Source of the DNA: Vairimorpha necatrix
Taxonomy: Eukaryota
Direction: 5' to 3'
Assembly: GCA_036630325.1 (NCBI GenBank)
Contig: CP142730.1
Location: 124,001-188,000 of the forward strand
Length of the DNA: 64,000 nucleotides
Both the position numbers and the translations under genes were made by a program. The notes beneath the pieces are model-generated. The model was not told the DNA's origin. It saw only the letters and a list, made by a program, of their open reading frames with translations, and ran no database searches. Below are positions 1-64,000 of the stretch, piece by piece (within the stretch, counting starts at the first letter, position 1; the number at the start of each line of letters is the position of its first letter).

Positions 1-1072
1 ATTTTACATCTCTCATTTCTATTAAATTCCCTTTTACACTTGTACTATCAAATATAAATTTGATAATTGGGTCTTTTTTAGGGACTACAAGTGGGAGCAT
101 TTTAGAAAGTTGTTTGATTTTACTTTGTGCTAGTGCAGCCCTGGCTGCACTAGCCCTAAATCTATCTATAAAACTTTGTAAATGTTCTCTTTGTCTTAAT
201 TGATTATCATATTCTTTCTTTATTTGATTTAATTTATTATTTCTAATATATGAAAATGTATCATAATTCCCTTTATATTTATCAATTTTGAAATCATTTA
301 AATGTAATATTTCATCTACTACATTATTTAAGAAGTTTTTATCATGTGATACAATAATCACAGTTTTAAGATCTTTGATTTGTTTTTCTAACCAATTTAA
401 AGCTTGAATATCTAAATAATTAGTAGGTTCATCTAGTAATAATAAATCTGGATTTATATTTATAGCTTTTGCTAAATGAGATCTCATTCTCCATCCACCA
501 CTTAAATCTTTCAGATTTAAGTGGCACATTTCTTTAGTAAACCCAAATCCCATTAGAATTCTAGTACCATTTTCTCCTACATGGTCTATAACTTTAATAT
601 CCAGATTTGTTTCTTGTTCAATCATGTGGATTTTGATTCCTCTTGGTATACCAAATTTCCTTTTTTTTATATTTTTTAGTAGGGTGGTTTTTCCTATCCC
701 ATTTCTTCCTATTAGACCATATTTCTTCCCTCTCTGGATTAATAATTCACATGAATCAATAATAAGTTTACTTTTTATACTTAGATTTATAAATAAGTTT
801 ATATCTTCATGATATATTTCATCTGTGGATGAGTACTCATCCACAGAAGAAGAAGAATATATAAATTCTTCTGTGTCTTCTAATATCTTGTTTATTTCTT
901 TTTTATTTGATTTTTTTGGTTGTATAGTGAAAGGAGTTTCTAGAGGAATGGGAGTGAGATTGTGGTTTATTTTGTACTGGGAGATGTTCCAAGACAAGGC
1001 TTCTTCGTCTGATTCAAAAGGAAAAGATTTTAATTTTTCCAAGAATTCTTTTTTTATTTCTTCTAAATTCAT
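1..1072 (-). CDS. ABC-F family ATPase (GCN20/ABCF3-like), 5' part; runs off the window start
   Basis: Manual translation from ATG at 1072 (MNLEEIKKEFLEK...): Walker A GRNGIGKTT, signature LSGGWRMR, Walker B LLLLDEPTNYLD, H-loop IVSHD, linker FIDRFRASAARAALAQSKIK. CCCC motif ~12 nt upstream. Absent from the ORF track because it has no stop in the window. Confidence 0.92.
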   Translation of the reverse strand, partial: MNLEEIKKEFLEKLKSFPFESDEEALSWNISQYKINHNLTPIPLETPFTIQPKKSNKKEINKILEDTEEFIYSSSSVDEYSSTDEIYHEDINLFINLSIKSKLIIDSCELLIQRGKKYGLIGRNGIGKTTLLKNIKKRKFGIPRGIKIHMIEQETNLDIKVIDHVGENGTRILMGFGFTKEMCHLNLKDLSGGWRMRSHLAKAININPDLLLLDEPTNYLDIQALNWLEKQIKDLKTVIIVSHDKNFLNNVVDEILHLNDFKIDKYKGNYDTFSYIRNNKLNQIKKEYDNQLRQREHLQSFIDRFRASAARAALAQSKIKQLSKMLPLVVPKKDPIIKFIFDSTSVKGNLIEMRDVK

Positions 1073-1641
1073 GCTATTTTTAAAGGGGATGAAATATAAA
1101 TAATATTAAAATAGTATTGAATTAGTATTGAATTTAAATTTACTAAATTTATTTAGTATTGAATTGGTATAATTTTATTTAGTATTGAATTTATTTAGTA
1201 TAATTCTATTTAGTATTGAATTTTATTGTGTAAGAAGTAAACATACATTTAAGATAAATATATTATACATACTTATTAATACTTATAAAATACTTATAAA
1301 TGACTTATAAATATTTTAAAGTCATTTATAAAATATTTTACTGGGTATAAATTCATTTTTATTTTACCCCCCTTATAAGTTATCGAAGGAATTCATTTCA
1401 TAAGAAATTCTCAAAATACTTAAACATTAAATCACTCCATGTAAAACATCCGTACTGTCTTATGACTTATGGACACCTGAGTGGAGAGACATTTTAAAAT
1501 AATATTTTTATATAGTAAGATAAATTAAAACATCTGATATATATTTAGTAAGATATCTTACATATATTTAAGAATTATACAATTTGTATGGTGGTCTCAC
1601 ATCTTCGACATCATATTTCTAATGTGTTTTTCTCCCCCAAT

Positions 1642-2043
1642 ATGATCCCGTGTATTTACACAAAAGACAAAAAGAAGAAACTGAAGAAATGGGAAGAAGG
1701 ATTCTACAAGTACAAGAATAAGAAGATAAGTGTGTATGACACAGATAAGAAACTAATATGTACAAAGGCGACGGGACTGAGTAATGAGATAGAGACATTT
1801 AAATATATAATATACATAGAGAACATACAAGAAGAACTTAAAGACAAATTTAAAGAAGAAGAACTTGAAGATGGACTTAAAGAAGACAAATTTAAGGAAG
1901 AAGAACTAGAAGATGACAAATTCAAGGAAGAAGAACTCGAAGATGACAAATGTAAAGACAAATGTAAAGAAGATAAAACACTAAGTAAGAGAACGAACAA
2001 AGAACTACTGAATTTGTTTAAAATAAAAAAAAGACAAGAATAA
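1642..2043 (+). CDS. Small DUF2439-domain protein (ZGRF1/Mte1 N-terminal-like) with acidic repeats
   Basis: MIPCIYTKDKKKKLKKWEEGF...ISVYD fits the DUF2439 pattern (LYT..K.KK.K.W.DG). ATG 1642 follows a CCCCC motif, so it is preferred over 1588. DKFKEEELED occurs 3 times. Confidence 0.7.
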   Translation: MIPCIYTKDKKKKLKKWEEGFYKYKNKKISVYDTDKKLICTKATGLSNEIETFKYIIYIENIQEELKDKFKEEELEDGLKEDKFKEEELEDDKFKEEELEDDKCKDKCKEDKTLSKRTNKELLNLFKIKKRQE

Positions 2044-2291
2044 TATAACAATATCATTGTACGCTATCATAATAAATTATATAATAATTATAAAAAATTT
2101 TATATTAGATGTTATATATTTTGATTATTTTATATTGGATGTAAGAAATGTTTAAAAAATTTTACATTTGAAATATAATGAAAATTCATTATTAGATACA
2201 AGAAATAATATATCAATTCTCTATTAGATGTTATATAACAATCCTCTATTAGATTCGTATACTGCATGCTTATTAAAAATAATGTAAATTT

Positions 2292-4619
2292 TTATTTTAT
2301 CTCTTTACCTATTTTGATATTAGTAGGAAGCACATTCATAAATTCCTCTACACTTATCCGCTTTATTATCTTTATAACTCTCTCCTCTGTGTTCTTTATA
2401 AACTCATTTATAATTCCCTGTACCACTTTCCCTTTCTTATCTTTCCCCGGTAAAATCCTCACTTTAAACTTATAAAAATCTTTAAAAATTTTATACGGTC
2501 CACTCATAGGTAAAGCAAAATCCACTTCATACCCAGTCGGGTCTGTAATAAATACTGTATCTTCATATTTAATAAAAAAATCTCCTTCTTTTACATCATC
2601 ACTAGTTTTAAATAACAATCCAAGTCCATATTCAATTTTATAAACATTTAAAAAATTTTTAACTCCTCTAATTAAAAAAGACCCTTTTGGTAAATATTGA
2701 CCAGTAGGAGGAATCTTTGAAACTTGATCACCTGTAACATAAAAAACAGGACTAATTACATTTAAATCCCAACATGAACTATTACATAAAGCAGCTAAAG
2801 CTGCTTCTTCTAAAATAACATCATTTGGACATATTATACTAGATCCACCAGATGACTCAGTATGGAAATATAAAGAAGTGGGTAATAAATACTTTTTAAC
2901 TAATATTTCATTCTGTTGACTATTTTTACCACCAATTATTAGTTTTTTATTAGTTGTGAAAAAAAAGTGGAATTTTTCAAACCAGAAAACGGGTCTCTGG
3001 ATTTTTACTTTTTCATCTTTTTTAAATGATTTGATTTTTACTGTTTCTATGGCTATTTTAGTTTTATTGATTTTTTCTTGTAATTTTTTTTTTTTTTCGT
3101 AAAAATTTTTAATATTTTGATGTATTGATTTATCAAAAAATATTTCAATAAAATTAGAATCATCAGTTGATTTGTCATATTTATCATTTAAGTTTGATTC
3201 ATCATATTTAAAGTGTTCATTTTTATTAGTTGATTTGTCATATGTATCTTTATTAGTTGTTTCATCATTCTTGTCATTTTTTAAGTTTATTATACATGAA
3301 TTGGTTTTAAAATCAGATCTAATTATACTTAAAGCTACTTCATTGCCTTTATTTTTCTCATCATCTTGATATTTCATAAAATCATCCCATTTCATTTTGT
3401 TTTTTACTACTGATTTGTGAATATTAATTATTTCTTCTACTAAATCTTCATTATCTAGTACCAAATCAGCTTTTAATGACATTTCTTCGACCATATTTTC
3501 TAATTCAACAATATGTTCATATTGTTTGTCTTTGACTTTTTGAGCTTTGTCAATATTTTGTTTTTTTGATTTTTTTCTATCAGAAAAAAAATATTCTACT
3601 GCGGAATTAAAATTATTAAAAGTTAATTTGTTATCAGAAGCGATTTCGTATGGGAAAAAATTGAAAGGTTTGCCTTTTTTGAGTTGTACAGTGCCAATAT
3701 TTTGGAGATTTTGGATTTGGTCATAAAATTCTGACATTATTTGGTTAAAAATGTCAATTTTATTATTTTTAATTATTTGTGACTTGATAAAGTCTTTATA
3801 ATTATCTTTAACTTGCTTATTATTGGCTTTTTTATCTTTCTTTTCTTTATAATCTGAATCTGTTGTGTTACATTTATCTTCTTTGATTTCAACATTATTG
3901 TCTTTCATGTTATCTTTGTTTTTAATATTGCCTTTTTTATCTTGTACATCTTCTTCCATTTCATTATTGTCTATGGCTTTATCTTCTTTGATTTCATTAT
4001 TATTGTCTATGGCTTTATCTTCGATTTGTTTATCATCATAATTGTCTATGGCTTTATCTTCTTTGATTTCTTTATTATCTATAGCCTTAGTTATTTTATT
4101 CATTAATTTATCTACTAATTCTTTTTCAAATGGTAAAAATTCATTAAATTCCATTTTACAAAACTTCTTCCAGCTAAAATCAAACCCAACCGGGTTAAAC
4201 AAATACTCCGTATTTTTAACAATATCCAATTCTTTTACAACTCTAAAAACTTCCAAAATTTTATCATTTTCATCTAAAATGAACACATTTCCACCACTAA
4301 AAAATTCTACTACGATTTTTTGACGCGTAAGTTCAAACACTATGACTCTATCAAAACCAACTTGATAAATATTTATTACTTTGTCGCGTCTAGCTTTTTT
4401 TCTTAAAATATTGCAGAAATGGCTTATACCATCATCAGCTTCAGAAGTTAGATGTATTCTTATGCCTGGTTCTATGAGTAAAATGTCTTTAGAACTGAAT
4501 TTTATATAAATAATTCTTTGTTGGGTAGTATAAAAATTTTGAATGAACTTGTTTATTAATTTGGGTTTGAGTTCGTTGATAATTGCACGAATATCTAAAA
4601 ATGTAAATCTCTGTTTCAT
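2292..4619 (-). CDS. RQC2: Ribosome quality control subunit Rqc2/NEMF (Tae2)
   Basis: N-terminal MKQRFTFLDIRA, NFACT-N motifs (LRK, Q.GFDRVI, VEFFSGGNV), NFACT-R motif FWFEKFHFF...GGKNSQQNEILVKKYL, QVSKIPPTGQYLPKGSF, C-terminal YKFKVRILPGKDKKGK. Confidence 0.93.
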   Translation of the reverse strand: MKQRFTFLDIRAIINELKPKLINKFIQNFYTTQQRIIYIKFSSKDILLIEPGIRIHLTSEADDGISHFCNILRKKARRDKVINIYQVGFDRVIVFELTRQKIVVEFFSGGNVFILDENDKILEVFRVVKELDIVKNTEYLFNPVGFDFSWKKFCKMEFNEFLPFEKELVDKLMNKITKAIDNKEIKEDKAIDNYDDKQIEDKAIDNNNEIKEDKAIDNNEMEEDVQDKKGNIKNKDNMKDNNVEIKEDKCNTTDSDYKEKKDKKANNKQVKDNYKDFIKSQIIKNNKIDIFNQIMSEFYDQIQNLQNIGTVQLKKGKPFNFFPYEIASDNKLTFNNFNSAVEYFFSDRKKSKKQNIDKAQKVKDKQYEHIVELENMVEEMSLKADLVLDNEDLVEEIINIHKSVVKNKMKWDDFMKYQDDEKNKGNEVALSIIRSDFKTNSCIINLKNDKNDETTNKDTYDKSTNKNEHFKYDESNLNDKYDKSTDDSNFIEIFFDKSIHQNIKNFYEKKKKLQEKINKTKIAIETVKIKSFKKDEKVKIQRPVFWFEKFHFFFTTNKKLIIGGKNSQQNEILVKKYLLPTSLYFHTESSGGSSIICPNDVILEEAALAALCNSSCWDLNVISPVFYVTGDQVSKIPPTGQYLPKGSFLIRGVKNFLNVYKIEYGLGLLFKTSDDVKEGDFFIKYEDTVFITDPTGYEVDFALPMSGPYKIFKDFYKFKVRILPGKDKKGKVVQGIINEFIKNTEERVIKIIKRISVEEFMNVLPTNIKIGKEIK

Positions 4620-4640
4620 ATAAAGGGCTTAAAAAAAAAT

Positions 4641-4862
4641 ATTCAAATGTAATGTTGTCTAAACATATTATTAAAATATTGAAATGTTGTCTAAACATAT
4701 TTTTAAAATATTCAAATGTTGTCTAAACATATTTTTAAAATATTCAAATGTAATGTTGTCTAAACATATAAAAAAAATATTCAAATGTTGTCAAAACATA
4801 TAAAAAAAATATAAATGTTTTTTACATGAGAGTTATTCAAATGTTTTTTACATGAGAGTTAT
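4641..4862. repeat. Short tandem repeats in the RQC2-OLA1 intergenic region
   Basis: About five copies of ATTCAAATG(TAATG)TTGTCTAAACATAT, then two copies of AAATGTTTTTTACATGAGAGTTATT. Confidence 0.8.
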
Positions 4863-4922
4863 TAAAATATTATTTTATAATATTGTTATTAATAAACTAC
4901 AATTTATATTATAATTTTTTTT

Positions 4923-6029
4923 TTATTTCTTTTTTTTAAGTTTACTGGTAGGAGGATTATGTTTAAATAATATAATATCTCCATCATTCACTACATATTG
5001 TTTACCTCTCTGATGATATTTCCCTTGTTTCTTTACTTCCGCCTCAGATCCAAGTTCAACCATGTCATCATATGAACAAACTTCTGCCATTATAAAATAA
5101 TTCATAAAATCACTATGAATGACTGCTCCCGCTTGCGGGGCAGTCACTCCTCGTCTTATTGTCCAACTTCTTACTTCATCTTTACCAACAGTAAAAAAAT
5201 TTATTAAATTTAATAATTCATACCCTTTTTTAGCTAATTTATTAATAAAAGGCGTCCTCTTCTCACTAGTATGCTCATAAATAGCACTAAAAACAATAAC
5301 ATTCCTTGTAAAAGACAACAAAGCTTTCAAATGTTTATTAACTCGTTTTTTTTCATAATCTTCTTCACTGACATTTGCTAAATAAACCACATTTTTAACT
5401 GTCAATAAATCCATAGTAGAAATAAAAGACACTTCTTCGTCAGTAAAAGAGTGCTCATTTACCCAAGAAGATTCCAAAATTTTTAAAATTTTTTCTACTA
5501 GTTCTAACCTATCTTTAAATTTTTTGTCTAATGCTTTTCCTCTATTGTCTTTGATCATTCGATCATAAAATTTTTTTAATGTTTCTATATCTTTTTTTCT
5601 AAGTTCGTCGTTGACAACTTTTATATCGCGAAGTGGATCAACAGAATCATCAACATGTAAAACTTCTGCGTCTTCAAAACAGCGCACTACATGGAAAATG
5701 GCATCTACGTTACGAATATGATTTAAAAAACAATTTCCCAAGCCAAATCCCTCACTGGCGCCTTTTACTAAGCCGGCAATGTCTGTCACATTAAGACAAG
5801 CTTTGACGACTTTATTAGGACGGCAAATCTTCACTAAATTGTCACATCTAACGTCGTCTATCTCGACTTTACCAAATGATGGGTCAATAGTACAAAATGG
5901 ATAATTTTCAGCTGGGACGGAATTTTTAGTAAGAAAATTAAATAAAGTACTTTTGCCAGTATTAGGAAGGCCAACTATTCCTACAGTCAAATTATTTGAT
6001 TTAGAAGATCTTGTAAATTGTATTGTCAT
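4923..6029 (-). CDS. OLA1: Obg-like ATPase 1 (YchF family)
   Basis: GIVGLPNTGKSTLFN, AENYPFCTIDP, DIAGLVKGAS.G.GLGN.FL, FFTVGKDEVRSWTI, APQAGAVIHSDF, GKQYVVNDGDI. CCCCC motif upstream. Confidence 0.97.
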   Translation of the reverse strand: MTIQFTRSSKSNNLTVGIVGLPNTGKSTLFNFLTKNSVPAENYPFCTIDPSFGKVEIDDVRCDNLVKICRPNKVVKACLNVTDIAGLVKGASEGFGLGNCFLNHIRNVDAIFHVVRCFEDAEVLHVDDSVDPLRDIKVVNDELRKKDIETLKKFYDRMIKDNRGKALDKKFKDRLELVEKILKILESSWVNEHSFTDEEVSFISTMDLLTVKNVVYLANVSEEDYEKKRVNKHLKALLSFTRNVIVFSAIYEHTSEKRTPFINKLAKKGYELLNLINFFTVGKDEVRSWTIRRGVTAPQAGAVIHSDFMNYFIMAEVCSYDDMVELGSEAEVKKQGKYHQRGKQYVVNDGDIILFKHNPPTSKLKKKK

Positions 6030-6687
6030 CTTACAGGGGGAGAAAAATGTAAAAACGAAAGAGCAAATTTCAAAGTATTTAACTAAGTCAATGGCTCAAG
6101 TAAGAAGCCCATTTCTAGAGCAGAATATTTAGTACAAAAAATTAACAAATCTACAGTTAGTGCATATTTACTTGAATTTACATAATTAAATACAACAAAC
6201 ATATCAAAATAAACCTCAAGAAGCTTTTTGTTTAAGAAAACTTTGTGTATAAATTTCGTATGTGTCTTTAAATTTTCTTGATCAAGAATGAAGAATATGA
6301 TTTATAAAAAACATTATAAGGTGAGATAAAAAGGAGAATAATCAAAACATATAACTTTCTTAAGTATGTCATTTTGACGTTATCTTGTTTTAAATTATTT
6401 AATGTTTTTTGAAAATGTTAAAAAAGAAATCAATTTAAGATCTAAGTTTTACGTAGATGTGAAATAAAAGTCGATTTAAACTCATAGTTTCTACAGTTTG
6501 ATATTTAAGTGATTGATTAAGCCAATTTTTATACTAGGCAAAAAAAATTTGAGACACAAAAACTACGAAAAATAGTGGTAAAAAATTCAATAAAGTTCAT
6601 TCGACGAATCGTATGATAATGACTAACTAGTAAATAACATATATAAACGAAAAGATGCGTTTCAATTACAATTGAAGATGTTTTTTC

Positions 6688-7341
6688 GGTACATGACCGT
6701 TTGGAACCCGCTTTGGGAAAATGAACCCGCATTGGAAAATTCAAAAAAAGGGAAGAATAAAAAAAATTATTAAAAAGGGACTTAACGATTTATTTTTAAT
6801 AATGACAGAAGACAATTTATCCGGGGATTTTTGGGAATTTGGAAAGCCCAGTGAAACTATAAAAGGTACTCATAGTGTTCTTCTTTGTTTATGTTAAGAT
6901 CGAATATCTCTTATAGAAATGAGCCAAAACCAACTAAATTATATGGTGTTGTGACTCAGAATCGCTAGAGGTTACAGCATTTATGGAGTGTTTCTTAGTA
7001 CTGTGCTCCATCCCTTTGATTAGCTAATGTGGTATCATATGCTACCCATTAATTAGTGATCATAATAGAAACAGGTTATACAATTTCTTGTATTACCTCA
7101 AGGAAGAAGCAGTATTTATACTAGTTACAGAAACGAGCAAGACGCACGCCAATTCCGCATCAAATGTTTCCAAAATAAACCTTTCTTTGTATTCCATGTA
7201 GAAATACATTTCATCACTAAAAACCTCATCTGCCTCAACAAACATTGTTTTTGCCAATTTTGCCATTTTTTTAAAGGGGGGTCCTTTAAAATTTCAATGC
7301 GGGTTCATTTCCCCAAAGCGGGTTCCAAACGGCCATGTACC
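6688..7341 (-). mobile_element. Merlin (IS1016/IS1595-like) DNA transposon relic
   Basis: ~50-bp TIRs GGTACATGACCGTTTGGAACCCGC... / ...GCGGGTTCCAAACGGCCATGTACC. 8-bp flanks gttttttc / gtttttta (7/8 match). Interrupted ORF from 7266 with VEADE..F and EVIQEIV*PVSIMITN*WVAY, a decayed DDE_Tnp_IS1595 pattern. Confidence 0.8.
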
Positions 7342-7518
7342 GTTTTTTATTTAATTTTATTGTAATATTTAAGTACATAAAGACATATAGTTAGAATAGT
7401 TTATTCGTTTCTATTCAAGTCGATTTTCATTTCAAAAATAAAAATTTTGATCGTTAATAATTTGTGTATTTACATTTATTGTTTTTTATTTAGTAAATTT
7501 ACCATTTATTTTATTTTT

Positions 7519-7598
7519 TTAGATTTTCCATTTATATTGTTTTTTTAGATTTTCCATTTATATTGTTTTTTTAGATTTTCCATTTATATTGTTTTTTT
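7519..7598. repeat. ~27-bp tandem repeat x3
   Basis: TTAGATTTTCCATTTATATTGTTTTT repeated. Confidence 0.8.
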
Positions 7599-7763
7599 AC
7601 TAATGTAATCCTATTTATATCATTTTTTATTGTCAAATACACTTATAAATTTGCACTGTTTAATAGACAATTGCTTGCTTTTTAAAAAAAAATTTTAAAA
7701 ATATGTTAGTTTTATGATAAAATGCATCGTAGCCGTCATAAGTCGGATTTATTCAAGGTTTCT

Positions 7764-8345
7764 TTAATATTTGTGGATATCGGAATTCTCTTCGTAATAG
7801 AAAAACTCGTCATAATTTATTTTTGATCCCTCAGTTAGTCCTTGTTTAATTAATTTAACTGCTTTTTCAACGGGCTCAAAACTACTCCATTCTGGTAAGA
7901 TATCAGTGACTGTTTTATACAAAACATGTCTATTCTTATGTATATATTTTTCCACTTCGTCTCTTTCCAATAAAATTTTTATTTCAACATAAAATTCTTT
8001 AAGCGTTTCAACAGCTTGGAAACAATACTCTTCCCGAACCATAAAAACTCGTCCTTCGCCTTTGATATCTTTAATTAAAGGAATATTCTTTTCATTCATG
8101 TCTAGTAATTTGGCCCAGCTTTGTCTATCAATAGTATCGATTTCTGGAAGCCCTAAAACTACTACAAGTTTATATTTACAGTCAACTAGTTTTATATTAG
8201 AAATTGCAATTTCTAGCAACTCATTTTTATCAAGTTTATTCATCCAATCAATTATTACTTTCCGCCTATTAGTAAAAAAAGGTTTTTTTGATGAAGTTTT
8301 TTTCATTCTTTCTTCTTGTACAGTCATTAGTATGGAAATTTGCAT
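7764..8345 (-). CDS. Divergent homolog of the C-terminal domain of LINE ORF1 (18643-20301); intact ORF or relic
   Basis: Alignable by eye: DWMNKLDKNELLEI vs NWAKGLSKEALIKI; CKYKLVVVLGL vs CKFKFVLVGGL; RQSWAKLL..NEKNIPLIK vs RDAWAALL..ERKDIPLLK; MVREEYCFQAVETL vs MLREGTCERAVKNL. Confidence 0.7.
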   Translation of the reverse strand: MQISILMTVQEERMKKTSSKKPFFTNRRKVIIDWMNKLDKNELLEIAISNIKLVDCKYKLVVVLGLPEIDTIDRQSWAKLLDMNEKNIPLIKDIKGEGRVFMVREEYCFQAVETLKEFYVEIKILLERDEVEKYIHKNRHVLYKTVTDILPEWSSFEPVEKAVKLIKQGLTEGSKINYDEFFYYEENSDIHKY

Positions 8346-8618
8346 AAGTTTTTATAAATAACAGTAATCAATCATAATTACTTTTTTTGATACATGTTTC
8401 AAAAATGAAATATATTTTTTAGCTTATATTTATAATAATTAGATTATTGGTTCTATATTAGAAAATTCACTTCATTTTAATAACTGTGATTTGTAAAAAC
8501 CTTTTGTTTATAATTGACAGTTTGTTTAATTATTGGCCAATCGTTTTTTTCTCGTATACTTAAAAGTATACATGCATATTGTCAGGCTGCAGACCTGCAC
8601 TGACGATACGGCTTCCAG

Positions 8619-8812
8619 TTAAACAATAATAATTGGACCTGTCAAACATCTCGAAGTAGTGTAAACAAACATTGGACATTTGACATGCACAAACTAAAAG
8701 TAGGAAAAGTGCATGTCACATGAAGTACTACTACTTTAGTAGAACTTTGGTTTCTTGTTTGTTTGTTTACATCTCAAAGAGTTTGACAGTTAATCTAATT
8801 AACTATTTAAAC
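8619..8812. repeat. Imperfect foldback / MITE-like palindrome
   Basis: Arms CTGTCAAAC..TGTAAACAAACA / TGTTTGTTTACA..GTTTGACAG and inner TGACATGCAC / GTGCATGTCA. Confidence 0.6.
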
Positions 8813-8948
8813 GGAATTTACCCCTAACCCACAATTCCGATGAGCAACAAAAAAGATAACAACTTAAATAAATATGTTAACTTAGACTCACCCTCTTCTA
8901 CTTCGGATCAGGCTACATGCCGGATCACACATATATTAAAAATTAATT

Positions 8949-9245
8949 GTAAAAGACAGAATCAGCAAAACGGTAAAAAAAATAACCAAAAATTTTATGA
9001 AGAGAAAAATCATAAATGATTGACGTCACACGCCAGTATACTTTAACGTCTCGCTCGTAAGAGAAATTTTTGTTCCCATAGGATACAAATCCCTTGAAAC
9101 ATTACGACTAATTGAATTATTAATTAAATTTGTGTATTGTAAAAAGACATAATCAGCAAAACGTGAGAAACCCTACTAAACCTCCCTCGAAAAAAAACAT
9201 CAAATAAATAAAAATAAAAACAAAATGTTTATTGCAAAAATAGAC
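8949..9245 (-). repeat. Degenerate stacked copies of the LINE/SINE 3'-end sequence
   Basis: GTAAAAGACAGAATCAGCAAAACG...ACACGCCAG...TGTTCCCATAGGATACA (8949-9090), a second GTAAAAAGACATAATCAGCAAAACG (~9139) and the tail AAAATGTTTATTG (~9223). All are homologous to 14593-14865 and 23963-24880. Confidence 0.75.
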
Positions 9246-9343
9246 AACCAGTTTCGAAACAAACGTTCCTAGATCATCATTATAAGTTCCATACAAAAGG
9301 AGGTCAAATCCGCCCAAAGAAAAATACATTCAAATAAAAGAAA

Positions 9344-12300
9344 CTAGTGTATGCTTTCCCGTTTTAAAAACGGGATCTAAATGTTAAGTTTTTTAATATA
9401 TCTTTCATCCTTAAATTTTGAAGAGTTTCCATTTTGGGATGATTGAATTTGACAGAGTTTAGACATGATTTTTAAAAATACTTTTTAGCAACATATAAGA
9501 AGTTATGTTGTTTTAAAACATTTAATAATCTCAATGAGATAATTTTGGGAACTTCAAAGCTAAATTGTTGACACTTATTGTCAACAAATTTTTATTGTTA
9601 AACTTTTTTGTAATTTTTCTAGAAGGGTTAAATAAATTCTAAAAAACGATTCTGACGATATTTTGGAACGGAGTTTTACAAAAATAATAAAAAGAATCGA
9701 AAAGTATTAACTGACAACATACACACTTAGAATAGTCAAATTAAAGCAATAAATCTATATTTGATATTATATTAACATAAAAGGCCCAAAACATATCGTT
9801 TAGATTTTACAAAACCACAAAAAAGAGGGGTAAAAAATTAAATAAAATTCTTTTATATATATGACTAGCGTATGCTTTCCCGTTTTGAAAACGGGATCTA
9901 AATGTTTTGTTTGGAAATATGTATTTCCCCTTTTAATCTTGTTAAGTTTCCATTTTGGAATGAATGAATTTAAAAAGGAGAAAATATAATTTTAAAAATA
10001 CTTTTTAGTAACATATAAAGAGCAAAGTCGATCTAAAAACATTTAATAATTATAATGAGATAATTTTTGGAACTTCTAAGCTCAAGTTTTGACACTTATA
10101 TTCAACTTTTTTTTTGGTACATGTTTTTGTGAATTTTTCTAGAAGGGTTAAATAAATTCTAAAAAACGATTCTGACGATATTTTGGGACCAAGCTTTTCG
10201 AAAATAACAATCATAATTAAAATGTATTAACACATAGTATACACACTTGGAATAGTCAAATTAAAACATTGAATTTATTTTTAATATTATAATAACATAA
10301 AAGCCTCAAAATGTATCGTTTAGAAATTTCAAAATCACAAAAAAGAGGGGTAAAAAATTAAATAAAATTCTTTTATATATATGATGACTAGTGTATGCTT
10401 TCCCGTTTTGAAAACGGGATTTATAGTTTTGTTTTATAATATGTACCTCCTTTATCTTTTTGTGAATTTCCAAGTTTGGGAAGAGGGAATTTGAAAAGAA
10501 ACTATGATTTTGAAAAATACTTTTAAGTAACATATAAGGAGTAAATTTGATCTAAAAACATTTAATAAATATAATGAGATAAGTTTGGGAACTTCTAGCT
10601 CAGTTTTTGACACTTATATTCAAAATCTTAATTAGTTAATTGTTTTTGCAATTTTTCTAGAAGGGTCAAATAAATTCTAAAAAACGATTCTGACGATATT
10701 TTGAAACTGAGTTTAACAAAAATAATAATTAAAATTAAAAAGTATTAACTAATAACATACACACTTAGAATAGTTAAATTATCGCAATAAATCTATATAT
10801 GATATTTAAATAACATAGAAAGCCTAATATATATAGTTTAGAAATTTCAAAGTCACAAAAAAGAGGGATAAAAAATTAAATAAAATTCTTTTATATATAT
10901 GACTAGCGTATGCTTTCCCGTTTTGAAAACGGGATCTAAATGTTTAGTTCTTAAATTTGTACCTCCATTATATTCTTTTCGAATTTTCCTTTCATAAGAC
11001 GAATTTGAAAAGGAGAAAACATGATTTTGAAAAATATTTTTTAGTAACATATAAGGAGATAAGTTGATCTAAAAACATTTAATAATTATAATGAGATAAT
11101 TTTGGGAACTTCTAAGCTCAAGTTTTGACACTTATATTCAAAATCTTTATTAGTTAATTGTTTTTGCAATTTTTGTGGAAGGGTTAAATAAATTCCAAAA
11201 AACGATTCTGACGATATTTTGGAACTGAGTTTTACAAAAATAATAATCAAAACAAAAATGCATTAATATAAAGTATACACACTTAAAATTATTAAATTGA
11301 AACATCTAATCTATATTTGATATTATATTAACATGAAAGGCTCAAAACATATCGTTTAGAATTTTTATAACCACAAAAAAGAGGGGTAAAAAATTAAATA
11401 AAATTCTTTTATATATATACTAGCGTATGCTTTCCCGTTTTGAAAACGGGAATTGTATGTTTTGTTTTATAATATGTCGCTCCTCGGTGAATTTTTGTGA
11501 GTTTCTATTTTGGGATGTTAGAATTTGATAGGATGAAGACATCGTTTTCAAAAATACTTTTTAGTAACATATAAAAGGTAAAGTTGAGTTGAAAACACTT
11601 ATGAGTCTCGTTGAAATAATTCTTGGATTTTTAAGCTCAATTTATGACACTTATATTCAACTTTTTTTTTGTTAATGTTTTAGTGAATTTTTTCTAGAAG
11701 GGTCAAATAAATTCTAAAAAACGATTCTGACGATATTTTGGAACTGAGTTTAACAAAAATAAAAATCAAAATTAAAAAGTATTAACTAATAACATACACA
11801 CTTAGAATAGTCAAATTAAAGCAATAAATCTATATTTGATATTATATTAACGTAAAAAGCTCAAACCATATCGTATAGAATTTTTAAAACCACAAAAAAG
11901 AGGGGTAAAAAATTAAATAAAATTCTTTTATATATATGACTAGCGTATGCTTTCCCGTTTTGAAAACGGGTTTTGAATGTTTTGTTTTTTAATATGTCGC
12001 CCCTCGGTAAATTTTGGTGAGTTTCTATTTCGGGATGATTGAATTTGATAGGATGAAGACATCGTTTTTAAAAATACTTTTTAGTAACATATAAGGAGTT
12101 AAGTTAAGTTAAAAACACTTTTGAGTCATATTGAAATGCTTTTATAAACTTCTAAGCTCAACTTTTGACCTTTATCTTTAAAATCATTATTGGTTAAATG
12201 TTTTTACAATTTTTCGCGGAAGGGTCAAATAAATTCTAAACAACGATTCTGACGATATTTTGGGACCATGCTTTCCAAAAATAACAAACTAAATCAAAAT

Positions 12301-14561
12301 GTATTAACACATAGTATACACACTTGGAATAGTCAAATTAAAACATTGAATTTATTTTTAATATTTTAATAACGTAAAAGCATCAAAATGTATCGTTTAG
12401 TAATTTCAAACCCACAAAAAAGAGGGGTAAAAAATTAAATAAAATTCTTTTATATATATGACTAGCGTATGCTTTCCCGTTCTAAGAACGGGATTATTAT
12501 GTTTTGTTTATGGTATGTACCTCCTTTAATTTTTTTTTTGAGTTTCCATTTTTGGTTTGACAAAGAAAAAGAAATAGTATAATTTAAAAAACACTTTTTA
12601 TGAACATTTAAATAATGAAATGAACTTATAAACACTTATGAATCTTAATGAGATATGTTTAAAACTCTAAAAGCTCAGTTTTATTCACTTACATTCAACT
12701 TTTCTTTGGTACATGTTTTTTAAATTTTTTCTAGAAGGGTTAAATAAATTCTAAAAAACGATTCTGACGATATTTTGAGACCAAGCTTTTTAAAATTAAG
12801 AATTAAAACAAAAAAGTTTTAACATTTAGTATACGCACCTACAATTATCAAATTAAAACATTAAATCTAAAAACGATATTATATTAACATAATAAGCTAT
12901 TATAAGAAGTTTAGATTTTACAAAATTATAAAAAAGAGGGGGAAAAAATTAAATAAAATTCTTTTATATATATGATATATATATATGACTAGCGTATGCT
13001 TTCCCGTTTTGAAAACGGGATCTAAATGTTTAGTTTTTTAATATGGAACCTCCAGGGTAAATTTTGTTAAGTTTCCATTTTAAGATGAATGAATTTGAAA
13101 AGGAGAAAACATGAATTTAGAAAAATACTTTTTAGTATAATATAAGAAGTAAAGTAGAACTAAAAACATTTAATAATTATGATGAGATAATTTTTGGTTT
13201 TTCTAAGCTCAATTTTTGACACTTATATTCAATTTCTTTTTTGTTAATTGTTTTTAGGATTTTTCGTGGAAGGGTCAAATAAATTCTAAAAAACGATTCT
13301 GACGATATTTTGGAACTGAATTTTACAAAAATAATAATAAGAATAAAAATGCATTAATATATAATATACGCACTCACAATCATCAAATTAGTGCATTAAA
13401 TTCATTTTTGATATTATAATAACAGAATAAGCTATAAAAAGAAGTTTAGATTTTACAAAATCATAAAAAAGAGGGGTAAAAAATTAAATAAAATTCTTTT
13501 ATATATATGACTAGCGTATGCTTTCCCGTTTTGAAAACGGGATCTAAAAGTTTAGTTTTATAATTTGTGCCGTCTCAGTAAATTTTGTTAAGTTTCCATT
13601 TTGGGATGATTGAATTTGACAGGGTGAAGACATAATTTTTAAAATACTTTTTAGTGACATAGAAGATGTAAAGTTAAGTTAAAAACACAATTTAATCTTA
13701 CTTAGATAATTTTAAAGCACCTAAAGCTCATTTTTGACACTTATATTCAAAATCTTTATTGGTTAATGTTTTTGTGGATTTTTTCGTGGAAGGGTCAAAT
13801 AAATTCTAAAAAACGATTCTGACGATATTTTGGAACTGAGTTTAACAAAAATAATAATCAAAATTAAAAAGTATTAACTAATAACATACACACTTAGAAT
13901 AATTAAATTAAAGCAATAAATCTATATTTGATATTGCAAACACACAAAAAGTATGAAATATGTAGTCTGGACATTTCAAATTGACAAAAAAGAGGGGTAA
14001 AAAATTAAAAAAAAATTCTTTTATATATATGACTAGCGTATGCTTTCCCGTTTTGAAAACGGAATTTGAATGTTTAGTTTTTTAATTTGTCCCTAATTGG
14101 TAATTTTCGTTAAGTTTCCATTTAAGGATAATGAATTTAAAAAGGAGAAAACATGATTTTTAAAAATACTTTTTACCAACATATAAGAAGTTATGTTGTT
14201 TTAAAACATTTAAAAATCTCAATGAGATAATTTTGGGAACTTCTAAGCTCAATTGTTGACACTTATTGTCAACAAAATTTTATTGTTAACTTTTTTGTAA
14301 TTTTTTCTAGAAGGGTTAAATAAATTCTAAAAAACGATTCTGACGATATTTTGGAACTGAGTTTTCTATAAATAATAAATAGTTTAGAAAGGCATTAATA
14401 TATAGTATGCGCACTTACAATTATCAAATTTAAGCATTGAGTTTAAATTTGATATTATAATAACACAATAAGCTATAATAAGAAGTTTAGATTTTACAAA
14501 ATCACAAAAAAGAGGGGTAAAAAATTAAAAAAAAATTCTTTTATATATATGATGATGATGA
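9344..14561 (-). mobile_element. Head-to-tail array of 10 non-autonomous Helitron-like units (~515-527 bp)
   Basis: On the minus strand each unit begins TCATATATATAAAAG and ends hairpin CCCGTTTTCAAAACGGG - AAAGCATACG - CTAG. CTAG junctions at 9344, 9865, 10388, 10903, 11420, 11940, 12462, 12989, 13511 and 14033. Array is flanked by A and T, with no TSD. Confidence 0.88.
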
Positions 14562-14952
14562 TAAAATAGATCCGATACAGAATGATATGAAAAATCAGCA
14601 AAAACGAAGAAAAGCCACCAAAAACTCCACTGCAAAAGAAAAATCATCAATAATCGCGCTTACACGCCAGCATACCTTTACGGCCTTGCTTGTAGGAGAA
14701 AAAATTCGTTCCCATAGGATACATCCTTAGTCATATATGACTAGAGACCCAATTTCATGGATCTGATGAAAAACGACATCGCCTGGCTCAATACACCATT
14801 TAAGAACACAACTCAGTTCAGCGGAAAAAATACAGCATCAGTATCATGCCCGACCTCTCCCAGGTCAATTATATAAATATAAATTTTGTCGTTAACAAGT
14901 TAACTTAATTTTTCTTCCATTTCTGGATATTTACTTTTTTAATTAATCTTCA

Positions 14953-17900
14953 TTAATTATTCATGTTATTGTTGATCTTCTTGAGTTTGTTATTGAATAG
15001 TATCGCTCTGGAGACAACCATCCTGTCTAGGGACTCAATGATCAAGCAGAGTTCTTTTATATGTTTCGGATTATTCTTCAACCCAATCTTATTACCAAGA
15101 AGTTGCTTTGTTTTTTCTTGGTTATTTGTTTGTGAACATGTTAGTAGAGGCAGTTTATTTCGCCACGATGATCTTATTTCGTTTAATGACGAGCACTCTA
15201 ACAGGAATGTTCTAAATTTTCTTGTGGTCCATCACACAAAAAGCACATCATTCTATAACTCACTGGAATTCTCTTTGCATTGGCTATTGAGGAGGACCAC
15301 CTTACTAGATTACATCTTAATCTAGTGTATGTTCTTATCTTTCTATTGTTGACTTTGTTTATGACATATTTCAACTGTGAGCTTCTTATGTCATAAATAT
15401 CTGCTATTGATGCAGCTACAGAAGTATTTATCGTTCTCCTTCTTCTTAGTACATCAGTTATTTTTGTAGTAACAGATACATTGTTACTTGTTTCATAGTC
15501 GTTGCCGACGAATCTTTTTAATCACCTTTGCGTTCTTGTAGACCAGGTGGTTTTTCTTTCTTTCGGATTGATTGAGATTATATCCGAGATTATAGTTTTA
15601 TTGTGTTTCCACTTATTATATGCTCTAAATCTACTTAAGGCTGCTTGTATATGAATTCGTTCTATACTGAACTCATCCATTAATCTATCTAGAGGAATCA
15701 CTACTCGTTTGAATATCATCCTCAATGATGTTCTTAAGATCCTATTGATCTTACCTGCTCTTGTACTTGACATTCACCACAGTTCACTACCATACATTAG
15801 TGTGGGTACTAGTACACATTTGATTAAGATCGCCTTGAAGTAAAGGTTGATGCTATTATTCATCAACTTGGGCATCAAGGCGTCCAAGGCTTTCTTGCCA
15901 CGCATTGCTGCGTCTTTGACCAAGTGTTCTTCTAGCGTGTTTCTTTTAATTAAGACACCTAGATATCTGTATTCAGTGACTTCCTCAATCACACCAAAGT
16001 CTGTACTGAGAGAATACAAACTTCGGAATTCTTGTATTTTAGAATCAGCAGCCCATTCTAATATTCCGCTTTTTGTGAAGTTAATCCTCATTCTGTTATT
16101 AACCGCCCAATTAGAAATTCTATTGATCTTATTATTAAGATCATCAATGTTGTTTCCGAAGACAACAATACCATCGGCGAACATCAGTCCTGGAACTCTT
16201 GTATTTGATCTTGGGATCAAGACACCATCTATGCCGTCAAAAATATCATTGATAAATATATTGAACAGCATTGGAGAACAAGGGCATCCTTGTCTCACTC
16301 CTTTTCTGTAGCCATAGCCACTTGATGTTTCTCCGGCGATTTTTATTCGCATGGTGGTGTTTTTATAGATATCCTTTATTGTATTTATCAAATACTTGGG
16401 GATATCTAGATTTTCTAGCTTACTAAATAATAAGTCGTGACTTACATTATCATAAGCTTTCTCAAAGTCTATGAAACACATCACTGTGTTCACGCCTCTG
16501 AATTCTCTTCTTCTTACTACTTCAAGTAGGGAAGTAATTTGGTTCACACATTCTTCACCTTCTCTAAATCCTGCTTGGTATTTAGAGATGATGTTATTTT
16601 CTTCAACAAATTGGGTCAATCTGTCGTTAATTATCTTGAGATAGATCTTACTAATTGTGTTAATTACGGAGATTCCCCTATAATTATTCAGATCTGTCTC
16701 ATCTCCTTTTTTGTGGAGGCAAATCATGTTTGCCATGCTCCAGTATTCAGGAGGACTAATTCCACAAATATATTTATTAAATTCATTTAGCATGAATTTA
16801 AAGAATTTATCTTTTACTGCTCTAGTCAGTAAGTGTTTGTATAGCTCGGTTGGAATCTCATCAGGACCGGCTGCTTTGTTATTTCCGCATTTCTTCAGTG
16901 CGGATAAAAATTCTTCATCTGTTATCTCTAGAGGAAGATCAACAAGATCTACTTTATCATAGGCATTGACATCTATATCATTCTCTGACGCCAATTCAGC
17001 GTAAAATTTATTCGCTATTTCTAGCTTCTTTGCTCGGCAAGTCTGAAGAATCTTATTGTGGTCAATTAGAGCCACTTGATCCAAACGAATGGAAACACTT
17101 CTATTTTTCAGCCATTGCCAGAATTCTCTTGATCTATTACTTTTAAAGAGCTTTATTCCTCTCAAAGCCCAAAGTTTCGATCTATCTTTGCGAATCAATT
17201 TCTTCGTATCTTCTACTCTCTTTTTGATATCTACGAGCCGGGCTAAATTGATTTCATTGTGATTTTTCATAACCGCTTTTGCTGCTAAACGCTTTTCTTT
17301 GAAGACTTTTAAGTATCTCCATCTCATTGTAAGTCCAGTGTGGACCCTTTTCTTTTTGTAGATCTTTAAAGATGTACAAGCTTTTTTAATAATCTCGGGA
17401 AGATTATTCATACTTAATTGTTGATTACTCAACTTCATTTTAAGCCTTTTAATCACTTTCGGATTTTCCAGCATCTTTTTATCATAGACTAGTTGATCAG
17501 AGATCTTATCAACAGTTAGTGAGATATATTTTTTGAGCACTAAGTGATCACTTAGTACCCAAGACTTTGATATAATGATCTTCTCATTATCGTATTCTTT
17601 CAGCCTAAAGATGGTATCAATTTTTCTCTTAGATCTTTTCCCATCTTTGAGAATCCTTGTACCATCTTTGCTGTTATACTTCATCGTAACTGGTAAACCA
17701 ATTACTACTAGTTTTTTCTTGAGAGAAGAACTCTGCATATTCATATCTCCCACTACTATAATCTCACTATAATAGTTTCTGAATTTCTCTTTTTCTAGAA
17801 GAGACAAAAGTCTGGCAAGCACCTCCCTTTTGAGATCCCTGTCTTGTGGTATGTAGACATTTAAGATTAAGTATTTAATCCACTTGCCTTCTGATCTAAA

Positions 17901-18650
17901 CTCAACCACTGTTTGCAGAATGTTTGAGTCAGTTCCCTTTTTGCTACATCTAATAGCTCCAGTGTTTCTCACCAGAGTTATTAAACCTGGTTTATTTTTT
18001 CCACTGCTTGGTGTTTCAACAGCAGTGTATTTTTCTAGTCTAAGGGATCTATTAGATTGTCTCCAAGTTTCCTGTAGACACATAATTTCTGGTTTCTCCC
18101 TCTTAAGAAGAAACTCAAGTTCTTCTCTCTTGTGGGAGAGATGGTTGATGTTGAGACTTAAGAGTTTTATCTTCTCTCTAATCTCTTTTATTGTTTTATT
18201 AGTTTTTTCTAATCCTTTTCTGTTATCATTTAAAACTTTGAAGCCTTCAGCTTAAATAATCTTAATCAATAAATTTTTATGTGTTTTTTCAACTACTATC
18301 TTTGTTAATGACGCATTTCTACGTCTAAACTTTCGTATTGTAAAAATGGCAGAATCTAATTCAGACTCTCTTTTTACAAGACATTTTCTTAGGTCTTTAC
18401 AATCGACGGGAATTCTTTGCATATTAACTATACAGAAATTTTCTTGTAGTTTTCTAGTCCATAGATTTTTCCGCTGATAAAATGAAGTTATGCACTTCAT
18501 CCTTCTACGGCTTCTGAAAGCTCCAAAAGGTTTATTTAATCCTGTAGGATTAGTGATTTTTTTATTTAATAAAGATAATAAATATTGAATTTTGAAAGAG
18601 AAATATCTCTTGTAAAACTTAGACTTTAAAAGAATATCAACTTTATTCAT
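14953..18650 (-). pseudogene. LINE ORF2 (AP endonuclease - reverse transcriptase - CCHC), disrupted
   Basis: Track ORFs 18252-18650, 15774-18083 and 15522-15773 share one frame. The stretch between them reads KIKLLSLNINHL...EIMCLQETW (APE), then GDMN, IDTIF, SDH; RT motifs KAAGPD, NYRGIS, QAGFR, FIDFEKAYD, GVRQGCPCSP, FADG (catalytic D>G), YRYLG. In-frame stops at 18252, 15774 and 15522. Frameshifted LLCDGPQENLEH(F)LLEC near 15200-15250; ends ...NNMNN* at 14953. Confidence 0.92.
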
Positions 18651-20301
18651 TTTTAGAGTCCTTCATTTTCCGGGCAGGTTCACCCATCATACTATGTAGG
18701 TAGATAAAATTTTTATATGCTAAATTCTCACTACCTAAATTCTTCTTTATGTACTTACAAGCTTCCGTATGTGGTATAAAATTTTTATTCATTCTAGAAA
18801 CCCTCAGAAGCTCCTCCAGAATTAAATCCTTCTTTGATTTCAGAAAGTCCACCATAAATGTCTCGTCATTACAGACATATGCCTCTGGGATTTCGTCCAA
18901 GAGATTTTTTACTGCTCTTTCGCAGGTACCTTCTCTGAGCATCAAGAGAATAGACTCTTCATCTCTAAACTGCTTTAAGAGTGGGATGTCTTTTCTCTCA
19001 ATAGTGAGTAGAGCAGCCCAAGCGTCTCTAGCTTGGTGCTCCTTCCATACTCCCAGACCTCCTACCAATACAAATTTAAATTTGCATTTGGATATAGGAC
19101 ATCCACCTCTAATAATTTTAATGAGAGCTTCTTTAGAAAGCCCTTTTGCCCAGTTCTTCTGAGGTTGAACTGGGTTTATTTTCTTGCCAGATTTCTCTTG
19201 GGATTCCTTCTTAGCCATTTTGGGGCTTGAATTTTTCTTTTCTTTGATGGAATTTTTTTTCTCGCCTAGTGACATTGTTAAGCTTTCCTTTTTGGGAAAT
19301 TTAATACACTTCCCTAGGTTTTCTACTTTAATAGAAGTAAATCTATTAAGTTCTTTTAATTTAGTATGTTTAATACTAGAGTTTTTATTAAGACCAAGTT
19401 GCATCTTTGGCTTAAAGGTATGTCTGACAGACTTCCATCCATCTTTATTGATTTGGTATAGCTTAACTCCATTCTTTGGAGCTTTGCTTCTACCAGATAT
19501 TATTGCTGAGATAATTTTAAGATGATTATCTACTGCTTTCTTATTTATGTCAGCTACATCGAGCTTAACATTATTGGTATTTACAACTTCATTAGTTATA
19601 TTTTTACTTTCTTTAGAGACTTCAATTGTTTCTAAACACATTCTTTTGCCATCTTCTGACAATCTATCTTCTTCTTCTACTTTAGAGGCAGATTCGAGAT
19701 TTTTGACATTAATTAAAATATCTTCATTTATGATTTCTAAATTAGAAACATCATTCTTTCCAGTAGCTAACTGAAGGGTTTCGCTACTGGTGACATTTGG
19801 AACATTGGAGTTAATATCCTTTTGTTCTACATGTTCTTTTGAGTGATTCTCTATCATCATCTCAATTTTGTTCTTTGATGCTTCAGTAATTTGATCACTG
19901 TCATCCATCAAATTATTTTTAATCAAATTTTTTAATTTCATTTTTTGTTTTTCTAGCTTATCGTGGAAGAGCTCCAGATATGTCTGCTGAATCGTTACTA
20001 ATTCAGTAGTACTAGATATAAACTTTTTAAGATCATTAAGATCTTTTCTACTTTTATTTTTTGACATGTCCAAAAAATCATTTTTACAAATTCTTTCTGA
20101 AAGAATTTTAATTTTTTTAAGAAAATATTTCATCTCTCCATCTTTTTTGAAAGTAACGCTAGAGTTACCATCATCAGCATAAACATGCTTAATATGTTCT
20201 GTTAAATACATTTCTGTATCTAACTTGTTGTTTTGACCATCATAGTGGTCACTTGTGGCACAACTGTGCTCGCTCCTCCTTTTTTCCTCTTTACCCTTCA
20301 T
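18643..20301 (-). CDS. LINE ORF1 (coiled-coil, Lys-rich; unclassified C-terminal domain)
   Basis: 552-aa open frame directly upstream of ORF2, overlapping it by 8 nt (ATGAATAA). No recognisable known domain. Confidence 0.75.
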   Translation of the reverse strand: MKGKEEKRRSEHSCATSDHYDGQNNKLDTEMYLTEHIKHVYADDGNSSVTFKKDGEMKYFLKKIKILSERICKNDFLDMSKNKSRKDLNDLKKFISSTTELVTIQQTYLELFHDKLEKQKMKLKNLIKNNLMDDSDQITEASKNKIEMMIENHSKEHVEQKDINSNVPNVTSSETLQLATGKNDVSNLEIINEDILINVKNLESASKVEEEDRLSEDGKRMCLETIEVSKESKNITNEVVNTNNVKLDVADINKKAVDNHLKIISAIISGRSKAPKNGVKLYQINKDGWKSVRHTFKPKMQLGLNKNSSIKHTKLKELNRFTSIKVENLGKCIKFPKKESLTMSLGEKKNSIKEKKNSSPKMAKKESQEKSGKKINPVQPQKNWAKGLSKEALIKIIRGGCPISKCKFKFVLVGGLGVWKEHQARDAWAALLTIERKDIPLLKQFRDEESILLMLREGTCERAVKNLLDEIPEAYVCNDETFMVDFLKSKKDLILEELLRVSRMNKNFIPHTEACKYIKKNLGSENLAYKNFIYLHSMMGEPARKMKDSKNE

Positions 20302-20396
20302 ATTAAGTCTAGCTTAACATCTTTTGTTTTAATATTTTTATTAATTATAATATTTGTAGACGCATTTGAGACACCTATACATTTTCTTTTGCCATC

Positions 20397-23300
20397 TGAT
20401 GTATCCCACTCTGAAATACGTCTCCAAAATACTTTTATTAAAATTCAGTTTATTATTAATATTTTTATTGTTTAATCCAGGTCTGTCCCCGGTCGTTGTT
20501 CGGTCTGTTTCCTTAATTCTTTGTTGGTTGTGTTTCATCTTGTATTGTGTGGGTCAGGGTCAATTTTTATTTATAGCTTTTATTGTTTATTTGGTACCCA
20601 AACAAACAAACAAACAAAACAAAATTAATAAATGTGTGGATCTTTAAGCAAGGATACCACAACCTGCCCTCTCCATTTTCAGGCCTGCAAATCAGTTGGT
20701 GTTGTTTTTATATTGTCAACATGTATCCACTCCTTCCTTTCGTTAATTTTTATCCAATTCTTTTTCTTACTCACTTCTGTAACCATGTAAGGCCCAACGT
20801 AACAATCGTCAATCTTATTGCCTGTAAAATTCTCGTCTTTTAATTGTTTTCCATTTTCTTGTACTACCAACTTTTTCCTTATATATTTTTTTAGAACTTC
20901 CATGTCCTTGAATTTATCTATCATATAACAACGTGATAGTTTATCGGCTATGTGATTAGATGTTCCTTCAATCGTGGTCAATTCTACATCGTATTTGTTT
21001 AGAATTAATTTCCATCGTTCGGTTCTTTTAAAAATTCCTTATTTTTAAATATGCAATTTCTACTATCAGTCTGTATTTCTATTTTGTATCCCTGTATTAA
21101 TGTTCTGTAAAATTCCAATGTTTTAACGATGGCAAACATTTCTTTCTCTACAATCGTATAATTAAGCTCAGACTGCGAAAATTTTCTGCTATAATAGCCT
21201 ATTACGCCACGTTCTTGGAATAAGACTGCTCCCATCCCGTTATTTGACGCGTCGCATTGTATTGAGAACTTTTTGCTAAAGTCGGGCAGTCTTAGCTGTG
21301 CTGTAGTTTTGATCTCTTCTTTTATCTCTTTTAACGCCAAGTTTTGGGCGTCTCCCCATTTCTCTTTGCAATCATTTTTCAATAGGCGCGATATATAAGA
21401 GACTCGCCTACTTACATCTGTTAAGAAATTGCGATACCAGGTGATTATTCCCATTATCTTCTGTATATCCTTTTTCCTGCATGGAATTGACTCTTCGTTT
21501 AATAGATTATCGATATTTTTAGTATCTATTCTGATCCTGTCGTTTTCAATCACGTTTCCAAGTATTTCTAGTCTCTTGGTCGCAAACATGCTTTTTTCAA
21601 AATTTATTTTAACTCTGTAGTCCATTAGTCGGTTTAATACCTCTAGTAATTTCTCATTATGTTCTTCAGGAGTTGACCCATATATCACTATGTCGTCTAT
21701 ATAAACGATTATATTTTTGATTCCGTGTAATATATAATTAATCGTCTTTTGGAATAATTTGGGTCCTGATTTTATTCCAAATGGTATTCGTTTATATCTG
21801 TATTGTTCTCCAAAAATCGTAAAGCTTGTAATGTCTCTGCTACCCTCTTCAAGTTCTAGTTGGTTAAACCCGTTTTTTAAATCAATTTTGCTGTAATAAG
21901 TGTTTCCTCCAAGTTTATATAAACTTTCATAAATTTTTGGTATTATACATATTTCATCTTTTATAAATTTGTTAACTGTACGATAATCAACTACTAACCT
22001 CAGTTCCTTATTTTTCTTTTCGATAAAAAATGAAGGGCTAGCATAATAGTTTCTACCTCGTTCAATGATATCGTTGGTCAGTAACCTTGATATTTCCTTT
22101 CTAGCATCAGCCTCGTACTTTACTGGTACGGTATAGTATTTAAGTTCCAGTCTATGGTCTCTAATTTTTTCATCAATATAAAGGCTTAGAGGTTCTACCT
22201 TAATTTTATCGTGTTCTTCATTCTTTTTTATATATTCAGTCAATCTACGTGGTATGTTCGTTTCATTTAAAATTTTCGGTTCTTTTATTAATAAAATTCT
22301 GTCATATAGTATAGCATCTATTTCATCTGTTTCTATCTCTTCTGCGCCGATCATTGGTAAAATAGCGTTGTTTACAATGATTCTTTTGTTTTTATAGTCA
22401 AGTAACCAGCCGTTGTTTAGTAAAAAATCACTTCCTAAGATCATTTTTTCTGGCAAATTCTTGAGAATATGTACATCTTCATAAGTCACTTTATTTAGTC
22501 CCGCGAGTCTTATTTCCACTCTGGCTTTTTTATTAGTCTTTCCTTTTGCTCCGTTCCCAAATATAAGTGATATTTCGTCAGTTTCTTGTGTCTTTATTTT
22601 TAACTTATCAGCTATTTCGGCACTCATAAAGCTCTTATTCGCTCCGCTATCGATCATTATGTCAATTGGAGTTTCGTTGATGGATCCCCTTAATTGAGTC
22701 TTCTCAAAATTATGAACGTTTTCCTTTATAAAGTACACGTTTCTATTGTCTTTATTATCGTTATTTCTTTTGTAAAAATCCTTATCATATTTAGTGCATT
22801 CCTCAGTGGTGTGGTTAGAATATTTATGCAACTTGCAGTATTTGTCTTTTTTAAATTCTGAATGGTTATTATGCATTGGTCTATTATCATTACTATTGAT
22901 GCTACGAAATTCTCTAATCTCTTTAGCTCTTATCGAAATTTTTATTTCTAAGCCCTTTAAAAATTCAAATGAAGCTTGGTAACTACCGAAGCCATATTCC
23001 AGTACTCTTCCGTACGTGAACTTCCCCAAGCCGGCATGGAAAGCTTCCTCAAATAGTCTGTCAACCTCTTCATCCATTAGTTTTTCCATTGTCCTTACGA
23101 TAGTTAGATTTTGTTTAATCGCGTCATAGTATTCTTGAATTTTCGTATAGTTTGTCTGGTGTATATTTAACAATTTTCTTCTGTAGTATCTTCGTTCCTC
23201 TAGAGGAAATTTAACCGAAATTAAATATTCCTTAATCTCATTCCATGTTTCATATTTATTGTAGTCCATAAGTTTATCGTCTTTTATCAGTTGTCTTAAT

Positions 23301-23793
23301 ATTGCTAACTGTATTCTTTTATCCCATTTGTTAACTTCTATTAATGTTTCAATTTCTTGGCACCATTTTAAGATGTCCAAACTGTCGATGTCTTCTATAA
23401 TTTTTATTTCTTGGCTAAGTTTGTCTTCTAGTCCTTCTATCTTCATTGAGAAGGTTAGTGATTTAGTGTTAAATTGCTGTTCTTTTTTCTTCTTATCGTA
23501 TTCTTTTGGGTTCTCGTCTTTTGAGCTCAAATTGATGTATCCCACTCTGAAATACGTCTCCAAAATACTTTTATTAAAATTCAGTTTATAATTAATATTT
23601 TTATTGTTTAATCCAGGTCTGTCCCCGGTCGTTGTTCGGTCTGTTTCCTTAATTCTTTGTTGGTTGTGTTTCATCTTGTATTGTGTGGGTCAGGGTCAAT
23701 TTTTATTTATAGCTTTTATTGTTTATTTGGTACCCAAACAAACAAACAAAACAAAATTAATAAATGTGTGGATCTTTAAGCAAGGATACCACA
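20397..23793 (-). mobile_element. Ty3/Gypsy LTR retrotransposon lacking the integrase core
   Basis: TG..CA LTRs 23533-23793 and 20397-20661 (differ by one substitution and one CAAA unit), 5-bp TSD CCATC (20392-96, 23794-98), PPT GGAGAGGGCAGGT. Confidence 0.95.
21005..23674 (-). CDS. Gag-protease-RT-RNase H polyprotein, frameshifted near the RNase H end
   Basis: CKLHKYSNHTTEEC knuckle-like motif, IDSGA protease, LRLVVDYR / IPFGIKSGP / YIDDI RT, CDAS..GMGAVL and EKEMFAI RNase H. Continues in 20679-20981 (NHIADKLSR...GPY) with no HHCC or DDE. Confidence 0.9.
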   Translation of the reverse strand: MKHNQQRIKETDRTTTGDRPGLNNKNINYKLNFNKSILETYFRVGYINLSSKDENPKEYDKKKKEQQFNTKSLTFSMKIEGLEDKLSQEIKIIEDIDSLDILKWCQEIETLIEVNKWDKRIQLAILRQLIKDDKLMDYNKYETWNEIKEYLISVKFPLEERRYYRRKLLNIHQTNYTKIQEYYDAIKQNLTIVRTMEKLMDEEVDRLFEEAFHAGLGKFTYGRVLEYGFGSYQASFEFLKGLEIKISIRAKEIREFRSINSNDNRPMHNNHSEFKKDKYCKLHKYSNHTTEECTKYDKDFYKRNNDNKDNRNVYFIKENVHNFEKTQLRGSINETPIDIMIDSGANKSFMSAEIADKLKIKTQETDEISLIFGNGAKGKTNKKARVEIRLAGLNKVTYEDVHILKNLPEKMILGSDFLLNNGWLLDYKNKRIIVNNAILPMIGAEEIETDEIDAILYDRILLIKEPKILNETNIPRRLTEYIKKNEEHDKIKVEPLSLYIDEKIRDHRLELKYYTVPVKYEADARKEISRLLTNDIIERGRNYYASPSFFIEKKNKELRLVVDYRTVNKFIKDEICIIPKIYESLYKLGGNTYYSKIDLKNGFNQLELEEGSRDITSFTIFGEQYRYKRIPFGIKSGPKLFQKTINYILHGIKNIIVYIDDIVIYGSTPEEHNEKLLEVLNRLMDYRVKINFEKSMFATKRLEILGNVIENDRIRIDTKNIDNLLNEESIPCRKKDIQKIMGIITWYRNFLTDVSRRVSYISRLLKNDCKEKWGDAQNLALKEIKEEIKTTAQLRLPDFSKKFSIQCDASNNGMGAVLFQERGVIGYYSRKFSQSELNYTIVEKEMFAIVKTLEFYRTLIQGYKIEIQTDSRNCIFKNKEFLKEPNDGN

Positions 23794-23962
23794 CCATCTT
23801 CTTACAATCGATCTTCTTCTTCTACTTTGACAGCAGACACGACATTTTTGACATTAATTAAAACATCTTCATTTATGATTTCTAATTTAGAAATATCATT
23901 GTTTCCAGTAGCTAACTGAAGGTTTTCGCTACTGGTATCATTTGGAACATCGGAATTAAAAT
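23794..23962 (-). pseudogene. Duplicated internal fragment of LINE ORF1, split by the Gypsy insertion (continues 20391-20300)
   Basis: NSDVPNDTSSENLQLATGNNDISKLEIINEDVLINVKN...EEEDRL*EDG matches ORF1 NSNVPNVTSSETLQLATGKNDVSNLEIINEDILINVKN. On the other side of the TSD, DGKRKCIGVS...DVKLD matches DGKRMCLE...NVKLD. Confidence 0.85.
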
Positions 23963-24880
23963 TGTTTATTGTAAAAAAGACAGAATCAGCAAAACGAAGA
24001 AAAGCCACCAAAAACTCCACCAACCAGAAAAACATCAATAATTGCGATTACACGCCAGCATACCTCAACGGCCTCCCTTGTAGGAGAAAAATTCGTTCCC
24101 GTAGGTAACAGGTCCTTAGTCATCTCTGACTACATATTTCGCGGACCTGACGAAAACACAACTCCTGGTTCAATACACCATTTAAGAACACAACTCAGTT
24201 CAGCGGAACAATACAGCTTCAGGATCATGCCCAATTTCTCCCAGGTTAAAAATATGAAGAATTACTCGAAAGTTAACGGTGTCCTTCTCACCAGCAATGG
24301 GTCTCCCACCCCTAGAGTATAGCTGACCCTACTTACCAACCAGCAGCAAAAGGTTGGTAAGACTTAGAGATCTGCACCTAGTTAAAAAACATCAGTCCCA
24401 CCCTAAAAAAAATAAAAATAAAAATAAAAATGTTTATTGTAAAAAAAGACAGAATCAGCAAAACGAAGAAAAGCCACCAAGCCACCAAAAACTCCACCAA
24501 CCAGAAAAACATCAATAATTGCGATTACACGCCAGCATACCTCAACGGCCTCGCTTGTAGGAGAAAAATTTGTTCCCGTAGGTAACAGATCCTTAGTCAT
24601 CTCTGACTACATATTTCGCGGACCTGACGAAAACACAACGCCTGGTTCAATACACCATTTAAGAACACGACTCAGTTCAGCGGAACAATACAGCTTCAGT
24701 ATCATGCCCAACCTCTCCCAGGTTAAAAATATGAAGAATTACTCGAAAGTTAACGGTGTTCTTCTCACCAGCAATGGGTCTCCCACCCCTAGAGTATAGC
24801 TGACCCTACTTACCAACCAGCAGCCGAAGGTTGGTAAGACTTAGAGATCTGCACCTAGTTAAAAAACATCGGTCCCACCC
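23963..24880 (-). mobile_element. Two tandem ~440-480-bp non-coding SINE-like units sharing their 3' ~270 bp with the LINE 3' UTR
   Basis: Copies 23963-24403 and 24404-24880 are near-identical. Their 3' part matches 14593-14865. Both end ...CTTTTTTACAATAAACA, and the copy nearer the rDNA adds a (TTTTTA)n tail. Confidence 0.7.
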
Positions 24881-24970
24881 TCCGCGACGTGGACGCTCTC
24901 TTATGGAGGGTCAGTCCCACCCTCCACATCAAGTACGCTCTCAATACAACACAACACCTACTGGACATAC

Positions 24971-25202
24971 AAAAAAAGCAGTAACCTCAAAATGTCGGCA
25001 TACACCTTCATTCTTACAGTTCTGCTTAAAAGAGTAGTATTCTCCTAAAAATATATCTTTGAGCTACGCTTCAGGCTTAAGAGGCTTTCAGCCTTAATCG
25101 AAACGACGTAGCTAAGCAACATAACTTAATAGTTAATCGCACTACCAGTGGTCATCACTTAGAGTTCCTCTCGTACTATCAAAGTTCACTCAAAAATACT
25201 TA

Positions 25203-25244
<42 letters not shown>

Positions 25245-25679
25245 TCTCACGTTCCTCATTACCGGGTGAACAATCCAACACTTCGTAACATATACACTAC
25301 GATGATCAGAAGAGACGACATCGAAGAATCAAAAAGCAGAGTCGCTATGATCGCTTGCCTGCTACAAGCCAGTTATCCCTGTGGTAACTTTTCAATCACC
25401 CAATACATAATGAATGTAATTGGGATCGCTAGGCCAAGGTTTCCCTACTAAATACAGTCATATGCATAAAGTAAAGCAGATTTATTCCCTTATAATAAAC
25501 TGATGGTTACCATCCATCATTCATCTACCTTAGGACAGCTGTGTTACTTTTTAACAGCTGTACCGCCCCAGCCAAACTCCCCATATATTCTAATAAATAA
25601 ATATTCAAACATACTAGTGGTTTCACAATACTTCTCCCACCTCTCTACAATATACCGAATATTTATTAAAACATACTAA

Positions 25680-25711
<32 letters not shown>

Positions 25712-25810
25712 GATAAATAACAAGCCCGTTCCCTTGTCTCGTGGTTTCACAAAATTGTAAGTAGGGACAGTAGGAATCTCGTTGCTCCATTCATGCGCGT
25801 CACCAATTAA

Positions 25811-25863
<53 letters not shown>

Positions 25864-27457
25864 ATTCGCTTACACAACTTTAACAATAAATGCACTGGGC
25901 AGAATTCACTTCTTGTAAATACAAAAAGCTATGTTTTTAATAAACAGTCAGATTCCTTACATAGTAAAAGTTCTAGCATGCTAGAGCCAATCTTTATCCC
26001 AAAGTTACAGATCTAATTTGCCGAATTCCCTTACTTACTTTAATTTAAAATATTTGTTATGATACAAAGACACCTGATGCGGTATAGGTACGGTTAAAAT
26101 TATTTTATTTTTATCAAGTATATATAATTAACTATTTCTTATCATGACAATCCATAGTTAAAATTAAATTTAATTCATTTATCTTAAATTTATTGAAATA
26201 TACTGTCATTATCAAGTTACCTTATAATAATTTAATAAAGAATTATTAATCTTTTTTGTTTTTATAAATAACACCGATTCACTTCAATAATAATTGAAAA
26301 CCCTAGTCTATATCTATACAAATATATTGTTACTGCCTCCAAGATCGGCTCATTTGTTTCTTCTATATATACTCACATATATACTTCAATACAAACAAAT
26401 TGCACAGCTACCTAAATATTTATTAGAAACATCTCATAAAAGTAGTAATCTTCTTCCATTTTATACAATAATACATTCGGTAGGTACGTTGTAACACGTT
26501 TCTTAGCGGATTTCTACTTCCATAACAACCGCCCTACTGTCTCAATGTATTCATCATATTTATGGTATAATATCTACTATTTAGAATATTTAATGTTTCA
26601 TAAGGTTCATCCCTTTTTGCACATCATTCTTACAATCATGTGCCCACTAGTTATACAATAGATTCATTATATAAATTTAATTTATATAATTCCATAGAAT
26701 TAAAGATTTCTCATAGTTAAAAAACTATAACAGTGTCCTACATCTATGTCCTATATAATAATAACTGCTGTCCTGAGAGACATTTCGCTGTGAACCAGCT
26801 ACCACACAGTTCGATTGGTCTTTCGCCACTATACACATCTTAAATCATCGATTTGCACGTCAGAATGATTATGGTCTTCCAATAAACTGTTGCTTATCTT
26901 CAACCAGAACATGTATAGTTCACTGTGTTTCGGGTCTTATAATTATAACTAATCAAGTTAATAAAGATTAAAAAATTTAATTTTTATCTTGCTATAATTA
27001 TAATCTCCTTGGTCCGTGTTTCAAGACGGGTCCTTAAAAATAAGGCTAAACTCCACACATTTTCACAAGTTCCTTCGCAGTACTTATTTTCTATCGGTAT
27101 ACCATTATATTTAACCTTAGATATTTCATTCTACCTTTATTCAAACTGCACTACCAAGCAGCTCTACTCAAGTACATTATTCTATTCTATTAATAACGAA
27201 TATAATATTCTCTATAAATATAATTAATAGAATAAACCATTTACAACTCCAATTAAGGATTACAATGGAGGGTTATTTCTTGTTCACTCGCTGCTACTAA
27301 AGAAATCCTAGTTAGTTTCTTTTCCTCCTTTTAATGATATGCTTAAGTTCAAAGGGTTATCAATACATTATAAATATATTAATTAGGTAAATAATATACT
27401 TTCGTATTCTATTACGACCTTCATCGTTATGGTATCCTATTGATCCCATGTGTGGGT
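24971..27457 (-). rRNA. Large-subunit rRNA with fused 5.8S-like 5' region (3' end approximate)
   Basis: 5' ACCCACACATGGGATCAATAGG..., then TGAACTTAAGCATATC, CCCGTCTTGAAACACGGACCAAGGAG, GTAACTATGACTCTCTTAAGGTAGCC, GGGATAACTGGCTTG and sarcin-ricin loop AGTACGAGAGGAAC. Confidence 0.96.
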
Positions 27458-27493
27458 AAATTTAATAATTAAAATTAATTTAAATTTAACTTA
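27458..27493 (-). other. Single short AT-rich ITS (~36 nt)
   Basis: Lies between the SSU 3' end (GGATCATAA) and the LSU 5' end. Confidence 0.8.
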
Positions 27494-28741
27494 TTATGAT
27501 CCTGCTAATGGTTCTCCAACAGCAACCATGTTACGACTTATATCAGATCTAATACATATTGTTCAAGTAGTTTTCACTAATTTCACAACACATATCATCT
27601 TAGATAGCGACGGGCGGTGTGTACAAAGAACAGGGACACATTCAATTCTACTTATTTAATAAAATTTACTAGCAATTCCAAGTTCAAATATCTCTTACAA
27701 AATATTATCCCATAAAGATTATATATCTATTGTATTGCGCGTGCAGCCCAAAATGTCTGAGGGCATAACGGACCTGTTTTAATCCTTTCCTTCCTACACT
27801 GATTGTGTCTGTCTATTAATAAAAGGGTCTCACGTCTTGTTGAAATTAATCAAAACTTCACAGCATCCATTGAAAACGGCCATGCACCACTATTATCATT
27901 CTCAGATTATAAAATCTTCTCTGAATAATAAAATATTGGTAAGTTACCTCGCGTTGAGTCAAATTAAGCCGCACAATCCACTCCTTGTGGTATTCTTCCG
28001 TCAATTTCTTTAATTTTCAATCTTGCGATCATACTATCCCCAGAGCCAAAAAACTCAAATTTCTATCATCTAATACAATTAATATCATATCACATCGTCG
28101 GCATAGTTTACTGCTGGAACTACAATGGTATCTAATCATCTTCGCTCCTCCAGCTTACGTCCTTGTTCAAAAAATACATACAAGTGTACAGCTTTCGCTT
28201 CTGTTCGTCCAGTCAGGGTCGTCACATTTCATCTCTCTCCCAACTATACAGTACACCTCATATTGCTTCTTAAATATAAACTACGGACTTTTTAACTGCA
28301 TCAATCATCATACACACTCTTGGAACAAGTATTACCGCGGCTGCTGGCACTTGATTTGCCCTCCAATTAATCACCTCATATACTTTTACAATATGAAACA
28401 ATAGAATATTACTTCCCATAACTGCCTCAGATAAAATCCATAGGTCAAGTTTCGCCCCTGCTGCAATCCTTAGACTTAGTAGCCGTCTCTCAGGCTCCTT
28501 CTCCGGAATATTACAAAGTAATACCGTTACCCGTCATTGCCTTGTTAAGCCATTACCTTAACAACTAGCTGATAGGTCTCACTCTTACTGTATATGTCTT
28601 ATGCTACACTTTAACGCAGTTATACTAATTTAATACATTAAATAAAGTGAGTATTACTGAGCAGTCCATTTTTCCATATCAAAAACATGCATGGGTTAAT
28701 CTTAGGGAATAGCGTCTACGTCAGGCAGAATCAACCTGGTG
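27494..28741 (-). rRNA. Small-subunit (16S-like) rRNA, microsporidian
   Basis: Starts CACCAGGTTGATTCTGCCTGACG; contains GTGCCAGCAGCCGCGGTAA, GTACACACCGCCCGTC and AAGTCGTAACATGG; ~1248 nt. Confidence 0.98.
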
Positions 28742-31700
28742 TTGTGTATTAAAAATCAATATATTTGATTTTAATCAGTATTTATGAAAATATTAGAAAT
28801 AAATATATTTCTTAATACAAATTCTTATAATATAAAATATGAAAACTATAATTGTTTAAAAATACTTAATAAATGATATAATATCAGATTGGATGAAATA
28901 AAATTTTACAAGGGTAAAAAATTATTTTAATAAATCAGCAAATGATTGATTAATCACTGATTCACTGATCAAAATTGTAATCTGAGATTAGCAACATTTA
29001 TAATTGTGTAAAAATTGTATAAAAAAACATGAATTCTAAATGATGCTTTATAAAGAGTTGAATCTACATGATACTACAGTATTATACATGAACACAACTT
29101 ATACTGACAATTTATCTTAAATCATGATAATTCTGATAATTAAATGATTTAATATCTAATTCTCATATATAAAATTATATTGTCTAATACACATTTGTTT
29201 TGTTTATTTGTTGACTTAAACAAATAAACAAGAAACTTGACATCTATATGATGATAGATGTCAATTTGATGTCGACTTATACATAATAAAAATATTTTGA
29301 AAACTTTTAAAAGGTGAGTTTGTGATGTATAATACAAATAAATGCATCATGTATAATTGTATATTAATTTATGTAGTATAAAGTACATATGCTCTTAAAA
29401 TATATTTTTATTTCTTCACTTACTGATAGCTTCATTGGCCTTGTTCCTATTTGATTACATGCACTTCTTTTTTTATTTTTAATGTATGTTTAACAAGAAT
29501 ACTAATTGTTTGTATCGTACATGAAAATATATCTCTAAAAATATTTTTTGTTGATTTTTTGACGTTTACCGGTCAATGATAAGATGTTTGACAGATTTAT
29601 TTTATGTGATATGTCGTTATGACATGACAGTAGCCCTACAAAAATATATAATTATACATGTTTATTTTGTTAGCTTTTGATAAATACAAACAAAATCATT
29701 AAATTTTCTTAAATATAAACATTGAGCCACAAAATTAATATATGAAACGATGAAACACCTAAAAAAATGATAAAGCAACATACCATCATGACTAGGCCCT
29801 TTATTTGGCCGCGACAGAAAAAATAATATATTTTTTGAGAGGTAATTTTTAAACATTTACATATAACTTTAGTTAGAGGAGGAGTTGTAACTGTATATAA
29901 CCAACGTGGGAAATCGGTGTAGCTGTTACAAGAATTGTAAATTTTTTAAAGTAATATCTCAACCCTTCTTTTAAAATGTTTTTAAAGCTTATGCAGGCAA
30001 ACAAATCTCTACTTGTAAAAATATGTTTCGTCAATATTTGATCGGATACTATAGCAAGAAATTATAAAAAACATATATTCCTAAAATATTGAGTTTCTCA
30101 TGGATATATATGTTTTTAAACTATTTAAAAACTTAAGAATAACATTAAATTATTTTAACTCTCGTGGATCTATTTAATTTGACTGTAATTAACAATATTT
30201 ACAAGTAACCCCCTTTTGGTGAAAACTTCAATTTAAATTTATAAGATTATGTTTCTGAATTTGTAAAACGTCTTTGTGTCTCTCGGGATATATTGTCTCC
30301 AACAAAAAATTAGAAAATATTAACAAAATGCATTTTAATGTCTAAAAAAAGAAAACAATAATTTTTTAGAAATAGGTCCATGATTTAATAAAGAAAATTT
30401 TTTTATCAAAAACAGTCGTATAAATATAAAATAAATAGATTCCGATTATAAATTAAATATGAAAATAATTTTTGCATTAGATTAGTGAAATAAAAAAAAT
30501 ATACAATTAAGAATTGTCTCATGGCTTTAGGTTTTTTGCGAAGCGACCCTTACAACTCTAGAATTAGGCTATAATGGCTTATTTCTTCTTCCGTACTTTA
30601 TTATCTAAATTTTCTTTGGGTTCCAAATTCATTTTATGTATTTTGTCTGTATCATGTCTCACTGCAGTCTTCTAGCTCTAGTTCAATTGCACATATACTG
30701 TGGTGTTTGAACAATAACATATTACGTATTTTACAGTTCATACGTTTTCTATAAGCTTTATTTATTTTTGCTATAACAATGACAACTAAATATGGTTTCA
30801 ATATGTAAAGAAATCATTGTATCGTTAATCTTTTTGTCGCAATGTATGATATACAGAACTTACAACTGAGTTTTGATTTCTAATAAAACACTAGTAGAAT
30901 CTGATTCTATTTTCATTTAGATTAAAACCAATCCAAAATGTTTTTAGGTCTTTATTATCGTAAAAAATCTAATACTTCATTTTAAACCATAATTAATTTC
31001 ATTTATGCGAAATTATTATACGCCATAAAAATGTGTAAACTTCGTGCTCTTCTTAATTTATACGTCAATATGTTACAGTATAGTAGAATTTGAATTATGG
31101 ATTTTTATATTATAAATTATAATTTTTTCCGGATTATTTTTATATTAACGATAATTATATTATAGATATTTGGCTTTTGTATAACATATCAATACATTGA
31201 AATACGAAGAAGTGAGAAACAATGACAGAATGTACATAGTTGTTTGTCTAAACACCCTAACGGTTTCAGGCATTTAATAGGATGCTTAAACTTCCTATTT
31301 GAGTTCAGATTTATGTGGTTCGAGTTAAAAATCTTTCCGAAATAAAAATTACTGCAATATCTTTTTTATCTAAATTTTTTCAGACATACAGAGCTGATTC
31401 GATTATTTTTAAAAAAATATTTGTTTTAGAAACAGGATCAATTTACATTATATTGTTCAGACAAACATAAACACTGTATGTTGGACTTCCAATATATATT
31501 TACATATAACATTTATACATTTTCTCATATTATAAGTTCTTTCTTAAATAAAGTAGTCATTATTCATCATATAAAATCAATAATCGTGTAAGACACCCCC
31601 GTTACTAGTATTTTAATTCCCTTTGTACAACTCGACTTTCATCATCTTCAATAAGACCTTTGCATCCTTTTAAAAAATTTGAAACATCCTGGATAAATTT

Positions 31701-31787
31701 TCAATTTGTTACTTTTATATTTTTTTTATATGAGTATTATTGTTTTAATTTTTGATTATTGTTTTTTCTTAATATTTTAAAAGTACA

Positions 31788-32265
31788 CTAGCGCATGCAT
31801 TCTTTTTTTTATAACGCTATCAGCTTGATTCGTTCTTCTTCTTGTTTTTTATTTAAACTTCTACCTGTGCTGGGTGAATTTAAAAAGGAAAGATCATGGT
31901 TTCTAAAAAAGTAGAAATTACATCTAAACAAAACTTAAATAGAAAATTAAATCATACCAACCTAATACCTATAATGAAGTATCTTCTAAATGTTTTAGGT
32001 TCAATTGTTTTATACTAATTATACACATTTTTATGAGTAATATGTTTTCGTTTTTTTTTTTGTGGAAATGTTAAAAAAATTCTAAAAAATGTCTTTATGA
32101 TATATTGGATTTAAGTTTTACAAAAACATAATTCGAATAAAGATGTATAAAAATATAATACATGCTCTTCGAAAAATCAGTTTGAGAATCTCAACTAGAT
32201 TAAATCTTAATGACAAAATAATTATAAAGTTATAAAATTGGTGTGTTTTAAAACACAAAAAAAAC
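31788..32265 (-). mobile_element. Highly degenerate solo Helitron-like unit
   Basis: CTAGCGCATGC end, GAATTTAAAAAGG, and decayed core GGAAATGTTAAAAAAATTCTAAAAAATG...AGTTTTACAAAAA at about the same spacing as in the array units. Confidence 0.6.
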
Positions 32266-33078
32266 CATGTAACATTATTGGTGTAATATAGTAGAAGTAG
32301 ATATATAGAAAATATAATGCCATCATTGACTTTATAGCCACAAAAATGGGTTTGTATAAAAATAGAAAGTTTAATCAAGGTTTGTTAATCTGACATAGAT
32401 GTGACTTATAGTAATAATGATCTAAAGGTGAAATGAATCCAAATGTATCATATCCCAATTTGTAAGTACAAAAAACTATACTCTAATGCCGATGCTTTTA
32501 AGTCTCATGATATGACGTATACCCTGGTCCCTACGAAATATATCATAAAATATGTCGTAGAACTCATTCAAAACGAATTAAAACATAAAATTTAAATTTA
32601 ATTGATATATTAGCGTACATAACGAATTGTCAATTACAAAATACAATTTGATGATTTAAAATAAATATATCATTTCTAAATCTTTCTAAACTCATTAAAT
32701 TTTACGTCTAGTAATACGTAGACCTTTTACAACAAAAAAATGATTTTATAAGTATATAAGCCAAGAAAAAAAAATATGATTAAGATAAATTTTAGTAAAA
32801 ATATGCTAAACGAAGTTTTTATGTAGATTAGTATTATTGTGTTTGTTCGAGCAAATATCAATTAGAAATAAACTCTATTAATAATGATTTTCATAAAAAA
32901 TAAATAATGCATATTTCACGCTTGTAAACGACATGAGTTCTTTACAAAGACACGTTATTATAAGATTCAAATTCAAACTTTTAAGTCATTACTTTAATAG
33001 TAATATATCAGAAAAAAAAGAAGTGTTGAAGAAAAGTGTTTTTTGTATATTAAGAAAAATTTTACACTAAGTATTTAT

Positions 33079-34476
33079 TTAATTTCTAAATCTTATAAGA
33101 TGCAATTGAAGCATTTCCTTATCTTTATTACATACTTCTTCAAGTACTAACTTTCTACATGTTATGTCAACGTGATACATCTTATGATTTATCATCACAA
33201 ATAATAAATCATCGTCAGTGATATATAGACACACGGGCATACGATGCTTGGAACTGAGTTTACTAGTAATTTGATAGAGTAGGAATGGATCATATAATTT
33301 TCTAGGAATGTTCAACAGTTTACCATCACATTTGTCAATTACTATTTCTTTTTTTGTGTGTTGATATGTGTGTTCATTTTCTGCTAAAGAAATATTTCCA
33401 TCTTCGACTGTCTTAAATTCAAAAGATTTTGATTTTATTGTCGTCGTTTTATTTTTTCTTTCTTCATCGGCATAAAAAAATTCTTGAAAATATTCATTAT
33501 GTTCGATAGTAGGAGGTACTAAGCAATTATCTATTTTCACGTCACAATATTCTTCCGAGCTCTGAATATAAATGTCTGAAGAAGACTCGCTTTCTTGTCT
33601 TGATCCATGAGATTCTTCGTAGTGTTCATTATTACAAAGGCGTAGCTTATGATTATTATCATTGTATGAGTTTTTATCAATACAACATCTTTTTGTTTTA
33701 AAACAATGCTGTTTATAATCATAACTGCAGCACGGTCTTTTATTTAAATGACATCTACAATTATTTTTACGATCATTGGTGCAAGCTCTCGGTCGTGTCT
33801 GTTTACAGCACGATCTCTTGTCAATGTAACAACATGAACCTTTATATCTTTCAAATTGACGGGGCGCTAATTCTTGAGTTAGAAAACACTTCTTGGATTC
33901 TGTCATTTTACCTTCATGATCTTTAATGTTACAGAATGATGTTGTTTCTTGCGTATTACAACACGACATGTGAGGTTGTCTTTTCATTGTAAAACCAGAT
34001 TTGTTGACTAGCATCTGATTGCACGAGCATAGACTTTCGGCCCTTTTATCTGTACTACAACAGGTCTTGGATTCTACATTCTTTGCTCCGCAACATGATT
34101 TAGGTCTTTCTTCCTTAATAGCACAACATTCTTTGGTAGATTCACTTAGTATTTTAGGTCTACATGGACAATCTCCTATGCACATTGCGTATTTACAACT
34201 GATTCTGTCTTTGATGTATGGGACAAGAGCTCCATTAGAATACAATACCATTGTTTCTGTGCAATCTTCCCACCCAAATACATAGGCCTTTTCAATGTTC
34301 ATTTTATTCAATAATTTTACCATGGCATTGATATTTGTAGAATTAGCTACAACCCCCCGTCTACCTACAGCCTTGCAAATATCTTCAGGTATTTGTTCGC
34401 ATGTTCCTTCTGCAATGACAGCAGTAAATGGTCTTATTGTTTTAATGAAAAGAATGAGCAAGTTCACGAAAAACAT
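33079..34476 (-). CDS. EnP1-like endospore/spore-wall protein with an expanded Cys-rich region
   Basis: Hydrophobic N-terminus. NSTNINAMVKLLNKMNIEKAYV..W...MVLYSNGALVPY...KYAMCIGDCPC and C-terminal VCLYI....LFV match my recollection of Encephalitozoon EnP1 (NGSNIHEAIKYLQAMNIKKAYV..W..MVLYDNGALAPF..KYVLCVEACPC). CCCC motif before the ATG. Confidence 0.82.
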   Translation of the reverse strand: MFFVNLLILFIKTIRPFTAVIAEGTCEQIPEDICKAVGRRGVVANSTNINAMVKLLNKMNIEKAYVFGWEDCTETMVLYSNGALVPYIKDRISCKYAMCIGDCPCRPKILSESTKECCAIKEERPKSCCGAKNVESKTCCSTDKRAESLCSCNQMLVNKSGFTMKRQPHMSCCNTQETTSFCNIKDHEGKMTESKKCFLTQELAPRQFERYKGSCCYIDKRSCCKQTRPRACTNDRKNNCRCHLNKRPCCSYDYKQHCFKTKRCCIDKNSYNDNNHKLRLCNNEHYEESHGSRQESESSSDIYIQSSEEYCDVKIDNCLVPPTIEHNEYFQEFFYADEERKNKTTTIKSKSFEFKTVEDGNISLAENEHTYQHTKKEIVIDKCDGKLLNIPRKLYDPFLLYQITSKLSSKHRMPVCLYITDDDLLFVMINHKMYHVDITCRKLVLEEVCNKDKEMLQLHLIRFRN

Positions 34477-34539
34477 ATTGGGGTTAAATTTTTTTCTTTA
34501 TTTATAGTTTTATTTGTTTGTTTAAATAACTTTTTAATC

Positions 34540-34665
34540 AACAAACTTAAACAATTTTACAAATAAACTCAAACAATATTGTAAACAAACTTAAACAGTA
34601 TAGCAAACAAACTTAAACAATTTTACAATGGAACTTAAACAATTTCGCACACAAACATAAACAAT
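34540..34665 (-). promoter_or_regulatory. ~21-bp tandem repeat of AACAAACTTAAACAA upstream of the EnP1-like gene
   Basis: About six imperfect copies 64-190 bp upstream of the ATG. An identical 17-mer lies upstream of 44245. Confidence 0.55.
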
Positions 34666-34825
34666 GAAACAAATTTATTAATACAAAAGATTATAATGTA
34701 GATATAAATTTAACAGGACAAATATGACAAGTCATGTTTTTTAACATGATAACAAAAGTAAAATAAGTGATGTTATGAAAAAAGATGCCTGCCACCAAGT
34801 TGATATTGTCGGTATTTATCCTTAA

Positions 34826-36425
34826 TCATATATATAAAAGAATTTTATTTAATTTTTTACCCCTCTTTTTTGTGGTTTTAAAAATATTAAACTTCTTATT
34901 ATAGCTTATTGTGTCATTGTAATATCAAATTTAAACTCAGTGCTTAAATTTGATAATTGTAAGTGCGTATAATATATATTAATGCATTTTTATTAGATTT
35001 ATTATTTTTGTATAACTCAGTTCCAAAATATCGTCAGAATCGTTTTTTAGAATTTATTTAACCCTTCTAGAAAAATTGCAAAAACATATAACCAATGAAG
35101 ATCTTACATGTAAGTGTCAAAAATTGAGCTTAGAAGTATTCAAAATTATCTAATTATGATTTTTAAGTGTTTTACAACAACATTACTCCTTATATGTCAC
35201 TAAAAAGTATTTTTAAAAATCATGTCTAAACTCTGTCAAATTTAATCAGCCAAAAATGGAATTTTTACAAAATTTACCGAGACGGGACATATTATAAAAC
35301 AAACACATTTATCCCGTTTTCAAAACGGGAAAGCATACGCTAGTCATATATATAAAAGAATTTTATTTAATTTTTTACCCCTCTTTTTTGTGATTTTGTA
35401 AAACCTAAACTTCTTATTTTCCCCTTATTGTGCATTAAAAATATCAAATTTAGATCTAATGAAGGATTTTGACTGTCATATGTGCGTGTACTGTATGTTA
35501 ATACATTTTGATTATAATTTTTTGTTTTGTAAAACTCAGTCCCAAAATATTGTCAGAATCGTTTTTTAGAATTTATTTAACCCTTCTAGGAAAAATTCAC
35601 AAAAATATTAACCAAAGAAAAGTTGAATGTAAGTGTCAAATTTTGAACGTATAAACATTATAAAGTTATCAAATTGGATTTTATAGAATAATTTGATTTG
35701 AATCTATATTCAAGTTTTGAATTGGAAATTATTTTAATGTTGTCTAAAATTGCATTTCCCCTTTCTTTTCAAACCAAATATGGCAACTTAAAAAAAAATT
35801 AAAGGAGGTACATACCATAAACAAAACAATCAAATCCCGTTTTCAAAACGGGAAAGCATACGCTATCATCATATATATAAAAGAATTTTATTTAATTTTT
35901 TACCCCTCTTTTTTGTTTTTGTAAAATCTAAACTTCATATTTCATACTTATTGTATTTTAAAAATATCAAATTTACGTCTAATGTTTCGATATGATTATT
36001 GTAAGTGTGTATATTATGTATTAATGCATTTTTATTCTAATTATTATTTTTGTTAAACTCAGTTCCAAAATATCGTCAGAATCGTTTTTTAGAATTTTTT
36101 TACCCTTCTAGAAAAACTTTAAAAACAATTGACAAAAGAAGAAATTGGATGTAAGTGTCAAAAACTGAGCTTAAGAAGTTCCCAAAATTATTACATTGAG
36201 ATTATTAAATGTTTTAAAACAACACTACTTCTTATATGTTACTAAAAAGTATTTTTGAAAATCATGTCTAAACTCTGTCAAATTCAATCATCCAAAATGG
36301 AAACTTTACAAAATTTAAGGATGAAAGACATATTATCAAACTAAACATTTAGATCCCGTTTTCAAAACGGGAAAGCATACGCTATCATCATATATATAAA
36401 AGAATTTTATTTAATTTTTTGCCCC
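34826..36425 (+). mobile_element. Helitron-like array: 3 full units plus a ~40-bp truncated 5' end
   Basis: A|TCATATATATAAAAG start. Units end at 35343 (CTAG), 35865 and 36384 (CTA followed by TCATC). Same hairpin and core block as the other arrays. Confidence 0.88.
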
Positions 36426-37296
36426 TAAAACTCAAAAAAGAGAAAATTAAAAATGGTAAAATTTTTGTTTTAAAACAAAATTAAATGCTTTCATTGTATT
36501 TTATAGACAAATTTAGACCAGATACACTATTCAATTATTACTTTTAACTTATTTTCAATTCTGAAAAAAAATATTGAATTCTCCTTTTTAATTCCTCCGT
36601 CCAAAAACAGAAAGGAAAATCAACAAAATTCAAAATGTCAAAATGGACTGCTAAACGATTGAAAATTATTTAAAATAATGTTTTATTAATTTATAAACTA
36701 ATTTTATTGTCAATTATAAACTTAATAATTTATTTGTTCTTTCAAAAATTATCTTTACTCCTTTTAAATTCTTTAATCAGAAATGGAAAATCATAGATCG
36801 AAAAAAAAACAAAAATAACAATTGTAATAATTTGATTTACAGATATTTTAAATTTTAATATCACCAAATAACTCTGCTTTTTAAATTTATATTATAATTT
36901 CTGTTTCTATGTTATAAGAATTATGTTTTTCATTTCAGAAATGGAAATCAAAATATTAAAACAAACAAACACTACAAAATTGATTATAAACATTAACAAC
37001 AATATCAATGAGTTTTATAACTAATTGAAAATCAATTTCGAAAAGAATATTATTTAATGTAGATTATTAATTCTAAAAAATCAAATTCTTCTTTTTGTTT
37101 TCTTCCTTCCCAAAATGGAATTTTAAAAACTATAAATAAAATTTTTTTCTCCACCCTTCATTATGTTTATGAAAAATCAAGCAAACAACGATTTGAATAA
37201 ACAACCCAAAGCAACTGTTACTATCTCTCAGGAGATATGTAGTAATACTGAAAATAACAATGTTATTTTCTATGAGGCCAACACCTCTGTATATAA

Positions 37297-38356
37297 TCAT
37301 CATCATATATATAAAAGAATTTTATTTAATTTTTTACCCCTCTTTTTTGTGGTTTTGAAATTTTTAGACTACGATATGTTTTGGGCCTTTTATGTTTAAT
37401 ATAATATCAAATTTACATTTTAACGTTTTTATTTGATCATTGTGAGTGCGTATATTATGTGTTAATGCATTTTTATTCCATATTATTATTTTTGTTAAAC
37501 TCAGTTCCAAAATATTGTCAGAATCGTTTTTTAGAATTTATTTAACCCTTCTAGGAAAAAATCCCAAAAACATGTACCAAAGAAGAATGTTGAATGTAAG
37601 TGTCAAAAACTGAGCTTTAGAAGTTCACAAAATCATCTCATTATAGATTAATAAATGTTTTAAGCTCAACTCTACTCCTTTTATGTCACTAAAAAGTATT
37701 TTTCAAAATCGTGTCTTTACTCCTGTTCAAATTCATTCATCCCAAAATGGAAACTTAACAATATTCACCGAGGAGGAAATACATATTATCAAACTAAACA
37801 TTTAGATCCCGTTTTCAAAACGGGGAAAGCATACGCTAGTCATATATATAAAAGAATTTTATTTAATTTTTTACCCCTCTTTTTTTGTGGTTTTAAAAAT
37901 TCTAAACGATACATTTTGAGCCTTTTACGTTAATATAATATCATATATAGATTTAATGTTTTAATTTGATAATTGTAAGTGCGTAAACTATATGTTAATA
38001 CTTTTTTGTTTTAATTATTATTTTTGTAAAACTCAGTTCCAAAATATCGTCAGAATCGTTTTTTAGAATTTATTTAACCCTTCTAGAAAAAATTCACAAA
38101 TTCATGTACCAAAAAAAAGTTATATATAAGTGTCGAAAATTGAGCTTAAAAGTTCCCAAAATTATCTCATAATAATTATTAAATGTTTTTAGCTCAACTT
38201 TACTCCTTATATGTTACTAAAAAGTATTTTGTAAATTCATGTTTTTTCCTTTTCAAATTTATTTTTCCCAAAATGGAAACTCAAAAAATAAAGTAGAAAT
38301 AAATGCCATGAACAATATATCAATCCCGTTTTCCAAAACGGGAAAGCATACGCTAG
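37297..38356 (+). mobile_element. Helitron-like array: 2 units
   Basis: A|TCATCATCATATATAT start, junction CTAG|TC at 37839/37840, end CTAG|T at 38356. Confidence 0.88.
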
Positions 38357-38706
38357 TTCTATTTAAAGAAATTATTGTGCTAGTTTACAACAGATATTTT
38401 AGTTAATTATTGAGTTCTGTACGTCTATGATATTTTAAGAATAAATTCCTGATGAATCTCCATTGTTATAACTATATGTATGTTATTTTTGTACCATACA
38501 ACACACAATGAACGTTTATTGTTTATTTCGCATTATTTTTTAATTTTTCAAAGAATTAAAACAAAGAAATGATAGCTATAGATCTGTGTAAATATAATTA
38601 TACGAGTTAGAATTTAAATTAAATTAAATAAGAAAGGTACTACAAAATCAAATATTGATTCGATATTAAAATCATACATTGTAGAAAATCTAAATATACT
38701 TTAATC

Positions 38707-39285
38707 GGTACATGACCGTCTGAAACCTGCATTTTAAATTTAAAAAAGTAAATATAAAAAAAAATTATATAAAGAGACTTTAAAATTTATTTTAAATCAA
38801 AAAAAAAGATGATTATTGATACATCGGTTGGGGGTATTTTATAAGACAAAGGAACTATAAAAGGTACTCAGAGTGTTGTCCTATTAATTCCATTCTTACT
38901 AAATATATCTCTTGAAACGAAAACAAATTCTTTATTGTTTGGTATTGTGTCTCGAGATCGTATAAGTAAACGAAATTGACGACGTGGTTCATAGTCCTGT
39001 GCTTATCGGCGCGATTTGTCTGTACAGCAAAATATGTTCTCCATTGATCAGTAACCACAATAGAACATGATGATATATTATATTGCATTACCTCAAGTAG
39101 AAAAGTCGCATTTATACAGCAAACAAAACAAGTAGGCAACCGTCATTTATGCATTATTCAATTTTTTTAAATGAACTTTATATTATTTCAATATAAAAAA
39201 ACTTATATGTTTTTCAAATTTTGGTTTCTTTTTGTATAAAGGGTCTTTTCAAATTTTCAATGCGGGTTCCAAACGGTAATGTACC
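38707..39285 (-). mobile_element. Second Merlin transposon relic
   Basis: TIRs GGTACATGACCGT / ACGGTAATGTACC. ORF 38855-39139 ATFLLEVMQYNISSCSIVVTDQWRTY...HRTMNHVVNFV...QTI...EYLL follows the Merlin DDE C-terminal pattern. TSD not preserved. Confidence 0.78.
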
Positions 39286-39289
39286 AATT

Positions 39290-41830
39290 TTTTTTCTCCT
39301 TGTGTCTTTTGTTGATTACATTGACAAGGTTTACGACGTTTAAGATATTGAACAATTGATTCGTTTTATTTGGGCCATTGATAGTTTCTTTTTATAGCAT
39401 GAAGCATTGTATCTCTTCCACCATAGTTTGTAAGCTTTTTATATGCATCCTCAGGAAGCGCTGGACTATCTTCGACTGGCGATAAGTTCTTTGTTTTTGT
39501 GTTATTTACTTAATAATACTGTGTATCTTTAGAATCGATGAGCTCATCTTTTGAGCACTTCAAATCGTTAGTTCGGTTTGACGGTTCATAAGTTCTATTT
39601 AATACATCAGCCTCAATGATTTTTGTGCCTTTCTTGTAGTGTATCGGGGAACCAAATCTTTAAAGTTGTTACCCTATGTTCTAGTTTCATATTATAAAAT
39701 ATATGTTTAGTTTAGGAACTGTGTGGGCAGTGTATTTAATTATTAGTTTTAAACCAAGTCCAAGGATATAGTTTATAGTGCTATATCCCCAAGCCATTGC
39801 TAGATATTTTTCATAGTTAATAAGTATTTTATTTGCTTCAGGCAGTTTTTTTATCCCCAATCAATAGCATAAGTTCACCAACTTTTAATTCTTAAAGGCC
39901 GCACTTGATTCCGTTATTAGAAGTAATTATTGTAATAACAATAAGTTTTGTAAAGTCTGTTACGTTTGTTGCTATGACGGAATTTATCTATAGTTTTATG
40001 TTGCAAAATGCGTCTCACATTCCTCATTCCTTAAAAATTAATCTTTGTTTTAAAGACCATCAAGTGCATCATATAATGGTTGCGAAATTGTTGCTAGCCG
40101 TGCGATATATTTTTTATAGTAATTAGCAAATCCTAGTTTTTTTGCAGGGGTTTCTTATTTTTGGTACTTTAAAATCTAAAATCTTTCTCTGATGTTCTCT
40201 TTTTGGTCTTTGAGTTGACTCGTTGATCTTAGATGGCAAAAGTTTTTTTTTGTACATTTATAATGCATTTTTTTTCTATAACTTATTGTAGAACTTCTAA
40301 AAAGCTCTGATCAGCTCTTTTTCGGAATCGCCATATACAATTATGCCGTCTATATAGGCCTTTAATTTAGTTTTCATGATATCGCATAAGATGTTGTCCA
40401 TTATCTTATGAAAAATTGCAGGTAAATTCTTAAAACCTTATGGCATTTTAGTACTTTGATACAAATTGTTCTTAAATAAAGGGATGTTTTAAATTTATCC
40501 TTAGGAACAATTTTAATTTGGAAAAATTTTATCCGTTAGGTTTAATACTGTGAAAATCTTTTTGCTCTGTGTCATATCGATAGTTTCATTTATTTTTGGG
40601 ACCGAGTAATTATTGTCTTCTACAATTTTATTTAACCATCTGTTGTAACAGATATTCTATATTTTCATCGGGGTTTTTACTGGGGGCATGATTGTATCAT
40701 GGCTAGGTTGTCTTTTTATATAACTTGAATTTAATAGCTTTGTTATTGCTTTTCAGTTACCTTTTATGCCCCATTTGGTATATTTATTTTTTTAACATTG
40801 ACTCGGGTTGCTTCTTTTGTATTTATTGTGCCTAATATTTTATTAGAACATTCTGATGGTTTACTTTAAATACTTTACAACCCTTCTTCTCAAGTTCACC
40901 TATCTCATGTCTCAATTTTTTTAATTTACATAATTTAGGGGTTCAATCAAAAGATGAACTGATTATTGGTCATAATGTTGAAGTTGGTCGTTATTTGGTT
41001 GTTATATAAGGTGCAGTTATTTCTACGTACTCTGTTAAAGTGTTTTCTTGTTCAAAGATATTAGTTTTAGTAGTCACTTTTATTTTGTTGTTAAGAAATC
41101 TCTTTTATTCTACCAGCTTCCAACTAATTAAATTACAAATACTTCTAATATCTACTACTGCATATATTTTATCGCCCACAATACATACTACCGTTGTCTT
41201 GACTTCTCCTAATGGTGTTTGTAGATTGTTAATTATAGTTTTTAAGTACATATTTTGTTCTCTTCCGGAACATATTTGTTGATTCTTTTTTGCTTAATGC
41301 TAACCCTATGGATTTTTTATTTCCAAATTTTCTTTTTTTCATTAAGTATTCTCTCCTCCTTAACAATTCTATCTTATTTAAGCAATCCTCGAATAGATAC
41401 TGGTTGAAAAAGTAGCCTCTAAATGTTACAAATCCTTCTATAATAAAATGTCCTTAAAATTATTTAATTGCCGATTTCTTCCTAATGCCCGAATCATAAG
41501 CAATAGTTATAACTCTTGCTAGTCATTCTCTCACTGGTTCATTTAAATTTTGTCTAGCTTCTAGTAATTTAAAAAGTGTATTTTTTCTGTCATTTTTTTT
41601 CAATTCCCCTTTTAGTTGCTTCATATTACATTTATAGATTTTTCTATTTGTGTAAGTAGAATTTGGGCCTCCTTCTCAAAAATCATAAGGAAAATTGATA
41701 TCTTCGCCTTGTCTTGGATAATGTTATGGGGGTTGAACTGTAACTATAAATATTCCAAGTCTGCCTTGGCCTTAGAAATTCTGAATGTTAATCCTTTCAT
41801 TTTCAGTTCCGCACCAGCTGCCACGTCGAA
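39290..41830 (-). pseudogene. Heavily decayed Ty3/Gypsy gag-pol relic (boundaries approximate)
   Basis: Fragmentary RT motifs KMP*GFKNLPAIFHKIMDNIL...AYIDGIIVYG (~40330-40450), RNase H-like LAMAWG and KGTKIIEADVLNR. No clear LTRs. Confidence 0.7.
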
Positions 41831-44244
41831 AGAGTTAACAAGCAAAAGGGTTATTTTTTTATATAGTATATAGACACAAACCTAATATACAAAGCTCCAC
41901 TATTTTAATACATTTGTAAATTTTTTTTAATTTTCAAAAAGATTTAAATAATTCATATAATTGTGCATTTTTCCTAGATGTTAGATGTTGATAGCACTTA
42001 TATTTAGGAGCGCTTATAAATTTTGAATTTCAATTTTTAAATACTAATATGATAAATGCTTATAAAATCTTTTGATATACTACTATTCTCATACACATAC
42101 CACTTCTTGAGCAAATATATTCTCGGCCAGTGCACTTAGAGTCTTCCCACGTATTCCTCTCTAGCATCTTTAGTGATCGTAATTCTAGTCTTTGTTTCAA
42201 ATGGAGATACACCAACGCCTTTGTAGCGAAAAATATTGGATGTATGCTTCGAAAAAAAAATTAATTTTTAGTTTTTTTTATCGTTCTTTAGTAGTAACTT
42301 GACCTTTTTTCATCCTATGTCTTCTCTAAAACTATTACACGATCATATTTATTTCCTAAAGTAAAAGAATAATATTTCTTAACTCTTCATTCACAACTAT
42401 GGTAAGTCTATCCTGATTGAAATTTCAGCTTCGCCAATGTCCTTTCTTTTTTCTTCTTGTCAAATTAGAAATGCCTGGTATCGGGGTATTTTAAAATATT
42501 TAGATATTTTTGTCTCGACTTTATTTCTGATCAATTAAAATAAGATCTTCTATACTTAGTCACGTATATATTTTTAACTTCGTGAAAGTAGATTATAACA
42601 TGTTAAATGTTATACATGTTAACCACATCTTTTTGTCTTTTCATATAATCAAACTTCCATATTCGACCACATTTGTTGGATAATTCTCTAAGCATCTTTA
42701 TGAGATTTACAGTTAGGTTTTTTATTCAAAAATATTAGAGTATATATTATTTTTACAAGATTTCTAAAGATACTTTATGTACTTTTTTATCAATTTTTTT
42801 ATAGAAGTTCTATTTCTTTATAAAGAATGTAATACTATAATGATTTTTACTCTTTCATATGTTTATATTACTCGCCAATCTTGCTATTTACAGTTTTTAA
42901 GAAATGTATTGAAGTTCCGCCAATTCGGATGTTAACAAATCCTTTCGGAAATTTATTTAGTATAGAAAAATTTGGGCCTATATGTTTGATTATGACAATA
43001 TGAAACACCAACAAATAAATTTTTTTTTTAATGTGATTTTTACAAAGAGTAAAATAAAAAAGCAAATTATAGGTTATAATAATAAAAATCTCTTCAAATT
43101 ATATTATATATGTCAAACTCGTCTCTATTACAGTACTTTAACTAGAGAATTCATTATTTTTATGTGTATAAATTTTAACGCAAAAAAATCGTTTCCCGCC
43201 AAATTAAAAAATTTTGATCGATAGAATCACAACGTAAGAATTAAATTTAGACATTATAATGTTATTTGTAAAAAGCAAACCGAATATAAATGACATTATA
43301 TTTTTTTGACCCTTATAGTATGAATTATTGGTTTGCACCAAATAGATGGAAGTAATATATTCATTACATGATGTCGTAGAATTTAGCCGTAGGCGGATTT
43401 AAATTTTTTTGATTCATGTTGAAATTTCAGTATAATATTTTGATTACAGATATATGATCTATATTTCGTGCTGTATGCTCAATGAACGTTCATTGAGTAT
43501 TTACTCATCATAGGTCTGTTAATGAAAATACGAACTCTATATATATATATATTGATTAATATGCTAACTTATGTTTTGCAAAAACGTGGGGTTATCCGAT
43601 CACATTAGTTTTTGTTATTATAAGTTATTTTCTGCTTTTTATTTCAAATACATATGGTATAGATGATTAAATTGCTTTTTATAATTTATGATGTCCAGTT
43701 AATACCTGAAAAAAGTATTTTTGATGCCTATCTTAGGTTTTATTTAATTTTAACTCCCTATGCAACCTTGCTAATCAAAAGAATTATTGATTACTTTTTT
43801 CCATATTACAACATGTCTATTTTCTACAAACTATAATTGGATCCACACATTTATCTTTGTTGACTATACGAATTACTTTTAATAGATTTGATAATCAAAA
43901 AAACTTTATAATTATAAGTGTAGGAAGTGTAACACATGTCAAATCCGGCATTGGCCTTTCTGAGACATTTGACATGTTGTTCTTTAAATATTTTATAATA
44001 AATAAACCTATGGTTTCATTCCAACAATAGGATTTATATGACATGGAAAATCGACTTTGAACATTCTAATTTTTTCTTATAAGTAAAAAGCAATCAAAGT
44101 TATCAAAATATTTTTTTGATACTCGTATGTTTGTTTTAAGAAATTTGTTTATTCAATTGTTTAAGTTTGTTAATTCACAGTGTTTTCTTGTAGTGTAAAT
44201 AAACATGTAAAATATAAATAAAATTTTTATGGGGGTAAATAAAA

Positions 44245-44859
44245 ATGGACCTGCAACTTCTAGTATTCATATTCAACAATGTTAGTCTTAAAGAACAGCC
44301 AGACATACACGTTGAAGAATTGGTCAATCTAAAAGACAATGTGGCCTATTCTATAAAGACTGATGGTCGAGGAGGAATAGAAATAAAATCAAAAGGGCCA
44401 AATGATAATGAATGGAGTATGCCTAAGAAAATTGCTGTACATGAAAACGCCGGAGAATTACTTGATAGTGGAGCTCTTATTGTCAAGACTGAAGGTAACA
44501 AATACATTCTTGCATATGCCCCAACACCGAATGATTTTCAGTTAAAACCAGAAAAATTTAATTATAATATACAAGAATACAATGAAATGGCTAATGACGA
44601 AAAAACAATCAAAGCTGTTTATAATTCCAAACCTAGGTTTATAGAAGGAATACAGACCGACAAAAGGTCTACATTTTATGAGTATAAACCAACCTCTCAA
44701 CAAAAGAATGCAGCTTCTAGCCCGCAAACGAAAAAAAAGAATACGAAAGTAAAAAACGACGATAAAAACGTTGATGAAGAATCTGTAAGTAGCAATGCAG
44801 ACAAAGTATTCGTGTCTATTTCTGTCATTGGATTTTCATTAGTACTAATCGCGTTATAA
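44245..44859 (+). CDS. Hypothetical surface protein, putative signal peptide and GPI-anchor-like C-terminus
   Basis: 204-aa ORF with a GGGGG motif before the ATG, a short hydrophobic N-terminus, C-terminal SSNA spacer plus VFVSISVIGFSLVLIAL, and AATAAA overlapping the stop. Confidence 0.7.
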   Translation: MDLQLLVFIFNNVSLKEQPDIHVEELVNLKDNVAYSIKTDGRGGIEIKSKGPNDNEWSMPKKIAVHENAGELLDSGALIVKTEGNKYILAYAPTPNDFQLKPEKFNYNIQEYNEMANDEKTIKAVYNSKPRFIEGIQTDKRSTFYEYKPTSQQKNAASSPQTKKKNTKVKNDDKNVDEESVSSNADKVFVSISVIGFSLVLIAL

Positions 44860-44912
44860 ATAAATTCTTACAAGTGATTTTTCTATTTGTATATATTTTA
44901 TTTATTCTACAA

Positions 44913-46997
44913 CTAGCGTATGCTTTCCCGTTTTGAAAACGGGATTTGAATGTTTAGTTTTTTAATATGTCTTTCATCCTTAAATTTTGTAAAGTTTCCA
45001 TTTTGGATGATTGAATTTGACAGAGTTTGGACGTCATCTTCAAAAATACTTTTTAGTAACATAAAAGAAAAATGTTGTTTTAAAACATTTAATAATCTCA
45101 ATGAGATAATTTTGGGAAGTTCTTAAGCTCAGTTTTTGATACTTACATTCAATTTCTTCTTTTGTCAATTGTTTTTAAAGTTTTTCTAGAAGGGTTAAAT
45201 AAATTCTAAAAAACGATTCTGACAATATTTTGGAACTGAGTTTAACAAAAATAATAATTAGAATAAAAATGCATTAACACATAATATACACACTTACAAT
45301 AATCACATCGAAACATTAGATGTAAATTTGATATTTTTAATACACAATAAGTCTAAAATTTGTAGTGTAGATTTTTTAAAACCACAAAAAAGAGGGGTAA
45401 AAAATTAAATAAAATTCTTTTATATATATGATGACTAGCGTATGCTTTCCCGTTTTGAAAACGGGAATTATATGTTTAGTTTTTTAGGATGTATTTCCTC
45501 CTTTAATTTTGTTAAGTTTCCATTTTGGGTTGATTGAATTTGAAAAAGAGAAAACAGAATTTGAAAAATACTTTTTAGTAACATATAAGGAGTAAAGTTG
45601 AATTTAAAACACTTATGAGTCTCATTGAAATAATTTTGGAAACTTCTAAGCTCAATTTTTGACACTTACATTCAATTTCTTCTTTTGTCAATTATTTTTG
45701 CAATTTTTCCTGGAAGGGTTAAATAAATTCTAAAAAACGATTCTGACGATATTTTGGAACTGAGTTTTACAAAAATAATAATTAAAACAAAAAAGTATCA
45801 ACTTATAACATACACACTTACGATAGTCAAAATCATTCATTAAGTTTATATTTGATATTATAATATCTTAATAAGACCAAAAGTAATAGTTTAGAAATTT
45901 CAAAATCACAAAAAAGAGGGGTAAAAAATTAAATAAAATTCTTTTATATATATGACTAGCGTATGCTTTCCCGTTTTGAAAACGGCATCGAAATGTTTAG
46001 TTTTATAATATGTATTTCCCCTTTTAATTTTTTTAAGTTTCCATTTTGGGATGATTGAATTTGACAGGATGAAGACATCTTTTTCGAAAATACTTTTAAG
46101 TAACATATAAGGAGTAAAGTTTTTAAAAACACTTATGAGTCATATTGAAATAATTTTGGGGACTTCTAAGCTCAATTTTTGACACTTATATTCAAAATCT
46201 TTATTTGGCAATTATTTTTAAAATTTTTCTAGAAGGGTTAAATAAATTCTAAAAAACGATTCTGACGATATTTTAGAACTGAGTTTTACATAAAAAGAAT
46301 AATATGAATTAAAATGCATTAATATATAATATACGCACTCACAATTATCAAATTAAAACGTTAAAATTAAATTTGATATTATATTAACGTAAAAGGCTCA
46401 AAATGTACCGTTTAGAAATTTCAAAACCAAAAAAAAAAAGGGTTAAAAATTAAATAAAATTCTTTTATATATATGATGACTAGCGTATGCTTTCCCGTTT
46501 TGAAAACGGGATAAATGTGTTTGTTTTATAATATGTCCCGTCTCGGTAAATTTTGTAAAAATTCCATTTTTGGCTGATTAAATTTGACAGAGTTTAGACA
46601 TGATTTTTAAAAATACTTTTTAGTGACATATAAGGAGTAATGTTGTTGTAAAACACTTAAAAATCATAATTAGATAATTTTGAATACTTCTAAGCTCAAT
46701 TTTTGACACCTACATGTAAGATCTTCATTGGTTATATGTTTTTGCAATTTTTCTAGAAGGGTTAAATAAATTCTAAAAAACGATTCTGACGATATTTTGG
46801 AACTGAGTTATACAAAAATAATAATATGAATTAAAATGCATTAATATATATTATACGCACTTACAATTATCAAATTTAAGCACTGAGTTTAAATTTGATA
46901 TTACAATGACACAATAAGCTATAATAAGAAGTTTAGAATTTTTAAAACCACAAAAAAGAGGGGTAAAAAATTAAATAAAATTCTTTTATATATATGA
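44913..46997 (-). mobile_element. Helitron-like array: 4 units
   Basis: CTAG junctions at 44913, 45435, 45956 and 46480; same termini, hairpin and core block. Confidence 0.88.
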
Positions 46998-47372
46998 ATG
47001 ATTTTCATAAGACTATTATTTTTTTTGAAGAAATAAATATTATATAATGTTTTTCAGTTCTTATACATTTAATAATATTTTTGGAACAAAAATCTTCCAT
47101 TGTAAAAAGTCAAATAGTTTTGGTGCAATGAGTCGGCATTGTTTTATGATGTTATGTGATGTTTTTGTATTGAACAATTATAGGCAAACTAAATTTAATC
47201 TATAAGTTACTGCATGCAGATTCACATTTTTTATAAATAAAAAACAGAAATTTTTTTTAGTGCAAAATGTCCTACATTCATCTGATAAAATTAGAGCGGA
47301 AATTTGACCAAAATTAATATTTTTACTTTTCATAATGGTTCAGATTTTGTAATTACAAAAAATGTTATCGAA

Positions 47373-49917
47373 TGTATTTATTCTCCATAATGGGGTTCAA
47401 AAATATAAGAATATATAACATCCCCCCTCCAAGACGGTTAGTCTCCTACGTCATCATCAACCCTAAGCAGATCTTTTAAGTCATAGTGCCTCTTCTTAAC
47501 TAATCGTCCATTCATTAATTTTACTACATAAGAATCCTCTGGACACACAATCCTAATCGTCCTAATATCCAAAAACCTACCTTTTTCATACTTATTAGAC
47601 CCTTTAAATTTTCACTCTTCGCAACTCGCATTCTCGACCCCTCGACGAACTTGTCTCTATATCTCTTTTTAAATCGACTACTATAATCTCCTTCTGGTCC
47701 ATTTCTTAGCATTACATTGCCCGTATTATCTTTAACTGCCTCAAATGGTGTGCATCTTAGACCTTCAAGGTAACTATTATTATAAATCTCAAAGGCCTTC
47801 ATAACTCTTTCTTCAAAGCTATTTTTGGGATTCATTTTCAAAACAGATTCTCTCAACGTTACAATAACTCTTTCAACTCTCCCATTGCTTTTATGTGATT
47901 CAATACTGGTCTTTCTGTGAGTTATATCCAACTTTCTGCATAACTCATGAAATTCCTCATTTGCAAATTCTCTTCCATTGTCCGATATGATTTCTTCTGG
48001 TCTTTTACCATTTCTACTCAAATTTTCTATAAATCCAGTTATCGAGCTAGCACGCTTATCTTTCAACACGCAACCCCATGCGACTCTCGTATAGTAATCA
48101 ATGACGACCAAAACAAATTTACCCAAATCTCTATAATCAATTAAATCTATTGCCACCTTTTCTGGGTATCTACTTGTCGCAATAAAATCACATCCTCCTG
48201 ATTTTTTCCTATTGTATTTTTGGCATTTTTCACATTTTTTTATCATCATCTTTATATCTTCCTTAATTCCTGGCCAATAATAGTCAAACTTCATAGCATA
48301 ATAGACACTTCCTAGTCCTCTGTGGGCCTGTTCTTCGTGGTACCTCTTCATTAACTCTAACCTATCACCTACTGCAGGTATTTTCGCTCTACGACCAGAA
48401 TCAAAATTCCAGTACTCCTTTTCTCCGACTTTCTCAACATGCTTTAACCATTTTCCCGCTATCTGTTTCTCTGTTCTTTGTCTAATCATTTCTCTCTTCG
48501 GTTCATTTACCTGATGAATTCTGCTCAATGCATCAGCAACAACCATCTGATCGGGTTGCCTGTACTCGATTTCAAAATCAAACTCTTAAATCATCTCTAT
48601 CCACCTGTTAATCCTATTATTATTAAAACATGGCTTTCTTCTTATTTCTGCTAAAGCCTTATGATCAGTATCAACCTTAAACTTTCTTCCTCTCAATTCA
48701 TACTCAAACTTCTTTATGCCCCAATATACGGCATACATCTCTTTCTCGCCAATTCCGTATCTAGTTTCAGTCGGAGTAAATTTCTTTGATGCCCATTGTA
48801 CCGGCACCCATTCCTCTTTTTTTTATTTTTCTGCAAAAGTACAGCTCCCATACCAATTTTACTCGCATCCGTTCTTAATAAAAATTCTTTCTCGTAATTA
48901 ACAATCCTCAATTTTCCTAAATTCTTAAGCACTTTTTTCATATTCTCAAATTCAATATCCAAATCCTCAGTCCAATTCCAACTTTTGTTTTTCCCTCTTA
49001 AGCAATCTGTCATGTGCATCGTTTTCTCTGCGTAGTTCTTTATAAATCCTCTGAACCAACCACTTAATCCTAAAAATCTTCTTACGTCGGTTACATTTTG
49101 CAACTTCGGAAATTCTAATGCTTCATTCTTTTTTATCTCGGATGGCATCATATCCTGCCCATTCAATGTTACTCCTAATAATTTAACTTCAGATTGACGA
49201 TAATGTATCTTTTTTGAATTTAATCTCATGTTATTCTCTTCTAACAGTCTCATTGCCTCTAAAAACAATTTGTCGTGTCATAACTTCTCTTATTAATGTC
49301 TTTAACAATTCCAGTTCGTTTCCATAGTGAACCTGGCCCAACTTCTATCTGTTTCTTTTGCCTTTTACCGGCCCACGTATTCCTGTAATATTTTCCGTCG
49401 CTGCTGCTACTGTCCTCTTGATATATCTTCTCACATTCTTGTCTATTTCTCTCCTCTCTGTATCTATTATAAAATATATTACTTTTATGTCCTAACCTTT
49501 CACAATAAAAACATCTCATTGTCCTCAAATACCGTTTCTTACGCTCTATCTCCTCTGTATATATTTCTTTTGTCAATTTCTTTGTGACCTCTTCAATCAT
49601 TCTAAATCTCTCTTCTCCATCTTCATAATCTTTTACAATCTCTTTTAGTCGTATTCCTATCATGTCATGATGATTCTCTAAACTTATATTCATAACCATA
49701 AAATTTTTTAGCTCCAAACTTTCCTTTTCAAAAATAATTTTCTTCAAATCTTCATTGCTCTACACTCAATAACTTTGATCTCATACATAATAATCTTATA
49801 TTCTTGCAGTAGTTTTCTGGCCTCTTGACCACAGCCAACACTTGTTAACTCACGATTTGTATCCCACCATTTATTTATTCTCCATAATGGGGTTCATAAA
49901 TATAAGAATATATAACA
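47373..49917 (-). mobile_element. Ty3/Gypsy element with 48-bp LTRs, internally deleted (protease and RT N-half missing)
   Basis: LTRs 47373-47420 and 49870-49917 (2 mismatches), TSD TCGAA, PBS-like TGGTGGGAT, PPT GGAGGGGGGA. gag knuckle CFYCERLGH, RT C-half/RNase H (RTDAS, EKEMYAV), integrase 47524-48546 (H..H, CEKC, D,D35E). Confidence 0.92.
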
Positions 49918-50796
49918 TCGAATATCTTCCACCAATACACTAACATATAACATCAAGTGATACCTAAAGGTCTAAAACTTTTAAACCGGAAATATGAGAT
50001 CGTCGTAAATCAATTTATTCAAAAATCTGTCTCTAAAACAGTACAGTTTTACATAAAAATTATAGATTGGCTTTGTTTCGCATTAACATTACAAAAAATT
50101 AATCGTATTATATCACTAAGTTGAATCCAATCGTCACAAACAATCCAAAAAATACATAGAAATATTAGTGAAATAATAACACAAAACAATGCAGGCATTG
50201 ATAATTTTAACAGAAAAGGTAAAATATCAAATCTATTGGTCTTTGATATTTTTCTTTCAAGCATTTAGTACAGATTAAACAAAAATTAAAGTTATTTTTA
50301 ATTAGTAATTTATTATTTTATATGATGATATATGGTCAATAATACAGCGTTTTTGAAAGTATGTGAATGCACAGTTCACAATACAATTATGTGTATTTTT
50401 TTCGGCTGTTAATGACAAATTTTATCAAATTTAGGAAACGACTTTAAATATCAATTTCCAACATAACATCAGTAAAACCTCATTCTTGTTTTATATTTTT
50501 AACCTTTTTCCATATTCGCATGATGAAATTTGAATTCCTAAACGTCGCACCTACTTAATTGCTGACTTGTAACAGGATAAATTGATACAATTGCTTAAAC
50601 TAATTATGCGTTTATGATGTTAACACCAAAAATTTCATTTGACCATTATATTATGTATTTCTTAAAGGTTTGTGTTAGTATTATTTTTTATATGTATATA
50701 TATGTCAAAGGCCAAAAAATATGTTCTTAACTTTGTTCTCGTTTAGAATATGAATAATGTCCTGATAATAGTGTTCGTCCCGAAAACCAGGTACCG

Positions 50797-50821
50797 ATAT
50801 ATATATATATATATATATATA
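50797..50821. repeat. (AT)n microsatellite
   Basis: ~12 AT units. Confidence 0.9.
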
Positions 50822-51675
50822 GATTAATAACTACCCGGATTAGGACATATTTTAAAAATTTGAACTCAAATCTCTTATTAAATATTATGACATTCCCCAA
50901 GGGCGATTATAATATCGAAACCACATAGTAATGGGCGCGGATATAGTTTTTTTGAAACGAATAATTTAGTTTAAGAAAATATATCAAAATTAAAATCTTA
51001 CTTATTAATTTACATCCTGATTATATAAGAAAATTTATGAAGAAATATATCAAAAGATTTAACATCTATTTAGAGCACTAACTGAAATAAATAGGACAAA
51101 TTTGTGAATTTAAAAAAAATTTACCTTTATAAAACATCATAAAGTTAATTTGGGGCTGTATTGTGTACTGCCTAAGAATAGAAGGCATCAATTTCGACAA
51201 GAACAATGACCATGATGCCTCATAAATTGAAATCTATTCAACTTAGTTGATTTTTTTTAAATCGGAATAAACTCCAATTAAAAAATGAAATAACAATGTT
51301 CTATTGACTTAAAACCAAGAACTAATCACATAAGATACTATGTACCTTTTTTGATATTTCTAACTCTTCTTGGATCGTATATAAATTTAAATGTAATATA
51401 AATCGAATGTATCTGTATTTTTTGACAAATCATCTTTAATAGACATTAATATTTATTGTATATTTTATTCTACTAATATTGGTATTCCGGTTGTAAAGTA
51501 ATTTTGGACTTTATCTTATTCTTCAACAAGCCTATAAGATATTTTTGTTAGAACATATAGTACTTTTGTTATATATTAGAGAAACTGTTTTTCTAGACGC
51601 GTTCATTAAAAATGATTTAAATAAAATATAATTTTGTTTATAATTGGAAAAACCTATTCAAAAAGAAACTATAAT

Positions 51676-54600
51676 TGTCGTATCCTTCTATAAATATTAT
51701 ATATTTTCACCCCCATGCAATTCGTAAATAAAGGAGCATTCGACATGGCGACAGCGATAAAAACTGTTGGCTGCTTCAGTGATAAGAAGGAAGAGGATAT
51801 ACATACATGGTTGCGTGACACAACGTTCACGGCGAGGGTTTTTGGACTGACAGAAGATCAGACCGCCAGACTTATCTGCCTGGGTCTACGGGGGCCAGCC
51901 CTCTCATGGATAGCAATGGCATTTGAACGGGTGTCCGAACTTGATCTGGCAGAGGTTACTAAGAGTCTAAAATCGAGATTTTACAGTTCACAGAAAACTC
52001 TGGCCACTCTAGACGGGGTTTTAAACCGCAACAATTTGGCAACCTAGAGGCTTTCATAGACTTCTGCAGGAAAGGAAACGCCCTTATAGAGCAACAAACA
52101 ATGGAGTACAAAGCAGTCAGCCCCATAGTAATCAAGAAGTCTCCTTCAGTCCTCAAATCAATTCTTTATGATTTTGCTAGACAATGCCAAGATTGGAGTG
52201 AATTCCTGAGGCGCACAGAGGAAGTTTCTTGGATAGCATTCCCTATGAAAAGTAACACGACTAATACGGACGAGACACTAGATAACAGGACTTTGAAGGT
52301 CGCACCATCGAAGAAAGGAAATATGCCATACACCATAGAAAACTACAAGATAAACAGCTGTTTCACTAACCCTTGCTACATAAACGTAGAATTCAATCGT
52401 AAACGACATCGAGCATTATTTGATACCGGAGCTGATGTCTCCCTGATACCCACAAGAGTCCTCGAAGGGACAAATATCAGATTTACCAGATCTTCAACGA
52501 TCATACGAGCAGCATCAGGGACACCATTGGAGTTTACAGGAAGATGTCTAAATATCAATTTTAGGACGGAAAACACTTCAATTACTTTCAGCCCTTACGT
52601 CACAGAATGGACACCGGACTACATAATCTTAGGAGTTGACGCTATACGAACGAACCCCATATTACTGGAACAACTGATCAGAAAATTCGCCAATACAGTC
52701 AAGAAAGGCTCACTGATTAACAAAGTCAATTACATCTCAATCGAAGAGAAATACCATGACATGTTCAAAACTGAAATTTCAGAGCTTACACTTTGCAACA
52801 TGGGGAAACATCAAATCGAGACAACAGTAGCGAATGCAATTTACCAGAAAAACGGAAAGATTCCTCTGCACTTCGAAGAGTAAATCACACAACAGATCAA
52901 GAAAAACTTGCAGTTGGGCGTAATAAGAAATAGTAGAAGCCCCTGGAACAGTAGAGTTGCTCCGGTAACGAAACCTGATGGGTCGATCAGGCTCTGTATA
53001 GATTACAGAGAGCTCAACAAGATAACAGTCAAAGATAAATGCCCCCTCCCACGAATTGATATAATTCTCGACGATCTAGCTGACGCTACTATCTTTTCGA
53101 CATTAGATGCTACGTCGGGATATTATCAGATAGCCCTTGAAGAAGTAGACAAGGAGAAGACAGCATTCAGCTAGAGAGGAAGACATTATGAATTTAACAG
53201 GATGCCGTTTGGGCTATGTATCGCTCCTGCTACTTTTCAGAGAACTATGGATAAGATCTTTGTGAAAGAAAACAGAAAATTTGTCATACCATACCTGGAT
53301 GACATTATTATCTATTCTAAAAATCACCAGGAACACCGTGAACACTTGGAAATCGTATTGGGTAAGCTTAAGGCAGCAGGAATCGCACTTAACAGGAAGA
53401 AGTGTCACTTCTTCAAAGAAGAAATTAAAATTCTAGGAAATATAGTCACAAACAAGACGATCAAACCGGACACAGAGAAGGTCAAAGCCATAAACGAGTA
53501 TAATGAGCCGTAAATATTGCTCAAAAACGGTCGTTTCATGGGCTCATAAATTACTGTAGAAGTTCAACCGTAACTTATCAGCGATAGCAGCCTCTCTCTA
53601 CGAACTGTTTTAAGGAGAGTCAAAGCGAAGTGTTAAGAGTATTTCTCTCAGCAAAAAGGAGAAACGGGCATTCGAAGATCTAAAGAGACTTCTCACAGAA
53701 GAGACAATAAGATACAATATTAATCTCAGGAAACCGTTTATACTGACTACGGATGCGTCAGAGCAGGGAATAGGCGCGATCCTTCACAGATTGGAGATGA
53801 TGGAAGGAGCACTTCGTAAGTGCATTCAGCAAAAGTTTGAAGAAAGCCCATAAGAACTACTCTACAACAGACAAAGAACTTTGGGCCGTTGTAAAAGGCA
53901 TCGAGAACTATAGACACTACCTCCTGGGTAGAGAGTTCATACTGAAGACAGACCACAAAGCGCTGACTTATCTATGGGAAGCTAAGAACCCTACCAGTAG
54001 ATTGCTGAGGTGGGCAATGAAGTTGCAGGAGTATGCATTTCAATCAACCTACATAAAAGGAGAGGTTAATGGAGCAGACGGGTTAAGCAGACAAACCCCG
54101 ACAGAGAAAGATATAAATATCATCGAAGCTACAGGACCAAGCGATGAAGACAGACAGAAGATCTTAGAATCCTACCATCTATACGTTGGACATGCTAGCG
54201 CTAGTACGATGAGCTTCATGATTTCTCAGAGGTACAAATGGGCAGGAATGCATAAGGACATCAAGGAACGCGTAGAAAAGTGTAAAACGTGGTTGAAATC
54301 GGGATACCCATTACGAAACACAAAAAACAAAGTTATACGATCAGAAAGGCCGAACAAAATATGGGTGATAGATCTCATAGGACGCATATGCGACACTTCG
54401 GGTCAAAACAGCTTCATATTCATTGCTATTGACCACTACTCTAAATGGGTCGAGACAGCTGTTATTAACTATAAAACAGGGCCGACAATAATGGGATTAA
54501 TCCAGCAATTGATTATCGAGAAACACGGCATTCCAGAAAGAATCTTGACTGACAACGGGCCTGAATTTATAAATTCTGACATCAAAGACCTGGCCGAAAA

Positions 54601-55214
54601 GAACGGTATTGACTGGCAATACAGTTCACCAGAACATCACGAAACTGTAGGCGCAGTAGAAAAAGCGAATCAGACGTTAATGAAGATACTAAATAAAATT
54701 ACAGATTTCGGAAGGGCAAGCTGGAAGAACAAGCTTCCAGAAGCCACAAGATGCCTCAACCTGTTTATAATCGGAGCATAAACAACATCGCTTTCATGTT
54801 AAGGAAGAATAAATTGCCGATGCTGTCTGTAGACAAAGCGCTAGACAAGGAAGAAGTGACATTCGCAGCGGAGGAAACGAAGAGTAAGCGCGATGAAAAC
54901 TTCGAAAAGTACAAAAAAGCAATCGTGAAAGGGAAAGTAGAGGTGGCGAAAAAGCTAAACGTAAGCGATAAAGTTTTAATATATCGTGAGACCAAAAGCC
55001 AGAAGTTCAAGTGCAATTGGGAAGATGGATACGTGATCACAGAAATAATTTTACCCGATGCCTATGTGGTAAAAAAAGAATGGAAAAGTATACAGGCTTA
55101 ACAAAACACGAGTTAAAGCAGATACTTCAATTTAGGGGGAGAGGTGTCGTATCCTTATATAAATATTATATATTTTTACCCCCATGCAATTCGTAAATAA
55201 AGGAGCATTCGACA
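51676..55214 (+). mobile_element. Compact Ty3/Gypsy element with 70-bp LTRs, all pol domains present but disrupted
   Basis: LTRs 51676-51745 and 55145-55214 (2 mismatches), TSD ATAAT, PBS-like TGGCGACAG, PPT AGGGGGAGAGG. gag, FDTGA protease, RLCIDYR / MPFGL / YLDD RT, TTDAS RNase H, integrase (IDL, TDNG, E). Several stops and frameshifts. Confidence 0.95.
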
Positions 55215-55383
55215 ATAATAATTAAAGATTATATAAGTACGAAAAATTGTGTTTTTTTGAAATAAAAGAAACATCTAGATTGAAACCGCGCAATTAAAAC
55301 TTAAAAGCTATGACAATTTAAGGAATATGATAGTTTAATTTAAACCTTCTTTTCACTCTGTATTGTAATACCCCTGATGGTAT

Positions 55384-58325
55384 TGTGACACTGGCTGCCA
55401 CCTTGGCTGCTCGTTGTGTCTATATATGAGTTTTTAGTAAACTGTTTATTGGTTTTATAATCTCTCATGACTCGGTGAAGGGCTAGAAATTCATCCTTTT
55501 ATGTTTTATTTTTAATAAACGTCAAGCATATCATTTATTGGAGGGGAAGCTGGTCTCTTGTACAGCTTTCCATATTCTGGCCATATTCACCAGAATAAAC
55601 ATTTTCTTATTCGTCATTTGTTTGTTGACGGAGACGTATTTGTTTACGTCCATGACTCGGCCGTAATTGAGATATGACTGCCGATGGATTCAAATAATAG
55701 AGTCTCACTGGGCTTGTAATAGGTACAGGAAGGATGTCGTGTGACACACTCCCCTCCTTTCGAAAGATCCACTCTGCTGGATCTGATTCTATAATCTACA
55801 TGATATCCTTCCTATTCACTTTATATTCTTTCTCATCTAGTGAATATTTCTTGTACAATCCACCTCCTCCCAATATTTTATCAGGTCTAACATTTTCTTC
55901 GCGTTTAATATTTAATTTCCTTATTTTTTTAATTACTGATTTTTTTCTTTTTCCTTAAATGCTTTCGTACAACGGAACCATTTTGGCCGCATAATTTTTT
56001 ATAAATCGGTTGGAAAAGGATGTAAATCCCATCCATGCTCTAACGTCTTTCTTTGTTTTCAGCTCTGCAAATTCTAAAGCTTTGGTTTTCTGTTTCATGG
56101 GTATTATCATTTCGCCCTTCGTTATCTCGTAGCCTAAAAATTCTACTTTGGTTTTGAAGATATTGCATTTTTTTATGTTTAAGATTGAAACCAATGTCTT
56201 TTATAATCCGTAATGCCTTGTCTAGATGTAAAAGGTGTTCTTCTTTGATTTTTGAATAGATTAAAACGTCGTCAAGATAGATTACTACAAATTTGTGTGG
56301 TATTTCTTTGAATAGCCTATTCATAATTTTCTGGAAAGTAAATGGTGCGTTTATTAATCCATACGGCATTCGTTTTCATTGAAAGATGCCTTCTCTTGTG
56401 TAAAAGGCCGATTTCTCTTTATCACCATTTCTTAGATATACTTGGTGATAACCACTCTTCATGTCTAACGTGGTGTAGTACTGTGCTCTAGATAGTGTAT
56501 CTAGGGTTTAATCGATTCTTAGGATTGGATAATCCATTTTTACCTGTTAATTTATTTAATTTGCGGTAATCAATGCAAAACCTTGGCCTTTTCCCTTCTT
56601 TCTTTACTATTACTACTGGTGAAATGAAATTGCTATTACTTTCTTCAATAAGCCCACACTCTAAAAATTTATTTCTTCCTTTTTTATGAACTCATGTTCT
56701 TTCGGTGATCTTTTGTATTTCACACATGTTATTTTATCTGGCCAGTGAATAAGTTCAATTGCATGTTGTAAATATAATGTATTCTTTGTTTACTTTCTAG
56801 AAATATGGATTTGTATTTGTTTACCATGTGTCGTAACTCATCGATATGTTCTTTAATAACAGTTTTATCTAAATTCAAATCTTCTATATTAACTTCTGGT
56901 GTTTTTTCTTGTTGTTCATCTACTAGTTTTGAAACTAAGACTATCCTTTATTTGTCTAAGTTATTATTTTTCAATCCTGTTCTGATTATATATTTTGAAA
57001 GGCCAGATTCATTTATTTCGTTGAATCCAAGGATCATTTCCTCCTCGACGTTTTCTAGCACTTGACATTTTATAGATTTTATGTCTTCTTTTTTTTGATG
57101 TATAGGGTCGTTTGTCCATATATTTTCATTTCCCCACTTATTCCCTTGATTGTAGAGTTGGCTGAAATTATCCTTAGTTTTAATTTCTCAGCTATATCCT
57201 TTCTGATTATGGAGTCGGTCGCTCCTGTATTTAAAAGTGTGTTTATATTTATGGATCCGCTTTCCAACCTTATTCTTGGTCTAATATCTTCAATATGCTT
57301 TATAGAGGTCGCTATCTTTATTACTCTATCCTCCTTATTTTTGTTATTTTTTTCCGAGTTTGTGGATTCTCGTCTGTTATTATTAAAGTTAATTCCGTTG
57401 ATTTTGTTTTTTATTTGTAGGTTTATCTTCTGTTCGTATCTCTTGCAGAGCAGCAATAAATCATTCCAGGATTCCCAATCTTCAAGTTTTTCTAAAAAGA
57501 TAGTTGTCATTCTGGACGTATTCCTTAATCTTCCTCCTTGCGTAAATTAGTTTCTTTTCCTTTTGTTCTGAACGTTTCATTAGCTCGTATACGTAAGTTA
57601 TGATGTCCTGAAATTTTGGGCCTTTGAATATTAGTTCAAAAAACATATTTTCATTATCTTCGGGTTCCGATACCGGCAGATATTCCTCCTCAAACTCTTT
57701 TATGAAGCTTTCATAATCGTGTATTTCGTGACCTTCCTTTGCCTCGAACCATGCGAGGGCTTTAAATTCTAGTTTTGTTTTTATAATTTTATAGATTTGT
57801 TCCGGTGTTTTCTCACCTTCTAACTCTGTAAATTGCTGGATAAAATCTCTTGGGTTTTCTCCTCTAGTTCCCTTAAATTTGCAGTATTTTTCAGTTGTAA
57901 GCATTCCTGCTAGTTTTTTGATAATATTCTCTAAATTATCTTTGGCATTCGCATTGTCGCCATTGTGACACTGGCTGCCTCCCTGGCTGCTCGGTGTGTC
58001 TATATATGAGTTTTTAGTAAACTATTTATTGGTTTTATAATCTCTCATGACTCGGTGAAGGGCTAGAAATTCATCCTTTTATGTTTTATTTATAATAAAC
58101 GTCAAGCATATCATTTATTGGAGGGGAAGCTGGTCTCTTGTACAGCTTTCCATATTCTGGCCATATTCAATAGAATAGACATTTTCTTATTCGTCATTTG
58201 TTTGTTGACGGAGACGTATTTGTTTACGCCCATGACCCGGCTGTAATTGAGATATGACAGCCCGGGGTTCAAATATTAGAGTCTCACTGGGCTTGTAATA
58301 AGTACAGGAAGGATGTCGTGTGACA
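55384..58325 (-). mobile_element. Ty3/Gypsy element with ~363-bp LTRs, deleted after RT
   Basis: LTRs 55384-55746 and 57964-58325, TSD GGTAT, PBS-like TGGCGACAA, PPT GGAGGGGAGTG. gag 57482-57904, protease LNTGA (D>N), RT MPYGL / YLDD; no RNase H or integrase core. Confidence 0.93.
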
Positions 58326-61300
58326 GGTATAATTTGTAATCTATTTTAGCATGAAAAAGAACTTCGTACTTGTAATTCGAAAAAAAGCTTTAGATCTAAC
58401 TTAAAGCATATATTCGTAAAAAGTTCTTGTTAACTATTGCAAGCATCAGTTTTTTTTTATTTTTATAAAAAATTACTATATTTCAAAGGGTTTTCCATAT
58501 AATTTCTGGATAAATACATCATTATAGAGATAAACAAAATAATATTCGCAAAAACAACTTTTCTATAAATCCATGATACTTGACTCTATAACAACTCTTG
58601 ATTCATTTTTACACAACCTAGTAGTCCGTAACGTCTGATATAGAAATCGATCTCGACCTAACTAATATCTTTATAAATATTAAATTAAGCAATAATTGAA
58701 CTAATTTCAGGCAACTAAGGATACTAATGATGATGAAAACATCCATATCTTTTATAGCATTATCCTTGGATATAGTAGAAACAAGTTTGTTTATTCGTGC
58801 AGCTTTCAGGCTTTTAGGAATTTTTAAATATATATAATAGTTAAATAAAATATTGTTTTCCTGAAATAAGAATAGTAGTTGAAAATAATAATTTTATTTA
58901 GCTAATTTACAAAGCCATCGTTACTAGAGAAGAGATGTTTAGATGCCTCTATAATATATATACAAAATATAGACAGATTCTCGATGTACACAAACCATAT
59001 TACTGATAATTATTTAGAATTCACAAAATAATAGGATATTAGATATTATTTCATATAAAAAACCCCGAGTATGCTTTTTCGTCATTTTTATAGTACTGTT
59101 TTGATTATATCAAATTCTAATACAAAAACTATATATAAAGAGTAAGTATTTTTCTTTTAGAGTAAAGTTTTATAAATAAATGTTACTTATAGACTGAAAT
59201 TCATCTCTAATTTAATATGAAAAGTTTGCAGCTAATAAAATTTTGTTTTTGTTGCAGATCTATATCTTATGAGAACATAAAAATTAAAATGAATGAATGA
59301 CAATATCATAATATACATTTGAATAACTTCTATGTAACTGCCAAATCATGAAAGCGGAAATTTCTTTATGAGCTAGATACATTAGACGGGAGGTAGGACA
59401 TCTAATATTTTAAAAAAAACAAATCTCAAATTATATTTAAATTATCAAAAATTATATAATAGAATTGTCAAAAACAAAGCGATATTTTCTTACATAGATA
59501 ATCCTTTTTTGCCACAAATGGAAAGATAGGAATTTGTTAGGAATGGCAAATGAAAAAAACAAAAATACTATCTAAGATGAAAGTTCCAAATGTTTTCAAT
59601 AAAAATTACTATTTTAGAACTAAAAATTGCAATTAATTTCCATAAAACCAAATTAAAAAAACATGCGGTTCGAATATTCGATAAAACCCTTTTATCTATT
59701 ATTAATTAATGTACTGATGGATCTTTTTTATGTTTGTTTGGTTTAAACTTGATTTACCTTCGTTTTATTCATTAGAGACAAAAATATAAGTTATTGGGCT
59801 CAGAATTAAAAATACATAGTACTTTTTTACACATATTAAATCAAAAAATAAGCGACCTTTATATATGAAATAATGATTGCAAAGATCTTTTATAAAACTA
59901 ATAAAATGAAATAGAATATATAAACGTGTGCATATTTGTTGAACTACGATAATATCGGGAGAAATACGGAAAAAATAACGTGAAGTACTTGATTTTGTTC
60001 TGGGCATTTTGCAAAGGGATTTGATATGTAACTTACATTCTTACATTGATTTGTAAGTGGCTATCAAATTTTAAAATTCCAGAGTTGATTAAAAAAATAT
60101 ACAATATAACACTTGAAAAAGCAAACAAGGCAATTAGATCACGTAAACGATTTAAGCTTTTGGTAAAAACATTTTCCCTGTGATAGTAATACAAAATCAA
60201 AAAGGAATACACCAATGAATCCATAAACAGATACTAAATTACAATTAATCGTATCACAATATCCAAGATGGAGAAGATGAATTATTTTTTGTTTTATACA
60301 AGTGAACATTTGAGAAATTAGAGATATTTGTTAAGATTTGGATAGGTCAAAATTAATATAAATGTTCTTATATAGTATAAACACCCCGCATTATATCAGA
60401 GATTTGAATATAAGACACAATCTGTAGCAACATGATAAAGCCCCTATCGCTGTTTCAACTCCCAAATTTATAATGATGGAATGTGTTTGTATTTCTTTGA
60501 ATCTAATGAAAATTATCTAAGAATATACTCTCTATGATTTTTTACATAAAAACAGAAAGATCAACATTTAAAGAATTAAGACACCTCTACTCTGTATGTA
60601 TTTATGTCGTTACTCGAACATATAATGGCCAATATGCCAAAGTGTTCTTTAGAATAATGTTTTTTACTGGATTAATTTAATTCTTCCGCTGAATTCAACC
60701 CAGACGTACCGCGATTTGAGCAGGAGAGATGTAAAATCTTGTCCTAATAAGCTCCCGTCCTATATTTGTATAAAACAGATAGATATTCAATAATATCGGT
60801 AGCAAAAACTAACAACCTATTCAGAGCCAAGAAAATTATTCATTGGAGTAATAATGTTATACTTAATATAGAATAAAATAACAAGTCAAAGTTATTAAAT
60901 AAAAAATCATAACTATTACTTTTGATCGATATTTATAAGGACGAAACAGCCAAGAGACTAAAATGCAATTAGAAAGAAACCCCCTGCCTTGCTAAATATA
61001 AAAAACCTTCATTACTATGCAATTCCACTAAAAGTGTTAGTAGATAAAAAGGGTTGTGTCATATCTTTTTTTTCGAATGTAATTATATGCAATCATCTTG
61101 TTTACAAGACTACAAATTGTTTTTATTTGAACGATTCTGTATGTTTTTACACTTTATATTTTAAATTCATATGGGTTATATGTCACATTTTTTTATATAT
61201 TATTTAAGTTTCATTTTCAGCAAAGATCGTTTAAATTTTTTTTAAATCGCTTCATTAATTTGTTTCAACTTTTATGATTGCATGTTCGCATATATTTTAG

Positions 61301-63226
61301 TGAATAAATCAATATACCTCCACGTATTTTTAACATATTGAATAAAATCAGTCCTACAGAAATATTCTAAATATCTATGTATTTACAAAAAATAAAAATT
61401 CAATAAATGTTTGAAAATTCTTATTCGATCATATAACTATACCTAAACATAAATAAAGCAGGCATAATTTACAATATTAACTATATGTAAAATCTTTTTC
61501 TTTGGGAACAATTCATTGAACTTTGAATTGAACCTAAAAAAAACTAGCACACTAATAGAAATCTTGTGCAAATAATCTTATATATAATTCAGTCATGTTT
61601 AAAAATTAATTACATTATGTAACTCACCTTTCAAAACAGACATAAAGGTTTTATAGTACAATATTTGGTTTTTAACTTGCGTTTCGACTCTATGCTCCAA
61701 TTATTTACTTTGTTATTTTTGTTTTCATGTAATTTTTTTACTGTTTTGTGATTTTAGAGTCAAAAACCAAAGACAATAATCAATTCTGTTAAAGTGTACA
61801 TTATCATAGTTTTTTAAAATTCTTTTACAAGAATATTCAAGTATCATTTTTTTTGCAATCCGTCCTAATTTAATCTAGCAAAAAAAACCTCGATTTTACA
61901 CATTAGAAGAACCTCACATTTCATTTTTTTTCTATTATCATTTTGGAAATAATGTAAAACAAATTGATGTATAACGATGTTGTAAATAGAGCTACGATAT
62001 TCTTAATTTTGTAATTCCTATGTGATAGAGCCCTTTAATTTCTTATTAGAGCTTGAAAAATACAATATAATTTTTTTCTCCAGTGTAAGGTTAGTAAAAC
62101 TAATTTCTTCAATATCATGCATTTATTTCATTTAATTATGTCTCCTAATACTTATAAAATATGATGATATAGCAATGGGCCAAATAGACTCTTACAATAT
62201 TTCTATTATTATCTATGAAGCACGTTGGTGAATTATACTTAACTAACGGACCCTTGTAAAATAATTACAGATGAGTGCAATGTGACGTAAAAATGAAGCA
62301 CTAAAGAAAAATTAGTTATATTGAAAACAATAGGCAGGAGAAATTGTGTGGATAATATCGATATTTAAATGATTTTAAAATGAGGCTTGGATGTTTTAAG
62401 GAAATGCAATATTTGAAGGTCTACATGAACAGTTACAAAAAATAATTATTGGTGCCATTACTAAAAGCTTCTTTGTAGTTAGCTGCTATTTCTTGGACGT
62501 ACAAGAAAATAAATGAAAGACATTATGTACGATATGAGTATTTGTTTGGAAAAAAAAACATATTTTTTGGGCTATAACTACATCTAACGTTCCACAAGAA
62601 TATCACATAAATATATGATGATCTAAAATATCACGGAAAATAGTTTTCTTGAGTCTTAAATTATGAAGATTTTGTTTTAAATAAAAGAAATTCAATTATT
62701 CTAATTTATAAATAAATTGGAAATTGATTTTAAACATTAATGGGGGAAAATATGATTATTCAAAGCCATAAACTGGATAAAATTTTGAAAATCTAATACA
62801 GAAAAAAAGCAACTTTCATAAATTCGCATAAATAAAACGAATATTATAAGAATAGTTCTAAAGTTTTTTAGGGAAAAACGACGCATATAGAGAAAATTTG
62901 ATACACATGAGAAGTTGGAAAAAGAAGTCATATATTCATATGAACTGGTTCAGATTTCATTTGTATTATACACTGCATCGTAGTGTAACCCCATGCTTTT
63001 ACTGTGTCATGAACATTGATATCCAGACTCTGACACATTCATAATTTCTGATATTTTTTTTCTTTTTATACTTTTTAAATTCATGGAACGTTCATTAAAC
63101 AACAAAGTCCTCGAAAAAAAACCAACCAACAAAATTTCTAATTGTACTTGTAAAACTACATTACATAAAAATAATAAAAATAAAAATGTTTACTGTAAAA
63201 AAGGCGAAATTGTAAAAAAAAATTAA

Positions 63227-64000
63227 CCTTTCTTTGCATGGTGATGGAAATTTTTATCATAATATTTAGTCAACAAAAAAAGGTACTTAAAACCTTTGTA
63301 CTGTAAATTTGTTGTTTCTGGCAACATTTTAGGCGACTATTGCATACAACAAAACGCATTTGTCGAAAAAAACAAACGTCACTGTCAATTACCAGGCCTA
63401 GAACTTGTCATTCCGCTGTTTGTTGTGACTGGAAAAAAGGAGCCTGATTTATGTTTGTTTTATGGAAATAAACGGATATATAAAATACAGTAAAAGTGGA
63501 AATAAGGTTTGTTTTCATGTTTTTGTTGTTTTATGTACAATTTATATCAAAACACTGTGAATAAATTTCTCAAAACTATGTGATGGAAATTTACATCTCT
63601 ATGCAGTAATTTCACTTGTAATGTATGGCAAAGATTTTTTGTAAATGTTTATTTTGTGTTGTTTTTTTGGGGAAACTTGAATGAAAGAGATATTGAAGAT
63701 TATCTTAATAAGTTACAAGGCGGTTGGCTCTCAGAAGATGACCTCGATGACCAAGATTCCGATGATGAAAACCGCGATACTGTTGAAGTTATAAGAATGT
63801 TGAAGGAGGAGAACGACGACGATGATGATGATGGGGATGATGTGGATGAAACTTGTGACATTGATCCTCCTCTTGTAGAAACAGAAGATCAAGAACCCTC
63901 TCACCCATCAACTTCATCCAATTTGCAGTCTTCATCCAGTTTTCTATTTGACAAAAGAAGCTTGATTTGGAAAAAAAGGAATCTTGTGTATGACGAAGAT
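63227..64000 (+). mobile_element. Probable piggyBac 5' end with acidic transposase N-terminus; runs off the window
   Basis: TTAA (63223-26) followed by CCTTT; repeated TGATGGAAATTT. Open frame 63671-64000 GNLNERDIEDYLNKLQGGWLSEDDLDDQDSDDE...LIWKKRNL has the acidic-tract-then-W pattern of PGBD N-termini. No catalytic domain in the window. Confidence 0.5.

Follow-up and report, generated by a model that had tools for sequence, protein, structure and literature searches.

In the genome of the microsporidian Vairimorpha necatrix, units of about 520 bp stand head to tail in short arrays. The units are non-autonomous canonical Helitrons (Helitron1), and the best overall explanation of the arrays, at a probability of roughly 0.7, is that monomers moved by a RepHel transposase were stacked on the ends of resident copies. 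That the units arrived by successive independent insertions at such ends is very probable. Chains of this kind had a single earlier glimpse, in maize; in this microsporidian they are unusually common and traceable, and most likely reflect the stacking of unrelated copies.

Helitron units, arrays and the autonomous partner

The window, the whole stretch of 64,000 nucleotides that was analysed, contains 19 full units of 514-537 bp in three head-to-tail arrays, with pairwise identities of 67-98% (mean 79.7% over the 19 units). All 19 were recovered at the three loci where a preliminary description had placed them; in array A the units reach 14552 and the stubs 14561. Array A (9344-14561, minus strand) consists of 10 units spanning 9344-14552: A1 (14033-14552), A2 (13511-14032), A3 (12989-13510), A4 (12462-12975), A5 (11940-12461), A6 (11420-11939), A7 (10903-11419), A8 (10388-10902), A9 (9865-10384) and A10 (9344-9864). 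Three TCA stubs form its 5′ end (14553-14561, minus), and a 13-nt stub similar to the element's first bases lies between A3 and A4 (12976-12988, minus). Unit A5, in the middle of the array, is a 100% match to the 5′ unit of a two-unit array (G000:C6:62462-62983). Array B (34826-38356, plus strand) has five full units, B1 (34826-35343), B2 (35344-35865), B3 (35869-36384), B5 (37303-37839) and B6 (37840-38356). It also contains a 909-bp 5′ fragment of an autonomous-type Helitron (36388-37296, plus), followed by two TCA stubs. This fragment, absent from the earlier unit list, matches the element at G000:C6:512689 over its 5′ part at 93.7% identity and other autonomous copies at 70-77%. Array C (44913-47001, minus strand) has four units spanning 44913-46997, namely C1 (46480-46997), C2 (45956-46476), C3 (45435-45955) and C4 (44913-45431), with a TCAT stub at its 5′ end. 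Across the two arrays, units C1 and B1 are 98.5% identical. A decayed internal piece of the same family (31963-32179, minus) shows 67% identity over 219 bp, and its termini were not found.

The termini were largely as first described. The 5′-TC ascribed to all units is present in 18 of 19, and the unit at 11419 begins with TA. The 3′ end is CTAG in 17/19 and CTA in 2/19, as reported, and a palindromic subterminal hairpin was confirmed 14 nt before the end in all 19 units. The CTAG|TC joints proved less uniform than claimed: 9 of 17 are bare, 7 contain a stub that repeats the start of the element (TCA, TCATCA or 13 nt) and one reads CTAG|TA. Each of the three arrays is bounded by TC and CTAG|T, and none ends at a random phase of the unit. 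In unit A9 the 17-nt palindrome occupies 9879-9895 (minus), 14 nt before the terminal CTAG, and the near-invariant central block (unit positions 189-246) lies at approximately 10139-10196 (minus).

In the whole genome (G000) the 3′-end pattern occurs 228 times, compared with 0 for its reversed form; by a rough sum, random placement would give about 0.002 exact abutments. The hairpin is a 17-nt palindrome. Its 8/8 pairs form both in the two most frequent variants, which together account for 138 of 172 units, and in that of the autonomous partner, which has a two-sided stem change; the accessible text of PMC13286980 defines the canonical hairpin as 16-20 bp long and 10-15 bp from the 3′ end. The last 40 nt of the unit have a predicted fold of -9.3 kcal/mol (DNA parameters). 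The termini are 99% conserved, and near-invariant blocks are found at the 5′ end (46 bp), in the centre (58 bp) and at the 3′ end (33 bp). Mean majority-base frequency is 0.97 in the central block versus 0.80-0.81 on either side, and no clear counterpart of this block was seen in the autonomous element.

A is the last base of 73 of 77 outer 5′ flanks, and CTAG|T is found at 43 of 44 unselected outer 3′ ends; the latter count is used because the T after CTAG in 89/89 ends is partly built in by the search pattern. Alignments with paralogous sites are gap-free at the joint in 15 of 22 cases. Array B was inserted at A|T without duplication, and its empty paralogous site is identical for 25+25 nt. 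One contig joins 34825 to 38357 across array B with 21 letters on its short side, a weak joint because the contig may derive from the paralogous empty site. Helitron2, Helentron and DINE-1 elements have a TT target, subterminal inverted repeats and an endonuclease domain. Membership in these groups was rejected: the target is AT, the Pfam scan of the partner contained no endonuclease family and self-comparison revealed no terminal inverted pair.

As noted previously, the window has no RepHel gene (none among its 22 scanned ORFs), but a RepHel element with the same termini was found in G000, and together with the Helitron-type termini it supports the original Helitron assignment. Thirteen such elements longer than 5 kb (the 5.1-kb type) share the first 39 bp with the units and end in hairpin-CTAG, and 8 of the 13 examined have an intact RepHel ORF of 1,421-1,434 aa. 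PF14214 matches 22 times in G000, 12 of these in open frames longer than 1,400 aa. The partner's Pfam domains are Helitron_like_N, PIF1 and Pif1_2B, and its translation contains, by eye, what we take to be the HUH and two-tyrosine motifs. The units thus share their termini with an intact partner and insert cleanly at A|T. The short unit aligns with the 5′ untranslated part of the partner at 62% over 463 columns, and the 520-bp units probably arose long ago by internal deletion from this genome's 5.1-kb autonomous element. The best 120 of 3,900 matches to the Rep region are 40-64% identical, and the named ones among them are nearly all animal; no near-identical Rep donor pointing to horizontal transfer was present among these 120.

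Tandem Repeats Finder (longest period 500) missed the arrays. In 9000-15000 an Rfam scan revealed no known RNA gene (no match with an E-value of 0.1 or below). On the opposite strand the junction opens a short reading frame, which was inspected by eye in two units and discarded as not conserved.

Neighbour identity and the origin of the arrays

Counts were made over 899 kb + 7 kb of the 15.0-Mb genome, picked around known ends and with contigs C10-C12 mostly outside. Among the 94 loci examined 40 are arrays of 2-10 units. Of the 54 "single" loci, some are partial elements and at least one (C6:62-63 kb) is a dimer called wrongly. Runs of Helitrons arranged head to tail are commonly attributed to rolling-circle concatemers, and the preliminary description had also interpreted these arrays as such, amplified into satellites. 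A concatemer of one circle would consist of like neighbours. Adjacent pairs are 80.4% identical (n=91) versus 79.3% for pairs from different loci (n=14,479, p=0.08), same-array pairs 79.6-80.4%, and just 2 of 91 adjacent pairs reach 90%. The neighbours are unlike, and the concatemer reading therefore fails. The term satellite is an overstatement as well, since the arrays are short and not homogenised.

Near-identical copies are found elsewhere. Twelve pairs of at least 99% identity join different loci (five pairs of one segmental duplicate left out) and are flanked by unrelated neighbours; for the 34 pairs of at least 95%, 0 of 13 possible neighbour comparisons reach 90%. At C12:411 kb the array falls into three parts, which match three different loci at 100% identity over the stretch compared. 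Autonomous 5.1-kb elements and 0.5-kb elements are mixed within arrays. Single units have been copied between loci, the arrays are made of unrelated monomers and units have recombined with each other. Unlike neighbours, near-identical copies elsewhere and autonomous copies inside arrays together indicate that monomers move singly and stack at resident ends.

Concatemers from one donor, or local tandem amplification to a satellite, might also have diverged later. The Helitron circle junction is CTAG|TC according to the accessible part of PMC4778049, and genomic CTAG|TC junctions mimic it; plant tandem arrays have been attributed to concatemers, as cited second-hand in the text available from PMC12628747 and PMC11934779; and the two adjacent pairs of at least 90% point to some local duplication. 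Yet 89/91 adjacent pairs stay below 90%, near random, while 100% copies exist at other loci. Elements of 5.1 kb and 0.5 kb share arrays, and 99% conserved termini are unexpected in old, decayed concatemers. This origin is very improbable, and the concatemer model is largely refuted by the neighbour identities.

Alternatively, host homologous recombination, perhaps starting from a RepHel nick, could integrate monomer circles or gene-convert units at the three near-invariant blocks, so that arrays and mosaics would come from one process with no target choice by the transposase. The units are indeed mosaic, with linkage (r2) falling from 0.097 to 0.008 with distance, and 111 pairs below 95% share perfect tracts of at least 110 bp, several ending in the central block. 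An adjacent pair on contig C9 corresponds to the two halves of a third unit in circle order (12 vs 53 mismatches), but the opposite-order control gave an 18-mismatch case as well. Shared tracts of at least 150 bp occur in 4/87 adjacent pairs compared with 0.23% of 3,000 random pairs; reciprocal chimera pairs, however, are found in 0/87 adjacent pairs at 50 or fewer mismatches, and the best, with 67, is no better than random. At the duplicated C8 locus described below a crossover is indistinguishable from a paste because the new and old units are identical over the first 46 bp. Young units are mostly full-length, which would confine crossovers to the 22-50 bp of terminal identity, and the TCA stubs are not predicted by recombination. 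Host recombination is thus an unlikely source of the arrays.

Order of growth and the insertion target

Two duplicated locus pairs bear on the order in which arrays grew. The duplicates on contig C8 (2,698 bp identical on the left) have 6 and 5 units; the extra unit is the 5′-most and matches the first unit of a C11 array at 100% identity. The arrays at C6:62 kb and C9:1,036 kb have common flanks (99.7%, 99.2%) and a common 3′-most unit (99.2%) but no common 5′ unit. As both pairs keep the 3′-most unit and differ on the 5′ side, 5′ growth is indicated, although unit loss by recombination can also account for them. Private alleles revealed no matching age gradient (on average 1.25 per first unit compared with 0.82 per last unit; paired, 8 vs 10), and the Spearman coefficient of -0.16 (p=0.07) leans opposite to 5′ growth. 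Nearest-neighbour identity likewise has no age gradient, and partners of at least 98% are not enriched on first units (6/32 first, 10/34 last, 9/65 middle, 9/36 single). On balance, growth mostly at the 5′ side is somewhat favoured.

Successive RepHel insertion could instead have used mainly the 3′ side (CTAG|T), where the downstream host motif that attracted the founder would serve again, a route raised in the available text of Du et al. (PMC2267711). Last units look as young as singles (10/34 with a 98% partner, fewest private alleles), and in three pairs of at least 99% neither member is first or single. Two observations agree with some 3′ addition: autonomous-type copies occupy 12 array positions, 6 of them first (3.5 expected, p ~0.10), and CTAG|T served once as a host target. 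Against a mainly 3′ route, both informative duplicated loci retain the 3′-most unit and vary at the 5′ side, G|T is non-canonical, nearly all outer 5′ flanks end in A, and the host motif is no commoner behind arrays (16/38) than behind singles (24/51). Such a route is quite improbable.

Of the first 100 exact 3′ ends, taken unselected, 56 abut another copy. Among 89 outer 3′ flanks, 40% have TATAA at positions +5 to +9, compared with 3% of the 169,223 AT sites taken as background. TATAA is also found at the 5′ end of the element itself, whose motif score ranks at the 94th percentile when set against background sites and at the 37th among real flanks. A score this high is reached by about 6% of AT sites; the motif alone is therefore insufficient for the pile-up, and recruitment by RepHel is assumed.

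In the preferred reading, stacking of RepHel-moved monomers, the RepHel (HUH Rep + Pif1 helicase) of the 5.1-kb element would mobilise the 520-bp units in trans, each excised as a monomer circle by peeling and then pasted. The preferred target would be A|T with TATAA a few bases on, which the element's 5′ end would also supply, and RepHel may bind this end too; monomers would then land at the resident's A|TC junction. Each landing would leave CTAG|TC as the joint and create a new A|TC site, so the array would grow by single unrelated units, probably mostly at the 5′ side. The TCA stubs may most simply be a 3-nt duplication of the resident's first bases during insertion.

A tentative part of this reading is self-targeting, in which RepHel would prefer the 5′ ends of resident copies for incoming monomers. 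Two ends bound by RepHel may exchange strands in the process, and TCA may be a primer-extension scar at the resident's nicked origin. If so, about half of insertions would be diverted from genes in a compact parasite genome, and an array would be a 5′-growing, roughly chronological record of family subtypes, which central-block recombination would reshuffle. Self-targeting would also offer a route from transposon to tandem array without host target duplication. It would let a transposon survive in the gene-dense genome of a parasite and could help to steer Helitron-based gene transfer to a landing pad. If it is false, the sequences would still describe a well-documented, apparently active Helitron family in a microsporidian. 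With more than 100 junctions, an intact partner transposase and duplicated loci, the stacking question is directly testable.

Comparison with known Helitrons and the stubs

Among the literature matches listed, mostly without subscription papers and without supplements, no Helitron arrays in microsporidia were found, which does not establish their absence from print. Helibat/Helraiser and the wheat Xuan-Feng pair of a non-autonomous and an autonomous element resemble the present family in 5′-TC, 3′-CTAG, hairpin, AT target, lack of duplication and RepHel, and Helraiser prefers AT-rich sequence 3′ of the site (accessible parts of PMC4778049, PMC13286980). In the same partial texts genomic tandems of wheat Xuan1 were absent by inverse PCR and Helraiser had no donor-site clustering, whereas here 56/100 ends abut copies and the preferred 3′ sequence is a positioned TATAA like that of the element's 5′ end.

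In the maize r1 region two adjacent, unlike Helitrons with a CTAG|TC joint were read as consecutive insertions, by way of a 5′-end AT or a 3′-end GT, with the order left open in the text available (Du et al. 2008, PMC2267711). Compared with that single pair, the present genome has 40 arrays (2-10 units, 94 loci), a target motif, TCA stubs and the two duplicated loci that bear on order. Head-to-tail Helitrons of Myotis are perfect repeats (second-hand in the accessible text of PMC2267711), and plant centromeric arrays are truncated and have many 5′ ends for a single 3′ end (second-hand in that of PMC12628747); both were read as rolling-circle products. The V. necatrix arrays are also head-to-tail, but their units are complete and unrelated to their neighbours. 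Drosophila tandem dimers are ascribed to double insertion via target preference during active transposition (McGurk and Barbash, 10.1101/158386, as far as accessible); there host target-site duplication preserves the site, whereas here the element's 5′ end would recreate it with no host duplication.

Fusarium FoHeli elements have multiple 5′ termini, and their repeated 5′-end pieces were attributed to self-insertion (accessible parts of PMC5148889, PMC13342296). These are Helitron2-type elements, and their duplicated 31-85-nt pieces move together with the element, whereas the present stubs are mostly 3 nt and do not travel. Stubs as heritable element parts were rejected, the same stub being present in 10 of 20 near-identical pairs (chance 0.47). 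Copying of array 5′ fragments from a downstream unit of the same array was also rejected: both fragments tested match best in other arrays. Among exact junctions genome-wide, 70 are bare and about 38-39 of about 107 have a TCA stub. Stubs are found on 17 of 70 last units and singles versus 44 of 97 first and middle units (p=0.006, post hoc grouping), and 8 of 36 singles bear one.

Termini of the units and their autonomous partner

All 19 full units of the preliminary description were recovered when the window was searched by BLAST with one unit and scanned for both ends. They form array A (9344-14552, minus strand, 10 full units), array B (34826-38356, plus strand, 5 full units, together with 909 bp from the 5' part of an autonomous-type element) and array C (44913-46997, minus strand, 4 full units). 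In element orientation the 5' end is a conserved 46-bp block; the TC described for every unit opens 18 of the 19, and one starts with TA. The 3' end is as described: a 17-nt palindrome, 14 bases, then CTAG in 17/19 units and CTA in 2/19. The reported divergence was likewise seen (pairwise identity 67-98%, mean 79.7%), and RepHel is absent from the 22 window ORFs scanned. The claimed CTAG|TC joint is bare in only 9 of the 17 window junctions. In seven others a stub made up of the element's opening bases lies in between, and the remaining one reads CTAG|TA. Within the 5' block, at window 9827-9832 and at the corresponding place in every other unit, a G-run is followed by A/T, which by eye resembles the stretch directly before the start codon at 44245. 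Similar motifs occur near microsporidian start codons.

The window corresponds to G000:C5:124001-188000. In this genome assembly (15.0 Mb, 12 contigs) the 3'-end pattern occurs 228 times (0 when reversed), and PF14214 is matched at 22 places, 12 of them within open frames >1,400 aa. The family sample (899 kb picked around known ends plus 7 kb, most of contigs C10-C12 lying outside it) holds 94 loci, 54 single or partial and 40 arrays of 2-10 units, with 13 elements >5 kb and 172 short units of 519 +/- 4 bp. The long elements share their first 39 bp with the short units and end in a hairpin and CTAG, the hairpin having a two-sided stem change relative to the short units. A 1,421-1,434-aa ORF is retained in 8/13, so that a RepHel ORF with the same termini does exist; the domain scan found Helitron_like_N, PIF1 and Pif1_2B in it and no endonuclease domain. 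Because the short unit aligns to the partner's 5' untranslated part (62% over 463 columns), it probably descends from the >5-kb element by an old deletion.

The base before an outer 5' end is A in 73/77 cases, and unselected outer 3' ends read CTAG|T in 43/44. Paralogous empty sites are gap-free in 15/22 alignments (two of the remainder are self-hits), which bears out the absence of a TSD. The Helitron identity therefore stands: termini, A|T insertion and a RepHel partner with the same ends all fit, and judged by sequence the family is a canonical non-autonomous Helitron with its autonomous partner. It is like the canonical Helitron in every feature testable here (PMC4778049, PMC13286980).

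Unrelated neighbours and probable insertion at resident ends

The arrays had been interpreted as amplified satellites of rolling-circle concatemers. This mechanism was found to be wrong. Adjacent units have a mean identity of 80.4% (91 pairs; 2 at at least 90%), vs 79.3% for units from different loci (14,479 pairs; p=0.08). Pairs of at least 99% identity are found at different loci 12 times, excluding 5 pairs from one segmental duplicate. The fifth unit of array A, mid-array, is identical to a C6 unit, and the first unit of array B to the last unit of a C2 array. For the 34 pairs of at least 95%, neighbours reach 90% in 0/13 possible comparisons. One C12 array has three parts, each identical to a different locus over the compared stretch; one of the three is autonomous. 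Since near-identical copies at other loci sit beside unlike neighbours, the sequences indicate that monomers move singly and that arrays are built from unrelated donors.

The preferred reading, with a probability of about 0.8, is successive insertion at resident ends. Among the first 100 exact 3' ends, 56 abut another copy, and the whole genome has 70 exact junctions that are bare and 39 with a TCA stub, vs 83 outer ends under a more stringent pattern. TATAA lies at +5 to +9 in 40% of 89 outer 3' flanks vs 3% of 169,223 background AT sites. At +8 the 5' end of the element carries TATAA too, and its motif score ranks at the 94th percentile among background sites and at the 37th among real flanks. 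Because the motif alone cannot yield half of all insertions, RepHel bound to a resident end is assumed to recruit incoming copies.

Units lie within (TATAA)n and (TA)n microsatellites at L073 (G000:C3:224245-224788) and L092 (G000:C5:15306). L086 (G000:C4:849839-850356) and L126 (G000:C9:753029-754053) are paralogous sites (right flank 95%) whose units are unrelated (81%), and a third paralogue is unoccupied; going by these sequences, the same site was hit twice independently. Whole units are nested at A|T at L096 (G000:C5:462853-463372) and L005/L132 (G000:C9:1037341-1037853), in one case inverted and in the other in the orientation of the surrounding unit.

Head-to-tail Helitrons have precedent. 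An unlike maize pair was ascribed to consecutive insertion in an order that the authors did not fix, whereas bat junctions were interpreted as tandem repeats (PMC2267711), plant arrays are ascribed to concatemers (as cited in PMC12628747, PMC11934779), Fusarium Helitrons show self-insertion (PMC5148889, PMC13342296), and Drosophila transposons form dimers through target preference (10.1101/158386). Helitrons are already known in Nosema (PMC4202319, PMC4038834); of two recent microsporidian genome papers, the main text of one mentions Helitrons once in passing and that of the other does not mention them (PMC12558613, PMC12449221). Full-text searching of main articles found no report of arrays of this type in microsporidia. 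What sets this family apart is its scale, with about half of all copies involved, the resemblance of the target motif to the 5' end of the element itself, the distribution of stubs and two loci bearing on order, which together make an old open question testable.

Order of growth and exchange between units

Growth mostly at the 5' side is somewhat favoured. Two C8 duplicate loci, identical on the left for 2,698 bp, hold six vs five units; the additional unit is the 5'-most and is identical to the first unit of a C11 array. The two-unit array at C6:62 kb and the array at C9:1,036 kb, with eight units and a nested ninth, have flanks of 99.7% and 99.2% identity and a common 3'-most unit (99.2%). 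The seven other C9 units compared, upstream or nested, all stay at or below 90% identity to both C6 units. Both pairs of loci could instead reflect unit loss. TCA-type stubs occur at 38/107 junctions and stubs at 28/77 outer 5' ends. They are not inherited with the unit (agreement in 10/20 near-identical pairs, chance 0.47) and are rarer on last and single units (17/70) than on first and middle ones (44/97; p=0.006, grouping post hoc). Such a distribution would follow from the last unit being the founder and from stubs forming as incoming units land on the 5' end of a resident.

However, several results count against growth strictly at the 5' side. No gradient is seen in private alleles (first 1.25, last 0.82; Spearman -0.16, p=0.07), and partners of at least 98% were found for 6/32 first, 9/65 middle, 10/34 last and 9/36 single units. 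Autonomous-type copies are first in 6/12 positions (3.5 expected, p about 0.10), in three pairs of at least 99% neither member is first or single, and a host target was once CTAG|T instead of A|T (L071, G000:C3:12715), as an empty paralogue confirms. That circles integrate by homologous recombination is still a live rival to successive insertion, since the C8 addition falls inside a 46-bp stretch of identity. One adjacent pair carries both halves of a third unit, arranged as a circle would give them; a reciprocal chimera pair was found in 0/87 adjacent pairs. Perfect tracts of at least 150 bp occur in 4/87 adjacent pairs vs 0.23% of random pairs, an excess which indicates, at the sequence level, that some local exchange between neighbours occurs. 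Linkage within the unit decays from r2 0.097 to 0.008, so units are mosaics. Blocks 1-46, 189-246 and 491-522 are 97-99% conserved, vs 80-81% in between; the central block (189-246) might, as a guess, be a cis signal for mobility.

Other features of the window

Array C ends 53 bp past the stop codon of a 204-aa ORF (44245-44859), and array B starts ~350 bp upstream of a 465-aa ORF (33079-34476) and beside a 22-bp minisatellite (34540-34665), both ORFs lacking a Pfam match. The best named match of the window's Obg-like ATPase is from Nosema bombycis (77%), followed by Vairimorpha and Encephalitozoon, which marks the host as a microsporidian of Nosema/Vairimorpha type. The ORF at 15774-18083 is LINE-like, matching reverse transcriptase and, weakly, endonuclease. 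LTR-retrotransposon ORFs (protease, reverse transcriptase, RNase H, integrase) lie at 21005-23674, 47524-49699, 51715-55101 and 56040-57904, several in pieces. The flanks of array A (8935-9092, 14575-14877) are alike and fall in a further repeat family, which may be a second tandem element family: two copies ~470 bp apart lie at 23955-24735 and several at G000:C5:192-199 kb.
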